Source: an uncultured Nitrososphaeraceae archaeon | GTDB lineage: Archaea; Thermoproteota; Nitrososphaeria; Nitrososphaerales; Nitrososphaeraceae | DNA: 52,773 bases | Assembly: GCA_963825865.1 (NCBI GenBank) | Contig: CAWGVG010000042.1 | Span: forward strand, 1-52,773 | Direction of reading: 5' to 3' | Shown here: positions 1 through 52,773 of the stretch, in pieces | Layout: each line of letters begins with the position of its first letter | Numbering within the stretch: position 1 is the stretch's first letter | Program-made: the position numbers and the translations under genes | Notes under the pieces: model-generated | Told to the model about the DNA's origin: nothing | What the model saw: the letters and a program-made list of their open reading frames with translations, nothing else | Database searches by the model: none

Positions 1-3
1 AGG

Positions 4-1028
4 TGTTTAACTACACAGATGGGTAACAATTTTGATTACCTACATAGGTTACACTTTCTTGCTTCCTTTTTGTATATGTCTTAGATTTAATTAACCTTTT
101 CTACAAACCTTTCAGAAGGAGTAAGACCATTTATTCCACCATGTTCCCTAGTTTCATTATATGCTTTGACAAACATATCATACCTTAGTTTTCCATCATC
201 AATACTTGTTATTTCTTCAACTGTCAAGAACTCATTCTTTACAATCTTGTTATATGCTTCTATCTTTCCTTGTAACTGTGGATATGAATTTGGAATTGGT
301 TTATCCTTTATGTTATTCTTATATAGAAAGTGTTTGAATAGTTTAGATGTAAACTGCTTACCGTTGTCATGCATAACTTTCCTGGGCTTTCCGTTATCCA
401 TAATCCACTCCTCTAGGAACTCAAAACATCAATGCTCCTCTTTCTTTCAGACCACTTGCTAGCAACTTTTCTTGAACAGTCATCTATACAGCTTATCATG
501 TAATTTCTTGTGCTAGAACAGCGTACGTAAAATGGTCCAAGTATATCCATTTGAAGCATGTCATTTGGATGTTTCATTGCAAATCGCTTATACTTTCTAT
601 TATTCTTTACCTTACAGTTTAGAACGTTGAGAGTATGTTTTTTCAATGTCTTGTAGATGGTTCTACTGCTAAATGATACTCCAAGTCTTTTTAATCTGAA
701 CCTGATTCTACTAGTACAAAGGTCTTTAATCTTAAATCAAGTATTGTTTCTTCTATTTCTTTAGATACTTTGGTTTTGATGCTATGAGGCCTTCTAGATA
801 GTTTTCAACCCGTCTATTCCGTGCTCTATGTATCTATTTTTCCACTTGTAATATGTCTTCCTAGATATTTCGTATTTATTGCAAATATCGCTAATACTAT
901 TACCAGTCCATTCATGTTCATGAATGAGATTGAATTTTGTTCTAATTTCTATAGAGATTTCCACTTCCTAGCAGAAGTGTTAACTATGTCTGTAGACTAT
1001 ATTGTTACCTATGTTTGTAAGTACAACA
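4..1028 (-). mobile_element. IS481-family insertion sequence; transposase (about 87-964) split by frameshifts
   Basis: TGT...ACA ends with imperfect long inverted repeats (tgtttaactacacagatgggtaacaat vs reverse complement tgttgtacttacaaacataggtaacaat). N-terminal HTH (ISDICNKYEISRKTYYKWKNRY) and rve core (QMDILG, IDDCSR, HDNGKQF, PQLQGKIEAYN) spread over several frames. Confidence 0.85.
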
Positions 1029-1041
1029 ATTAATTATCGCA

Positions 1042-1509
1042 ATGACATCATATTTCCAAGCGGCAAATGCACAACTCAGCGCTACTCAACGGCAGGCTTT
1101 GGACAGTCTTATAAAAACAGGGTATACTAACAGTTATCCGATAAATCCTCCTCGCACATGGTGCACCGACTGTCCAAACGTTTCAGTACCATATAGCATC
1201 CATTTAGGGCAACTTCTTGCAATGGTGCCAGATCAACCTAGAACTAGTCTTGACATTCTACTCACTCCAACAAAATACCAAACATCATATGGCTATACAA
1301 CTATACAAATACCACGATGGGGGTTGGATTCTAAAAATCCATCAGGAGCTGATACACCGTTTAGGGTAACAATGGATGGTCATGATCTTTACTGGAAAGA
1401 ACTTCAAACGACCAAAGATTATAGAGTATTAGGATTGTTTTTTAGTGGCCAAGATACCCTTTTACAAATCTACGGAACCCAAGGTGCTGTAACAAAAGCT
1501 AAACCATAG
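1042..1509 (+). CDS. Thaumarchaeal surface-protein domain (PEFG-CTERM-associated type); 5' end probably cut by the IS481
   Basis: Motif IQIPRxxLD...D.PF.V..DG...E..T....R.L...F.......I.GT typical of Nitrososphaerota exported proteins. ORF begins 13 bp after the IS end. Confidence 0.55.
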   Translation: MTSYFQAANAQLSATQRQALDSLIKTGYTNSYPINPPRTWCTDCPNVSVPYSIHLGQLLAMVPDQPRTSLDILLTPTKYQTSYGYTTIQIPRWGLDSKNPSGADTPFRVTMDGHDLYWKELQTTKDYRVLGLFFSGQDTLLQIYGTQGAVTKAKP

Positions 1510-2255
1510 CGTGATGTATTCACCACCAAAGTGCAAAAGCATTCCCAACAAACCACTAATTTTTTTGTGAATAGATAGAGAATAATCAAAAAGGTAGGTG
1601 CAAGTTATAAACTCCATGGAAAGCAGTCAAAGCAATATTTAGTCTGAATGCTAGCTTAAAAATAGCACAGCTGTTAGAGTATCCCTGGCATAATATTATA
1701 ACAATACTACTACTGATACACGATATCATCCATTATATGCAATTATGTACTTTCATGTTAGTCTAAAGCAAAGACTTATTGGATACAAAACATTGATCAT
1801 AATATTGATTGAAGTATGGGAGAAATGATTATTTTACTATGAATGAGGACAAAAAGCAAGATAGCCAAATTGATATACCAAAGATATCTGCTACCTTTCA
1901 ATGTTTTGTATGTCCAGACAATACTCTTCTTATTTACTGTCTTGTAGTTTCCAATGTGGCTCTTAACCAAATAGAAACTGATCGATGGATTAAACAGTAT
2001 GGTGACGTATTGTTTAAAGTAATTGTAGCACAGAGCAAATACATAAAGTTGTTAGAGAGAAGAATTGGAGAGTAGTAGATTCTCGAAACACTTTGGCAGT
2101 TATTTGTGAATCAATTTCTTCTTCTCCTGATAGTTTACCATATTTTCTATCCGTCTTCTAGCATACTGTGCCAACTTTTTTGTTTGTCATATCCTATTCA
2201 ATGTTTGTTCTAGTTCAGAAAGTAGCAATGAAGACAGTAGCGATAGTTTTGTTAT

Positions 2256-3423
2256 TAAGTGAAGTGTCTGAATTTATGTCGTTATTTGTTCATTACATAA
2301 CCTAGATTTGGAAATAGTTAAAGCTTAGCAAAGGAGATATTTTCATTCTGTGAATCATCCTTTCAAACTCAAACTTACCATAGGACAGAGGAACAAATTA
2401 AAGTCATTTATGAAGAATACGGGTAACAAAAAAGAATACCGCAGGCTACTGGCTATACTCCAAAAAGCTGAAGGTAGAACTTACGAAGACATAGCAAATG
2501 AACACGGAGTCAGCAGCAGGTCTGTCACAGAGATGGGTTGCTGCCTATATCCAAAGTGGGATAGATAGAATAAAGATGAAGAAACCTGGCGGAACAAAAT
2601 CTGGCATAACAGATGAAAACAGAGAGATTATTCTATCAGCATTATTTAACGACCCGCACATCTTTGGTTATCTTAGAAATACATGGAGTCTGAGATCACT
2701 TGCAAACTGTCTGACAAATGAGCTAGGAATTCCAATCAGTTTCAAGCACCTGCAGAGAATAACAAAAGATTTAGGAGTTAGGTGCAAAAGACCAAAACTG
2801 GAACTGCTACATGGAGGAAAGGATTATGAAGAGGGAAAAGAGAAAGTGCAAAACTACAAACAGATAGCTTCAGCTCTAAAAAAAAGGGAGTTATAGTAGC
2901 ATTTGAAGATGAGACTATTATAACACAGAAACCTTGTATTCGCAAGTCCATGAGTTTTGAAGGTGAGCAACAAAGGATAGAACATACTAGTAGCAGGAAC
3001 AAGTTCTCCACATACATATCCATGGTATGGCCTGAAGAGAAATTAATGACGTATAATTTCTATGATAAAATGGATTCTACGAATACTATCGACCATCTAG
3101 AGAATCTCAAGACAAACATTATGAAAAATGATTGGTGGAAAAGACTGGTACTCATATGGGATAACGCTTCATACCATGTAAGCCTAATGGTACGGAATTA
3201 TATCAATGCACAGAGAAAGAAGACTGGCTGACCATAATCCACCTTCCAAAGAAAGCACCATACCTAAATCCGAATGAAAGGAAAGTAAACCAGCAAATAA
3301 AGTCAGATGTATGTGCGAATAGATTCTATGAACATATGGAAGACCAGAAAGCTGCAGTATCAGAATATTTGGACAAACGATTTGGAAGATGGTATGACGA
3401 CATTAGTTATGACACTTGACTTA
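2256..3423 (+). mobile_element. IS630-family insertion sequence with frameshifted transposase (about 2350-3420)
   Basis: TA-bounded inverted repeats taagtgaagtgtctgaatttatgtcg / taagtcaagtgtcataactaatgtcg. HTH, WSLRSLA, FEDE, WDNASYH and LPKKAPYLNPNER motifs. A8GGG slippery site near 2878-2888, typical of IS630 programmed frameshifts. Confidence 0.9.
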
Positions 3424-3973
3424 TGTATTAGAAGATCTACACTTGATGATATAATGCGAGTAATGCCTTTATCGTCGTCTGACATACTAAAGAAATATTT
3501 GTTTTATTCCAATCAAGCGGTGGCTTCCGGTTAATGTCTTTATAGAGCTGCGCTATGTCGCTGGAATGCGTATGAACAGGGTCATCATTATTATTTTTGG
3601 TAGGATGGTTATAATTATGATATCTTCCTAGGCGTTTAGTATTAAGCAAATACTGTTCCCATTATTATCCAATACGTTACTAATTGTAATACTTTGCTAA
3701 TACTGTGTGGATTTATTGAATAAGGTTTCTTTGACTAATGGCAGTATTGTTATCTCTCTTCTCCATTTTTTGATCATAGCCCTGAAGGCAACACAAATTC
3801 TTCTCCACAATGGTTTCTGCCTTTTGACGTTATACCAACTATCATGCTATGGGGCTACACTAACAAGACTCTTAAAGAGCTGTATAATAATATTGAAGAT
3901 GTTACACATTACATAGAAATATCATCGGAATTAAAAGTATAATATAACACTTAGTATTGTCTCATATATACAT

Positions 3974-4597
3974 ATGACAATATCAATTGATAAATCGATA
4001 GAGCAAGAAAAGGAGGATACTACAACAACAAGACAATCACCATACAAGATAAACCCGCTAATTCTACATAGATGGTCTCCAAGGTCTATGACAGGCGAAG
4101 AATTGGATGACGATACTATAATGAGCCTTTTTGAAGCAGCAAGATGGGCTCCTTCTTCATACAATAATCAACCTTGGAGATTCATATACGCCAAGAGAAA
4201 CACATCACATTGGGACAAACTCTTCAATTTGTTAGCAGAGCCCAACAAAGTTTGGACAAAAAATGCCGATGTATTAGTCGTGGTTATAGCTAGAAAGAAT
4301 TTCGAACATAATGAAAAATATTCTATAACACACCAATTTGATGCAGGAGCTGCATGGGAGAATTTAGCTTTAGAAGCATCATCAAGAGGACTAGCAGTAC
4401 ATGCAATGCAAGGATTTGATTATGAGCGAGCTAGAGCAGATTTGCAAATTCCTGATAGCTTTGATGTTATGGCAATGATTGCAATTGGTAGCAGAGGGCC
4501 AAAGGATAACCTTCCGCCTCAGCTACAGGAAAGAGAACATCCAAACGATAGGAAACCTCTAACAGAAATTGTAATGGAAGGACAGTTTAGAAAATAA
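3974..4597 (+). CDS. Nitroreductase family protein
   Basis: RWSPR, AARWAPSSYNNQPWRF and FDAGAA motifs; intact 207 aa. Confidence 0.93.
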   Translation: MTISIDKSIEQEKEDTTTTRQSPYKINPLILHRWSPRSMTGEELDDDTIMSLFEAARWAPSSYNNQPWRFIYAKRNTSHWDKLFNLLAEPNKVWTKNADVLVVVIARKNFEHNEKYSITHQFDAGAAWENLALEASSRGLAVHAMQGFDYERARADLQIPDSFDVMAMIAIGSRGPKDNLPPQLQEREHPNDRKPLTEIVMEGQFRK

Positions 4598-5024
4598 ATA
4601 ATAGTGTTTGTTGGAAGTAATCGGAGAGTCTTAAAATGATAAGCCATTCTCCATAAAGTATTTTGTCTAGCTTTTGTGCAGGGTCATCCGGTGTAGATCC
4701 CTCTTTTTGTTTTACTATTATTCCATAGTTTACTAGTTCACCAATAATTGCTTCACCATTGTCTTGCGATTTGTATACCTGGCGTCCAAATCCTGGTATC
4801 ATGCTATGGTTTAATGATGTCAGACTTGGTACAACCTCTTTCCTCTACTTTTGCTGCAGTAAGGTATTCCTCTATAGATAACTACTTACTTGCCTTCAAC
4901 CACTGGTTTGCGACCCAACGGTGAATCTGTGCTGAGACCAGATCTTCATTTGATAAGTCTTCTTGCATTCTATTTAGATGACAACACCTGCGAAAACATC
5001 TCCCATTGTTAGCTGCTGACATGA

Positions 5025-5122
5025 CTTTCAATCCTATAATAGTTCGATTCAAACTCTTACACTAATGCAAGATCAAGATTCTGTCAAGCGTTCTTTCAAT
5101 TCTATAATAGTTCGATTCAAAC
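5025..5122 (-). CRISPR. Orphan CRISPR mini-array: two 30-bp repeats and one 38-bp spacer
   Basis: CTTTCAATCCTATAATAGTTCGATTCAAAC at 5025-5054 and a 1-mismatch copy at 5093-5122. Reverse complement GTTTGAATC...ATTGAAAG has the type I-B/III-like 3' handle. AT-rich putative leader follows. No cas genes in the window. Confidence 0.7.
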
Positions 5123-5325
5123 TCTTACACTTTATACTATCAAACCCATGTTGATCTAATTTTTCGATGAGGATTCCACTATCCATGAAATAATGTACAA
5201 GATTTTTACATTTAAGACTTGATATTTCTGATCAAAATCATCATGTTTCAACGCTTTTTTACAAAATATTTTTAACCTGCAAAAACTAATGATGTGTATT
5301 ATCAAGCAAAACTCTGTACAAATTA

Positions 5326-5444
5326 GTGATAAATTATTTTTTTGATGACCACCCTAGTAGGGTCGAGGGTGATAAAAATTGCGATCTCCAAAAAATTTGG
5401 TGATAAACCATATCTCTAGTGATAAAACGTAGTTTTGTGATAAA
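5326..5444. repeat. Five direct copies of GTGATAAA (iteron or protein-binding-site array)
   Basis: Copies start at 5326, 5369, 5400, 5419 and 5437. Confidence 0.7.
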
Positions 5445-5797
5445 TTATTATGATAGCGGAATCTATTACTTTTTTATACATGAGCGGTTATTCACCACTA
5501 CTGCTCTGTAAAGTTAAGGAAAAAGCTATATGCTCTAATTGATGAGATGATAAACTTCTCTGATGAAGATACTGGACAGTTATTACTTCATAGACGACAA
5601 TAAAATAACGGCTAAACTTTAGCAATGCTGGATTAAAGCAGGAAGGTGTCATCTCAGTTATAGCTTGTATGAAGGTTTCAGAATTTGCAACGTGAGAGAA
5701 GAAAAATTCATACTGCCTATATTACGATGATAATGAATTACTTTTTAAAACGTATTTTAAATAATTTTTTATTCTTCAGAATTTTAGTAAGGAGTCT

Positions 5798-6109
5798 TTA
5801 GAAGCAAATCATGCTAACAAGCATCAGATTTAGTTGAACCTTATGCCATAATTCTGAAAAGGAATTTGTTATTTCAGTTATTTTTGATTGATTTAATTTT
5901 TCCAATAATTGTAGACATTCCAATATATTAGCACGGGCTTCAATATTATTTGCATCATAAGAAAGTGCTTTTACAAAACATATTATAGCCTCTTCACATT
6001 TTTCCAGTCTCCGAAGGCAAACTCCTTTGTTATTCCATGTTGGTATGAGTATCTTTGGATCAGAAGTGTTGTCTATAGCCTTTTCAAAATACCTGGCGCT
6101 AAACTCGTT
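5798..6109 (-). pseudogene. TPR protein fragment without a start codon
   Basis: Manual translation: YFEKAIDNTSDPKILIPTWNNKGVCLRRLEKCEEAIICFVKALSYDANNIEA. The frame opens exactly at the solo CRISPR-like repeat. Confidence 0.7.
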
Positions 6110-6138
6110 TTATCAACCTATAATAGTTCGATTCAAAC
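6109..6138 (-). CRISPR. Solo degenerate CRISPR repeat
   Basis: 22-nt CCTATAATAGTTCGATTCAAAC identical to the repeat at 5025; the handle end is degenerate (tttatcaa). Confidence 0.6.
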
Positions 6139-6551
6139 CCTCCGGTATTGGTAGCAGTGTGTTAACATTCTATCGTTTGTATAATCGTAAATGCCAAACA
6201 CATTCAGCAAGCCTTTTATCTTCTGTTCATGTTCTATTTTGGCTTGAGTAGAACACCATGAAGAACCACCATACGTTTTAGCTTGCTATAGGTCCTTTTT
6301 CATCATGTAAGAACCAAACTATATCACCACCCCCAGGACAGTCTTTATTCCTTGATATTCAGATGTAAGAGAATTATTTCCTACTTATCATCATAAGATC
6401 AAGTCGATCATCACTAGACCACTTACAATTGTTATTCGCTAACCAAATAGTGTAAACTCCACCTATTCTAACGCAGTCAATCATTCATAACAAGTGTTTT
6501 CGCACATTTTGACATTAAAATGGTTAGATTGTTCAGAAATTTTTAGAATGC

Positions 6552-6571
6552 CTAATTACGCAAGAGATCTA
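6552..6571. mobile_element. Isolated IS terminal inverted repeat (end of a MITE or IS remnant)
   Basis: ctaattacgcaagagatcta is the exact reverse complement of tagatctcttgcgtaattag at the left end of the IS at 28324. Confidence 0.7.
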
Positions 6572-6663
6572 TACCAATTAACATTAATTCGCTAACACTT
6601 TGCTAATATTTTGAGTTGAAATACGTCGATAGTTGTTAGCGAACTTTTGTTAACTGGTATAGA
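6568..6663. mobile_element. 96-bp MITE-like element with 30-bp imperfect terminal inverted repeats
   Basis: tctataccaattaacattaattcgctaaca vs reverse complement of the right end tctataccagttaacaaaagttcgctaaca. Confidence 0.65.
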
Positions 6664-8351
6664 ATATAGATACCTGTAATTAAGAAGCAGTATTTACGGA
6701 TTTTCTCTATAAAAGGCACTAAACTCACTGAAATAACACAGGAGCAAACAGAGTAAACAATTATTAAAGATAGGTATGAGAGCACACAAATTCAGACATT
6801 ATCATAAAGATTACCTTGCAATGAAGAGAGGAACATATGACTATTCAAAACTTTAGAATATTCCATAAGCACGGAACTCTACTTGAATCAGGATGGTATG
6901 ACACACAAACCTGGGGATCTCTGCATAAAGCTTGGATTGGTTATGTAACTACAAAAATAAAGATGAATATGATAAACAATTACACTATGCTTCAATTATT
7001 CAAAAACTACAAAAAGAACTTGATATAGAGGTAAGGGGGTCTATTTGTGTTGTTAGTAATAGTAGTAAGTGAAAGATATTCATCTAAAGAAGACATTTCA
7101 TCCTTATCTGAATTGGTTTTAATGTTTAAAAGATTATTGGCTCATGAACTGTTCCTGCATTTTTTAACGAGATAACCTGATGAACTTATTCTGTATTCCT
7201 TAACAGTTTTGCTTCTCTCTGTAATAACATACAGGGTTTATTGCACTCATAACAGAAGGTGTTCAGATCTCTCCGTAGGGTATTGAAATTAGACGCATAT
7301 GGATTATGTGCTGCATATATATGATCACAATACTTACATAATGTCTGGGCAAGCTTCTCTTCTTCTTCTGTGTCTTTATTGAAGCTCACTTTGCAATAAA
7401 ACTGTGTGTAACTGCCCGCAATTTAGCGTATTTCTGCAAATTCTTTTTTTATTCAGCTTTGACTTGTGAAAGCAGCAATAGATACAATAAAAGGAAAAAC
7501 TTTGGAGCAAAAGGAAACATGCGACACTTCTTAGAAATAGGACGACTAAATAAATCAGCTGGTCTATTGGGGTGATGCGCGAAAGTTTTGATGCGCAGAG
7601 GAGCCCTCAAGGTGCACTTCTTGTAGGGAATCAGGATGAGGTAGCTGAAGATAATTAGGCACAGCCCTAGGCATCTCTAGAATTACATTTATGATGAATC
7701 CCGCCTCGTTACCTCATGAGAAACTGACGCAAGCTACCAAACTAATAGGTACACGTATCGCACCAGCACTTCGTGAGGTGGGAGAACAGCAGGTGAAGGT
7801 ATTGTAACGCAATATTATTGGTTGATCTATACTAACAAAGTAAATTGTATCATCTCCCTTCATATGTCGGAACACCGGAGAATATCTGTAGCCTATTCAC
7901 GCAACAGGAGTGTCGAAAGCCCCGCTGCTTTTTATTGACTAAATGTATAATTCTCCAAAAGTTGTTAACGAAGTAGGTTCGTAAATCTTACAAGATAGAA
8001 GATATCGTAAAAACAAAATTCAAGGATAATTCGTTTTTTACATAGGTGTGTTGTTTAGTATTACTAGTATTATCATTATTGTTCAATATTCAGGCTCATA
8101 ATAATTGTCATCTTCTGGTATATCACAATTGTAATCGTAAGCAAAATCATGTATGTCAATGCCTGAGCTAAATCTATCAGGTAAGCTTGCAGTGTGTATT
8201 ATCCTTTCAAGCTTACCTTCTGCAGTATAAACAGCCTTTTTATCGACAAACTCATGCATTTGTTATAATACCTTGCACTATAAAATTGCCTAATTATTAT
8301 ATTTTCTTATTATATCAACAATAACTACAGCAAACTTGTATTCAATGCGAG

Positions 8352-8930
8352 CTATCCCCTGTGATTCATATATGTAACATCGATACTTGTTAACTGGTCA
8401 TTACGCCATGTGGTTTTAGCTCCACCCCAAGTATGTACCATATTATATTTTTCACCTTGACCAGTATGAGTGAATTCAAAGTACTTTTTCCATCCATCAT
8501 TGTTTGGTATGCCTGTATTCAGATCAATTGGATCTTCATTGAAGTATGCAACTAAATCACGTACACTATGGTCTGGTCTTACCATGCTTACTACTTTGCA
8601 GCCAAACCATCTATCTCCTAAAGGTTTATGTATTGTATAGCTTGACTTCATGACTAAGCTCATATTCTGGATGAATAAATTCAAGTGACTACATTTTTTG
8701 AACCATCATATACTAAATTGCATTCCAGCACAAGGCTTCATCGTTCTGTGGAATTCCACGTTTATGTTCGCCGCCAAACTAAGCTTTTAATCATGTCTGC
8801 GTATTACAACATATTGATAGGAAGTCGAAGACCTTTTCCTTCTGGTCCAAGTTTGCATAATTGTATGTTGCCAATGTTCAAGCCTTGTACAACATTGGCG
8901 GGAAATACTAAAAGTGTATCCAAAGGGATC
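8352..8930 (-). pseudogene. Fragmented thaumarchaeal beta-sandwich (carbohydrate-binding-like) protein
   Basis: RWFGCKVV...NNDGW...TWGGAKTTWRND pattern seen in Nitrososphaerales exported proteins; upstream part broken across frames. Confidence 0.4.
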
Positions 8931-9037
8931 ATTTTTACTTTTATTTACAAAATCAAGATAATATTTATTAAAAAGGATAACAACTATACAACAGTGCTTC
9001 ACTTTCCTCAGTTGCCGATAATTCGAGGGAAACGAGT

Positions 9038-11174
9038 ATGTCAGGGATAGTACAGTCTACACTAGAAAAGTTATGTAAAGATTTTATAGACAATCATACC
9101 GATCTAGATTGGTCAACAGTTCCAAGAATAAAACAAAATGTGCAGCATCTAAGAGATTTCAGTAAAGATGCTACTAAGGAGAAAGGTAATTATCAAAGGA
9201 AGAGGCCTGAAATCATAGTTTTAATTGAGGAGCTAGAAGGGATTAAAAATGCTTCAGTATCTGTAGTGGCAGGTATAGATGGGAAAATAAGGCTAGGTCA
9301 AGATATTACTAGTATTACTAATACGCTTATATCAAATTTCGATGATTTTAGAAAAAAGGTGAGCGAGCAACTATATCAAAAAGTCCAAGAAGTTAACAAT
9401 GAAACTTCAACAGACACCGTGGAGGAGCTATCGGATCAATGGGCACAAGCTTTTTTAGGAAAGTATTTCGAAATTATTTTGCATGTAGGATCAGCAGAAA
9501 ATATTTTCACTACCCTGAGTTCAGTCGTATCGCCATTAAAATACATGATACATTACAGAGATACTTTGTACCTAATTTCAGAATCTATCAAAATGCATTA
9601 TTTAACCAGATCTGACGCTTGTCCTGATGAACGAATAAAGACACAAATTATGAATCTCAGTAATTATATTAACTCCATAGTTGACAATTATTCACAATCA
9701 AATGATATTGGTACTAAACGTGCGCGAATTATTCTACATCACCCTAAATTAAAGGAGAGTATTCAGGAAATTTACATACAAACTCTTATGAGGTGTGGGC
9801 ATGTTTGACTGATACTCTATTATCCGATACATTATTATCCCAAAATCTTAAAGACGTCTTGTTCAAGACTATAGAAACTGCGCTTCTATATATGCAATCG
9901 GATAAAATATCGTCGACTAGCGAATTTATTCCCTTGTTAGATGAATTGTTTATCACGGTTCGTAGAGAAGCAACACGACATATAGACAAGCTGGAATTTA
10001 AAGAAGCAGCAGAAATATATTATTTAGTTGCAAAAATCTTAAGTGAAATTGCAAAAGGGGTTAAAAATATTGAGATTTCAGAAATACTTCAATCCAATTC
10101 AGCAACTTGGTTTATACAGGCTAATTCAGGATTTGAATATGCGATTCGTTCTTTACTTGTAAATGCGCATAAGTTAGAATTTGAGAACAAAAAAGAAGAT
10201 GCAACTATTATAAAGGATAACGCATCTGTTCTAAAATTCGAAATAGACAATGGGTTTCTAAGAAAAAGATTAAATCTGGAAGCTCATAAGTTCATAAACC
10301 AAAGCAAAGACAAAATCTTAGAAGGTCAATCGGAATTAATTGCTCCTACTGTCAGAGGTTTTGTCAATAGAGAATCTCCACAACTTTCAGAAAAGGCAAC
10401 AAATTATCTCATAGTGTTGCTTGATGCATATGAACAATTAAGAAATAGTAAAATAGGTCTGAGAGAATTTTGGCAGTCGGAAAATAAAGGAAATCTTTTT
10501 GGTGCCCTCAAGTACCTTTTAGAACTAACACCACAAAATATGGTCTGAATATTAAAGATCAGGTACTGATAGATGATTTGCTAACGACCATACCACAATT
10601 ATTGCAAGAGATGGCTGAAAATCCATCGGCAGATAAACGAAACGAGCATATTATTAGAACTGAATTTGAAAGAGCAATTTCATTAATTAAGCGGTTTGCT
10701 CGAACTTATCATCAAGAAATAAATTACAACTTTGAAAGTATAAAAGAAAAGCAAATAAATTTATCTGATAAAAGGGAGCAGATCGAAATTATTGCTGATA
10801 GGTTTTACGATCTGCTTGAGACCATGCATTATTTGAGATACGGAGTTTCTAGTGTTCTGGTTAGTCCGTATAATGAGGCGTTGTTGAAGACTAGCTCTTT
10901 TACATATGTTATGTCCACTCAAAAGTTTCGGCAGGACTATAGTAAACTTTTAGACGATATCAAGTTCCATTTTCCCAATATATGGGATGAGATATCAGAC
11001 ATCGCTCAAAAATTATCTTCAACTATTGGAAAATTAGAGGAATGTTTTAGTCAAATTAGAGATCGAAGCAAAGATATTCGTGCTATTATGAGCGAGATAC
11101 GACGAACATTTAGGATATTATGGGAAAATGTCATAGTTGGTCTTTTGGTTGATCGTGAGTTGTACATTACATAG
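9038..11174 (+). CDS. Large helical protein of unknown family (about 712 aa if ORFs 9038-9808, 9793-10548 and 10578-11174 are joined); residues 9-119 identical to the CHAT protein C-terminus
   Basis: Adding one A in the A-runs near 9746-9748 and 10535-10538 joins the three ORFs (HHPK-IKGEYSGN; TPQ-KYGLNIKD). Contains TPR-like helices (FKEAAEIYYLVA). Confidence 0.6.
9063..9394 (+). repeat. 332-bp perfect inverted repeat, copy 1 (coding)
   Basis: Reverse complement of 12919-13250; no mismatch found on reading both copies. Confidence 0.97.
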
Positions 11175-11195
11175 TTGGGATATAGGTGATAGCAT

Positions 11196-12738
11196 TTGGA
11201 ACTTCGTGATTCTTCCAGCATAGAGGAAATTGCAGAAATTTTAGATGGAATTGTTACTACTAATGGTAAAAAGGGTCTAGATTACTTCCGGGAAGGCAAA
11301 TACCAAGAGGCTGCGGTTGAATATGACACTATAGCACGAGCTTATAACGATGCTTATAATAGAGCCATTCAGGTAATGACTGAGTCTACTGCAGATTCTA
11401 CAAGAATAAAAGAAATTTTTCGTAAGGGCAGAAAGTTTTGGGAGGAGAGTGCACAGGTATGCCGAAAAGAGGATTTGCTGCGTAAAACGAATGAGCTAAA
11501 AAATGAAGCCTATAAGCTTCAGCTAGGTGGTCTTTACGAGGAGTCGATAAAATTGTTTAAAGAGGCTCTGGAATTAAATGCTACGGACGACCCCGAGATT
11601 TGCATGTACCCTTGGAAATTCATATTTTCACCTATCAAAATATTATGAGGCCATAAAATGTTATGATAAGGCTTTACAGATTGATCCTAACAATGCACTA
11701 GCATGGTATTGGAAGGGATATTCCTTTTATGAGCTAGGAAATAATGAAGAAGCCATAAAATGTTATGATAAGGCTTTACAGATTGAGCCCATTTTTCTTA
11801 ACGCGTTAATAGCTAAGGCAAATTCCTTTTATGAGCTAGGAAATAATGAAGAAGCCATAAAATGTTATGATAAGGCTTTACAGATTGATCCTAACAATGC
11901 ACTAGCATGGCATTTGAAGGGATATTCCTTTTATGAGCTAGGAAATAATGAAGAAGCCATAAAATGTTATGATAAGGCTTTACAGATTGATCCTAATAAC
12001 GATGTAATATTGAATAACAAAGCATGGTCATTTGCTATGATCGGAAGAGGCTTAGAAGCACTACGTATTATTAAAAAAAGTATAGAAATAAATCCCAAGG
12101 TAAGTGATTATTTTGATACAATGGGTTTTGTTTATTATAAACTGGGAGAATATGAGGAATCCATAAAGCATTATAATAAAGCAACAGAGATTGATGCTAA
12201 TAATTACTTATTCTGGACTCACAAGGCTTCCTCATTCCAGAAATTAAATAGACATAAAGAGGCACAGGACTGTTTGAATAGGGCCGAGGTTTTAAAAATT
12301 GAAGCGAAAAAGCAAAAGAGTTTAAAGAGAGAACTTCTTCTTAATTCTCTCTTCACTGGAACTGAAACAGCTGTACAAGAGCCAGAAGAGACGCGGCAAG
12401 ATTTAATCGATCAGCTAAACGCACCAGACCAAATTAAAATAAAGCAAGATGTTCAAACTAGAGGAGATGGTTGGTATCACTGGTCGGTCTTTTTAGACGC
12501 CGGGGAAAGAGGAGATAGTATACTTGATCAAATAGAATCTGTCAAATATGATTTGCACCCAACCTTTCCTGACCCAGAACCGACAAAAGATAGAAACAAT
12601 AAGTTTATACTTAATGCGACCGGTTGGGGAGAATTTGAAATAAAGGCTAATATTACTCTTAAGGATGGAAGAACAATTACAAAATATCATTGGCTTGCTC
12701 TAAGGAATAATATGACAAGTAGTACGGTTTCTAGATAA
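11196..12738 (+). CDS. TPR-repeat protein with C-terminal prokaryotic YEATS (pYEATS) domain (about 513 aa after correcting one frameshift)
   Basis: TPR consensus EAIKCYDKALQIDP. C-terminal YHWSVFLD...IESVKYDLHPTFPDP...F.L.ATGWGEFEI is the YEATS signature. Removing one C in tacccttgga (about 11609) joins the two ORFs. AGGTGA Shine-Dalgarno-like site before the TTG. Confidence 0.85.
11650..11990 (+). repeat. 102-bp tandem TPR-coding repeats, near-identical at DNA level
   Basis: gccataaaatgttatgataaggctttacagattga at 11650, 11752, 11854 and 11956. Confidence 0.95.
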
Positions 12739-12912
12739 ACAATAAAAATTTATGACCGTTTCACTTCTAGCTGTTGAACTGAATTTAGAAAATTATTAGA
12801 AATCAATTAACGAACCAAATTGTCATCATGTGTGTAGTTGTATTCTTGATCCTCTCATCCTTTTCCTCTTCTTTACTTTTATGATCCAAAACTAGACTAA
12901 TTCGTAATATCC

Positions 12913-14397
12913 TTAATCAACTTCTTGGACTTTTTGATATAGTTGCTCGCTCACCTTTTTTCTAAAATCATCGAAATTTGATATAAGCGTATTAGTAATA
13001 CTAGTAATATCTTGACCTAGCCTTATTTTCCCATCTATACCTGCCACTACAGATACTGAAGCATTTTTAATCCCTTCTAGCTCCTCAATTAAAACTATGA
13101 TTTCAGGCCTCTTCCTTTGATAATTACCTTTCTCCTTAGTAGCATCTTTACTGAAATCTCTTAGATGCTGCACATTTTGTTTTATTCTTGGAACTGTTGA
13201 CCAATCTAGATCGGTATGATTGTCTATAAAATCTTTACATAACTTTTCTAATGGATTTAACTTATTACGTAGAATTCTTCCTTCCCCGTTACACGTGTAT
13301 ATTACTGGTGAAATAAACTCTGCCGTATTCCCGAATTTATAATAGTAGTAAAGCCTTTCTTGCGTACTGACAATAGCTTCCTCCGCGTCATAATCCTTAA
13401 TGAATTCTTCATAAAATTGAGTGGAGATATAAGGGCCAGCCTCATCATGGATCTTGAATTGCATTCCAATAACACAGGGAATATTTTTTGTTTCCATGAG
13501 CTGTCTAGCCAGACCATTAAAACCTCTTTCAACTCCACTTTCACAGGAGTTTAGCATAATTAGTGCCAAATGCTTAGTACGCTTGTATTCGATAAACATG
13601 CTGGCAAATTTCGAGTCGTCGACTGGAATTTCATGGCCCCTTTCATTACATAACAATATTGTTCCCTTCTTACTTTGATCATTAAAATCGCTGTGTCCTA
13701 TGTAATGTATTATATTATAATTATTGTTTTTTAATACTTCTAAGATCTTATCTAGTGTGGGTTTTCCTAGCTCTACTGTACCATTTGCAAGGGTCTTTCG
13801 TTCATCTTCTAATTCATTTGAAAGTATATGAACTTCTACTTTATCTAGTAGGTGTTTTTCTATTATGGTCCTGATTTGTTCCCTCTCAGGCCTAGCATAT
13901 TTCAGCTGCTTTTTTTTAGGTGTCGATGAAATTATCAGAATTCTTAACCTATCAGAAATATACTTTGCTCCAATATCTTCTGGTACACTTCCATGCTTCC
14001 GAACTATCCTAATTTTATTATTCGGACCGAGGAAAGATGTGCCATTGTGCAGCAATTCCCATGGAAGAGATTGTAAATATGGCTCATCAATATCCAAAAC
14101 AAGTCTTAAGTGGTCTTCAGCATGCGCAATGCTGTTGAAATGCGCTAAGAAATTAGCATAAATCTCTTTATCATTAAACAGAAGTTTGTACAAATACTTC
14201 CCAATTTTTGTGACGTGGGATATAGCATCTTTATTACTGTCTGTATTGGTAATAGAACGCTTAGCCTTGCTTAAGAGAGATCGGATTATTCTGGTATCAA
14301 TTAATATGTTTTGACCTGATATTTCCATGCGGCTATTAGTATACGCAGTAATTGTATTGCCTGCTCCCAACTTAATCTTGAATATTGTAGTGGCCAT
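12913..14397 (-). CDS. CHAT-domain (caspase-like) cysteine protease
   Basis: LQSLPWELL, LRILIISSTP, catalytic His in IIHYIGHS, catalytic Cys in LIMLNSCES, CVIGMQFKI, FYEEF. Intact 494 aa ORF. Confidence 0.93.
   Translation of the reverse strand: MATTIFKIKLGAGNTITAYTNSRMEISGQNILIDTRIIRSLLSKAKRSITNTDSNKDAISHVTKIGKYLYKLLFNDKEIYANFLAHFNSIAHAEDHLRLVLDIDEPYLQSLPWELLHNGTSFLGPNNKIRIVRKHGSVPEDIGAKYISDRLRILIISSTPKKKQLKYARPEREQIRTIIEKHLLDKVEVHILSNELEDERKTLANGTVELGKPTLDKILEVLKNNNYNIIHYIGHSDFNDQSKKGTILLCNERGHEIPVDDSKFASMFIEYKRTKHLALIMLNSCESGVERGFNGLARQLMETKNIPCVIGMQFKIHDEAGPYISTQFYEEFIKDYDAEEAIVSTQERLYYYYKFGNTAEFISPVIYTCNGEGRILRNKLNPLEKLCKDFIDNHTDLDWSTVPRIKQNVQHLRDFSKDATKEKGNYQRKRPEIIVLIEELEGIKNASVSVVAGIDGKIRLGQDITSITNTLISNFDDFRKKVSEQLYQKVQEVD
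12919..13250 (-). repeat. 332-bp perfect inverted repeat, copy 2 (CHAT residues 383-493)
   Basis: Same 111-aa peptide LEKLCKDF...QKVQEV in both ORFs; the CHAT ORF stops one residue after the repeat. Confidence 0.97.
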
Positions 14398-14561
14398 TAT
14401 AGCATCTTTTGATTACGTCAAATCAATATAGCACAAAGGTATTTAATAAGAATGCCTTTGTAATGGCAAGAAATTCAACAGGTACAATCCGGCGAAAAAT
14501 GAAATTAAAGCAGATAATCAATATGTTTGGTTATATCGATAGCCATGGAATTTATCAAAAT

Positions 14562-15296
14562 TTACACGAAGTCGCCATAGTCTACCGCACCATATCTTGC
14601 GGGCCTGCGAGCCTCTCCCCCCCTAAAATCTGCACTCCTCATAAATCGCTTTCTAATTCCCCTGGCCTTGAATAGCGGCGTAAGGTTTTGTGCAGCGATA
14701 ATTCTTGTTGCAATGTCTGATTCTTTAGCTATTTGAAAGTTTGCACCTATATTTACAAGGTCACGTGATGACAATGGCATATTTCCTTGAACTTGAAGAT
14801 CAATCTGCGCATTCTTTCCTCGAGAAATAAGAATAGTGGCCTTCTCTGCCAGTACTACTTCTGTGATGGCTACCATATTAGTGTCCCAAATGCCCGACTT
14901 ATAACGTGACAATACTTCTTGTTTCAGATAATTCTCATCCTTGATTTTTTCAGAGCTACATCCAGATAACTGGAACATTATAGCATTCTGTTTTTTGAAT
15001 TTAACGGTTAGCCCAGCATTTGCTTGCACAATATTCGAGCCAACTAATGGAGCTTGGCCCGCAGCCTTAACATCTATTGAAACGGCATTTGAAGAAGAGT
15101 AATCGAAGCCAGCTTTAACAGTACCTTTCGTCGTTTGAAAAGCAATTCCTAGTTCACGTAAAGTTGTCAGAGGTTGGTACTCAAAGTCTATAATTCTACC
15201 TACATCACCTGGGCTAACCCTCAATATTGGAAGCCACGTAGCACAATAGTTCGTTTCATCTTTAATTTCTTTGATATATTGTTTTCTGATACTCAT
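14562..15296 (-). CDS. Putative gasdermin-like pore-forming protein
   Basis: 244 aa. N-terminal Y-x-A-T-W-L-P...GDVG, amphipathic beta-hairpin segments (VSIDVKA, AGLTVKF, AQIDLQV), VAITEVV strand, LTPLF and a short Arg-rich tail. Sits directly upstream of a CHAT protease. Fold assignment is inference. Confidence 0.6.
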   Translation of the reverse strand: MSIRKQYIKEIKDETNYCATWLPILRVSPGDVGRIIDFEYQPLTTLRELGIAFQTTKGTVKAGFDYSSSNAVSIDVKAAGQAPLVGSNIVQANAGLTVKFKKQNAIMFQLSGCSSEKIKDENYLKQEVLSRYKSGIWDTNMVAITEVVLAEKATILISRGKNAQIDLQVQGNMPLSSRDLVNIGANFQIAKESDIATRIIAAQNLTPLFKARGIRKRFMRSADFRGGEARRPARYGAVDYGDFV

Positions 15297-15330
15297 TTAT
15301 GCTTCACTAAATACATTGCTATGAACAATG

Positions 15331-15346
15331 TCATATAAAAGAACTT
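15331..15346 (-). promoter_or_regulatory. Putative archaeal TATA box for the gasdermin-like gene
   Basis: TTTTATAT on the minus strand about 37 bp upstream of the ATG at 15296. Confidence 0.4.
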
Positions 15347-15878
15347 TGACACTAGCTCATAGCGATATATTTTGCCTGTGTCAATTGTGTCACTGAGGCC
15401 TATAACTGTGCAAATTCCAATAGATTCCAAGTAACTATTCTATTAACAATCCGTTATAGAACTAGCGTTTCAAATATGCTCCTAACAGGGTTTGATTTAC
15501 ATCTATCATGGTACTTTTCTGCACAGCTACTTTGTAAGTACCATGCCAAGACCCTACGACAGACAGCTAATTTCAGACACATTTGCTATCGACGATGCGT
15601 TTATGGATAGAACACGAATGTTCCAGAATGGTGACTGACTTATGACGAGTTTTAAAGCTACCAACACACAGAACGTTCCTGTGTTCTTCCATGCTTTCAA
15701 TAACGAAGATTCAATACTCGACTAGGAAATTATCTATAAACTTTTTTGGTACTCCCTATGATAATCATTTACTTCTACACTAATCTCTTGCTCGTACATG
15801 TTAAACAAAACTTGATCTATATACATTCTTCCTGAACCCTAACTGTTGAAAGGTAAAGCAAGTAATGGAGGTGTCTTT

Positions 15879-16300
15879 CTATAGTTTCCATTGTACTCGG
15901 ATATAGTAATTAGCCTGTTTTGTATTCAACGCCTGGGTTGTATTTACTGCACGAACAAAGAATTCTGTTCTGTCTTGACCATTGTTATCCTTATATTCTA
16001 CATAGACAGGTCTTGGGCTTTTTTCGACCTGGATTTTAGCTACAGTCTTGTCATCATACTCAAGGCGTTCCAATCTTAAGAGCGACATTATTTCTGCTCC
16101 AATGTGTTTCCGAACAAGGTTAACTAAGTGCTGTGACCATCCATCCCAATCTTTCCTTTCTTTAAATAATTCGTAGTCACGTTCAATTCCTAGAACATTA
16201 CCCTTGTCATCTACTCCTATAATCAACTTTCCTCCATCAGTATTCATAAAAGCGGCTATCGTCTTAAGTATTGAAAGTGCGAGAATACTATCTTGACTTG
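15879..16300 (-). pseudogene. Schlafen/AlbA_2 domain protein, 5'-truncated
   Basis: LKTIAAFMNTDGGKLIIGVDDKGNVLGIERD motif; the frame extends upstream of the called ATG without a start. Confidence 0.85.
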
Positions 16301-16319
16301 GTTGGGGGGAGGTTTTATC

Positions 16320-17840
16320 ATCCTTCTATGAAAATGCATCTCTTAAGATACAAAAGCACCCAGCATATGATCAGGTTTTCAATGGTAAAAGAAAAGTCTC
16401 CGAAGAGATCAGACGCTTCATCAAAACAACATTTAGTAACACTAGAATAAATGTAGCCTACCTCAAGCCCTTGAACAACTTCATTAGAGAATACAGAGGA
16501 TTATCTATCTTTTCGACTAATTATGACCTTTGTATTGAACAGTTTTGTAAAGAAAATGGAAGAACGTTCGTCGATGGTTTCAATCCGTATTGGAATCCCG
16601 AAACTGAATATAGAAAAAAATGTAATGTCGATGTGTGCCTCTATAAACTACATGGCTCCATAACTTGGTATAAGATCTGATGGAGGAGAATATACTCGCA
16701 GTGACATCATAGTAAGTGATATACGTCCAATCATTGTAGGTGGTCAAGAAGTTGTGCCATTGATCTTGTATCCTGGTCGGAAGCTTAGAATATATCGAAC
16801 CTATAATTTATATGCTATCTGAAATCAAAAAGCAGATTGAACAAGCTAAATACGTGTTGTTGTTGGTTACTCATTTAAAGATGAGCATCTGGCAAGACTT
16901 TTTAGATATGTAGCGGCAAGAAACCGTAAATTAATTCTGTTCTTAATCAGTCCAAGTGCTTATCATATCTATGACAAGAAACTACGGTATCTAGAAGATG
17001 AACTATTCCAAAAAACCTTTACGAGAGCTTTCAGTCATATAGGTTTCAGCAAATCACCCATACAATCGTATCTTGATGGAAGAGTCATTTGTCTAAACTA
17101 TAAATTTAAGAAGGTATTTCCACTGCTAAAAAACCACTATCTAAAGAATCTAAAAGATGCTCAGATTAAAGAAGATGAAACCGAATATGGAGATGTATCT
17201 GATGAGGCCAAATGGAAAGATTGTCTAAGGCATTACATAGATTGTGAATACATAGAAAAGCTGAAAAAAATGATGAAGGAAATTACATGGTATGAATCAA
17301 TAACCAAAGACAGCATTTTCTGGCTTGAAATATGTTTCAAAGGGTTACTCAGTGCTGTGTCATGTAATGATATAAACATCAAAACACGATGGATAGAACA
17401 CTTTGAGAAAGACTTGTGAATTCTTCTTGATTGATAAATTTATGGTTGAGCCGGAGGCAAGTTACTTCATATGGTAGCATATCACCAAAGATAACCCCAC
17501 TGGTTTAACTGAGTGTTTTGAACGTACAATCGTCCCATTTATAGACAATAAGTTAACAATCCCTAAATCAATTCCAAAATAGAATAAAAAAATTAGGCGA
17601 CTATCTAGCGACTATCTAGTTCTGTGGCAGAAAGAACCTATGACATATGACAGATATTGTGGATTGCGAAGCAGTTATGAAAATGAGATTAAAGAGCTTA
17701 AGGAGAAGGTTAGTCTTTATAAGCAGAACCAGACTTCGAAAGAACAACAAGTAGTTAAGGATATCATAATGCAAATTGAAGATAAAGAATTGCAAAAGAT
17801 ATTTGGTGGCTCCGTTCTTGCATTTGATATTTCAAGCTGA
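16320..17840 (+). pseudogene. SIR2-like (SIR2_2) domain protein, fragmented
   Basis: IFSTNYDLCIE, LYKLHGSITW and VGYSFKDEHL motifs across frames. N-terminal GAGxS motif is missing. Confidence 0.8.
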
Positions 17841-18102
17841 AATATTCTAATAGATAATAATATACGTTGTGAAATGTTGTTCTGACTTGTTGCTGTCTAC
17901 GAAGTCATAGTTATTAAGAGAACATTTAAAGATTAGATCTGTGCTCTCTTCTATCCTAGTCTAGAACCCACTTTCGGCACCGATATCTGTTTGAACCCCC
18001 TTGGACCCGTATCGCTACGTGTAATCACGTAAAGTTAATTAGAGAATACAAAAATTAACATCATAAAAGGCTTTAAACATAATTATTACTGTTATTATAT
18101 TA

Positions 18103-18417
18103 TCATTGAAAAGCATACAAAAAACCAATCCAACCTTGTAATAGTTTTTGTCCCTTTGGGGTTATACTATATCTAGACACTTTAGGGATTTTGTGTATTG
18201 ATGATCTATTGGCTATGTTTTCATCCTCAACAAGGCCTTCTCTTTTCAGCCTGTACTCAAGTGCGTCTCTTAGTGTAGAAGGAACCTTGTATAAACGGCC
18301 CTTAGATTTTTGTGCAATTATTTCACTAATCTCTCCAACTGTCAACGCTTTTTTAGTTCTTCGTTTAAGGCCATTAGCAAAATAAAGCTGTTGGAGATCT
18401 GTGCATAGCTTATCCAT
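18103..18417 (-). CDS. Winged-helix (PadR/ArsR-like) DNA-binding protein
   Basis: LTVGEISE...RLKREGLVE...YSITPKGQKLL; true start may lie upstream (about 18561) via a frameshift. Confidence 0.6.
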   Translation of the reverse strand: MDKLCTDLQQLYFANGLKRRTKKALTVGEISEIIAQKSKGRLYKVPSTLRDALEYRLKREGLVEDENIANRSSIHKIPKVSRYSITPKGQKLLQGWIGFLYAFQ

Positions 18418-18657
18418 TCATAGTTTTTTGCAATAGAGTCCCACATCCTGTCATTTTGAATCGCAGAGTCAGTTACTCGAATCCGTATTCTTAAAGGTTG
18501 TTGTTTTCTCTGATTTTATTCCTGAAGCATCATGTTTGGCCATTTTCTTAATGGTTTGCATAGCCAAATACTTAATTTTTTGGAAATTCACAGTAAAGAA
18601 GAGAGGAGACAGAAGAACAAGTTTAAAATAAACAAATGGTGAAGAGAAGAATCTAAA

Positions 18658-19745
18658 CTAATTTAAATCTACTCCATAAGCCTCCCATCCCTGCCTATAA
18701 TGATCAATCATTTCATCAATCATATTAAGCAGGTAATGTCTAGCACTTGTAAATCTACCTCTACCTGCAAGTATTTCCGCTCCCTGTTCTTTCATAGGAC
18801 TACGATAGTTAACATTGTAATGATATTTTCTAAGATCCATAAATGCCACCTGCTTATCAGTTAGTGCTGCCTAGCAGAGTGTGACATGCTTTACGGCGAT
18901 CATAATCAACTATATTTAGTTCTCTGAATTGCTGCCCATATTTTTAGTTGGCACGATAGTAAAGTAGCAATACTTTTGACCAAATCTACGATTTACAACT
19001 ATTACTGAAAATCCATTTTTCTTGTCCTTTACATGAAGATTAGTGCAGACACAATTTGTCAGATTTTTACATAGCGGCATTTGATGGCAATATTCTATCT
19101 CCGTTCCTCTAAGGCCAGAGAAGAGTGCGAATTTTATTAGGATGTCAAATTCATCGCTTTGGATGCTCGTACTGTTTTTATCCTTTCTCTTAGATCCTCA
19201 CTGTCTCCGATCCAAAGTCTGTCATGGATTCTGAGTCTTTTGTTAAGGTCATATCTTTTTACAATCTCATCTATCAGTAACCTAACCTCTGGATCACCGT
19301 ATCTTTGATCGTACCGCTTCACCAAATCTTCTCATAGCATCACAGATATAGGACCTAACATGACCAGTTCTATCTTTTAGCATGATTGGCCTTGTAAAAA
19401 ATATGTCAGTATATCTTCTGTAATAGTTAAGTATAGTCAGAGCGCTTCTTTCTATTTCATATCTATTATAAAGATACGATTTGAAATCCTCAACGTCTGC
19501 GCTTTTATAAAAAGTGGGTGAAACTACACCTGACATTGGGTCTTTTATTCCCTTATCCCTTATTCTATCAAGCAGCTTTTCAATTTGTTCACTTCTCTGT
19601 TGTTTAGGAAATTGACCTGCTACAATTGCATGACATAGTTGATTTGGATTCTCAAAACCCCATTCATTGAGCTTGGATTCAAATATAGCCCAATCAGCCT
19701 CTTCATCTTTACAAGCCCTTGTTTGTATACTGTTGTGGCTTGCAG
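18658..19745 (-). pseudogene. Tyrosine recombinase/integrase (SSV1-like C-terminal type), frameshifted
   Basis: FALFSGLRGTE (catalytic Arg) near 19100-19135, DLRKYH, EILAGR and SARHYL (catalytic Tyr); spread over at least four frames. Confidence 0.8.
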
Positions 19746-19877
19746 AGATTCCTTAACTATTTCAATACTTCGATTCATACACATACAATAACCACGACTG
19801 GTTATTATATCTTCTGGAAAACCGACGGTTTATCCTAATAGACACCATAATAGCAGTATTAGAAATAGTGATAATTT

Positions 19878-19987
19878 TGATATCAACTGCAGATAACTGT
19901 TTGATATCAAAACTATGTATATGTGATATCAAAGATTTTGCAAAAACTAGCATGAAATCAACTTTTTGATATCAAGCCTGATATCAA
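19878..19987. repeat. Array of TGATATCAA near-palindromes upstream of the integrase
   Basis: Exact copies at 19878, 19902, 19924, 19967 and 19979, plus variant TGAAATCAA at 19953. Confidence 0.8.
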
Positions 19988-20661
19988 AACTATAATATTA
20001 CTCTTGAATTAGTGCGAAGTGCAGATTTATTCACTGCAAAAGAAAAAGTGAATACATTTCGCGTCCTATAAGACAAAATATATATAAATTCTTCACCCGC
20101 TGACATTTATGGATTGTTTCTCTTCTGCTCTGTCAACTATGCTCAATATCCTTCGCTGAATATAACTACTTACGAGGGCCCCCCTGAAGGCATAAAAGGA
20201 AGTAACGGATGTTAGGACTTGCCTTGGGAATTGTCTTTGCTACAATATTTTGTCGAAGCAAATTCTGAATAATGTCGTCGCCTACCGTCGGATCTGGTGA
20301 AGCAGTAGTAATGTTAACTCTTCCTATGAATTACCCATAGCCCTATTTCAAACGATCCAATACTATAACCATTCATGTGATCCATAAGAGTGCTTGTCAA
20401 AATGAATTTGAAAAATTCTGTTATCTTGTCGGCACTTGTTTTCCCGCTAAAGATCCTCCTACAATTTTCACATCAGCCTCTATTTTTTTCAAAATTGGAA
20501 GTACTGGAACGATCTTGACGTTTTTTATTGATTTCTTGCACAGACTTCAGCCCTCGTTTGTCCTTCCTATATCTTTTCTATTCGTTTCTTTGGAACTGCT
20601 GATATAACTCGCCGCGCTGGATAATCTACTTCTTAATATGGCACGAACAATGAAGGTAAAA

Positions 20662-22149
20662 TCAATAAATATTGCGTCTCGTTCGATAAAAATATCCCCT
20701 ATTTCTAATGAGACCTAGTATGGATCCGAGAGCAAGGGCGGGCACTGTAAATAAATTTAAGGTCAAAAGATAAAGAACATGTTTAATGCTATACTTTTCT
20801 ATTTGCTCCAGAACAGAGACTGAGATGATGTTTGTGATAATAGCGAACGAAAGACTGACTGCTTGCATAGATAAGGATGGGAGTATAAAAGAATTATCTG
20901 CAAGCAGATTATTATCATTTCGAAGAAGCAGGAGCATTAGCAGTGATATGTCAAACAGGATGAGGGCAAGTATCGAGATAGATTTTGCATAATGCAGACC
21001 AGTAAAAAAGAATTCAACTTTGTCTATAGCCGGTATTTTACTTGTTAGTATGGTCCATATTCTCCTTCTGAATCCACGTGTATGACCTTCGCTTACCCTG
21101 ATTCTTTGTCTAAAATATGTTCCAAGTCCTGTTGCCGCTTCATTAAATGATATCAGTGAGGGTTCAAAAATTACCTTCTTTCTGCAGTCTAGATTACAAT
21201 CATTTGTTCGCATCATGGGATGGAAGGAAAGGTCCAATGTTAAATCCCAATCTTCAGTTAAATCATTAGAAAATGTCAGTGCCTTGATGATTTCGGATCT
21301 GATCATGAATAGGCTACCTGTGACCTGCACAGGAAGATTCATACAATTCTTCGCTAAAAATTCCACAATATTTCTCTGCGCAATCCTAAAATCAATTGCG
21401 CTGGCAACCCAGTTGTTTATAAGGGTCATAAAGGTATCAATGCTATTGTGCTTACTGTAATATTTTTCAGGATAAGCTTTTGAGAGAGGAAATCCCTGTA
21501 TAACACAATTACATTTCTGCGTGTATCGCGAGAAATGTAGGACGAATTTCTGCAACGTATCATTAACAAAAAGAATATCTGCATCTGCCACCAAAACGTA
21601 CCAACTGGTCCTATTCATCTTTTTAAGGGCATCGTTAAGAGCGCCTCCTTTCCATCCCTTTCTTTCTCTTCTATGTATTACCCTAAGATTTGGAATTTTA
21701 GGTTCCCAACTCTTTAATAAATCAAGAGTGCCATCATTTGAATCATCTATAACTATAATTTCAAATCTATCAGGATCATACGTCAACGCAGCACATGATC
21801 TCATCAACCTGTCTACTACCAATCTTTCATTGTGCATTGGCACAACCACCGAAACATAAGGGATGTCACTATTAAGTGGATTGATAGGCTCAGTCAATGA
21901 TTTCTGCACAGTAACCAGCGGTTCACTCAAATAACTTGAAAGCCTTATCTCATTACTCCCTGTAGGTAATCCTGGCAATGATTTGCAGGTAGAATGATAA
22001 GGACCGGGTAATAGGTACTTATTTTCACTTACATATTTTTTTGAGATAAGGATAAAAATGAATGATCGTATAGCATATGAAAAAAGAAACAATGATAGAA
22101 TAAAGCTGAGTAAAGCAATCATGTTAAGCATCATCCACGGTTTTGACAA
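20662..22149 (-). CDS. Membrane-bound family 2 glycosyltransferase
   Basis: VSVVVPMHNE, IDDSNDGT, GWKGGALN, DAD, TEDWDL and RQRIRV motifs; N- and C-terminal TM helices. Confidence 0.92.
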   Translation of the reverse strand: MSKPWMMLNMIALLSFILSLFLFSYAIRSFIFILISKKYVSENKYLLPGPYHSTCKSLPGLPTGSNEIRLSSYLSEPLVTVQKSLTEPINPLNSDIPYVSVVVPMHNERLVVDRLMRSCAALTYDPDRFEIIVIDDSNDGTLDLLKSWEPKIPNLRVIHRRERKGWKGGALNDALKKMNRTSWYVLVADADILFVNDTLQKFVLHFSRYTQKCNCVIQGFPLSKAYPEKYYSKHNSIDTFMTLINNWVASAIDFRIAQRNIVEFLAKNCMNLPVQVTGSLFMIRSEIIKALTFSNDLTEDWDLTLDLSFHPMMRTNDCNLDCRKKVIFEPSLISFNEAATGLGTYFRQRIRVSEGHTRGFRRRIWTILTSKIPAIDKVEFFFTGLHYAKSISILALILFDISLLMLLLLRNDNNLLADNSFILPSLSMQAVSLSFAIITNIISVSVLEQIEKYSIKHVLYLLTLNLFTVPALALGSILGLIRNRGYFYRTRRNIY

Positions 22150-22477
22150 TTCGCCGCGTATATATACTATTTTTCAGAATTCGTGCTAGATACATTATGT
22201 CATAAAAAAACAGTAATATCTCACACGGTTCATTAAACAGAATGAAATTTCAGATTATAATGAGCTTGTGAAAAAAGGAAGCCAAAATATTGAATGGTGC
22301 TGGAATGCTGTTAATAAAGATAATTACTAACATCACTAATGATAAAATGGTTGAATATCTAAGAATATATAACAGGCCTACCGACAAACAGGCTAGTATC
22401 AGATGACGAATAACCATACAACGTCAAAAAACGAACTACTCTTGTTATTGTGAATATTCTACTCTTCACATTGGACC

Positions 22478-23594
22478 GGGGTTGTTGCCTAATTTGATAT
22501 CGCATATGGTGTCACCTTTATTCCCAGTTTGTTTGCACATTGTAGTCTGTTAAGGACTTCTAGGTTCCAGCCTATTGATTTAATTAATCCAAATCTTTTC
22601 TGATTGTTCTTTAATCTGAATGTGCAGTATAGCTGATGATGATGATGTTTAGTTTCTTCAGCTCCAAATATTCCTTCTATCAATCCTCTATAACGATATA
22701 TTGATGCATTGAATATCTTTGCAGCCTTCTTTCTGTATTTGTTCTTCTTACTACTGCTATTCTTGTTCTTGGAGTTTTTTCTCTGCTTGATATTTGGAAG
22801 CATGTTCATGTTAAACACTGACTGGAAGTTCTTGTTGCCATCATAACCTCTGTCACCATTGAATGTTGAACCTGCAAAGTCTAATCTATATTTCTTCAAT
22901 CTGTTTAGCATTGTTCGGAGTACTGGAGAATCGTGTGTTTTCTTACTGGTAAGTCGTGTATTAAGTATTATGAGATGATCAAGTATCCCTGTGATATGCC
23001 ATTTCAGATACTGTTTTACCCTTATCTTTTCGAATTTCTTACTACTACTATTTTTGATAAATCGTACTTCGTATCCGTACCTGTTTGTCTCTACACCGGT
23101 GCTATCTGATGCGAGAATACCCTTCTTCCAGCCTGATTCTTTCAAACATAGATAAGCTGACCATATTAGTACACGTTCAAGATATATCAGCGGTATCTTC
23201 TTGAATGTACGTGATATCCATGTATGATCTGGATATGGCTCGTTATTCCATGGCAAATTAAGAGAGGGTATTATATTCTGTATATCTCTGTACGTTGAAC
23301 CGAAAACAACCATCAATATACAAATACAGACAAGTTTTTCCCAAGAATGAATTGGTTTCCTTCCTCTATTACTGTTCTTCTTTGAAGTAGGAGGAGGATT
23401 TTCTTTGACCAGAGAAACTATATTTTCGATAAGCATATCTCGTTCTAGGGTATGTGCTAGATGGTAACACAACCAGTAACCATCTTTCCTCTTGTGCTTG
23501 CAAGTCAATAAGAGGGTGCATACCCTTTCTAAGCTAAATCGAAAACCGTGAAATCATATTTACAGTCAATTAAAACGAATTAGGCAACAACCCC
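22478..23594 (-). mobile_element. Intact IS5/IS4-superfamily element with 17-bp TIR and 9-bp target-site duplication
   Basis: ggggttgttgcctaatt / aattaggcaacaacccc; CATTGGACC duplicated at 22469-22477 and 23595-23603. Confidence 0.93.
22489..23508 (-). CDS. DDE transposase (DDE_Tnp_1 type)
   Basis: PDHTWI, DSTG, DRGYD and YRYRGLIEGIFG (YREK-like) motifs. Confidence 0.9.
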   Translation of the reverse strand: MTCKHKRKDGYWLCYHLAHTLERDMLIENIVSLVKENPPPTSKKNSNRGRKPIHSWEKLVCICILMVVFGSTYRDIQNIIPSLNLPWNNEPYPDHTWISRTFKKIPLIYLERVLIWSAYLCLKESGWKKGILASDSTGVETNRYGYEVRFIKNSSSKKFEKIRVKQYLKWHITGILDHLIILNTRLTSKKTHDSPVLRTMLNRLKKYRLDFAGSTFNGDRGYDGNKNFQSVFNMNMLPNIKQRKNSKNKNSSSKKNKYRKKAAKIFNASIYRYRGLIEGIFGAEETKHHHHQLYCTFRLKNNQKRFGLIKSIGWNLEVLNRLQCANKLGIKVTPYAISN

Positions 23595-23653
23595 CATTGG
23601 ACCATAACAATTTATAAACTTCAAGGGGGTTTCCAGACCTAACAATTACGTCG

Positions 23654-24400
23654 ATGGTAATGACAATCTGGCATAATTCGGTTCTCATGAAGCGATCTGA
23701 AGTAGATCAGTCAATTGCGTATCTTCGTTCCCTTCATCTGTTTCCGCACCACAACAGGGTAAAATCATGGGATACGTCTAAAATGATCAACATAATAAAT
23801 AGATCTGATAGAAATTCCTTGATTCTTGATGTTGGATGTGATGGCTCTCCGATCCTACCCATGCTAAAGAGGCTTGGCTTTGTAAATCTGTACGGGTGCG
23901 ATCTGGTACTAACACCAAAGTACCCACAGAGATTAATGAAGCTGGTTTATTCATTTTACAAAAGAGAATACAAACCAATAATCGAGTTGTACGATGGCAA
24001 TACATTTAATATTTCTATTCAAGATCTAGAAAGAACCCAATATCAAGACAATATGTTTGACTACATCACATCATTATCAGTCATCGAGCATGGTATTAAC
24101 CTTCAAAATTATTTCAGGGAAATGAGTAGAATAATTAAAAAGAATGGGAAGCTTTTGACGTCTGCGGATTACTGGCCTGACAAATTAATCAGTACCGCTG
24201 TCACTAAGGATAACCGTAAGAATTCTCCGGACATTGTTTTCAGCCGAGAAGAAATAGAGAATAAAGTAATCAAGATCGCAGAACAGAATGGATTTGTGCT
24301 TACTGAACAGATAGATTTTACGCATAAGGAGAAGGTTGTACGATGGGATGCTCTCGGGCTCGACTATACTTTCATCTTCTTTGCGCTAAATAAAAGTTAA
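23654..24400 (+). CDS. Class I SAM-dependent methyltransferase
   Basis: ILDVGCDGS, FDYITSLSVIEH and EMSRIIKKNG motifs. Confidence 0.9.
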   Translation: MVMTIWHNSVLMKRSEVDQSIAYLRSLHLFPHHNRVKSWDTSKMINIINRSDRNSLILDVGCDGSPILPMLKRLGFVNLYGCDLVLTPKYPQRLMKLVYSFYKREYKPIIELYDGNTFNISIQDLERTQYQDNMFDYITSLSVIEHGINLQNYFREMSRIIKKNGKLLTSADYWPDKLISTAVTKDNRKNSPDIVFSREEIENKVIKIAEQNGFVLTEQIDFTHKEKVVRWDALGLDYTFIFFALNKS

Positions 24401-24835
24401 CATTTACCACACGCATTGTTTGTTTGACATCCGAAGATCATGAGGTTTAGAGACCCGCAGAGTGAAAGGTCCACATAATTGTCTAATGGAAAAAAAACTG
24501 CGCGGTGAGCTTTGCTGCTTTCTGCCTAATTTTATCTAAGGATTGGTAGAGATTAGAGTCCCTTCCTTTAAGAACAGTGCGAAGATCAGGTATTGACAAA
24601 TTATTACTTTCTTATTTCGGAGAGTGTTATATGGTTTTACGATACTCTCCAAATTAAACCACATATGGCTTAATCGAAATCGTTGACTATTAGTATTAAT
24701 ATTCTCACTTTCTGTTTCAATTATTGATTGTGCTAAAATAGATGCTCCTTTGCTTCTATGATTTTTGTTATCGCATTATACTATATTACAACCTACGATG
24801 ACACACATAAATTAATGATCCTATCTCGTGCACTC

Positions 24836-25631
24836 CTATATCTTGATGATATCGTACAATTCTCTGTTATCAGTCTTCAAAGTCCTTGGCTCTTTTAATG
24901 GATTGTCAAAACTAATTGGTAAATAACCTGTATTCGTAGCCCTATTAAGACTGTCATTTATCTTTGTTTCAGGGTCAAAATCTAATTCTTTTAATTCATT
25001 GCACCTCTCTAACCATTGATATATCTTAAAAACTTTAGTGTATCTTAAAAACTTATCATCAAATGACAAATGTTTTACATTAATAAAATAAGGTGCAAGG
25101 ATTCTCCAGATATAGTATTTCCTATGTTCAGGAAATGGATTCTGTAAAAGTCGTTCAATCCAGTCAATAGATTTCTTTCGTGGTAATCTAGAATTCTTTT
25201 GTGCCATATACGCAGACTTCATTTTCTGACAAAAACGTGTGGGTTTTATTATTATGGTGTTTGAATACTTTTAAACCTTGGTCAATAAGGTATGACAAGA
25301 ACTTGCTATAAAGTAAATCTGCAGTTAATTTGGAAGTACCATTCCATTTCTGTATGACTTTAACCTGACTTGAATTCAAATTATTTCCATTTTTTGAATT
25401 ATATGAACCAGGTATCCTTAACAAACAGTTCTTGAATGACACAGTATGATAATGTTCTGAATCCGCCTTTCCATTAGATAGATGGTATTCTGCAAACCTT
25501 AGGAATTCCTTTGAAGGTTCTTTGAAGTTTCTAAACTCTGACATGTTTTCTAAAATAATATTTTCAGATTCTACAGTAGTAGGTATATAGAAATGATACC
25601 CATTGCCTGTCCAGGTCGGAAAAAAATACAT
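24836..25631 (-). pseudogene. Archaeo-eukaryotic primase-like protein with PriX-like C-terminus, 5'-truncated and frameshifted
   Basis: WTGNGYHFY (AEP motif II), LLRIPGSYNSK (motif III) and WIERLLQ...WRILAPY C-terminal domain. Confidence 0.75.
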
Positions 25632-26160
25632 ACTATAAATGAATCGGTATTTGATGCCATAACAGAGGAATCAGCTTACTGGATTGGATTTCTTATGGAA
25701 GTATTTTTAAAGAAAAGACAGGAAATCCACGTATTGCACTTACTTTAGCAGAATCTGATCATGAACATCTTGTCAAATTCTCAAAGTTTCTAAATTGTTC
25801 ATACAAGATATTAAGAAAAAAGACTAAACTAAATGGCAAAATCATAATTCAGTATACGTTAAGGTTTTCTTCGAAGCATATTGCAGGGGTAATAACGAAA
25901 TTTGGTGTTGTAGCTCGGAAAAAGTTTAATTTCAAAAGTCATAGGACTTGAGAACAATAGACACTTTTGGCGAGGAGTTGGTGATGGAGATGGTTACATA
26001 AATAACAGAAATGGACAAGACTGAGACAAAATAATCCTTACAGGTAGCTATGATCTGCTGAAACAGTTTAAGACTTTTATTGAAACAATGATCTCAGGAT
26101 CAGAAGATACTTTCAAACAATATGGAAAATACTATCGGCTCTATATTTACAGTAACAACA
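25632..26160 (+). pseudogene. LAGLIDADG homing endonuclease remnant
   Basis: Manual translation: [21 protein letters not shown] and RHFWRGVGDGDGYI (two LAGLIDADG helices), interrupted by frameshifts and stops. Confidence 0.8.
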
Positions 26161-26339
26161 ATTTTTGCATCGATATTTCATCGACATATTGAAGAACTAC
26201 TATAGCCCCCTATTGGCAATATCTCGTGATAAAGTAGTAGTCAACACCGGTTACTTAAGTGGCCATGTTTAGTGTTTATGGGCCTAGGGTATATGTATGC
26301 TAATACTTATACCTATAGTTTCGCTAGTAATAATGGCAC

Positions 26340-26774
26340 TTGCGACCAGTTAGTATTACAATTGAAATTCATGACGAAGGGAAATCCCACGCTAACATAA
26401 ATGCTAAAGATTTAATGGAAGCGATAAAAATAAAATATAATGTAGAACTTTGTGCTATACATGTTATACGTGCTGATGTCGATTTATTCGGACCACATGA
26501 AACATCAGAGTTTATGACAACAATGAGAAATGAAGGTGAAAAATATTTGAATAAAGTTAGACTTAAAGCAAATGAAAAAAATATTCAGATAAAAACAGAA
26601 ATCATTTCTTTTATAAATATAGCTGGAGCCATAGTAGATTATGCTGAAGAAAATAATATCGACCTAATTGTAATTGGAACAAGAGGAAGATCAGGATTTA
26701 AGAAATTATTACTTGGAAGTGTTGCATCGCATGTTGTAACTTATGCACATTGTCCTGTATTGTTAGTAAAATAA
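26340..26774 (+). CDS. Universal stress protein (N-terminus probably replaced or truncated)
   Basis: IDLIVIGTRGRSGFKKLLLGSVASHVVTYAHCPVLLVK. Confidence 0.88.
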   Translation: MRPVSITIEIHDEGKSHANINAKDLMEAIKIKYNVELCAIHVIRADVDLFGPHETSEFMTTMRNEGEKYLNKVRLKANEKNIQIKTEIISFINIAGAIVDYAEENNIDLIVIGTRGRSGFKKLLLGSVASHVVTYAHCPVLLVK

Positions 26775-27620
26775 TTGCCTTAATAGTCGTTTAGCTTCCT
26801 CTTGACCCAATATTTCTCCTAGTTTTTGTTCTTTTTCTTCTGATCCTGTTCCTTTCCGAGAAGAAGAATGCAGTATCTTGATTACAGCATTTTTAACATC
26901 AGGATTGAGATCCTTTATTGCATCTTCTATGATTTTTTTCCGACCCAATGGAAAGTCTTTAGGTGTAAATACTGCTAAGGCCATCACATAGACAAGATTT
27001 GATTTTAAGACACAAAAAGAAAGACTAAGTGAACTGGACCAGTTAAAGTGCGGCTAACGAGATATCTATCTATAAAATCTGTTGGACATAACAAACTCGA
27101 AAGAAGAAATAAACGCCAAAGGCCAAACCAACGACATTATTTATAGATTGAATTAAATTGAAAAATCAAGAAATTGAATAAAAAAATAAATAAAGAAATT
27201 GATTGAGGTCGCTTGTGCTCTAATACTACTACTATGAACTACTCATCATCATAATGGTGGACTACTTATCACCCTATGCGCTGTACTGCAGGATAAGGCC
27301 CATGTTCCATTAAGAACCAGTCTGCTGGAACATACATACGCAGAACTAAATCTATAACTAAATTTCTGTAATTTTGCGTTTTGCGCTGAATCTACCAAAA
27401 GAATCTAGCCGAGCGCTTTAGGTGCAGTCTACTATCCTTTGTTTAAAATATTGTCACACCATCAGGTAACTCTGGAAGAAATTATAAATAAATAAATGAG
27501 TACAGCTCTTGCTGCCTCAATTCCCTATATTGAGTCCCTGCATCTGGTGGATTGCTAAAGTGGCCAGATGATACACTTTTGTTCTTCTATATCCTTTGGA
27601 AGAATAATATCATTATCCCA

Positions 27621-27962
27621 TTATTTCTCTGTGCCTTTTATGGATTCTAAAATATATAGTCCCACATCAGTTAATTTTACTTTACTACTTAGAAAATTAT
27701 GAAAATAAAAATCTCCACTAACAAGTATATTTAAGTCTTGAATATAATGTGTATCTTCATATGCCGTCGATGATGCTGCAGATTTATCAACAGCTATCAC
27801 TCCACTTGATAACGCATAATTGATGTCCTTACGAGTCAAATTATATTCTAATAATTCTAGTATTGATAAACTTGCAATATCTAATACGCTAACTATTCTT
27901 ATAATTATAGGATCTCTTATGAGTTTTGTAAGCTGATCCGAATCAATTGTCATAGTCCTCAT
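27621..27962 (-). CDS. Hypothetical protein, possible winged helix
   Basis: Clean 113 aa ORF; DPIIIRIV...SILELL...VKLTDVG pattern. Confidence 0.5.
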   Translation of the reverse strand: MRTMTIDSDQLTKLIRDPIIIRIVSVLDIASLSILELLEYNLTRKDINYALSSGVIAVDKSAASSTAYEDTHYIQDLNILVSGDFYFHNFLSSKVKLTDVGLYILESIKGTEK

Positions 27963-28300
27963 CCTATTTGGTTCTGTTAGAAGTTATTATTATTTGGGGC
28001 AAAATGTAACATAAAACCAACATTATCTATATCAGTGGTCGAGGAATGCCCTAATCTCTTATGAAATGAAAGTAGTTGGGGACGGGATCTACGTAAATTC
28101 TAGTTCTTTGATGTGAATATATGGATCACGCTAATATAATATCTCATCGTGTCTCTGGAGGTAAAAGTACTTTCGGCATGTGACCCTACCTTCTAAGATC
28201 AACAAGGCTCCCATCTACCTTCATCTGATTTTTTATAAAGAGGTTCTGTTGGTAGCAGTACTTTACAAATTCCCTATATATTTCTCCTTTTATAGGAGGG

Positions 28301-30307
28301 GGCTATGTAGAAAACATCACAATAGATCTCTTGCGTAATTAGCAGCTATAGTCTAACACCCTACTTGTTTTAGCCGTCTTCTTAGATTGAAATGCTGTCA
28401 GACTGTATAACTCTGAAGTTCAGGAGACCGGATATTATATCAGATACGTTATTGTACTTCCTTAATCTGTTTCTAAATTTAGTACCCATTATTCCAAACT
28501 TTTTGATCTTACATATGGTATGTTCTACTATGATCCTTAGCCTAGAATGATTCTTGTTGTAAGTTCTTTCATCACATGAAAGCAATGTACCCTTTTTCTT
28601 TTTGATACGAAGTACAGACTTTACAGTGGGAAAGTCCTTTTCAATGCCAAGATAACCAAGATCAACTATGTTTTCAACTTGTGATGGAGTTATAGAATGA
28701 TTGTGTTTGTAAATGTCATAATCATGTTTTCTTCCACTTCTGTGACCTGTCTTATGCAGTATCAATCCTTCACTGTTTACCATCAATTGTGTCTTGACAG
28801 TATGTTTCTTCTTTCTACCTGAATAGTAACTCTTCCTTCTTCTTTTGTTCTTAGGTCTTGGAATTTCTTGTTCTGTAGAGTCTATGAAAGCCTTGAATCC
28901 AGGAAAGTACTCTTCTACTTCATATTATAGTTCTTAATCTCCTAGTACGTTTGTATATCTTCTTTGGCAATGGAATACACTCCTTGATAAGTGGTTCCAT
29001 CATTGATATATCTCTACAAACATTGCTTTGATCAAGGTCAAACAGAAATCCTGATAATGTATATGTAATGTATAATCTGTAGTATACTAGAAGCATAACG
29101 AATCTTTCTTTAACTTTAAGCTTAAATGGTCTACCAGCACCTATATCCCGTATTCTCGTCCTTGATAGAAGACGTCTTCTTTCGTGCTCTTCGTAGTTAT
29201 GTTCAATTTCGTTACAAATGGATTCAAATTCAGATACAGTTACTCCGGTAAATGACCTGAATATCAAAGGTTTCTTACATAATTTGCTATAGGACATCAA
29301 AGAGCTTGTCAGATAGATATCCTATGTGAAGAGGAATATAGCTCTAAGCTTCTAATTACACAAGAGATCTAATAATGACAAGGTTAGTTAGTCTATGCAT
29401 GTTGTAAGCAATACATTTGAATGATAACTCTCTATTCTGTGTTCTTACTAATCTTGATGTAATCTGTTCGCCAAACAACCGTTTTATTACAGAAATTATG
29501 GTTTCATCCTTGTTCCTTTGATTGTACAGTATTTTGGAGTAACCACGTTTCATCTCTTTTCTGTATTTACCATGTGTTCTCCATATTGGTACATCTACAT
29601 ATCTAGATGGTATAATACTAAATGCATGGAGATTCCCTTACAAATGTATGATTATCTTCACTGTCATATCCTTTGTCAGCAACAACTACTGACAATGGGA
29701 GGATTTCTGAAGTTCTTTCTACAATTGGTTGAAAATCTATCGTATCGTGTCTTGTTGGAGCTCTCCTTATCTTGATAGAACACACTATCTCGGGGATAGT
29801 ACCTCTACCCAAGTTGATAATTTAAGATATTTCTTGTGTAGGTTTACTTTGTCTGTATAATATTGTGAAGTATTGGATAGTTTGAATCCGGATGAATCTA
29901 TATCAATGAATAACCTTCTGATATTGCTAAGTAACAATATAAAGGAGGAAATTATCCTTCCCAATATAGTACCATTTATCCTAGCAACAAACTTCTGAAG
30001 AGTAGTATAATGCGGAATATGTGATAACTGCATAAACATCCTGAGGTAATAAGCTTCGAACAACCATTCGACAAACATACGATAGCTTTTGTTTTCATAT
30101 TGCCTTAATACAAGTAAGACTATGTGCTGCCATACCGTGAATATATGACTACTCTTCTTATGTAGAAATAATGGTATCCTGGATTTATTCAGAATACGGA
30201 ACATGGTATTAGCCAGTCTAACGTATCTTGATTCTTTCAATAGATATATTGTATTATCCTATTACAAAGCTTTGACGCGATAGAAAAAGTGTGGTTTCTA
30301 CAGAGCC
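28301..30307 (-). mobile_element. IS5-family element (frameshifted transposase starting at 30240) interrupted at its 3' end by a second IS
   Basis: TIRs ggctatgtagaaaacatcac / ggctctgtagaaaccacac. PHYTTLQKF, IDSSG, ADKGYDSE and YNQRNKDET motifs. The coding frame resumes beyond the nested IS (IVMFST-stop). Confidence 0.85.
28324..29370 (-). mobile_element. IS5-family (ISL2-like group) element nested in another IS; one frameshift near 28920
   Basis: TIR agatctcttgcgtaattag / ctaattacacaagagatct; AAT on both sides. FRSFTG, FIDSTEQ, YSGRKK.HTVKTQ, DLGYLG and RIIVEH motifs. Confidence 0.9.
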
Positions 30308-30317
30308 ATATATCTAC

Positions 30318-30344
30318 TATATATATATATATATATATATATAT
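30318..30344. repeat. (TA)n microsatellite next to the IS end
   Basis: About 13 TA units. Confidence 0.9.
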
Positions 30345-30604
30345 CAGTGTAGAAATCTTTGGACAAAGATATTATGTAACTAATGAATAAGCATCACAGA
30401 AAAATTTGCATTTGCAGATAACGCACGATAAACACGTCCTAACACGCTACCTCAAAAATTCCTTTCAAACCAGTACCTCTCATAATTATCAAATCTATTT
30501 TGCTAATGCCTCGATATTGCTAAAAAAGTTTAAAAAATCAAAAGACAAATTGATGTCGTTAGAATGATCTATTGTGTGTATATTATGATCGAATTTGTCT
30601 TTAA

Positions 30605-31486
30605 TTAGGGGTTACAAGAATCGGCTATTGCTCTTATTAAATCAGTCTTCGTTATAACGCCTGCTAGAGCATTGTCTGAATCAATAACTGGTATGCCACT
30701 TATCCTATTTCCCATCATTATAAGAGCAACTTCAGCCAAATCAGAATCTTTTGTAATAACTATTGGATCATACGTCATCACATCTCCAGCCAAAAACATT
30801 TCTTTTATTCCAGATGGTATAAACATGTGTTCTTTTTTTCTTTTACCTAGAGATTTTTCTTGAATTGTCCAATAACTTCTATCTGCGCCAGTCCCGAATG
30901 ACGCACTAATTGGAAGCAAATCATGTCCAGTAATTATTCCAACAGGTTTATTGTTTCTTGTTACGACAACCCTTGATACTTTGTTACTGATCATTAGCAT
31001 AAGGGCCGTATGTATAGTCTCATCAGGTGCTACGCTAAAGACCCGTTTAGCCATGTATTTTGCTACAGAATTCTTTCCTATGTATTGCCTTGTGTATGCT
31101 TCAACTAAATCTGTTTTAGTAAAGATGCCTGTTGGGTAATTATCATCATGATTTTTTTCATTATTGACAACAATTATAGAGCTGATATTATTCTGTAACA
31201 TTATCTTTGCACAAGAGCTTACATCTTGCTCTTCTGTTACAGTTATCAAATTTTTACTCATTACTTCCTCTAGTCGAATTTCATTCAGATGCCTGTTTGG
31301 AACCTCTTGATACAAGAATCGAGCAATGTCTTTTTCTGTGATTATTCCTAAAGCTTTGTTATGCTTGTCTGCAATTACAACTCTGCCAATATTATATTTC
31401 ACCATGACGTTGCGAGCGTCATAGACACTTCCATCTGGTCCAAGTTTGATAGTCTCTCTTGCTATATGTTTTGCTTTAAGTTGCAT
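30605..31486 (-). CDS. CBS domain protein (four CBS domains)
   Basis: Repeated GIITEKD, GIFTKTD, GIITGHD and GVITKTD motifs. Confidence 0.92.
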   Translation of the reverse strand: MQLKAKHIARETIKLGPDGSVYDARNVMVKYNIGRVVIADKHNKALGIITEKDIARFLYQEVPNRHLNEIRLEEVMSKNLITVTEEQDVSSCAKIMLQNNISSIIVVNNEKNHDDNYPTGIFTKTDLVEAYTRQYIGKNSVAKYMAKRVFSVAPDETIHTALMLMISNKVSRVVVTRNNKPVGIITGHDLLPISASFGTGADRSYWTIQEKSLGKRKKEHMFIPSGIKEMFLAGDVMTYDPIVITKDSDLAEVALIMMGNRISGIPVIDSDNALAGVITKTDLIRAIADSCNP

Positions 31487-31963
31487 ATAGTATAAAGTTA
31501 GATTGATAATGCCTGTATCTAAACTTCTTGAAACCTTTCAAGCTCGCTCATTGTCATGTAATAATAGTGAAATGAACTGCAAACAATTACAATTAGCAAA
31601 GAACGAGTTAAGATTTCTTGAAAAATGATCCTGAAGAAGATCTTTATTGTATGTAGTCACAATTAGTGCTTGGCTATTGTACATCATTTCATTGTAAAGA
31701 TGACCTTCTGCTGGTATTCTATTGTACATTGCATTATCTTTCATAAATAACCAAAGTTATGAAACATGTGTCATGGAATATCTTGTTTTCAATGAAGTCC
31801 TTTGTCACCACCACTATGGCCTATCCCTTTAGTATCGTCAGTCCTCAGGATAAAAGGAAATATTGCAAGATTTTTTGCGTCAGCCTTACCATTCAATTGA
31901 AGACTCGTCTAAATACATTATATTACACATATATAATATCCCTCCAATGTTCTTGAATAAACC

Positions 31964-32308
31964 CTATAGTGCTAAATCACCGGTTTTCTTTGTTCTTATA
32001 TCATAAACTGCTTCTACATTGTATACAAATATCTTGCCATCAGAAGATGAATGTGTACTTGTAATAATTAGTATATCCTCAACAATCTTTTTTGCTTGTG
32101 AGTTCGCTACAACTACCTCAATCTTTGTACAAGTACCAAATTCTGGGATGTATCTCCTTATCCCTCTGCCAACATCTACTGGTTCATATTTTGAATGACC
32201 CCTACCTTTGATATCATAAAATGTCATACCGCCGACTTTATTTTTGTGAAGAATATCATTGATTCCTGCTATATGCTCGTGAGAAATTATTATGTCTAAC
32301 CTCTTCAT
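31964..32308 (-). CDS. P-II family signal transduction protein (GlnB/GlnK-like)
   Basis: GMTFYDIKGRG, KIEVVV and DGKIFV motifs; Tyr in the T-loop. Confidence 0.9.
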   Translation of the reverse strand: MKRLDIIISHEHIAGINDILHKNKVGGMTFYDIKGRGHSKYEPVDVGRGIRRYIPEFGTCTKIEVVVANSQAKKIVEDILIITSTHSSSDGKIFVYNVEAVYDIRTKKTGDLAL

Positions 32309-32597
32309 TCCAAAACTAACCGCTTATTTTAGTACAGAAAATAATAATAATATATATATTCAACAGGATATATTAGTTTTTTTAGTTTTATAGTTTGGTA
32401 TAAGCCAATCATAATTAAGCAAAATCCTAAACGTCAATATGAAAGTGCAGATCAATATAGCATATGACATCAGAATTAAGGAATAAGTGGATGAGTATAG
32501 AATGAAACCATTATACACTATATTAATTGTTGACAGCATTATTACTATCATTATTTAATGCCCTGCAATACTATGATTATGATGTGAACTGTGTATC

Positions 32598-33566
32598 ATG
32601 CCTGAAGAAATAATATCAGTTACCCCAAAGCTCATCCGAGAGATTTTACCTCCACGTCTAGTATACTCGAAAAAAGGAGACAACGGCATAGTCCTTGTCA
32701 TTGGCGGAAGTGGAATCTATCACGGTGCACCATTGCTTAGCACCTTAGCTGCTTTGAGATCGGGAGTTGATCTTGTTTATACAGCAGTTCCAAAGTCAAA
32801 TGTTGCACCTCTGAGATCTTTCTCCCCTAATGTCATAGCCTTGCCTTTTCCTAATGACAGATTTACCAGGGGATCTGCTAAGCAGTTGCTAAAAATGCTC
32901 CCAAAGAAACCAGATGTTGTTGCTATAGGAATGGGTATGGCTATAGAAAAGCCAGCATCTTTGGTATATATGGTAAAAGAATTAAAAAACATGGGAACAA
33001 AGTTACTGTTAGATGCTTCTGCTCTTATACCAGAAATTCTTGATCATATATCTGGAACTGATACAATTGTCACTCCACACTTTGGAGAGTACAAAAGACT
33101 ATTTCAAAAGGAGAAGAATTATGGTGATGAGATAATGGATCAACAACAACAACTACAATACAGGAACAAGCATCAAATGCATACAACTTGGCAAAAAAGT
33201 ATGGCATCACAATAATTCTCAAAGGATATAATAATATTATTTGTAATGGTAGCCATCCAGAGAAGCATCATGAGCAAGGAGGAGAAACCTTTAGCAGTGA
33301 TTAAGAGGACTACGCCTGCAATGACGGTAGGTGGTTGTGGCGATGTCCTATCTGGTGTAGTAGCAGGATTGCTTACAAAGATGCAAGATTCTTTTTCTGC
33401 ATCAATTGCAGGTGTTTATCTTTGTGGAATAGCAGGAAGTTTAGCATATAAAAGAGTAGGATTGCACATGGTTGCAACTGATTTGATAGAAGAATTACCT
33501 AATGCTATGAAAACATTTGACAAAATCAATTCTAAACCGCAACCTTTTTCTAAAGTGAGAGAATGA
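32598..33566 (+). CDS. nnrD: ADP/ATP-dependent NAD(P)HX dehydratase, split by frameshift(s) near 33150-33250
   Basis: KGDNGIVLVIGGS..YHGAP, LLLDASAL, TPHFGE and GGCGDVLSG motifs. Confidence 0.88.
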
Positions 33567-33768
33567 GATAGGTATAATAATAAAATCAGCTAAGAAAATT
33601 TTCAGTTTTTCTTAATAATATCCACGCAATTAGTCTTTGGCATTATCCTTTGAGAAGTATTATGAAACGCCGTACTACAATACAATCTCCAGTCAACATA
33701 ATAGAATTATACAGCTAGCTGAAGACACTATTTAACATACCATCATCATTAATTAGTTGTGCCGCCAT

Positions 33769-35900
33769 TTATGAGATAACGATTCTTGCATCAACTACTT
33801 TACATCCCTTTCCTTGCTCGAAAACTATTAGTGGATTGATTTCTATCTCTTGTATTTCGGAAAAATCTGTAACAAGTTGTGACATACGTTGTAGGCATTC
33901 AACTATGGATTCTATATCTGATGGTTCCTCTCCTCTTGCTCCTAAAAGGATCTTGTTGACTTTTGTTGATTCTATCATATGGCGTGCACCCAATTCCTTT
34001 ATTGGTGCAAGTCTGAAAGAAACATCTCTAAAGATTTCCACATATATTCCTCCTAATCCAAACATAAGCAAAGGGCCAAACTGATGGTCACGTTTCATTC
34101 CTATGATGACTTCCTTGCCGTTTCTTATGAACTCCTGAATGTTAATTCCTACTATACTTGCATCACCTTTTGCTTGTCTAACATTCCGCATTATTCTTTG
34201 AAATGCATTCCTTACTTCCTGAGCATTTTTCAAATTTAGTTCAACACCTCCGACATCAACCTTGTGCACAATATCTGGAGAAGATATTTTAGTATAACAG
34301 GATAGCCAATCTCTTCAGATAAACTTACGCAGTCATCTTCATTGGTCGCTATCTTAGATTTAGGGATCTGAAATCCATAAGATTTTACTACTTGCACTGC
34401 TTCAGCTTCATGTACATAATTTCTTCCTTTTTCCTTGACTTTAGCAAATAATGTTCTAACCTCATCTTTGGAGGCGTCAAATTGTTTGATTCCTGTCCTT
34501 GGTCTTGCTATCCAAGATCTGTATTCTTGCATAGCAACAATAGCTCTTGCTGAAGATTCAGGAAAAGAGGACCGTGGTATTTTATTTTCATCAAGTTTCG
34601 CTAAGGCATTTTCAATTCCAGAAATTGCCATCATACAAGACAAAATTGTTTTTTCTTTGAATTCCTTGTCTATCTTTATCGTGATTTCAGCCAAGGATTC
34701 CATATTAAGCATCATCTGCGGAGTAGATATAACAATGCATGAACCCACGTTCGGATCTCCAATACAGCTCTGAGTGCATTTTCATATCTCGTATGATCTG
34801 CATCGCCAATTATGTCAATTGGATTGATTAGTGATGCTGTTTTTGGAAGCATTTTTCTAAGTTCATTGATAGTCTTTTCGCTTAATTTGCTCAGCTTCAA
34901 ATTATATTTTTCTGCCGCATCTGCAACTATTATGGCAGGACCTCCTGCATTTGAAACTACTACAGTACCAACACCTCTTGGAATTGGCTGGTACACAAAC
35001 GCTATTGCATAGTCAAATAACTCTTCTAAAGTTTCAACCCTTAGGACCCCGCTCTGCGCAAAAATCGCTTTATATGTTTCTTGAGAGCCTGCTAACGCAC
35101 CTGTATGTGATGCGATAGATTTAGCTCCAATAGTGGATTCTCCTACCTTCAGTGCAAGTATAGGTTTTCTTTTCTCTATTTCTCCCGTTACATAAGAAGA
35201 AATTTCTATAAATTTTCTACCATCGACCAGATCTTCAATGTACATTAAAATGACTTCCGTAGAATCATCATTTGCAAGCATAGTAAGGAGATCATTTTCG
35301 TTCAGATCTGCCTTGTTTCCTAAACTAATCACTTTTGAGAATCCCATATTCCTCATTTTTGCATATTCGAGCATAGCGACACAAATTGCGCCACTCTGAG
35401 AAACAAGTGCTATGTTACCAGACTTTGGCATTCCTTTGGTAAAACTTGCATTTAACGAAACATTTGGATCTGTATTGATAAATCCAATGCAGTTTGGTCC
35501 TATTAATCTCATCCATGATCTTTGGCAATTCTTTTTATCTGATCTTCGAGTATCTTGCCTTGTTCACCTGTTTCTTTGAATCCACTGAAATTATGACTGC
35601 GGCCTTTACCCCTTTCTTACCACAGTCTTCCGTTACTTGAGGCACAATACTGCTTGGAGTAATTATTACTGCAAGATCGATAGGGTAGCCTATATCAAGT
35701 ATATTTTTGTAACACTTTAAACCGATTATTGTATCACTTGAAGGATTAACAGGATATAATTTGCCCGTAAAACCTCCAGACAAGATATTAGCTATAACAG
35801 CATTGCCAACGCTGCCTTCTCTATTTGATGCACCTATAATCGCCACACTTGTAGGAGAGAATATATTTTCAACAGTCATAGATAGATAAGACAATCCCAT
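33769..35900 (-). CDS. ADP-forming acyl-CoA synthetase (fused alpha-beta), split into four ORFs by three frameshifts
   Basis: SPTSVAIIGAS, IGPNCIG, SQSGA, ASHTGALAGS (phospho-His), NPIDIIGDA, GPLLMFGLGGIYVE, EINPL and VDARI motifs. Confidence 0.9.
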
Positions 35901-36736
35901 AGTATAAATTAGTTAGATAAAACTAGGATTTGAGTTCCAAATTGTTATCTTTAAATTTTGCTCTTTTTCCGTCTATGCTCAAGATTTTAAGGCTCAACTT
36001 TATACACATGCGGAAGTTTCTGATAAAAGATGGCAAGAAAATCGATAGAGGATCTGGATAGAAATAAAGATACTGAACCATTAATGGATCTTATGTATAG
36101 CATTGACACAAGCCACAAGGGCTATTACATGCCGGGATAATATCTCAAATACCTAACTGATATTCCGTATATACCTAGAAAAGACAGGGAAAAGAATAAG
36201 TTCAATCTGTTTTAATTTAATTAATATGATGGACTACTCCATAGTCTAACATACAACACTTATAATAATCTTCGAATATCTTGACATGTTCCCGAATATA
36301 ACCATGCTTGTTTATCTCTACGATGATTTTTACACATAACAAACCAGTATCCTCTATCTCTGTATCTATTTTCTTCTTGTACACATTCACAAAACCTTTT
36401 ATTGATTTGAATAACTTCTACTGTTGCCAATCTAATAATCGGCTAGAATAATGTAGAAGGCTAGCTATAGCTTTTTGCATTATTCTATTCTATTTATGAT
36501 TCATTCCTTCTAGCTGTATAGAATAGAGGCAAGTAAATATTATATTTTTGCTTCTTTACTTTTTACTTTTAGCAAATGGGACAAAATCTTTTTCTGAAAT
36601 TCGAATACTGCCGTATTCTCCTCCTGACGTGTTTATTCCTCCATTCTGATTAACTAATCGGTCCTTGATAATTTGGCTATACCTACTTAATAGGGTAGTT
36701 AAAAATATTCAAAGGATAATTATTTTTGCTTACTTA

Positions 36737-36949
36737 TTAAGTATCATTTGAAAATATTTTTGGAAAGATCAACTGAAGTATCGTAATTACTACAGGAAAT
36801 ATAGCCGTCAGAATTATTATAGCATCTTTTATTTTACCTCTTAGTTGTTTTTTCACCAAAAATTGCTCCTTATCAGGAAGTTTTATAATATTAGCTAGGC
36901 AACTAATTGGTTTTAATTTATCATTATCTTTGAAAAATGCAGTTATCAA
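36737..36949 (-). pseudogene. C-terminal fragment paralogous to the membrane protein at 39008-39826
   Basis: NDKLKPI...EQFL.K..L..KIK...TM helix shared between the two. Confidence 0.65.
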
Positions 36950-37927
36950 ATTTTCAGTTCACGTATAGAATAATTGATCCTATAAGAGAGATTGTGTTGC
37001 ATATTGCATATAACATCTACATAGATATGAGAAGTAGAATCCACCATTAACAAATCATAACTTTATTTTAGAAATTGATTTAACAAATTCCATGATATGT
37101 GTATGCACACCATATAACTGGCGTTAAATGGTATCAAGATCTCAAGAATAGACTCTCAACAACTTCAAGTAATTGAATATCTTAAGGAAAAATTTAATCT
37201 AACACTATCAAACAGCCCATTACAGCAGAATCTATTTGAAAAATTCACTGAAGAAAAGGGAATACATTGTGCATTTTCTCCATTTGGAACTCTAGACTGG
37301 ATGAGGTGTAATTCTTCTTCTATTGCAAAAGATTATGAATCTAGGACACAGAATATTGTTGAGAATATTCAAAAGCAGATTTCCGAATTAGTTAATAAGG
37401 TAGACATACAGATTAACCAATTAAATAATACAATAAGTAGTACTAATAGCGAAATAGAACATCTTCGATATTTATCACATTTTGGCATCAACGCTTCAAA
37501 CTTGAGAAGTTTCTTTATTGATTCTAAAAACAATCTAATAGCGATGCATAAATATCTAAATGGTATTGACGAGTCATTAAATAATTTTTCGTTTTATCAG
37601 TTTCAAGGTTATTCCAAAGTCCTCCTTCAACAAGAATTCGAACGTAAATTAGAAGCAGCAATAAACACATTACAAATAGCAGAACAATCCGTTTCCGTTG
37701 GGTAACGTGATCACTCCGTATCGTGTAATTATCCCTCTCCGCTTCTATCTTTTCTATAAGTTCTATTCCTTTTCCCCTTGGTTAGAGTTTTAGACAAGTA
37801 ATAGATAGCATATGGCCATAGATAAGAACAATAACAGAAGACTCTGCTTCTCACTACTGTAGATCTTTCGTTTAAAAGTAATATCTCACAATAAAAATCA
37901 TAAATAGGCTAAAATAAAAGACCAATA

Positions 37928-38218
37928 ATGATAGACACTTCCCAATCACAAAGGGGAGGGGAAGCAGGATGGCGAGGATTAGATTACCAGAAAAAATTTA
38001 TCGCATATCTATCGCTTGAGATGTTATTACAAAATCAATCAATAAAGAAAATTACATGCGAGTATTTAGATGACATAGAAGTAGAAGAACAGTCAAAACT
38101 ATTATACTATCAGGTAAAATCGACTACTAATACCATTTTACCCAAATCTGATATCATTGACAGCTTTAAGTTATTTTCGTCAATCGAATCGAGGAATGAG
38201 AAATCGAGATACAACTGA
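37928..38218 (+). pseudogene. Cap4/DUF4297-like dsDNA nuclease domain, 3'-truncated
   Basis: GG..GWRGLDYQ, EYLDDIEV and YYQVKS (PD-(D/E)xK variant QxK). Confidence 0.75.
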
Positions 38219-38460
38219 TGACCAACAGTAGGTTCAGGATCACCCGCTATTCCCTTGCCATTTTCAAACATATCATAGCACTCGTTGCAAACCTTCTTGG
38301 TACGTTTCCCCTTGTGGTGACACTTTCCATCGGGGAAGTCCTTAGCTGATGGACATTCACCAAATCCATGAAAGGCATGTTTCAACACTATCTCTAACGG
38401 CTTACCCTTCCTTATGGAATTATGACACCCTGGCATCTGGCATTTATTATAACGTGTCAT
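38110..38460 (-). CDS. Small Cys/His-rich putative zinc-binding protein
   Basis: CQMPGC, C..C and CNEC motifs; start overlaps the methyltransferase stop (ATGA coupling). The 3' part overlaps the nuclease remnant. Confidence 0.5.
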   Translation of the reverse strand: MTRYNKCQMPGCHNSIRKGKPLEIVLKHAFHGFGECPSAKDFPDGKCHHKGKRTKKVCNECYDMFENGKGIAGDPEPTVGHQLYLDFSFLDSIDENNLKLSMISDLGKMVLVVDFT

Positions 38461-38939
38461 CTTCTTGCTTCAACTCCCCCTCTAAAAATACACACTAACG
38501 ACGGAGCTGAAGATTTTGTACCTTCAAACCGTAGTCTACCCTTTAAAAAACGATGTTCGATATTTGGATCTTGATTTTTAATATTATTATTATTATTATT
38601 ATTGCCATTATTATTATTATAGATATACGCATGAAACCATCGAGTATCCGTACGTGAAGGTAACAACATCACAATTGTCACGCCGTATTTCACCGAGTCT
38701 AAATATCCTTTCCTAACCCATTCCCCAATTTTTAAACCGTATGGTGGATTACAGAATGTTGCATTCTTATTCCAAGGTTTTGACAAAGCATCGTCTTCCT
38801 CTGTGTAAAAATATTTAGTTCCTAGTGGATTGTCTTTGGTAGTTGCCGCGTCTAATTGGAAGTGGAATTCTGCATCTAGTTCTTCATAGAGGCGCTTTGG
38901 TGTCCTATAGTCTTTTGAACCACTGGAGAGTCTAAGCAT
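38457..38939 (-). CDS. Phage-type DNA N6-adenine methyltransferase with poly-Asn insert
   Basis: TP..LY..LD.EF.F.LDAA, FCNPPY, LLPSRTDTRWFH and FLKGRLRF motifs. Confidence 0.9.
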   Translation of the reverse strand: MLRLSSGSKDYRTPKRLYEELDAEFHFQLDAATTKDNPLGTKYFYTEEDDALSKPWNKNATFCNPPYGLKIGEWVRKGYLDSVKYGVTIVMLLPSRTDTRWFHAYIYNNNNGNNNNNNNIKNQDPNIEHRFLKGRLRFEGTKSSAPSLVCIFRGGVEARR

Positions 38940-39007
38940 CCATATAATAAAAAATGATCTATCTAAATATTGATAAGTCTGCGAATGAATATTAGAGGTT
39001 AAAATAA

Positions 39008-39826
39008 TTGGCTTCAGCTATTATCATTCCGTTATTTATATTAATTATTCTGCCATCATTTTATTATATTAGTGTCCCCTTTTTTATTAATTATCTCCAA
39101 ATAGAAGTAAATTATACGGCTGGCTTTTATTCTGAACTCGTTATAATTCTGATCATTTTAATTTACAGTCTGCTACCAGCTACTTTGTCAGCTAAAAAGC
39201 ATTTTAAAATAAGAACCTTTGAAAAGTACGTTATCGAATTTGGCTTTTTAAAAAAGTCGATGTATATTGGTATTCCTTTACTTATTGCTATATATACATA
39301 TGTAGGAGTATATTCTGCGCCATATAATCCAGAAAACCCAGACTACTCTTATACTTTATTGGGGGGACTACTCTTAATTGTAGGCAGTACATTTTTAAGG
39401 ATTATTTCAAATATTTCACAAACCAATTTTAGATTTTATTATGCAAGAGGGTGTTTTCACCTTATGTCAAAAGAGACAGATGAAACCAATAAAATGAATT
39501 ATTTTATTATGGCATTAAATTCATACAATAAATATCTAAAAAGGAATCTAAAGCTTCATATCAGCAATATTAATAATATCTATTCTAAAATCATTTCCGA
39601 TTCCATTGTCGACAAATACGAATTAATAAAATCAATATCTACTGCCTTTGAAAGTAATGATAAATTAAAACCGATCAAATACATATCAGCATTTTTGGAT
39701 GCTAAAAATACAGAACAATTTTTGACTAAAGAACCATTAGGAGATAAAATTAAAGAATGGGGAACCTTCTTGGCAGTAATAATTCCGATAATGATTTCAA
39801 TTATTCAGTTGCTTAAAGCATCTTAA
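39008..39826 (+). CDS. Multi-pass membrane protein of unknown function
   Basis: Four N-terminal hydrophobic helices, a soluble helical domain and a C-terminal TM helix. Confidence 0.7.
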   Translation: MASAIIIPLFILIILPSFYYISVPFFINYLQIEVNYTAGFYSELVIILIILIYSLLPATLSAKKHFKIRTFEKYVIEFGFLKKSMYIGIPLLIAIYTYVGVYSAPYNPENPDYSYTLLGGLLLIVGSTFLRIISNISQTNFRFYYARGCFHLMSKETDETNKMNYFIMALNSYNKYLKRNLKLHISNINNIYSKIISDSIVDKYELIKSISTAFESNDKLKPIKYISAFLDAKNTEQFLTKEPLGDKIKEWGTFLAVIIPIMISIIQLLKAS

Positions 39827-40562
39827 GATAGATTCGAATATATAGACTATAATGTTTATTGAATCACTATTTCTCTGCAGTGCTAAAAGGCTGGATTGAT
39901 GATAGATAGAACGTCCAAAAATGCAATCTAAGCATAGATGGTTTCTGGATTTGTGCTCACTATGTATTGTTATTTTCATTTGGTGGATTCGTTCGGTATA
40001 TCGTATTTCCTTACTTGTTTAATACCATATTCCTACATAGAATATATTATCTCGTTCAAATATTTTTAACCCTTCAGGTTTAAGGAATATTTCTCAGTAA
40101 TTCATTCAAGCAACAAACCTATACTCCTTGGCATATTGATGAAGTTAAATGGCAGCCCGCCATGTAGGATATCTATTCTGACAAGAATGTAGGTATAGCC
40201 ATATAGTCAGCTAGAAGAGGTTAGTGAAAGTTTCGTAAACAACAAAGAAGATGTAATAGGGATTGCCACAGTCGAATTATATAGATTATAAAAAAGATTT
40301 GTCAGCGCTTTTAGTATATTTGATGCATTTAAATGTAAAAGATTACCATTTCAACATGAGGTAGAATTAAGAACTTTCCACCTATTGCAACCTCTTATAG
40401 AAGATTGTTTCTTCTTCTATTTTATCTCTATAGCAAATGCATAAAGCTACATCCGTTCTGTATAATGAAATATATTAGAGAGAAAAATAGAAGCATATTC
40501 CCGGCGTGAAAATCCGAGATAGCAGATTTCCCTTCATAAAACAGGCCCAGATAAACATGAAA

Positions 40563-41013
40563 ATGAGTCATAAAGATAAGGTTGAATGGAGAAGAGATCA
40601 AGTTCAGGCACTCGACTAAAGGACATCACAGCCATCGAGAAATATATCAAGTATTTTACGGATACCTAAATCAACCATTAAGTAGAGACATATCTATCTA
40701 AACGAGAATGCAAAGGATAGTATCAGGAAATACATTGACCAAAATCTGCCAGAAGAATACGAGAAGTGTCTGGTTGGAGTAATGGCTATTTGAAGAAGAG
40801 CGTGGAATAGTTCTCAAACGACAGAAGATAACAAGGAAAAGATTCAAGCACTATCGTTGGCAAAGGAATGCTATTTGATGAAATGGATTTACTTAGTAAT
40901 GCAACTGTAGTAAAAGATGCTATGAAGTTTGTATCAGAACATAAAAATAAGAAAGGAGTGAAAGAAAAAGATAGTTCTTCAGTAGTAGCAGTAGGCCATT
41001 GCATCTGTATATG
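40563..41013 (+). pseudogene. Degenerate paralog of the HTH protein at 52179
   Basis: EWRR...IRKYIDQNLPEEYEKCLVG...KIQALSLAKEC...DLLSNATVV matches 52179-52679. Confidence 0.85.
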
Positions 41014-41232
41014 AATATCGTTCCTGTCAACTACTCTACAAAACATAGATTGATGTTAGGCAATGTGCGCAAATGGATTGATAAAGGACACGTTGCAATA
41101 GATCCTGATTTATTTCCAGAACTGTTAACAAATCGAGAATTGCAACAAGTGATGAAAGATGTCACTTGATAAAACTGAGTATTCAATGGACTTGTTAGAT
41201 AGCCTTAGACTTTCGATGGAATATATCGTTTA
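41014..41232 (+). pseudogene. Possible terminase large subunit C-terminal remnant
   Basis: MLGNVRKWIDKGHVAIDPDLFPELL...LDKTEYSMDLLDSLRL resembles the RNase H-like terminase nuclease end. Confidence 0.45.
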
Positions 41233-41925
41233 TTGATATTGAAAGTATTATTAAATTGGATTGAATTGGAAGAAACATCCAAACAAACAAAGATCAAGGA
41301 CTTCGAACAATATCAAAATAATAAGAATAAGGATAAGATAGTAGATTACTTTATGAAAGTAAAAGTAAATTCGTCGATCCCTATCATAGTTGATAAAACA
41401 GTCAGTAATACTTTCCATAACATATCATCACATAGTTTAGGATTGAACCCGCTTACGTAATGGGCTCAAGCAGATATGAATCCTTTCGTGGAATTTCTTA
41501 GGACCATCTATCAAAGTATAGTTGTCTTATAAACTGCTTATTCTCGTCATAACAATACAGCTAACAAGTTGTATCAACAAATACATTGGGTGTTGTAGTA
41601 TTGTTTCATTATTCACGGTCACATGGACAGTTAAGTATCAAATTATTCATCTACAAATATGGTCATACTCATGATAAGATGGAAGGTGTTTTGTAGACCT
41701 AAAATAAGATACTTAACTTATTCTAATTCCTGTTTTACCATCTTGCCAATCTTTAGAATATGCGGTGATTAATGCATGCTCCCAACTTCCCACATAACAA
41801 GGGTTCTTAAATCCATTTATATAGCATAATATGTCCAATCATACAAGGGTAATGTCGTAATATGGCTCACTCCAATCGTCCCCTGACCTCTCGTGAGTTA
41901 AAATCATGCTCCACCTAACCATTTC

Positions 41926-42678
41926 ATGAATAGAAGGAAAGGAATAAAGGAACTCTCAGGCATTATCGAAAGCATAATTGAAAGACAAAGTGGAAAATTC
42001 GAGGCGCATAATAAAGACAATGAAGAAGAAAGGAGAACATGGTTTTTAGATACCAATGCATGTGAACTCTATTGTGATAAGAAATTCCTGCTTAGAATAA
42101 GAAAAGAGAAGGAATCAGGAATCTACGATGTCACATTGAAATGTAGACATCCGGACAGATATGTCTGTGCTTTATATAATATTTCGAGACCAGAAGACGC
42201 CGAACCGAAATTCGAGAATCACTTCAATACCAAATTCGAGAAGGATATAATGACTGACAAGATGACTGATGGAAGGATTACTTCAATCAGCAAGTTTTCT
42301 TTGTCAGCCTCACTAGAGGGTAAACAAATACCAGACTTTAAGACAATCAAAAATCTCGTATCTATCTTTCCTAATCTTGAATTAGGAGGAATTGATTCTA
42401 ATGAACCACTCACGATAGTAAATAATTTCAAAGCTATTGAAATTTCATCAAAGATTGGAACGTTCACATTTTCAAACGACGAGACGGACGTCGAGGCGGA
42501 GCTTAACCTATGGTATTCGCCATCTCAGGAAGAGCCCCGTATTATAGAATTCACATTTAAGTATAAAGCAACGAAGCAAGACAAAGACAAAGACAAAGAT
42601 AAGGAAATGTTAGAAAAATATCCAAAAAAACTGGTCTTAGGAGCGAGCAAATTTTACGAGTCATTGCAAAAACAATGA
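41926..42678 (+). CDS. CYTH/triphosphate-tunnel-like protein (ends probably frameshifted)
   Basis: WFLDT, LLRIR, DVTLKCR and IIEFTFK strands typical of the CYTH superfamily. Confidence 0.55.
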   Translation: MNRRKGIKELSGIIESIIERQSGKFEAHNKDNEEERRTWFLDTNACELYCDKKFLLRIRKEKESGIYDVTLKCRHPDRYVCALYNISRPEDAEPKFENHFNTKFEKDIMTDKMTDGRITSISKFSLSASLEGKQIPDFKTIKNLVSIFPNLELGGIDSNEPLTIVNNFKAIEISSKIGTFTFSNDETDVEAELNLWYSPSQEEPRIIEFTFKYKATKQDKDKDKDKEMLEKYPKKLVLGASKFYESLQKQ

Positions 42679-43989
42679 TATTGTAGATCTGGACACTACA
42701 CGAACAAAAATACTTTGTATATAAAAAAAGTGTAAGTCGTAATTGCGCTATTCACTTCATTCATTACATAATTTTTACTTCCGAAGAACGTGAATTAATA
42801 GATTTCTATTCATTACTGAAGTTCTATAAATCAAACTTATTGTTGTCTTCTCTCAAGTTCTTGCAGTCTTGCAGTTATAGCCACAAGTTAATCTGACAAG
42901 TGTGCTATTGCATAATCTTTCATTTCATGACGTCGTGTGGTATCTGCACATTATTTTTATAATTGATTGACTTTTTGAAATGTCAAACAAGGTTCATTCT
43001 TACAAAATATCTTTGCTCCCTCAATCTGTGTCGAGAATCACCGGAACTAGATATTACGAACTCAAACGGAATAGACCACTGGCTGGCGGTTGGTAAGTTC
43101 TTCAATGATATAATGTTCTTCTTATGACATCGTTACCTCTGGTACCACTAGTAAGTAAAGTGAAATTATTAGTAATAATATAAGAAGTAAAGCAACACAG
43201 ACAATGACAGTAATAGAGTAGAATAAAGAGAATTAGAAAAAAGTCGGAAAACAATAGACTATAAACAAGGGGAAAAAGAATTACTTGTTTTTTCTATTTC
43301 TATCTGTATATCAGTATATGAATACCAATTGCATCATGATACTTTTTTGTTTTAAGAAGATTTTGATTCCACTTCGTGATTGTAATACCTAGAAGAAAGT
43401 TTTGAAATGCTGTAAACAAAAAAGATATAGCTTATGATAGTATAATATAAACAACAAGAAGAAAAATGAATAGCTCCTCGTCATCATACCCCTCATCAAA
43501 AGTGAACAAAACTTACAGTAAAGATCCTGCTGATCTTATTACAATTAATGAAAAAGTAAATCTAACAAAGGATCAACACAAAGTTTTGAATATTATTTCT
43601 GACACATATCAAATATCTATTTCAGATATAATATGTGTGGCCATCACAGTTTCTACGAGCATGCAACCGATATCTCTCCAAGCTACGCATAGTTTTCAAC
43701 TGCAAAGTCGTGGATTTAAGCTGAACAGGCATTATCCGAAGTGATCCTTATTTTTATATCAACATAGGCCAATGAACATATAAAAAAAGTCATAAATAAA
43801 CTTTTGATATTGGCTGTTATAATTTCAAATGTCAACAGCAAATTATCTCTTTTGAAGTCATTTTTTATAAACTTCGCTTAACCGCTATATTTGGTGTAAT
43901 TACTTTTATCAATTATGGATATTCACTTCTCTTATCAGATCTTGGACTTCTATTGGTTTTTTAATAAAACATCTAACATCCAACTCCCG

Positions 43990-44350
43990 AAAGTTATTCT
44001 TTAGAATATTATAATATTCTTCGAAAGCTTCTAATAAAGCAGACTTTTTGGTAGCTTGTTACCTTGTTTTCTGTTTCATTTCTCTGTATAACTCAAACCC
44101 ATTCATTTTTGGCATTTTAATATCAAGAAGTATTAAGATCATAGCAATAATTAGCATTCATTAATGGTATATGTATACATGTTGGAATTATTAGTAATGA
44201 TATTTTTGTCTTTGAAATGAGATAATGCTTGCCACAGGATCGCTGAAAATATCATCAACCAATTGAAAATCCATTTCTTTCTAAGCCAATTTGGAATGCG
44301 CTATAAAACACTCTCTTAGGCTGCATCGTCTACAAGCAATAGTTTATAAG
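43990..44350 (-). pseudogene. Response regulator receiver remnant
   Basis: LLVDD and DIKMPKMNGFELYREMK on the minus strand, with stops and frameshifts. Confidence 0.7.
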
Positions 44351-44729
44351 ATGACCCATGTGCATTAATGTGCTTATGCATATCCTAATTATCGTTGTTC
44401 CTTTGATAACTGTCATGTGATATGAATGTTTATTGACTACATATTGAAAATTAGTCTTTGTATCAATAGCCTATATCAGATGGAAAACCGCCTATACTCA
44501 GCAATCTTTCTATTAGGAAAGTGTTCTTATCTGTTATATCTAAAACCGCATCAAAATAGATATTTGTACCATGACATTCCGATATCTTGTTTTGATTAGA
44601 AAAATCATACTGATAGGACCACCATGAAAAATAGTTTACCATTGCTGTTTTGCTGCCTGAATAAATCTCTGTTTGATTCCAGATTTTGTGTATTGCCATT
44701 AATAGCGAAGAATTGATCACGTATTTCAC

Positions 44730-45135
44730 TCAGACACATAGATCGTGTTTGTTTTTGGATTAACGGTCATGTTGGTGAATTGATTTATTCGTACCTCGTC
44801 TGGTGCCATGACATCCTTTATATTCTTTAGACTACTGCCATCTATAACAGAAACAGTATTGGGAGCCGGCATTTGCTACGTAGATTTTATTGGTATTTGG
44901 ATTGACTGCTATGTCAGTCGGATGAATACCCACCTTTGTTGCATTCCCAATAACACTATCTGTTTTGCCATCTATAACAGAAACAGTATTGGAGCCGGCA
45001 TTTGCTACGTAGATCTTGTTTGTTTGATTATTAAGTGCTATATGTCCATTTACTCCTTTTACGTTCTTCACAACTTCATTTTTATCAGCATCTATAACAG
45101 ACAAAGTATTAGACTTGGCATTTGCTACGTAAATC
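44730..45135 (-). pseudogene. YVTN beta-propeller repeat protein fragment
   Basis: Repeated KIYVANAGSNTVSVIDG units, visible as DNA repeats near 44837, 44967 and 45089. Confidence 0.85.
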
Positions 45136-45984
45136 TTTGCGTAGTTGGATTTACGAGGACTATGTATTGTGGATCATCGCCTACTTGGATATACTTTAAA
45201 GGAGAAGATCAGTGCCAGGAATGTAGGATTTATTTCGTATGCACTCCCGCCATACCTTAAATCTAATGTGTTTAGAAACAAGTTATGCGATTGTGGATCA
45301 ACCAGTTATGTCGGCCTAACGTTCTGTGTTGTAGCATAAGAGTCGGTATATAAATTTAGACTCTTAATTTCCTTTGATGGGAGGCGACAACGCTTAACTT
45401 AACAGCACCTATAGACCTATCGAAAAAATAAAGATACAGAGTGGAGTGAAATTCAATAAATATGCGAAGATAAAGTTATGACCATAAACCAATTGGAACT
45501 ATCGGTACGGCAGAGGAAGTGTAGAAAGAAAATGATAGTAAAAGGAAAAGCATACGAAGCAAATATAGTTTTGAATAAAATCGAACTAGCAAGGTGTTTT
45601 GCACTCAGAAAATATGAAATCAAAGAAGCGATAGCAGACTTACGGCGTGATAAGGTAACATTTACCCACCCAATACATCGCCCTTTGAGTATTCTATGTT
45701 AACTTCTGTCTTCAAGTCTTATCCACAATTACCCCAGAAGTTTTCAGTTCCTGTCTTCAATTTGATTTATAGCCACACTGACAGCAAAGCTTATCGACGG
45801 GACAACGACCGGTTTTTATTTCTCCTTGTATTCAAGTTCCACATACATGGCCTTTGTAGAGGTCTCTTTATGATGACATGTTTATAAGAATAATCATAAA
45901 GTTTTAAGGGTAGAATTTAAAAATACTATAAAGTACTACGTCGGTAAATTCAGGAATCTAAGATAATGAGAGCTCTCATGGACA

Positions 45985-46817
45985 ATGATGAAACGCAACA
46001 ATAATGATCCATTAATTAGAACCTTTATTGACAACTATAACCTTCATTTATTGTCGGTACCTAGAGCTAACGCATCGATTGGTGATCTTTACAGGTATGA
46101 CGGTAGGCAGGTATCTTCTCCTGGAAAAATTAGTTATTTCCTTGAACCTCCTTTGAGATTTCTCATATATTTACTGGAGAAAGAATGGCAGATATATCGG
46201 GAACTATATCTAATAGGGTAGAGACAAATTTTGGACTAGAATTTCTTGAAGGTTTCCTGATGGCCATAGGAGTTGAAGGCATTATTAATAAGGTTCGCAA
46301 TAGTTTTGCGTCAAAAAATACACATAGCTTGAAATTTCGTTTTGCAGATATTACACGCGATTATACAGATCTATACTGGCTCAGCGAGGAGATCTCGGCA
46401 TCCCGATTTAAGAAAGATAGTGCTATGTATGGTGAAGATTACCGTTATTTCCTTGTAGCTAAGATGGTACGAAGTCCATCAATAAACATCATTGCAGAGG
46501 ATGAACAGATGAGAGGAGTTGACGTTGATGTAAAAGCTATACAACTAGCAGGCGTATCAACAGGTGTTTCAGTAGAAAAAGCAGGAAAAGGAGAAGTTAC
46601 CTTTAAAGGAAAACAAAGTCTAGCATTTGGGGTCGAGTTGTATGATCTCTTATACGATATTCAAGAAAATGGTTTTAGGTTCAATACCATTACAGACCCA
46701 GTTAAACTAAGAGATAAAGGTACAGAAATTTTCACACGTACGAATATTAAACCTGCATTTATTGGAAATGCACGGGAAAAATGTAATGCATTCCTTTCAC
46801 TTGTTGAAAATCAATAA
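45985..46817 (+). CDS. Bacterial-type gasdermin (bGSDM), about 277 aa, one frameshift near 46152
   Basis: Colinear bGSDM motifs: DP......YNL.....PR, ADISG.......FGLEFLEGFL..IG, KFRFADI..D, YFLV....RS, VTFKGKQSLAFG. Adding one T to cctttgag joins the two ORFs (LEPP-FEISHIFTGERMAD). Confidence 0.85.
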
Positions 46818-47253
46818 CTATCATGTTCGCTGAGAGGTCTTTTGACAAAGAAATGAACACACTATTCTGATGATGAGGATGGTGACCTAGAATAGACTCA
46901 AATATCGAGGTCATTGAAGCCAGATAGCAGTTTTTAGTAGAAAAAAGGAGAATATGTAGCAATTGCCGCAGACGAGAACGAAACTAGCAAATGTTAAAAC
47001 TTTGACTCACAAAGTATTACCTCAGCGTAGATATGCAACATCATAAAAATCTGAGCATCAAGGAGTGCAACAAATGTACTGAACCTGAGTAGATGAACCC
47101 CTTAACTACAAGGAATTAAATCCCACCCAGTCCACTGAATCCTCAGTTCAAATCCCTACACTGAAAACAAGAATAGGACATTTTAACAATAAAACAGCTG
47201 ACAACCAAATCTTTAAACCACAGTCGTGTCTTCCTTCCACTATAAACTATGGA

Positions 47254-47500
47254 ATGAGACTTATATCATAGAAAAGAGAGGCTTGCTTATTGGATTAACA
47301 GAATAGATACGGATCTTAATGAACCTGACAAAACTGATGTTTTAAAATTCATAAGGTACATGCAGGATAAAGAGAGTAGCATATTATGGATAATTAGATG
47401 CATAACTGCTCTTCTGTTGATGAGGAGACAGCTTGGAAAAAGCTTCAAAGATGCCAATAAAGAAAGAGCCATGCCAATATTTTTGGTTAAATCCACTGCC
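47254..47500 (+). pseudogene. Possible N-terminal fragment of an archaeal integrase
   Basis: LYHRKERL...DVLKFIRYMQ...S...IIRCI..L......LGKSFKDANKE resembles the SAM-like N-domain of XerA/SNJ2-type integrases; no catalytic domain. Confidence 0.4.
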
Positions 47501-47789
47501 GGCATAGAGCACTTTCTACATCTCATGCTACGATTGATCCAAATCTAACTGGCTTCGTGATTTTTTTATGATCAAATACATCTAAAATCCTTTTTTTATC
47601 TGTTGTTAAATTATGACTTTACTGTCCTTTTTTGTATTATAGATGTCCATCCATTTCTACCTATGCAATAATTTATGTACAGCATTCATATTTTGCTATC
47701 ATATTTCACCATTGGCTCTAGATTCATCGGCTGTTTTTATCTTTTATCATGTGACTACAATAGATATAAAAAAACAGCCAATTGGTTCT

Positions 47790-48861
47790 ATTATTTCTCT
47801 TGACTTATCTCCTTTGCAACAGCATCTATATTGTAATCAAGCATGTTTGGTAGCGTGGCTACAGGAATATAATCAGGATATAGGCTTTGCAATTCGCTTT
47901 TTATTTTTGTTTTACCTTCTTCAGTAATGTTTGCTGATCTCTCTGTCTCCTCCCTACTTTTGCTCTGCCGATTGCATTTGTTGTTCAACTAATGACCTGA
48001 ATGTATTGAGATAATTCAATTGTTCATCTAGTAAAGTCTTGGCTGATCCAGATTGACCATGTCCTGGAAACAGAATTTTTGCGTCTGAGTAATTCTGCCT
48101 TAAATATTCTATCTGTTTAATCCATTCTAAATATGTGACGGCTTTCTGGACTAAGCGCAAGGGATGCATATGATTATTGACCATGTCGCCGGTAAACATT
48201 ATCTTCTGCGATGGAAGATAAATTAGCATCATATCACCAGCTTCTCCTGTCCCAAAATCTTCAAAATGATAAGTTATTCCATCGATAGTGATATTTTCAC
48301 CCGACTTTACAATCTTATTAGGTAATACTAATTGATCAGAATACTCGTTACCGTGAAAGCTCTTTGATAAGGCTATGTATCCTCCAGTATCGTTTTTCAT
48401 AATATTAAATGCCGATTGGGTCGAGTATACTGGAACATTGATCGTTCCATTTAGCAAGACTTCTGTTCCATCCTATATGGTCTGGATGAGGATGTGTAAT
48501 AATAACACCTAAAATAGGCTTGTTTATTTTTTTGACCTCATCTAGAAGTTTTTTGGCTTCAGACAATTTGCGTTGCGTATCAACTACGACTACTCCATTT
48601 GTGCTTTCTATAATCCATGAGTTGACTGGAGCCAGCCCTGAAGAAGTAAAATTATGAATTTGAGGAAAAAAGTTGCATTGGTGCTTGTTTTGTCATATGC
48701 TGATGCATTAATTCTCTGTTGAGCAAATACATATTGTTGCGGGGATGTTTGACCTTTAAGATTAATCGTAGATCCTGCCAAGAACAGACTTGAGGCTGAA
48801 CTGATAGTACTAAGAGCATTCTAAGTTGACTTTTCTGAGAGTTTGGCTTTATCAGAGTCAT
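47790..48861 (-). CDS. Metallo-beta-lactamase fold hydrolase, frameshifted
   Basis: VNSWII...VVVDTQ, IITHPHPDH, MFTGDMV and FPGHG motifs. Confidence 0.85.
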
Positions 48862-49244
48862 AATAATTAATACATTTTATTATTATAAAAAGACGAAAGT
48901 AAGGCCATTTTATTATGATCTCTGGTATCTATGAGATGTCAAACCTATAATTGGATTGACCATAAAGACTATTTTTTCATCTGTCTCTTTACATCATAAA
49001 AATTTGTCCTAATTTCTGAGTCTGGTGGTCTTAACTTGTCCTTACGCTCCACAGCAATCAGGTGTATTTAATATCAAAGCCAGTACATGGAATAATACTT
49101 CTCAGATTATTATTTAGAAATAAAAGTTTAAGAATAAACAAAACTATGAGGTACCCAGACAGGAAATTATCTTTGTTTTATTATAGGCTAAATTAAAACA
49201 TTATGGTAAATTCTTTTATACAGATTCTCTAGAATAACCAATCA

Positions 49245-49905
49245 TTGCTAGCATCACAAGATAAATCTCCACTATGGCTCAGAGTTCTACAAGTTGTTTT
49301 GGGGGTAATTTCAATTGCGCTCTCAGTAGCCGTATTAGCATCTCCAGCATCTGCTATTGCGACAGTTATTGTATTGGTTTCAATAGTTCTCTTCATAGTT
49401 GGAATTGAAAGAATTGCAAGCGGAATATCCTCAGCATCCACTAAAATATCATCTAGCATTGTAAATATTGGACTAGGAGTACTAGTAATAATAATATCTT
49501 CTGTAGCTATGGCATATCCACTACACTCTGCAGCGTTTTTGATAATATTGGGAGCAATCGCTTTATTGTTTGGTGGTATTGCAAGGTTAATGCATGGGTT
49601 TGTAGATAGCAACAACGCAGGTTGGTCAAGAAGCCGCCCTTATTTTCGTGGGAATATTAAGCATTGTTATATCTCTCATAGTGTTAGCACATCCTGTTGG
49701 TATTGGCATTCCTCTTTTGGCCTTTATGATATCAATAGCTCTTATAATTAACGGAATAGAGATGATAGGCTTTGGGATAGTGGGCAGGCGAAGATTCAGT
49801 TCAAAAGCAACTGAAGAAAGCTGTTATAATAGTCTTGCAGGAGGACAATTAATACTAGAATTTCAAATAAGGCCACACAGATCCCAGGCACTGCAACTTT
49901 CTTGA
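49245..49905 (+). CDS. HdeD/DUF308-type membrane protein, frameshift near 49640
   Basis: Repeated LGVISIALS / GILSIVIS...G...I helical hairpins. Confidence 0.75.
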
Positions 49906-50194
49906 ATAAGTAGGGAGATGCGACTGTGCTGGGTGGATATTTCTCAAGACGTGGCTGGAACTCGTGGTTCTTAAATGCCCTCTTATACAGCTCAGTAGAC
50001 TCCCAAACCGCATAGTTGACTAACACAGAACTACCAGCAATTCCACGACGTAGTTAGGCTAGCTGACTAGATCATCAAACGATAAAGCTTGACTAATAGA
50101 GATATAACTGCGGTGATATTTCTATTATCTTTCTCATAGCACAACAATCAGCACAATCACAGGGTAAAGAACTAGGATAGAAGCATTTTCCGGG

Positions 50195-50665
50195 CTATTC
50201 CAAGTACTTTAAGATTAGATTTCCCGATATGGTTTTGTCAAAAAAGGGCGAATTGTTTTTCAAAACAAGATAGAAGTTCCCAGGATTATTAATATATTTT
50301 AGAATTTTTTGTGCTTGCAAATATTCGCCAGAAAACAAAGGTGAATTGCATTTACTAAAATCAATATTGCCTTTAGAATCAGGAGAAGGACATTTGTCTG
50401 CATCATATAATTTCACAGTCACAGTATTAAGTATGCTTCCAGATGTGCGAACATAGCCTTTCAAATATGAGTCTGTACTGTTCTGAGGAATACGGAAGTT
50501 TTTCCAATAAGTATGGCCACTACCTAGATGTATTGGTCCGGTAAATATTGTAATACTTTTATAGTTTTGTTTTTGTGTTTGTCCTTGAACATATGGAAAG
50601 AGAAAGTAAATAATGAGAAATGCTAATGTCGTCGTCAATATTGTATTCTTGTACATTCTTTGCAA
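50195..50665 (-). CDS. Secreted hypothetical protein
   Basis: N-terminal signal peptide and beta-rich body (GNFYLVLKNNS). Confidence 0.65.
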   Translation of the reverse strand: MQRMYKNTILTTTLAFLIIYFLFPYVQGQTQKQNYKSITIFTGPIHLGSGHTYWKNFRIPQNSTDSYLKGYVRTSGSILNTVTVKLYDADKCPSPDSKGNIDFSKCNSPLFSGEYLQAQKILKYINNPGNFYLVLKNNSPFFDKTISGNLILKYLE

Positions 50666-51235
50666 ACCCTAAGTTTTTACACTTCCTACGTTTATTTTGC
50701 GAAAATCCCAATCAATGAACTCACCAATGATGCTGCAACCAAAGATGATGCTCCAATAACTACAAATTTTAATGTATTATTCATAAACTACTACTGTGTG
50801 ATTACTATAGTACCATAAGAACATATGCTAAGCCATCATCCTTTTATTACCAGCTAGTAAATAATAGGATGGCTGAATAGTGAAATGACATTGGGAAGCT
50901 ATATTTAAAAAATGATAGGTGATTGGAGTTACTAACGTTGTCTGTACTACCAAATGTAATAACAAAAAATATGCGTTCGTGAGGACTGTCAACTTACTGT
51001 AATAGCAGGGCAGGTTTCTTATCTTATGTTGCAGAGACATATCTTAAGGCTATTGTCTAATGTAAAATAGCGTCTAACGGTCTGCAGGATTTGAGTTTTC
51101 CATTGACTGCAATACCCCCAAGGATTTCAGTCATATCTGCCATCAATTCTGTTCACAGTTGGAACTACATGTGGTTCTATTCTGCAATTTTCCACATTAG
51201 TGTGAATATGCACATATGCATTTTCGTATCTAGTA

Positions 51236-51972
51236 ATACAATGTATGTGTGTATTAAGGTCTGATGGTCTGCCCCTTTGGTTATTCAAATCACACCATAA
51301 AAAAATGAAGAAAGCCAAGGAATTTCTTCCTGACAAATGCACCATGTTACCGCAATAGCTAGCGATCCCCAAAAGAACATCGATTTTTATACTCAGATTT
51401 TTGGGTGCAACTTCAATCAACCTAACAAACCAGATAGCATGTTCTGAGCTAAATGTAGATTGCCACATGCTTCTTTTCAGAATTCCGCCAGAGGATCCTA
51501 CAGTTGATATTGCTGTTATTAAAGTTACGGATATAATTGAAAAGTATCATCCAAACTTGGAAAATGAGATGGGATTTTATGCTATAAGCGACAGTCTTTT
51601 ACTCGAAAATAATAGTCTTAGTGTTGAGGCTGGCGATGATGTATTAACTGTTGGATATCCGTTCGGATTCCATGATCAAGTGAACTTATCCCATTATTAA
51701 GGCAAGTTGTATAACTTGTAAGTGGGACTTAAATTTCAACGGTTATCATTGACAGAAAGCATCAGGATGGATCATCTGGGAGTCTGGTAATAACCAAACC
51801 TACTTACACTCAAGTAATCAAAGGAGAAATTAAACAATATTCAACCAAGCAATTCTCTTTCTTAGGCATTTATTCTGGTTGGCTTAGCACAAACAAATAG
51901 GTATTAGGACAGGCTATGTGTTCTATGGAAATCTTATTAAGGCTATCCTTGAAGAAAAAAAAGCCATATAAT
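51236..51972 (+). pseudogene. Trypsin-like serine peptidase remnant
   Basis: VDIAVIKV (Asp), GDDVLTVGYPFG and GSSGSLVI (Ser) at about 51770-51795; stops and frameshifts. Confidence 0.7.
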
Positions 51973-52178
51973 AAGGGATTTATATTTTTTCTACTAAAAT
52001 AAATAGCTTGATAATATTTTCCTCTATTTTACATGGCCATCACTTAAAGGATGAAAATGCATAAAACTAGCCTTCAATCATATTACTGTAACAGGATGCA
52101 AAAAATGGATGTCTTGGTATGTGTCCTCAGCCTGAAAGTTGAAAGGTATAAGAATTCACAGAGGCGAATATTGAAAGC

Positions 52179-52679
52179 TTGAGCACAAAACTTGAAAGGC
52201 AGATTCAATGGCGATGGAGCAAAGTAGCGGAACTTGACAGCCAAGGCCATAGTCAGCCAGAGATGGCATCTATATTGCAAGTAAGTATCGGTACAGTAAA
52301 TAGAGATTTATCTTACCTAAGGCAGCATGCAAAGGAAAATATCAGAAGATACATTGACGAAAAGTTGCCAGAAGAGTACGAGAAATGTCTTGTCGGGTTG
52401 ACTGCAATTCTAAGAGAAGCATGGAATACTTCGCAGCAGGCAGAAGATAGAAGGGAGAAGATACAGGCTTTATCGTTAGCCAAAGAGTGTTATTCGATGA
52501 AGCTGGACTTGCTTACTAATGCAACAGTAGTTGACGATGCCATCAGGTTTGTTGCATCTGAAAAGTCCAAAGAGAAAGAAGAAGAGCAAGTAAAGAGTTC
52601 GCCTTCTTCTTCTTCAGATAGCAGCGGCAATGAAGACAACAACAAAGTATCCTATTCGTTACAAGATAGTATTCTGTGA
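52179..52679 (+). CDS. HTH protein of a multi-copy thaumarchaeal family (possible terminase small subunit-like)
   Basis: GHSQPEMASILQVSIGTVNRDL helix-turn-helix followed by a helical region. Confidence 0.7.
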   Translation: MSTKLERQIQWRWSKVAELDSQGHSQPEMASILQVSIGTVNRDLSYLRQHAKENIRRYIDEKLPEEYEKCLVGLTAILREAWNTSQQAEDRREKIQALSLAKECYSMKLDLLTNATVVDDAIRFVASEKSKEKEEEQVKSSPSSSSDSSGNEDNNKVSYSLQDSIL

Positions 52680-52773
52680 AGATCCATTTGGTAATACCAT
52701 AGAGATATATAGCAATAGTTATGAGCAGACAATAACTTCTTTGGTATGAATAATTTTTGGTGTATAGTATAGG

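What the first reader, a model, noticed from the sequence alone, without database searches (positions are those of the whole stretch)
9063..13250. Perfect 332-bp coding inverted repeat that could flip 3.5 kb and rebuild the protease gene
Seen: 9063-9394 and 12919-13250 are exact reverse complements, both in frame. CHAT stops one residue after the repeat and the partner ORF starts 8 codons before it. Recombination between the copies inverts 9395-12918. That gives an in-frame ~1086-aa CHAT fusion, makes gasdermin-like, CHAT-fusion and TPR-pYEATS co-directional, and leaves a stand-alone 120-aa copy of the domain. Inference: (a) a phase-variable on/off switch for a toxic system, (b) a homotypic adaptor domain kept identical by conversion, or (c) an inversion scar that broke one ancestral gene. 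No dedicated invertase is adjacent; the nearest recombinase is the broken integrase at 18.7-19.7 kb.
Basis: partly seen in the sequence, partly recalled or inferred. Interest (0 to 1): 0.9.

Follow-up and report, generated by a model that had tools for sequence, protein, structure and literature searches.

The report
Shared adaptor domain, not a switch
The perfect inverted repeat is real, but it is two copies of one small docking domain carried by a caspase-like protease and by its partner protein in an archaeal defence-like gene cluster, an arrangement also found in distant archaea, rather than a demonstrated DNA flip-switch.

Summary
The exact 332-bp inverted repeat (9063-9394 / 12919-13250) is confirmed and has only these two copies in the genome. 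It encodes one ~111-aa helical domain ("D") at the C-end of a CHAT protease (494 aa) and at the N-end of a 256-aa protein X. X is a complete gene: three 251-260-aa homologues and a 258-aa ORF in a distant archaeon (G180) match it end to end. G180 carries the same module on one strand (CHAT-D, LamG/Ig-membrane-D, D-X, pYEATS protein), with D copies 83-93% identical in DNA while X itself is only about 22-28% identical between the two genomes. A D profile found 23 proteins: 10 CHAT-D, 9 membrane proteins with a cytoplasmic C-terminal D, 3 D-X, 1 other. Option (c), a broken ancestral gene, is rejected. A flip would give a 630-aa fusion, not 1086 aa, a form seen in no homologue; no recombinase gene lies in the window. 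Whether both orientations occur could not be tested: no available contig spans a repeat. The assembly is full of frameshifts. "Gasdermin-like" is unverified.

The parts
9063..9394 (+). Repeat copy L: codes residues 9-119 of protein X (domain D)
   Evidence: Exact reverse complement of 12919-13250; D = first helical bundle of the X model, residues 8-122
12919..13250 (-). Repeat copy R: codes the last 111 residues but one of the CHAT protease (domain D)
   Evidence: matches the D profile, positions 9-121
9038..9808 (+). Gene X, 256 aa: D plus a second four-helix bundle (Xc)
   Evidence: Aligned end to end with P0002 (260 aa), P0004 (251), P0006 (252) and with a 258-aa ORF of G180; AF2 pLDDT 86.5; no Pfam or PADLOC family
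12913..14397 (-). CHAT (caspase-like) protease with C-terminal D, 494 aa
   Evidence: PF12770 73.4 bits, residues 67-350; H231, H235, C285 invariant in 8 of 8 aligned CHAT-D proteins; 25% identical to the G180 CHAT-D
14562..15296 (-). 244-aa protein just upstream of CHAT on the same strand: candidate protease substrate or effector; 'gasdermin-like' unverified
   Evidence: 7 homologues of 247-251 aa at 43-64% identity, none with a Pfam domain; no Pfam or PDB-sequence match; Atlas lead only
9793..11174 (+). Gene Y, read in two frames in this assembly (9793-10548, 10578-11174)
   Evidence: N-terminal part 29.5% identical over 105 aa to the N-terminus of the G180 pYEATS protein; a contig of run X3 lacks 2 nt at 10516, which joins the two frames
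11196..12738 (+). TPR repeats plus C-terminal pYEATS domain, read in two frames (11196-11648, 11578-12738)
   Evidence: TPR families and PF20305 pYEATS 59.9 bits; C-terminus 45% identical to the G180 pYEATS protein
12739..12918 (.). 180-bp spacer between the converging pYEATS and CHAT genes
   Evidence: No long ORF; stops in all frames

Best explanation
The repeat is the coding sequence of one small all-helical adaptor domain (D, ~111 aa) that two proteins of one conflict or defence-type module share. These are a CHAT caspase-like protease, which carries D at its C-end, and protein X, which carries D at its N-end ahead of a second helical bundle. X is followed by a Y/TPR/pYEATS protein. Shown: the domain, its terminal position, and its recurrence on CHAT proteases, on single-pass membrane proteins with PKD, LamG or beta-propeller ectodomains, and on X-type proteins. 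Also shown: conserved gene order in a distant archaeon, and D copies of one locus that are far more alike than D copies of different lineages. Inferred: D copies bind each other (homotypic docking), bringing the protease to the X/pYEATS (and, elsewhere, membrane-receptor) components, after which the protease cleaves a target, possibly the neighbouring 244-aa protein. Inferred: the exact DNA identity reflects recent gene conversion, or a recent copy of the domain, between the two genes. Because the copies are inverted here, a crossover would flip 9395-12918 as a by-product and give non-canonical products.
For: X is a whole gene with the ends of its homologues. G180 has, on one strand, CHAT-D 493 aa, Laminin_G_3/Ig-membrane-D 663 aa, D-X 258 aa, pYEATS protein 313 aa. 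Cross-genome homology holds for CHAT (E 8e-23), X (profile E 3.5e-24), Y N-terminus (E 4e-4) and pYEATS (E 2e-31). D copies in G180 are 93%, 85% and 83% identical in DNA with random flanks, and codons 49-91 are identical between X and CHAT. D of G000 is only 14-18% identical to the G180 D copies in protein. The D profile found 23 proteins: 10 CHAT, 9 ectodomain-membrane-D, 3 X-type, 1 other. D is C-terminal (0-18 residues follow) in 19 of 19 CHAT and receptor-type hits and N-terminal in X and P0023. 9 of 9 receptor-type hits have a hydrophobic segment 18-44 residues before D; 0 of 10 CHAT or X-type proteins have one. The repeat's edges match the domain's edges in the model. Two runs of one study carry the same two changes at the mirrored repeat positions (9152/9153 on the contig tied to the outer left flank, 13161/13160 on the contig tied to the inner right flank). 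Passages read in Kaur et al. 2020 and 2021 say adaptor domains of adjacent genes tend to be most alike and act by homotypic interaction.
Against: No binding was shown. D matches no Pfam or PADLOC family. Its model is a generic four-helix bundle with no match that stands out. Among the Bathyarchaeota-type sequences D groups mainly by protein type rather than by locus, and the G180 CHAT D is as close to D of orthologous CHAT proteins (80-83%) as to D of its own X (82%); homogenisation there is at most patchy. Only two genomes give gene context. The contexts of P0002, P0004 and P0006 could not be fetched. Exact identity might be overstated if assembly polishing evened out near-identical copies; short-read contigs cover most of the repeat without a difference but cannot tell the copies apart. 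The 244-aa neighbour is not found in G180, so it is not a constant part of the module.
Confidence: 0.8

Rival explanations
1. Phase-variable switch: recombination between the two copies flips 9395-12918 at a useful rate and toggles the module between a split form (CHAT-D plus D-X) and a fused form (630-aa CHAT-D-Xc plus a free 120-aa D).
For: A 332-bp exact inverted repeat is a good substrate for homologous recombination. The swap is in frame. The flipped form puts the 244-aa gene, CHAT and Y/TPR/pYEATS on one strand, as in G180.
Against: No tyrosine or serine recombinase gene in the window (0 of 28 PF00589 matches and 0 of 1 PF00239 match lie on this contig). The assembled orientation gives the two canonical gene forms. 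No fusion was seen among the 10 CHAT-D hits or the 4 homologues with X's C-terminal half. In G180 the D copies are direct, so no flip is possible there. One orientation was assembled.
Confidence: 0.07
2. Inversion scar: one ancestral CHAT-D-X-... gene was broken by an inversion that duplicated 332 bp at its ends.
For: The geometry fits a staggered-break inversion. CHAT stops one codon after the repeat.
Against: Homologues of X start and stop where X does. CHAT-D homologues end 0-18 residues after D. G180 has the two as separate neighbouring genes.
Confidence: 0.03
3. Assembly effect: the two copies exist but are not truly identical, or the middle segment's orientation was chosen by the assembler from a mixed population.
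For: The assembly carries many frameshifts: only 876 ORFs of >=300 aa in 4.98 Mb and rpoB matched in pieces. It also differs by indels from short-read contigs. A contig of run X1 ends at 13159, next to the positions that vary in other runs.
Against: ~1-kb repeats at 96-99.8% identity are kept apart inside contigs, so repeats were spanned. Contigs of runs X1 and X4 match 9273-9427 and 12919-13159 with no difference.
Confidence: 0.1

Closest known systems
Effector-associated domains (EADs) and bacterial Death-like domains of prokaryotic conflict systems (Kaur, Burroughs, Iyer, Aravind; eLife 2020 PMC7159879 and 2021 PMC8195603; passages read)
   Same: A small, non-catalytic, mostly helical domain at a protein end. 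Several copies sit in one locus, fused to different effector or signalling parts, caspase-like peptidases among them. Copies of adjacent genes are most alike. The proposed role is homotypic recruitment.
   Different: D hits none of the Pfam families at E <= 10. The module has no NTPase core (no STAND, MoxR-vWA or GTPase) in either locus. It is archaeal. Identity here is exact at DNA level and inverted. The papers' supplementary lists could not be seen and may hold this domain.
CARD-like domains in bacterial gasdermin systems (Wein et al., preprint PMC10312443; passages read)
   Same: An adaptor domain on a protease is needed to activate a cell-death effector encoded next to it. A second copy sits on the sensor protein.
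   Different: There the domain is an N-terminal six-helix Death fold on a trypsin-like protease and the sensor is an NLR-like ATPase. Here it is a C-terminal four-helix bundle on a CHAT protease, and no ATPase or verified gasdermin is present.
Protease-effector modules (bGSDM, Pepco, EACC1, MBL; Evans et al., bioRxiv 10.1101/2025.11.14.688446; abstract and sections 4, 8, 9 read)
   Same: A small protein is encoded directly beside a caspase-like protease. The logic of a latent effector licensed by cleavage may apply to the 244-aa neighbour.
   Different: The 244-aa protein matches none of these families above noise (Pepco E 0.028, below cut-off). Cleavage is not shown.
Invertible DNA switches: invertons, shufflons, intragenic invertons (Chanin et al., bioRxiv 10.1101/2023.03.11.532203; search listing and start of abstract only)
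   Same: Inverted repeats inside coding sequence could swap protein ends.
   Different: As I recall, those use short repeats and a dedicated invertase. Here the repeat is 332 bp, equals a whole protein domain, and no invertase gene is nearby.
Metazoan death receptor - adaptor - caspase chain (FAS/FADD/caspase-8, as drawn in Kaur et al. 2021, Figure 1 legend)
   Same: By analogy only: ectodomain-membrane-adaptor proteins and a caspase-fold protease carry the same adaptor domain.
   Different: No homology of D to the Death fold was found. No receptor-type D protein is in the window's genome: it holds only 2 D matches.

Membership tests
EAD-type homotypic adaptor domains (EAD principle) | Small non-catalytic domain at the N- or C-end of the protein | tested here: met
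   D is C-terminal in 19 of 19 CHAT and receptor-type hits and N-terminal in X and P0023; ~111 aa
EAD-type homotypic adaptor domains (EAD principle) | Several copies in one locus, fused to different effector or signalling parts | tested here: met
   G000: CHAT-D and D-X. G180: CHAT-D, LamG/Ig-membrane-D, D-X
EAD-type homotypic adaptor domains (EAD principle) | Copies of one locus more alike than copies of other genomes | tested here: met
   100% in G000 and 83-93% DNA identity in G180, against 14-18% protein identity between the two lineages. Within the Bathyarchaeota-type set the signal is weak
EAD-type homotypic adaptor domains (EAD principle) | Copies bind each other | not testable with these tools
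   Needs a binding assay (pull-down, SEC-MALS, ITC)
Named EAD and bDLD families in Pfam | Sequence match to one of the curated models | tested here: not met
   No such family for X, the CHAT tail or the G180 X even at E <= 10
Death-fold superfamily (CARD, PYD, DD) | Six-helix bundle of about 90 aa | tested here: inconclusive
   The model has five helices, three of them 22-32 residues long. No Foldseek match at E <= 0.001. VIA rows for D are FAT and talin-type four-helix bundles, Z 10.5-11.4, within the noise level stated for helical models
CHAT / caspase-fold peptidase (PF12770) | Pfam match over cut-off and conserved His and Cys | tested here: met
   73.4 bits against a cut-off of 24; H235 and C285 invariant in 8 of 8. 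That these are the catalytic pair is from general knowledge of the fold
Bacterial gasdermin (for 14562-15296) | Sequence or fold match to gasdermin | tested here: inconclusive
   No Pfam hit for 8 of 8 family members at E <= 1 (I cannot tell whether the library copy holds PF26164). No gasdermin among PDB sequences at E <= 10. The single-sequence model failed, pLDDT 29.8. The top Atlas cluster carries Bact_GSDM on 12% of its members
Bacterial gasdermin (for 14562-15296) | Encoded next to a protease that cleaves off a short C-terminal tail | tested here: inconclusive
   Adjacent to and co-directional with CHAT. The alignment shows a variable stretch before a conserved C-terminal VDY-DF motif. 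Cleavage not testable here
Site-specific invertible element (inverton, shufflon) | Dedicated invertase gene nearby | tested here: not met
   None of the 28 PF00589 matches, nor the single PF00239 match, lies on this contig. ORFs at 17.6-20 kb gave no recombinase family
Site-specific invertible element (inverton, shufflon) | Both orientations present in reads | not testable with these tools
   Only short contigs of up to 410 nt were available; none spans a repeat with both flanks

The most novel reading that the evidence does not exclude
The exact inverted copies are a working homologous-recombination switch. Archaeal recombination both keeps the two D copies identical and flips the 3.5-kb segment in part of the population. 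This converts a split caspase-like protease/adaptor pair into a 630-aa CHAT-D-Xc fusion plus a free 120-aa D, a recombinase-free way to arm or disarm a suicide module. In the same family, membrane receptors with the same cytoplasmic D would make this an archaeal counterpart of the death receptor-adaptor-caspase chain.
Probability: 0.08. Interest if true: 0.8.

Novelty: new member of a known kind. Interest (0 to 1): 0.5.

Why it matters
It turns an apparent DNA switch into a clearer and testable finding. The finding is a previously unannotated adaptor domain that links caspase-like CHAT proteases, single-pass membrane proteins with sensor-like ectodomains, and a two-bundle partner protein next to a pYEATS protein. 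Source names in the hits point to archaea from at least two classes. If D copies do bind each other, this extends the adaptor logic of bacterial and animal cell-death pathways to archaea and gives a compact module for bench work. The exact 332-bp identity is an extreme case of adaptor copies of one locus staying alike. It also marks a place where gene conversion, and perhaps inversion, can be measured directly with long reads.

Tried and rejected
- Stop-codon reassignment as the cause of the short ORFs: reading TGA, TAG or TAA as sense does not restore long ORFs.
- Orientation test with public runs: 8 runs were listed, best share of words 0.24. Four were laid, but all are short contigs and none spans a repeat with both flanks. 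Parts without cover, for example 9636-9902 with the X/Y junction, could not be checked.
- Complex prediction on X plus the CHAT tail: no verdict (score 0.00, controls not run, after queue refusals). This is no evidence either way.
- Single-sequence AF2 of the 244-aa protein: pLDDT 29.8, unusable.
- Atlas search for X: no usable hit.
- Rfam on the window: no match.
- PADLOC: only TPR-type hits on the TPR protein.
- The search for related loci: two alignments too divergent. P0006 and alignment A4 found nothing in metagenome contigs, and A4 found nothing in genome contigs. The gene contexts of P0002, P0004 and P0006 therefore stay unknown.
- Seven weak profile hits in the phylum sample (E 7.6e-4 to 7.8e-3) were not examined. 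Two weak hits in the class of G180 lie in ORFs with no CHAT or X features and were dropped.
- Literature searches found no description of this domain. They were keyword searches and supplements were closed.
Full report
OBSERVATION. The window is a whole contig (C42) of a 62-contig, 4.98-Mb assembly.
- Positions 9063-9394 are the exact reverse complement of 12919-13250, 332 of 332. The tool's 335-nt arm includes three more bases with one mismatch.
- Identity ends abruptly on all four sides.
- The genome holds only these two copies.
- Of 30 same-contig inverted pairs of at least 150 bp and 95% identity, this is the only exact one and the closest spaced. Most others are ~1-kb IS-like copies at 96-99.8%.
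- Both copies are in frame. The CHAT ORF (12913-14397, minus strand, 494 aa) ends one codon after the repeat, and ORF 9038-9808 (plus strand, 256 aa, here 'X') starts eight codons before it.

STATE OF THE ASSEMBLY.
- The genome has only 876 stop-to-stop ORFs of 300 aa or more, and one of 1000 or more. No stop-codon reassignment cures this.
- An rpoB model matches in pieces that lie in ORFs of 305 and 255 aa (it is a bacterial model on what is probably an archaeal genome, so the match is partial anyway).
- Many ~1-kb repeats are resolved inside contigs.
- Short-read contigs from public runs differ from the window by small indels: AA after 8682, 2 nt at 10516, 1 nt at 14481.
- I infer a long-read assembly with residual indel errors, or many real pseudogenes; I cannot tell which.
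- The 2-nt difference at 10516 in run X3 joins ORFs 9793-10548 and 10578-11174 into one frame. At least that break is therefore not shared by a close strain.

ARE THERE REALLY TWO COPIES? Yes.
- Contigs bridge the outer left edge (X2 record 11, 9029-9367), the inner left edge (X4 record 24, 9273-9427, no difference) and the inner right edge (X3 record 19, 12794-13203).
- A database protein fragment (P0003, 169 aa) reads from the CHAT C-terminal part into D. It may not be independent of this assembly.
- No record spans a whole repeat with both flanks. The orientation of the middle segment, and any mixture of orientations, could not be tested.
- A contig of run X1 begins exactly at 12919 and ends at 13159, next to positions that vary in other runs. 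I leave that unexplained.

WHAT THE REPEAT ENCODES.
- A search of 1.84 billion representative proteins with X gave six hits. Two are near-identical fragments (P0001, P0003). Three are proteins of 251-260 aa (P0002, P0004, P0006) that align with X from about residue 6 to about residue 252, sharing its start and its stop. One is a 131-aa piece of the C-terminal half (P0005).
- X is therefore a complete gene, and the stop at 9806-9808 is a real end, not a frameshift.
- The repeat is residues 9-119 of X and the last 111 residues but one of CHAT.
- With a 17-row alignment, AlphaFold2 models X at pLDDT 86.5 as two helical bundles: D (residues 8-122) and Xc (130-254). The repeat's edges are the domain's edges.
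- Foldseek finds nothing at E <= 0.001.
- VIA-align gives generic four-helix bundles: FAT domain at Z 11.4 and talin R3 at Z 10.5 for D, and designed bundles at Z 13.4 for Xc. These lie within the level the tool calls common for helical models.
- No Pfam or PADLOC family matches D or X.

THE SAME MODULE ELSEWHERE. A profile of X was searched in 401 genomes sampled from the phylum. It hit G000 and, convincingly, one other genome, G180 (E 3.5e-24, plus a second match of the D part at E 3.9e-4). Seven further hits at E 7.6e-4 to 7.8e-3 were not examined. On G180 contig C30, all on one strand, lie:
- CHAT-D, 493 aa.
- A Laminin_G_3/Ig protein with a hydrophobic segment and a C-terminal D, 663 aa.
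- D-X, 258 aa.
- A 313-aa protein with a C-terminal pYEATS domain.
- A 427-aa protein of no known family.

Between the two genomes:
- CHAT is 25% identical (E 8e-23).
- The pYEATS region is 45% identical.
- The N-terminus of Y matches the N-terminus of the G180 pYEATS protein (29.5% over 105 aa, E 4e-4).
- X matches weakly by BLASTP (22% over the C-terminal half) but strongly by profile.

The D copies of G180 are 93% (X against CHAT, 313 bp, no gaps), 85% and 83% identical in DNA, with random flanks. Codons 49-91 are identical between X and CHAT. A source names the G180 proteins 'Candidatus Bathyarchaeota archaeon'. G000 has a full-length match to the archaeal SSU model and is reported as the same phylum as G180.

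A D-only profile, searched among longer proteins, found 23:
- 10 with a CHAT domain; one is named by its source as from a Hodarchaeota archaeon.
- 9 with PKD, Laminin-G, Ig-like or PD40 beta-propeller domains.
- 3 of the X type.
- 1 (P0023) with an N-terminal D and a different C-terminal part.

D ends 0-18 residues before the C-terminus in 19 of 19 CHAT and receptor-type proteins. All 9 receptor-type proteins have a hydrophobic segment 18-44 residues before D, and none of the 10 CHAT or X-type proteins checked has one.

The module is rare:
- 0 of 200 genomes sampled from G000's own family.
- In the 401-genome sample of the class of G180, the only other matches were two weak hits, which I dropped after looking at them.
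- No DNA match to the locus in 40 relatives.

INTERPRETATION. These facts fit the published 'EAD principle' (Kaur et al. 2020, 2021; passages read).
- The principle describes small terminal, mostly helical adaptor domains that occur in several copies in a locus, are fused to different effectors including caspase-like peptidases, are most alike between adjacent genes, and are proposed to act by homotypic binding.
- A tested example of the same logic is the CARD-like domain of bacterial gasdermin systems (Wein et al., passages read).
- D is not one of the named families by sequence, so I file it as a new member of that kind.
- The exact identity in G000 is best read as recent gene conversion, or a recent copy of the domain.
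- In two runs of another study, the copy tied to the outer left flank and the copy tied to the inner right flank carry the same two changes at mirrored positions (9152/9153 and 13161/13160). This hints at concerted change but comes from low-depth contigs of different samples.
- Against strong homogenisation: in a tree of the Bathyarchaeota-type D domains they group mainly by protein type, and the G180 CHAT D is as close to D of orthologous CHAT proteins (80-83%) as to D of its own X (82%).

THE SWITCH IDEA.
- Flipping 9395-12918 in silico gives a 630-aa CHAT-D-Xc fusion and a 120-aa free D, not 1086 aa.
- No such fusion is among the 10 CHAT-D proteins or the 4 homologues that hold Xc.
- The assembled orientation gives both canonical genes.
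- The window holds no tyrosine or serine recombinase match. The ORFs at 17.6-20 kb give no integrase family. The window does hold transposase fragments: rve_3 at 87-401, HTH_32 at 2498-2896 and DDE_Tnp_1 at 22489-23508.
- In G180 the copies are direct, so no flip is possible there.
- A 332-bp exact inverted repeat can still recombine by general homologous recombination, so occasional inversion is likely as a by-product. A programmed role is unsupported but not excluded.

NEIGHBOURS.
- The CHAT protein keeps H231, H235 and C285, invariant in 8 of 8 aligned CHAT-D proteins.
- The 244-aa protein just upstream has 7 homologues of 247-251 aa. It has no match to Pfam, to PDB sequences or to Pepco above noise, and one weak Atlas lead to bacterial gasdermin. 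G180 has no homologue. Its role as the protease's target is inference from position, by analogy with protease-effector modules (Evans et al., abstract and sections 4, 8, 9 read).
- pYEATS is cited as a ligand-binding sensor domain of conflict systems in one passage of a 2026 preprint.
- Schlafen/AlbA_2 and SIR2_2 fragments at 15.9-16.7 kb suggest a defence island.

VERDICT. The best explanation is a shared adaptor domain (confidence 0.8). The broken-gene reading is rejected. The switch reading stays a minority possibility that long reads would settle.

Noticed in passing
whole genome (G000), e.g. C44:25001-27207: The assembly has very few long ORFs (876 of >=300 aa and 1 of >=1000 aa in 4.98 Mb), and rpoB matches in pieces. 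No stop-codon reassignment explains it. The cause is probably indel errors of a long-read assembly, or mass pseudogenisation.
   Followed up: partly
window 8339-8787: The stretch just left of the repeat (ORF 8352-8684, minus strand, no Pfam family) has three copies at 78-80% DNA identity in relative G013 and one at 73% in G016. It is single-copy in G000. Contigs of runs X2 and X3 carry an extra AA after 8682, which would change its frame.
   Followed up: no
window 11616-12095: Four tandem 102-bp units (one TPR each), 64-91% identical to the first over a 174-nt register, inside the TPR-pYEATS gene. One contig of run X2 shows a 'goes back 139' joint here, as expected for repeat slippage or misjoining.
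   Followed up: no
window 11172-11195: Three in-frame stops separate ORF 10578-11174 from ORF 11196-11648, although the G180 homologue joins a Y-like N-terminus and pYEATS in one 313-aa protein. Whether this is a real gene boundary or an assembly error is open.
   Followed up: partly
window 15879-16247 and 16471-16680: Fragments matching Schlafen/AlbA_2 (E 2.7e-11) and SIR2_2 (E 2.8e-7) lie next to the module, as in defence islands.
   Followed up: no
window 13159/13160 (mirror 9153/9154): An exact-match contig of run X1 starts at the repeat edge (12919) and stops at 13159, right beside the two positions that differ in runs X2 and X3. This may be a polymorphism between strains or between the two copies.
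   Followed up: no
proteins P0014 and P0030: A Bathyarchaeota-type CHAT-D protein (495 aa) and a 54%-identical homologue of the 244-aa neighbour both list a longest contig of 6665 bases, which hints that they sit on one contig. It could not be fetched.
   Followed up: no
L024 (G180:C30) 5738-7021, minus strand: A 427-aa protein with no Pfam family follows the pYEATS gene in the G180 module. It has no counterpart in the window.
   Followed up: no
window 87-401, 2498-2896, 22489-23508, 24836-25222: Transposase fragments (rve_3, HTH_32, DDE_Tnp_1) and a PriX-like ORF. The genome as a whole holds many ~1-kb IS-like repeats (30 inverted and 51 direct same-contig pairs).
   Followed up: no

Follow-up and report, generated by a model that had tools for sequence, protein, structure and literature searches.

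The window analysed here is one whole contig of 52,773 nucleotides (52.8 kb) from a 4.98-Mb genome (G000; 62 contigs, 81.8% completeness) of a soil archaeon, an ammonia oxidiser in the Nitrososphaeraceae. Pfam finds a PriX domain in the window, and one homolog of the gasdermin described below is named Nitrososphaeraceae; a search of the window for tRNAs returns none. Work on gasdermin-type cell suicide has covered bacteria, fungi, and animals. Two plus-strand open reading frames (ORFs) in different frames, 45985..46221 (78 aa) and 46185..46817 (210 aa), are confirmed as two halves of one gasdermin of the bacterial gasdermin (bGSDM) family, and the frame of the second half is already open from 46146, before the ORF start at 46185. 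The gene comprises the following features.

45966..45984, plus strand: possible true start region, from the family profile A2, the DNA alignment with the metagenome locus L002, and the N-termini of homologs.
45985..46152, plus strand: gasdermin piece 1, the N-terminal 56 codons from MMKRNNNDP to YFLEPP, matched by the PADLOC bGSDM profile.
46150..46152, plus strand: site of a single missing base, in the codon between Pro (46147-46149, CCT) and Phe (TTT), where the frame moves by -1.
46152..46817, plus strand: gasdermin piece 2, running from FEIS across the pore-forming domain and ending at the stop codon 46815-46817, matched by PADLOC and NCBIfam.
46710..46712, plus strand: codon of an invariant Arg (R243 of homolog P0002) at the end of the last core strand, found in 14 of 14 homologs.
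46713..46814, plus strand: the C-terminal 34 residues, a variable linker followed by a conserved PAFIG...AFLSL tail, with P256 and F268 conserved.

The two pieces fit together as one protein. Aligned with 14 full-length homologs, from which the A2 profile was built, they abut without loss of a residue: the window reads YFLEPP and then FEIS (FEISHI) where the homologs read YFLEPxFEIS. In DNA alignment with L002 and L003, the window is short by exactly one base within 46150-46152, a one-column gap that falls where an earlier note on this DNA had placed the break (46150-46155). Piece 1 shares 40 of its 56 residues with P0002 (71%), and piece 2 shares 178 of 221 aligned residues (80%). All eight conserved positions that fall in piece 1 are kept, as are 31 of the 32 columns invariant among the homologs, the sole exception being V to M, and neither piece contains an in-frame stop. 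The C-terminal tail that the same note had described (KLRDKG...AFIG...FLSL) is present and in frame, and it differs from the tails of L002, L017, and L025 by whole-codon indels only.

A second irregularity lies just upstream of piece 1. Behind an ATG at 45966-45968 the window is one base longer than L002, the extra base lying within about 45969-45972, and this puts that ATG out of frame with the conserved N-terminal extension. In the main frame, a TGA at 45967-45969 precedes the extension itself, which reads ELSWT in the window and MKLSWT in homologs. A start of the MK(L/F)SWT type occurs in 10 of the 14 homologs, and the match to the A2 profile begins at 45973 (profile position 3).

Membership of the bGSDM family is secure by profile, by sequence match to structures in the PDB, and by the predicted fold of a stand-in homolog. 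Both pieces match one PADLOC profile (bGSDM, PDLC02986) collinearly, with residues 7-56 of piece 1 on profile positions 3-51 (E 5.4e-4) and residues 10-180 of piece 2 on positions 59-226 of 257 (E 7.1e-30). On piece 2 alone the NCBIfam model prok_gasdermin (NF051890) reaches 99 bits (E 3e-28), one short of its cut-off of 100. A local Pfam scan of both pieces finds no gasdermin family, only a chance match to Cytochrom_D1 (E 0.08). A protein search with piece 2 matches 21 proteins, each of which lists PF26164.1; ten of them are full-length (275-282 aa), with 63-80% identity. Searched against PDB sequences, the A2 profile matches 8SL0 (2.7e-20), 7N51 (3.8e-20), and 7N50 (5.7e-11). The fold was assessed on P0002 with the A2 alignment, as a stand-in for the window's joined protein. 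The resulting AF2 model (pLDDT 82.7) resembles 7N50 (E 1.7e-15, TM 0.67/0.76) and 7N51 (E 3.0e-15, rmsd 2.8 over 237 columns), both inactive-state bGSDM crystal structures, and eukaryotic gasdermins stand lower in the list. The protein is thus a canonical bGSDM, as had been claimed, and belongs to a known family.

Orthocaspases are caspase-like proteases specific for Arg or Lys, and the invariant Arg at 46710-46712 is proposed as a candidate P1 residue for an activating cleavage by a protease of that specificity. Behind this Arg come G, D, S, or T, a variable linker, and PAFIG...AF(L/I), and 19 more distant homologs carry an RG, RD, or RS motif before their own variable linker. By analogy with studied bGSDMs, the 34 residues beyond the Arg form a putative autoinhibitory peptide. 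The CHAT protease of Runella cuts after Leu (Johnson et al., 2021, 10.1101/2021.06.07.447441).

The N-terminus departs from the better-known members of the family. An N-terminal Cys is palmitoylated in Bradyrhizobium and conserved in most bGSDMs, and it is not required for membership, according to the available text of Johnson et al. (2021, 10.1101/2021.06.07.447441). At the place of the M-C-K-R of more distant homologs the window has M-M-K-R, with Met for Cys, so the residue is indeed absent, as had been noted. Counted over translations, the Cys occurs in none of the 14 close homologs and in 7 of 19 more distant ones (L004, L005, L006, L015, L018, L024, and L032), one of which comes from an Anaerolineales bacterium. 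The position is occupied by Leu in the close clade and by Trp or Phe in other low-GC loci.

The break between the two pieces has to be judged against the condition of the assembly. Two essential genes were examined for breaks and both are split: rpoB (contig C44, 24810-26589) is cut into four pieces separated by stops, and aEF-2 (contig C15, 87706-89854) into two. A single ORF of at least 1000 aa is present in the whole 5-Mb genome. Within the window, Pfam traces an ADP-forming acyl-CoA synthetase across four ORFs and an NAD(P)HX dehydratase across two, along with split transposases. Because essential genes are broken in the same way, the frameshift in the gasdermin is most likely a sequencing error.

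Contigs from soil metagenomes support this view for the neighbouring genes. Logan contigs from four runs in three studies were placed on 32500-49500. They carry single-base insertions at 34286, 34762, 35512, 35584, and 35897 and deletions at 33141 and 33278, and these seven positions are the break points of the acyl-CoA synthetase (33769-35900) and NAD(P)HX dehydratase (32598-33566) genes. Applied in silico, the indels turn the synthetase fragments of 283, 181, 181, and 125 aa into one ORF of 710-715 aa and the dehydratase fragments of 210 and 116 aa into one of 326 aa. The best-matching run (X1) may be the source sample of the window and so is not fully independent; several of the same indels also appear in runs from the two other studies. 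Over seven contig pieces with 0-2 substitutions each (3,975 nt in total) there are 11 gap letters, or about 2.8 per kb. At this rate about two breaks are expected in 833 nt, and one or two are seen, one inside the gene and one just upstream, so that the frameshift needs no biological explanation. The X1 contig piece over the gasdermin spans 46152-46761; it starts at the frameshift and leaves 46147-46157 unbridged. With no contig across those positions, the case for an error at this site is drawn from the assembly's general behaviour, and on that footing the one-base gap at 46150-46152 is very probably an assembly artefact. The earlier note had described the gene as hidden by a frameshift; taken as a biological feature or the mark of a pseudogene, that description is not supported, given the split rpoB and aEF-2 and the short-read contigs that mend the neighbouring genes. 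Coverage by ORFs of at least 100 aa was also tried as a control (63% of the genome, 56% of the window, and 63-75% of four relatives' loci) and was set aside as non-discriminating, those loci being defence islands.

A real, young pseudogene is an unlikely reading but the most serious competitor. On this reading the protease partner has been lost, the surrounding repeat-rich DNA is decaying, and a true 1-base deletion has left neither piece functional: piece 1 has only 56 native residues, and translation from the internal start at 46185 would miss about 67 N-terminal core residues. Relatives do carry broken copies. The closest metagenome locus (L002; Ga0126383_10091778, 610-2467; 73% identity) has at least two frame breaks, and a match turns up in 8 of 200 other same-family genomes, of which G141 has the gene in two pieces and G179 and G051 have several stops. 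The flanks of the window gene hold neither a protease nor a remnant of one, and they are gene-poor, a mosaic of short repeats that recur on many contigs, which is a setting for the decay of an unused gene. At the assembly's indel rate alone, however, a gene this long would be expected to have about two breaks, and 31 of 32 invariant residues survive here with no in-frame stop, whereas the decayed copies in G179 and G051 are interrupted several times. A joining of the two frames at CCU CCU UUG, by programmed -1 ribosomal frameshifting or by slippage in transcription, is hardly credible. The frames do overlap over a short T run, and the join costs no residue, but the site is not a slippery heptamer of the form X XXY YYZ, all 14 full-length homologs read the homologous codons straight through, and the same type of break occurs in essential genes of the assembly; recoding was rejected on the missing heptamer and the uninterrupted homologs.

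The gasdermin of L002 adjoins a divergently oriented TIR_2-domain gene, not a protease. In the window, Pfam on 69 six-frame segments covering 42.0-52.8 kb finds no CHAT or C14 protease; it returns a fragment of a YNCE/NHL propeller (44835-45173, minus strand), a gene of the metallo-beta-lactamase fold, and DUF308. A tblastn search from 42 kb to the contig end with 35 neighbour proteins from relatives, taken to E 5, finds no protease remnant, only the beta-propeller fragment at E 1e-3 and noise up to E 5. The absence of an adjacent protease, claimed before, therefore extends to remnants over 42.0-52.8 kb. The window gasdermin is a stand-alone, or orphan, gene whose activator, if there is one, is encoded elsewhere. 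It lacks the neighbouring protease that belongs to the bGSDM-protease defence system (the gasdermin system of PADLOC and DefenseFinder). The genome has a single CHAT match, at 12913-14397 in this window, and two C14 fragments on other contigs.

Relatives of the gasdermin commonly sit beside a protease. Pfam was run on 44 hand-picked ORFs (the longest non-overlapping of 190 listed) in 19 of 32 related loci, the other 13 being short or partial. A protease adjoins the gasdermin in 12 of the 19: a CHAT in eight (L004, L005, L006, L013, L015, L023, L024, and L032) and a Peptidase_C14 in four (L008, L010, L014, and L033). Among same-family genomes, a CHAT lies beside the gasdermin in G141 and G101 and a C14 in G047, while G051 retains only a remnant.

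Two further arrangements were observed at related loci. In the high-quality genome G155 (L046; G155:C6, 5083-9464), a 1149-aa KAP-NTPase, NB-ARC, and TPR protein of NLR-like architecture lies directly upstream of the gasdermin. No recognisable protease domain is found at this locus, and a protease-free activation route, or one through a novel protease, is possible there. Separately, in seven related loci the gene immediately downstream of the gasdermin is a conserved one that matches no Pfam family and encodes about 126 aa; its positions are as follows.

L003, 1457-1858
L004, 1578-1958
L006, 1498-1875
L015, 2021-2395
L018, 1155-1541
L024, 6824-7204
L032, 8823-9200

These seven genes are mutually homologous (37-77% identity), six of the seven partner gasdermins bear the N-terminal Cys, and the gene may be a third component of CHAT-gasdermin operons. 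A tblastn search does not find it in the window's genome.

The upstream flank of the window gasdermin holds the following feature.

44466..45173, minus strand: YNCE/NHL-type beta-propeller fragments with three direct repeats (D1) of about 125 nt (tblastn E down to 1e-16; Pfam).

In L010, L012, and L014, TPR-propeller proteins are encoded upstream of the gasdermin, and the fragments resemble the C-terminal propeller of those proteins. Repeats of 40-500 nt with 75-98% identity to sequences on many contigs occupy 41629-41792, 43046-43112, 43414-43626, 44011-44148, 47077-47141, and 49003-49500. The element at 44011-44148 has about 20 copies, high contig depth in metagenomes, and a MITE-like look. 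A paralog of 41809-42850 lies on contig C62. A joint from 41566 to 47088 in two runs was considered as a strain lacking a 5.5-kb gasdermin island and discarded; its sides are only 27-32 nt long, and the paralogous stretch on C62 joins similar sequences. The description of the flanks as remnants partly reflects the same indel errors that split the genes; the flanks are, all the same, a mosaic of short genome-wide repeats. Fragments of defence type also occur on the contig, namely an N-terminal piece resembling Cap4 nuclease and HamA-LmuA (37928-38218), a Dam-type methyltransferase (38457-38939), and a Schlafen AlbA_2 piece (15879-16247), and several split transposases accompany them. The contig looks like a variable defence island.

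A second candidate gasdermin lies far upstream, in its own gene cluster.

11578..12738, plus strand: protein with TPR and prokaryotic-YEATS domains, convergent.
12913..14397, minus strand: CHAT protease, 31.6 kb upstream of the gasdermin (Pfam CHAT 2.8e-20; single CHAT match in the genome).
14562..15296, minus strand: protein of 244 aa whose predicted fold is that of a gasdermin (AF2, Foldseek, VIA), encoded directly upstream of the CHAT.

The AF2 model of the 244-aa protein (pLDDT 78.7) was built on 10 homologs. All of its top Foldseek matches are gasdermins, the best being 8SL0 (E 2.7e-5), and the VIA-align Z scores are 10.0 against 8SL0 (rmsd 4.6 with 160 aligned) and 8.1 against the Runella gasdermin 7N52. 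The protein has no sequence similarity to the A2 profile (hhalign probability about 1%) and no Pfam or PADLOC family, and its own profile (A5) has no sequence match in the PDB. It resembles the window gasdermin in its predicted gasdermin fold, in length, and in ending with a short C-terminal element behind a linker modelled at low confidence; unlike the window gasdermin, it has its own protease next door, and the two share no sequence similarity. Its family is also rarer: of 200 other genomes, 2 hold it, whereas 8 hold the family of the window gasdermin. The homolog of the 244-aa protein in G043 lies between a TPR protein and a CHAT that Pfam recognises, a different CHAT, and tblastn with the window CHAT finds nothing in the two relatives' loci that hold this family. 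At the level of predicted fold, the models support the earlier claim of two distinct gasdermin types within 31 kb, and 11578-15296 looks like a complete second system composed of a predicted gasdermin-fold protein, a CHAT, and a TPR and YEATS protein.

The presence of that CHAT invites the reading that the window gasdermin is intact and activated in trans, one protease serving two pore-formers. This is a priori unlikely, and it is judged less probable than decay. The CHAT is unique in the genome, CHAT is the commonest neighbour of the gasdermin family (8 of 19 loci), its own neighbour has a predicted gasdermin fold, and both genes share a 52.8-kb contig with other fragments of defence type. 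Against this, the two gasdermins have no detectable sequence similarity and their linkers are unlike, the genes are 31 kb apart with nothing indicating co-regulation, and the protease of Runella cleaved only its own partner in the available text of Johnson et al. (2021, 10.1101/2021.06.07.447441). A bolder extension, slightly more doubtful again, would give the Nitrososphaeraceae of soil a Cys-less gasdermin clade of their own, with a bulky hydrophobic residue (Met, Leu, Phe, or Trp) in place of the palmitoylated Cys, and would have the stand-alone copy of this genome wired in trans to the CHAT of the second system, as a two-effector, pyroptosis-like network in an archaeon. If this were true, the Cys-less clade would have to form pores in the tetraether-lipid membranes of archaea.

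The preferred reading, to which we give a probability of roughly three in four, is that the region encodes one intact orphan bGSDM of about 277-283 aa, autoinhibited by its tail, activated by a protease, and forming pores against viruses, and that the splits are consensus indel errors. Its functional part is argued by analogy with studied bGSDMs. Both indels, the gap at 46150-46152 and the extra base upstream of 45973, would be consensus errors of an error-rich assembly, and since such errors are the most likely cause, the organism probably carries an intact gasdermin gene. By homology, the 34-residue C-terminal tail would fold back on the pore-forming domain and hold the protein inactive. A caspase-like protease would then cut the linker, where the break may fall just behind the invariant Arg (46710-46712), and the freed N-terminal domain would oligomerise into membrane pores, so that the infected cell dies in an abortive infection. 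Autoinhibition, cleavage, pore formation, and a defence role are accordingly putative properties of this protein, suggested by its relatives.

The main value of the locus is a warning about the assembly; it also offers a modest clue to gasdermins without the Cys in archaea that oxidise ammonia. A frameshift or a remnant in this assembly says little about biology, and calls of pseudogenes or remnants are suspect genome-wide; each split gene on the contig and in the genome is possibly intact. The window and the 8 of 200 other Nitrososphaeraceae genomes show that the gasdermin family is present in ammonia-oxidising archaea but patchy and often decayed. A search of the available literature found no paper on an archaeal gasdermin or on gasdermin with Thaumarchaeo*, with the proviso that supplementary tables could list archaeal cases, and a search for gasdermin with Nitrososphaer* found only a review of a Bacillus cereus toxin. 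In its available text, a survey preprint places gasdermin systems in fewer than 10 archaeal taxa, and a commentary, likewise in its available part, describes a gasdermin system found in bacteria and archaea. The locus is a starting point for the question of whether gasdermin pores work in archaeal membranes without a lipid anchor.

Set beside the bGSDMs of known structure from Vitiosangium (7N51, 8SL0, and 9A84), Bradyrhizobium (7N50), and Runella (7N52), the window gasdermin is similar in size, at about 280 aa. Like them it ends in a short tail, putatively inhibitory, behind a linker, and its relatives adjoin CHAT or C14 caspase-like proteases, as most of the 50 bGSDMs counted below adjoin a protease. 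It differs in its host, an archaeon of the Nitrososphaeraceae, in the extra N-terminal extension of MKLSWT type carried by many members of its clade, and in having no adjacent protease; where the Bradyrhizobium protein has a palmitoylated N-terminal Cys, the window gasdermin has Met. In the available text of Johnson et al. (2021, 10.1101/2021.06.07.447441), 43 of 50 bGSDMs have an adjacent protease and 7 of 50 have none in a search of up to three genes away. The window gasdermin resembles those seven orphans in having no nearby protease gene, and it differs from them, as far as that text describes them, in that the only CHAT of its genome lies 31.6 kb off on the same contig.
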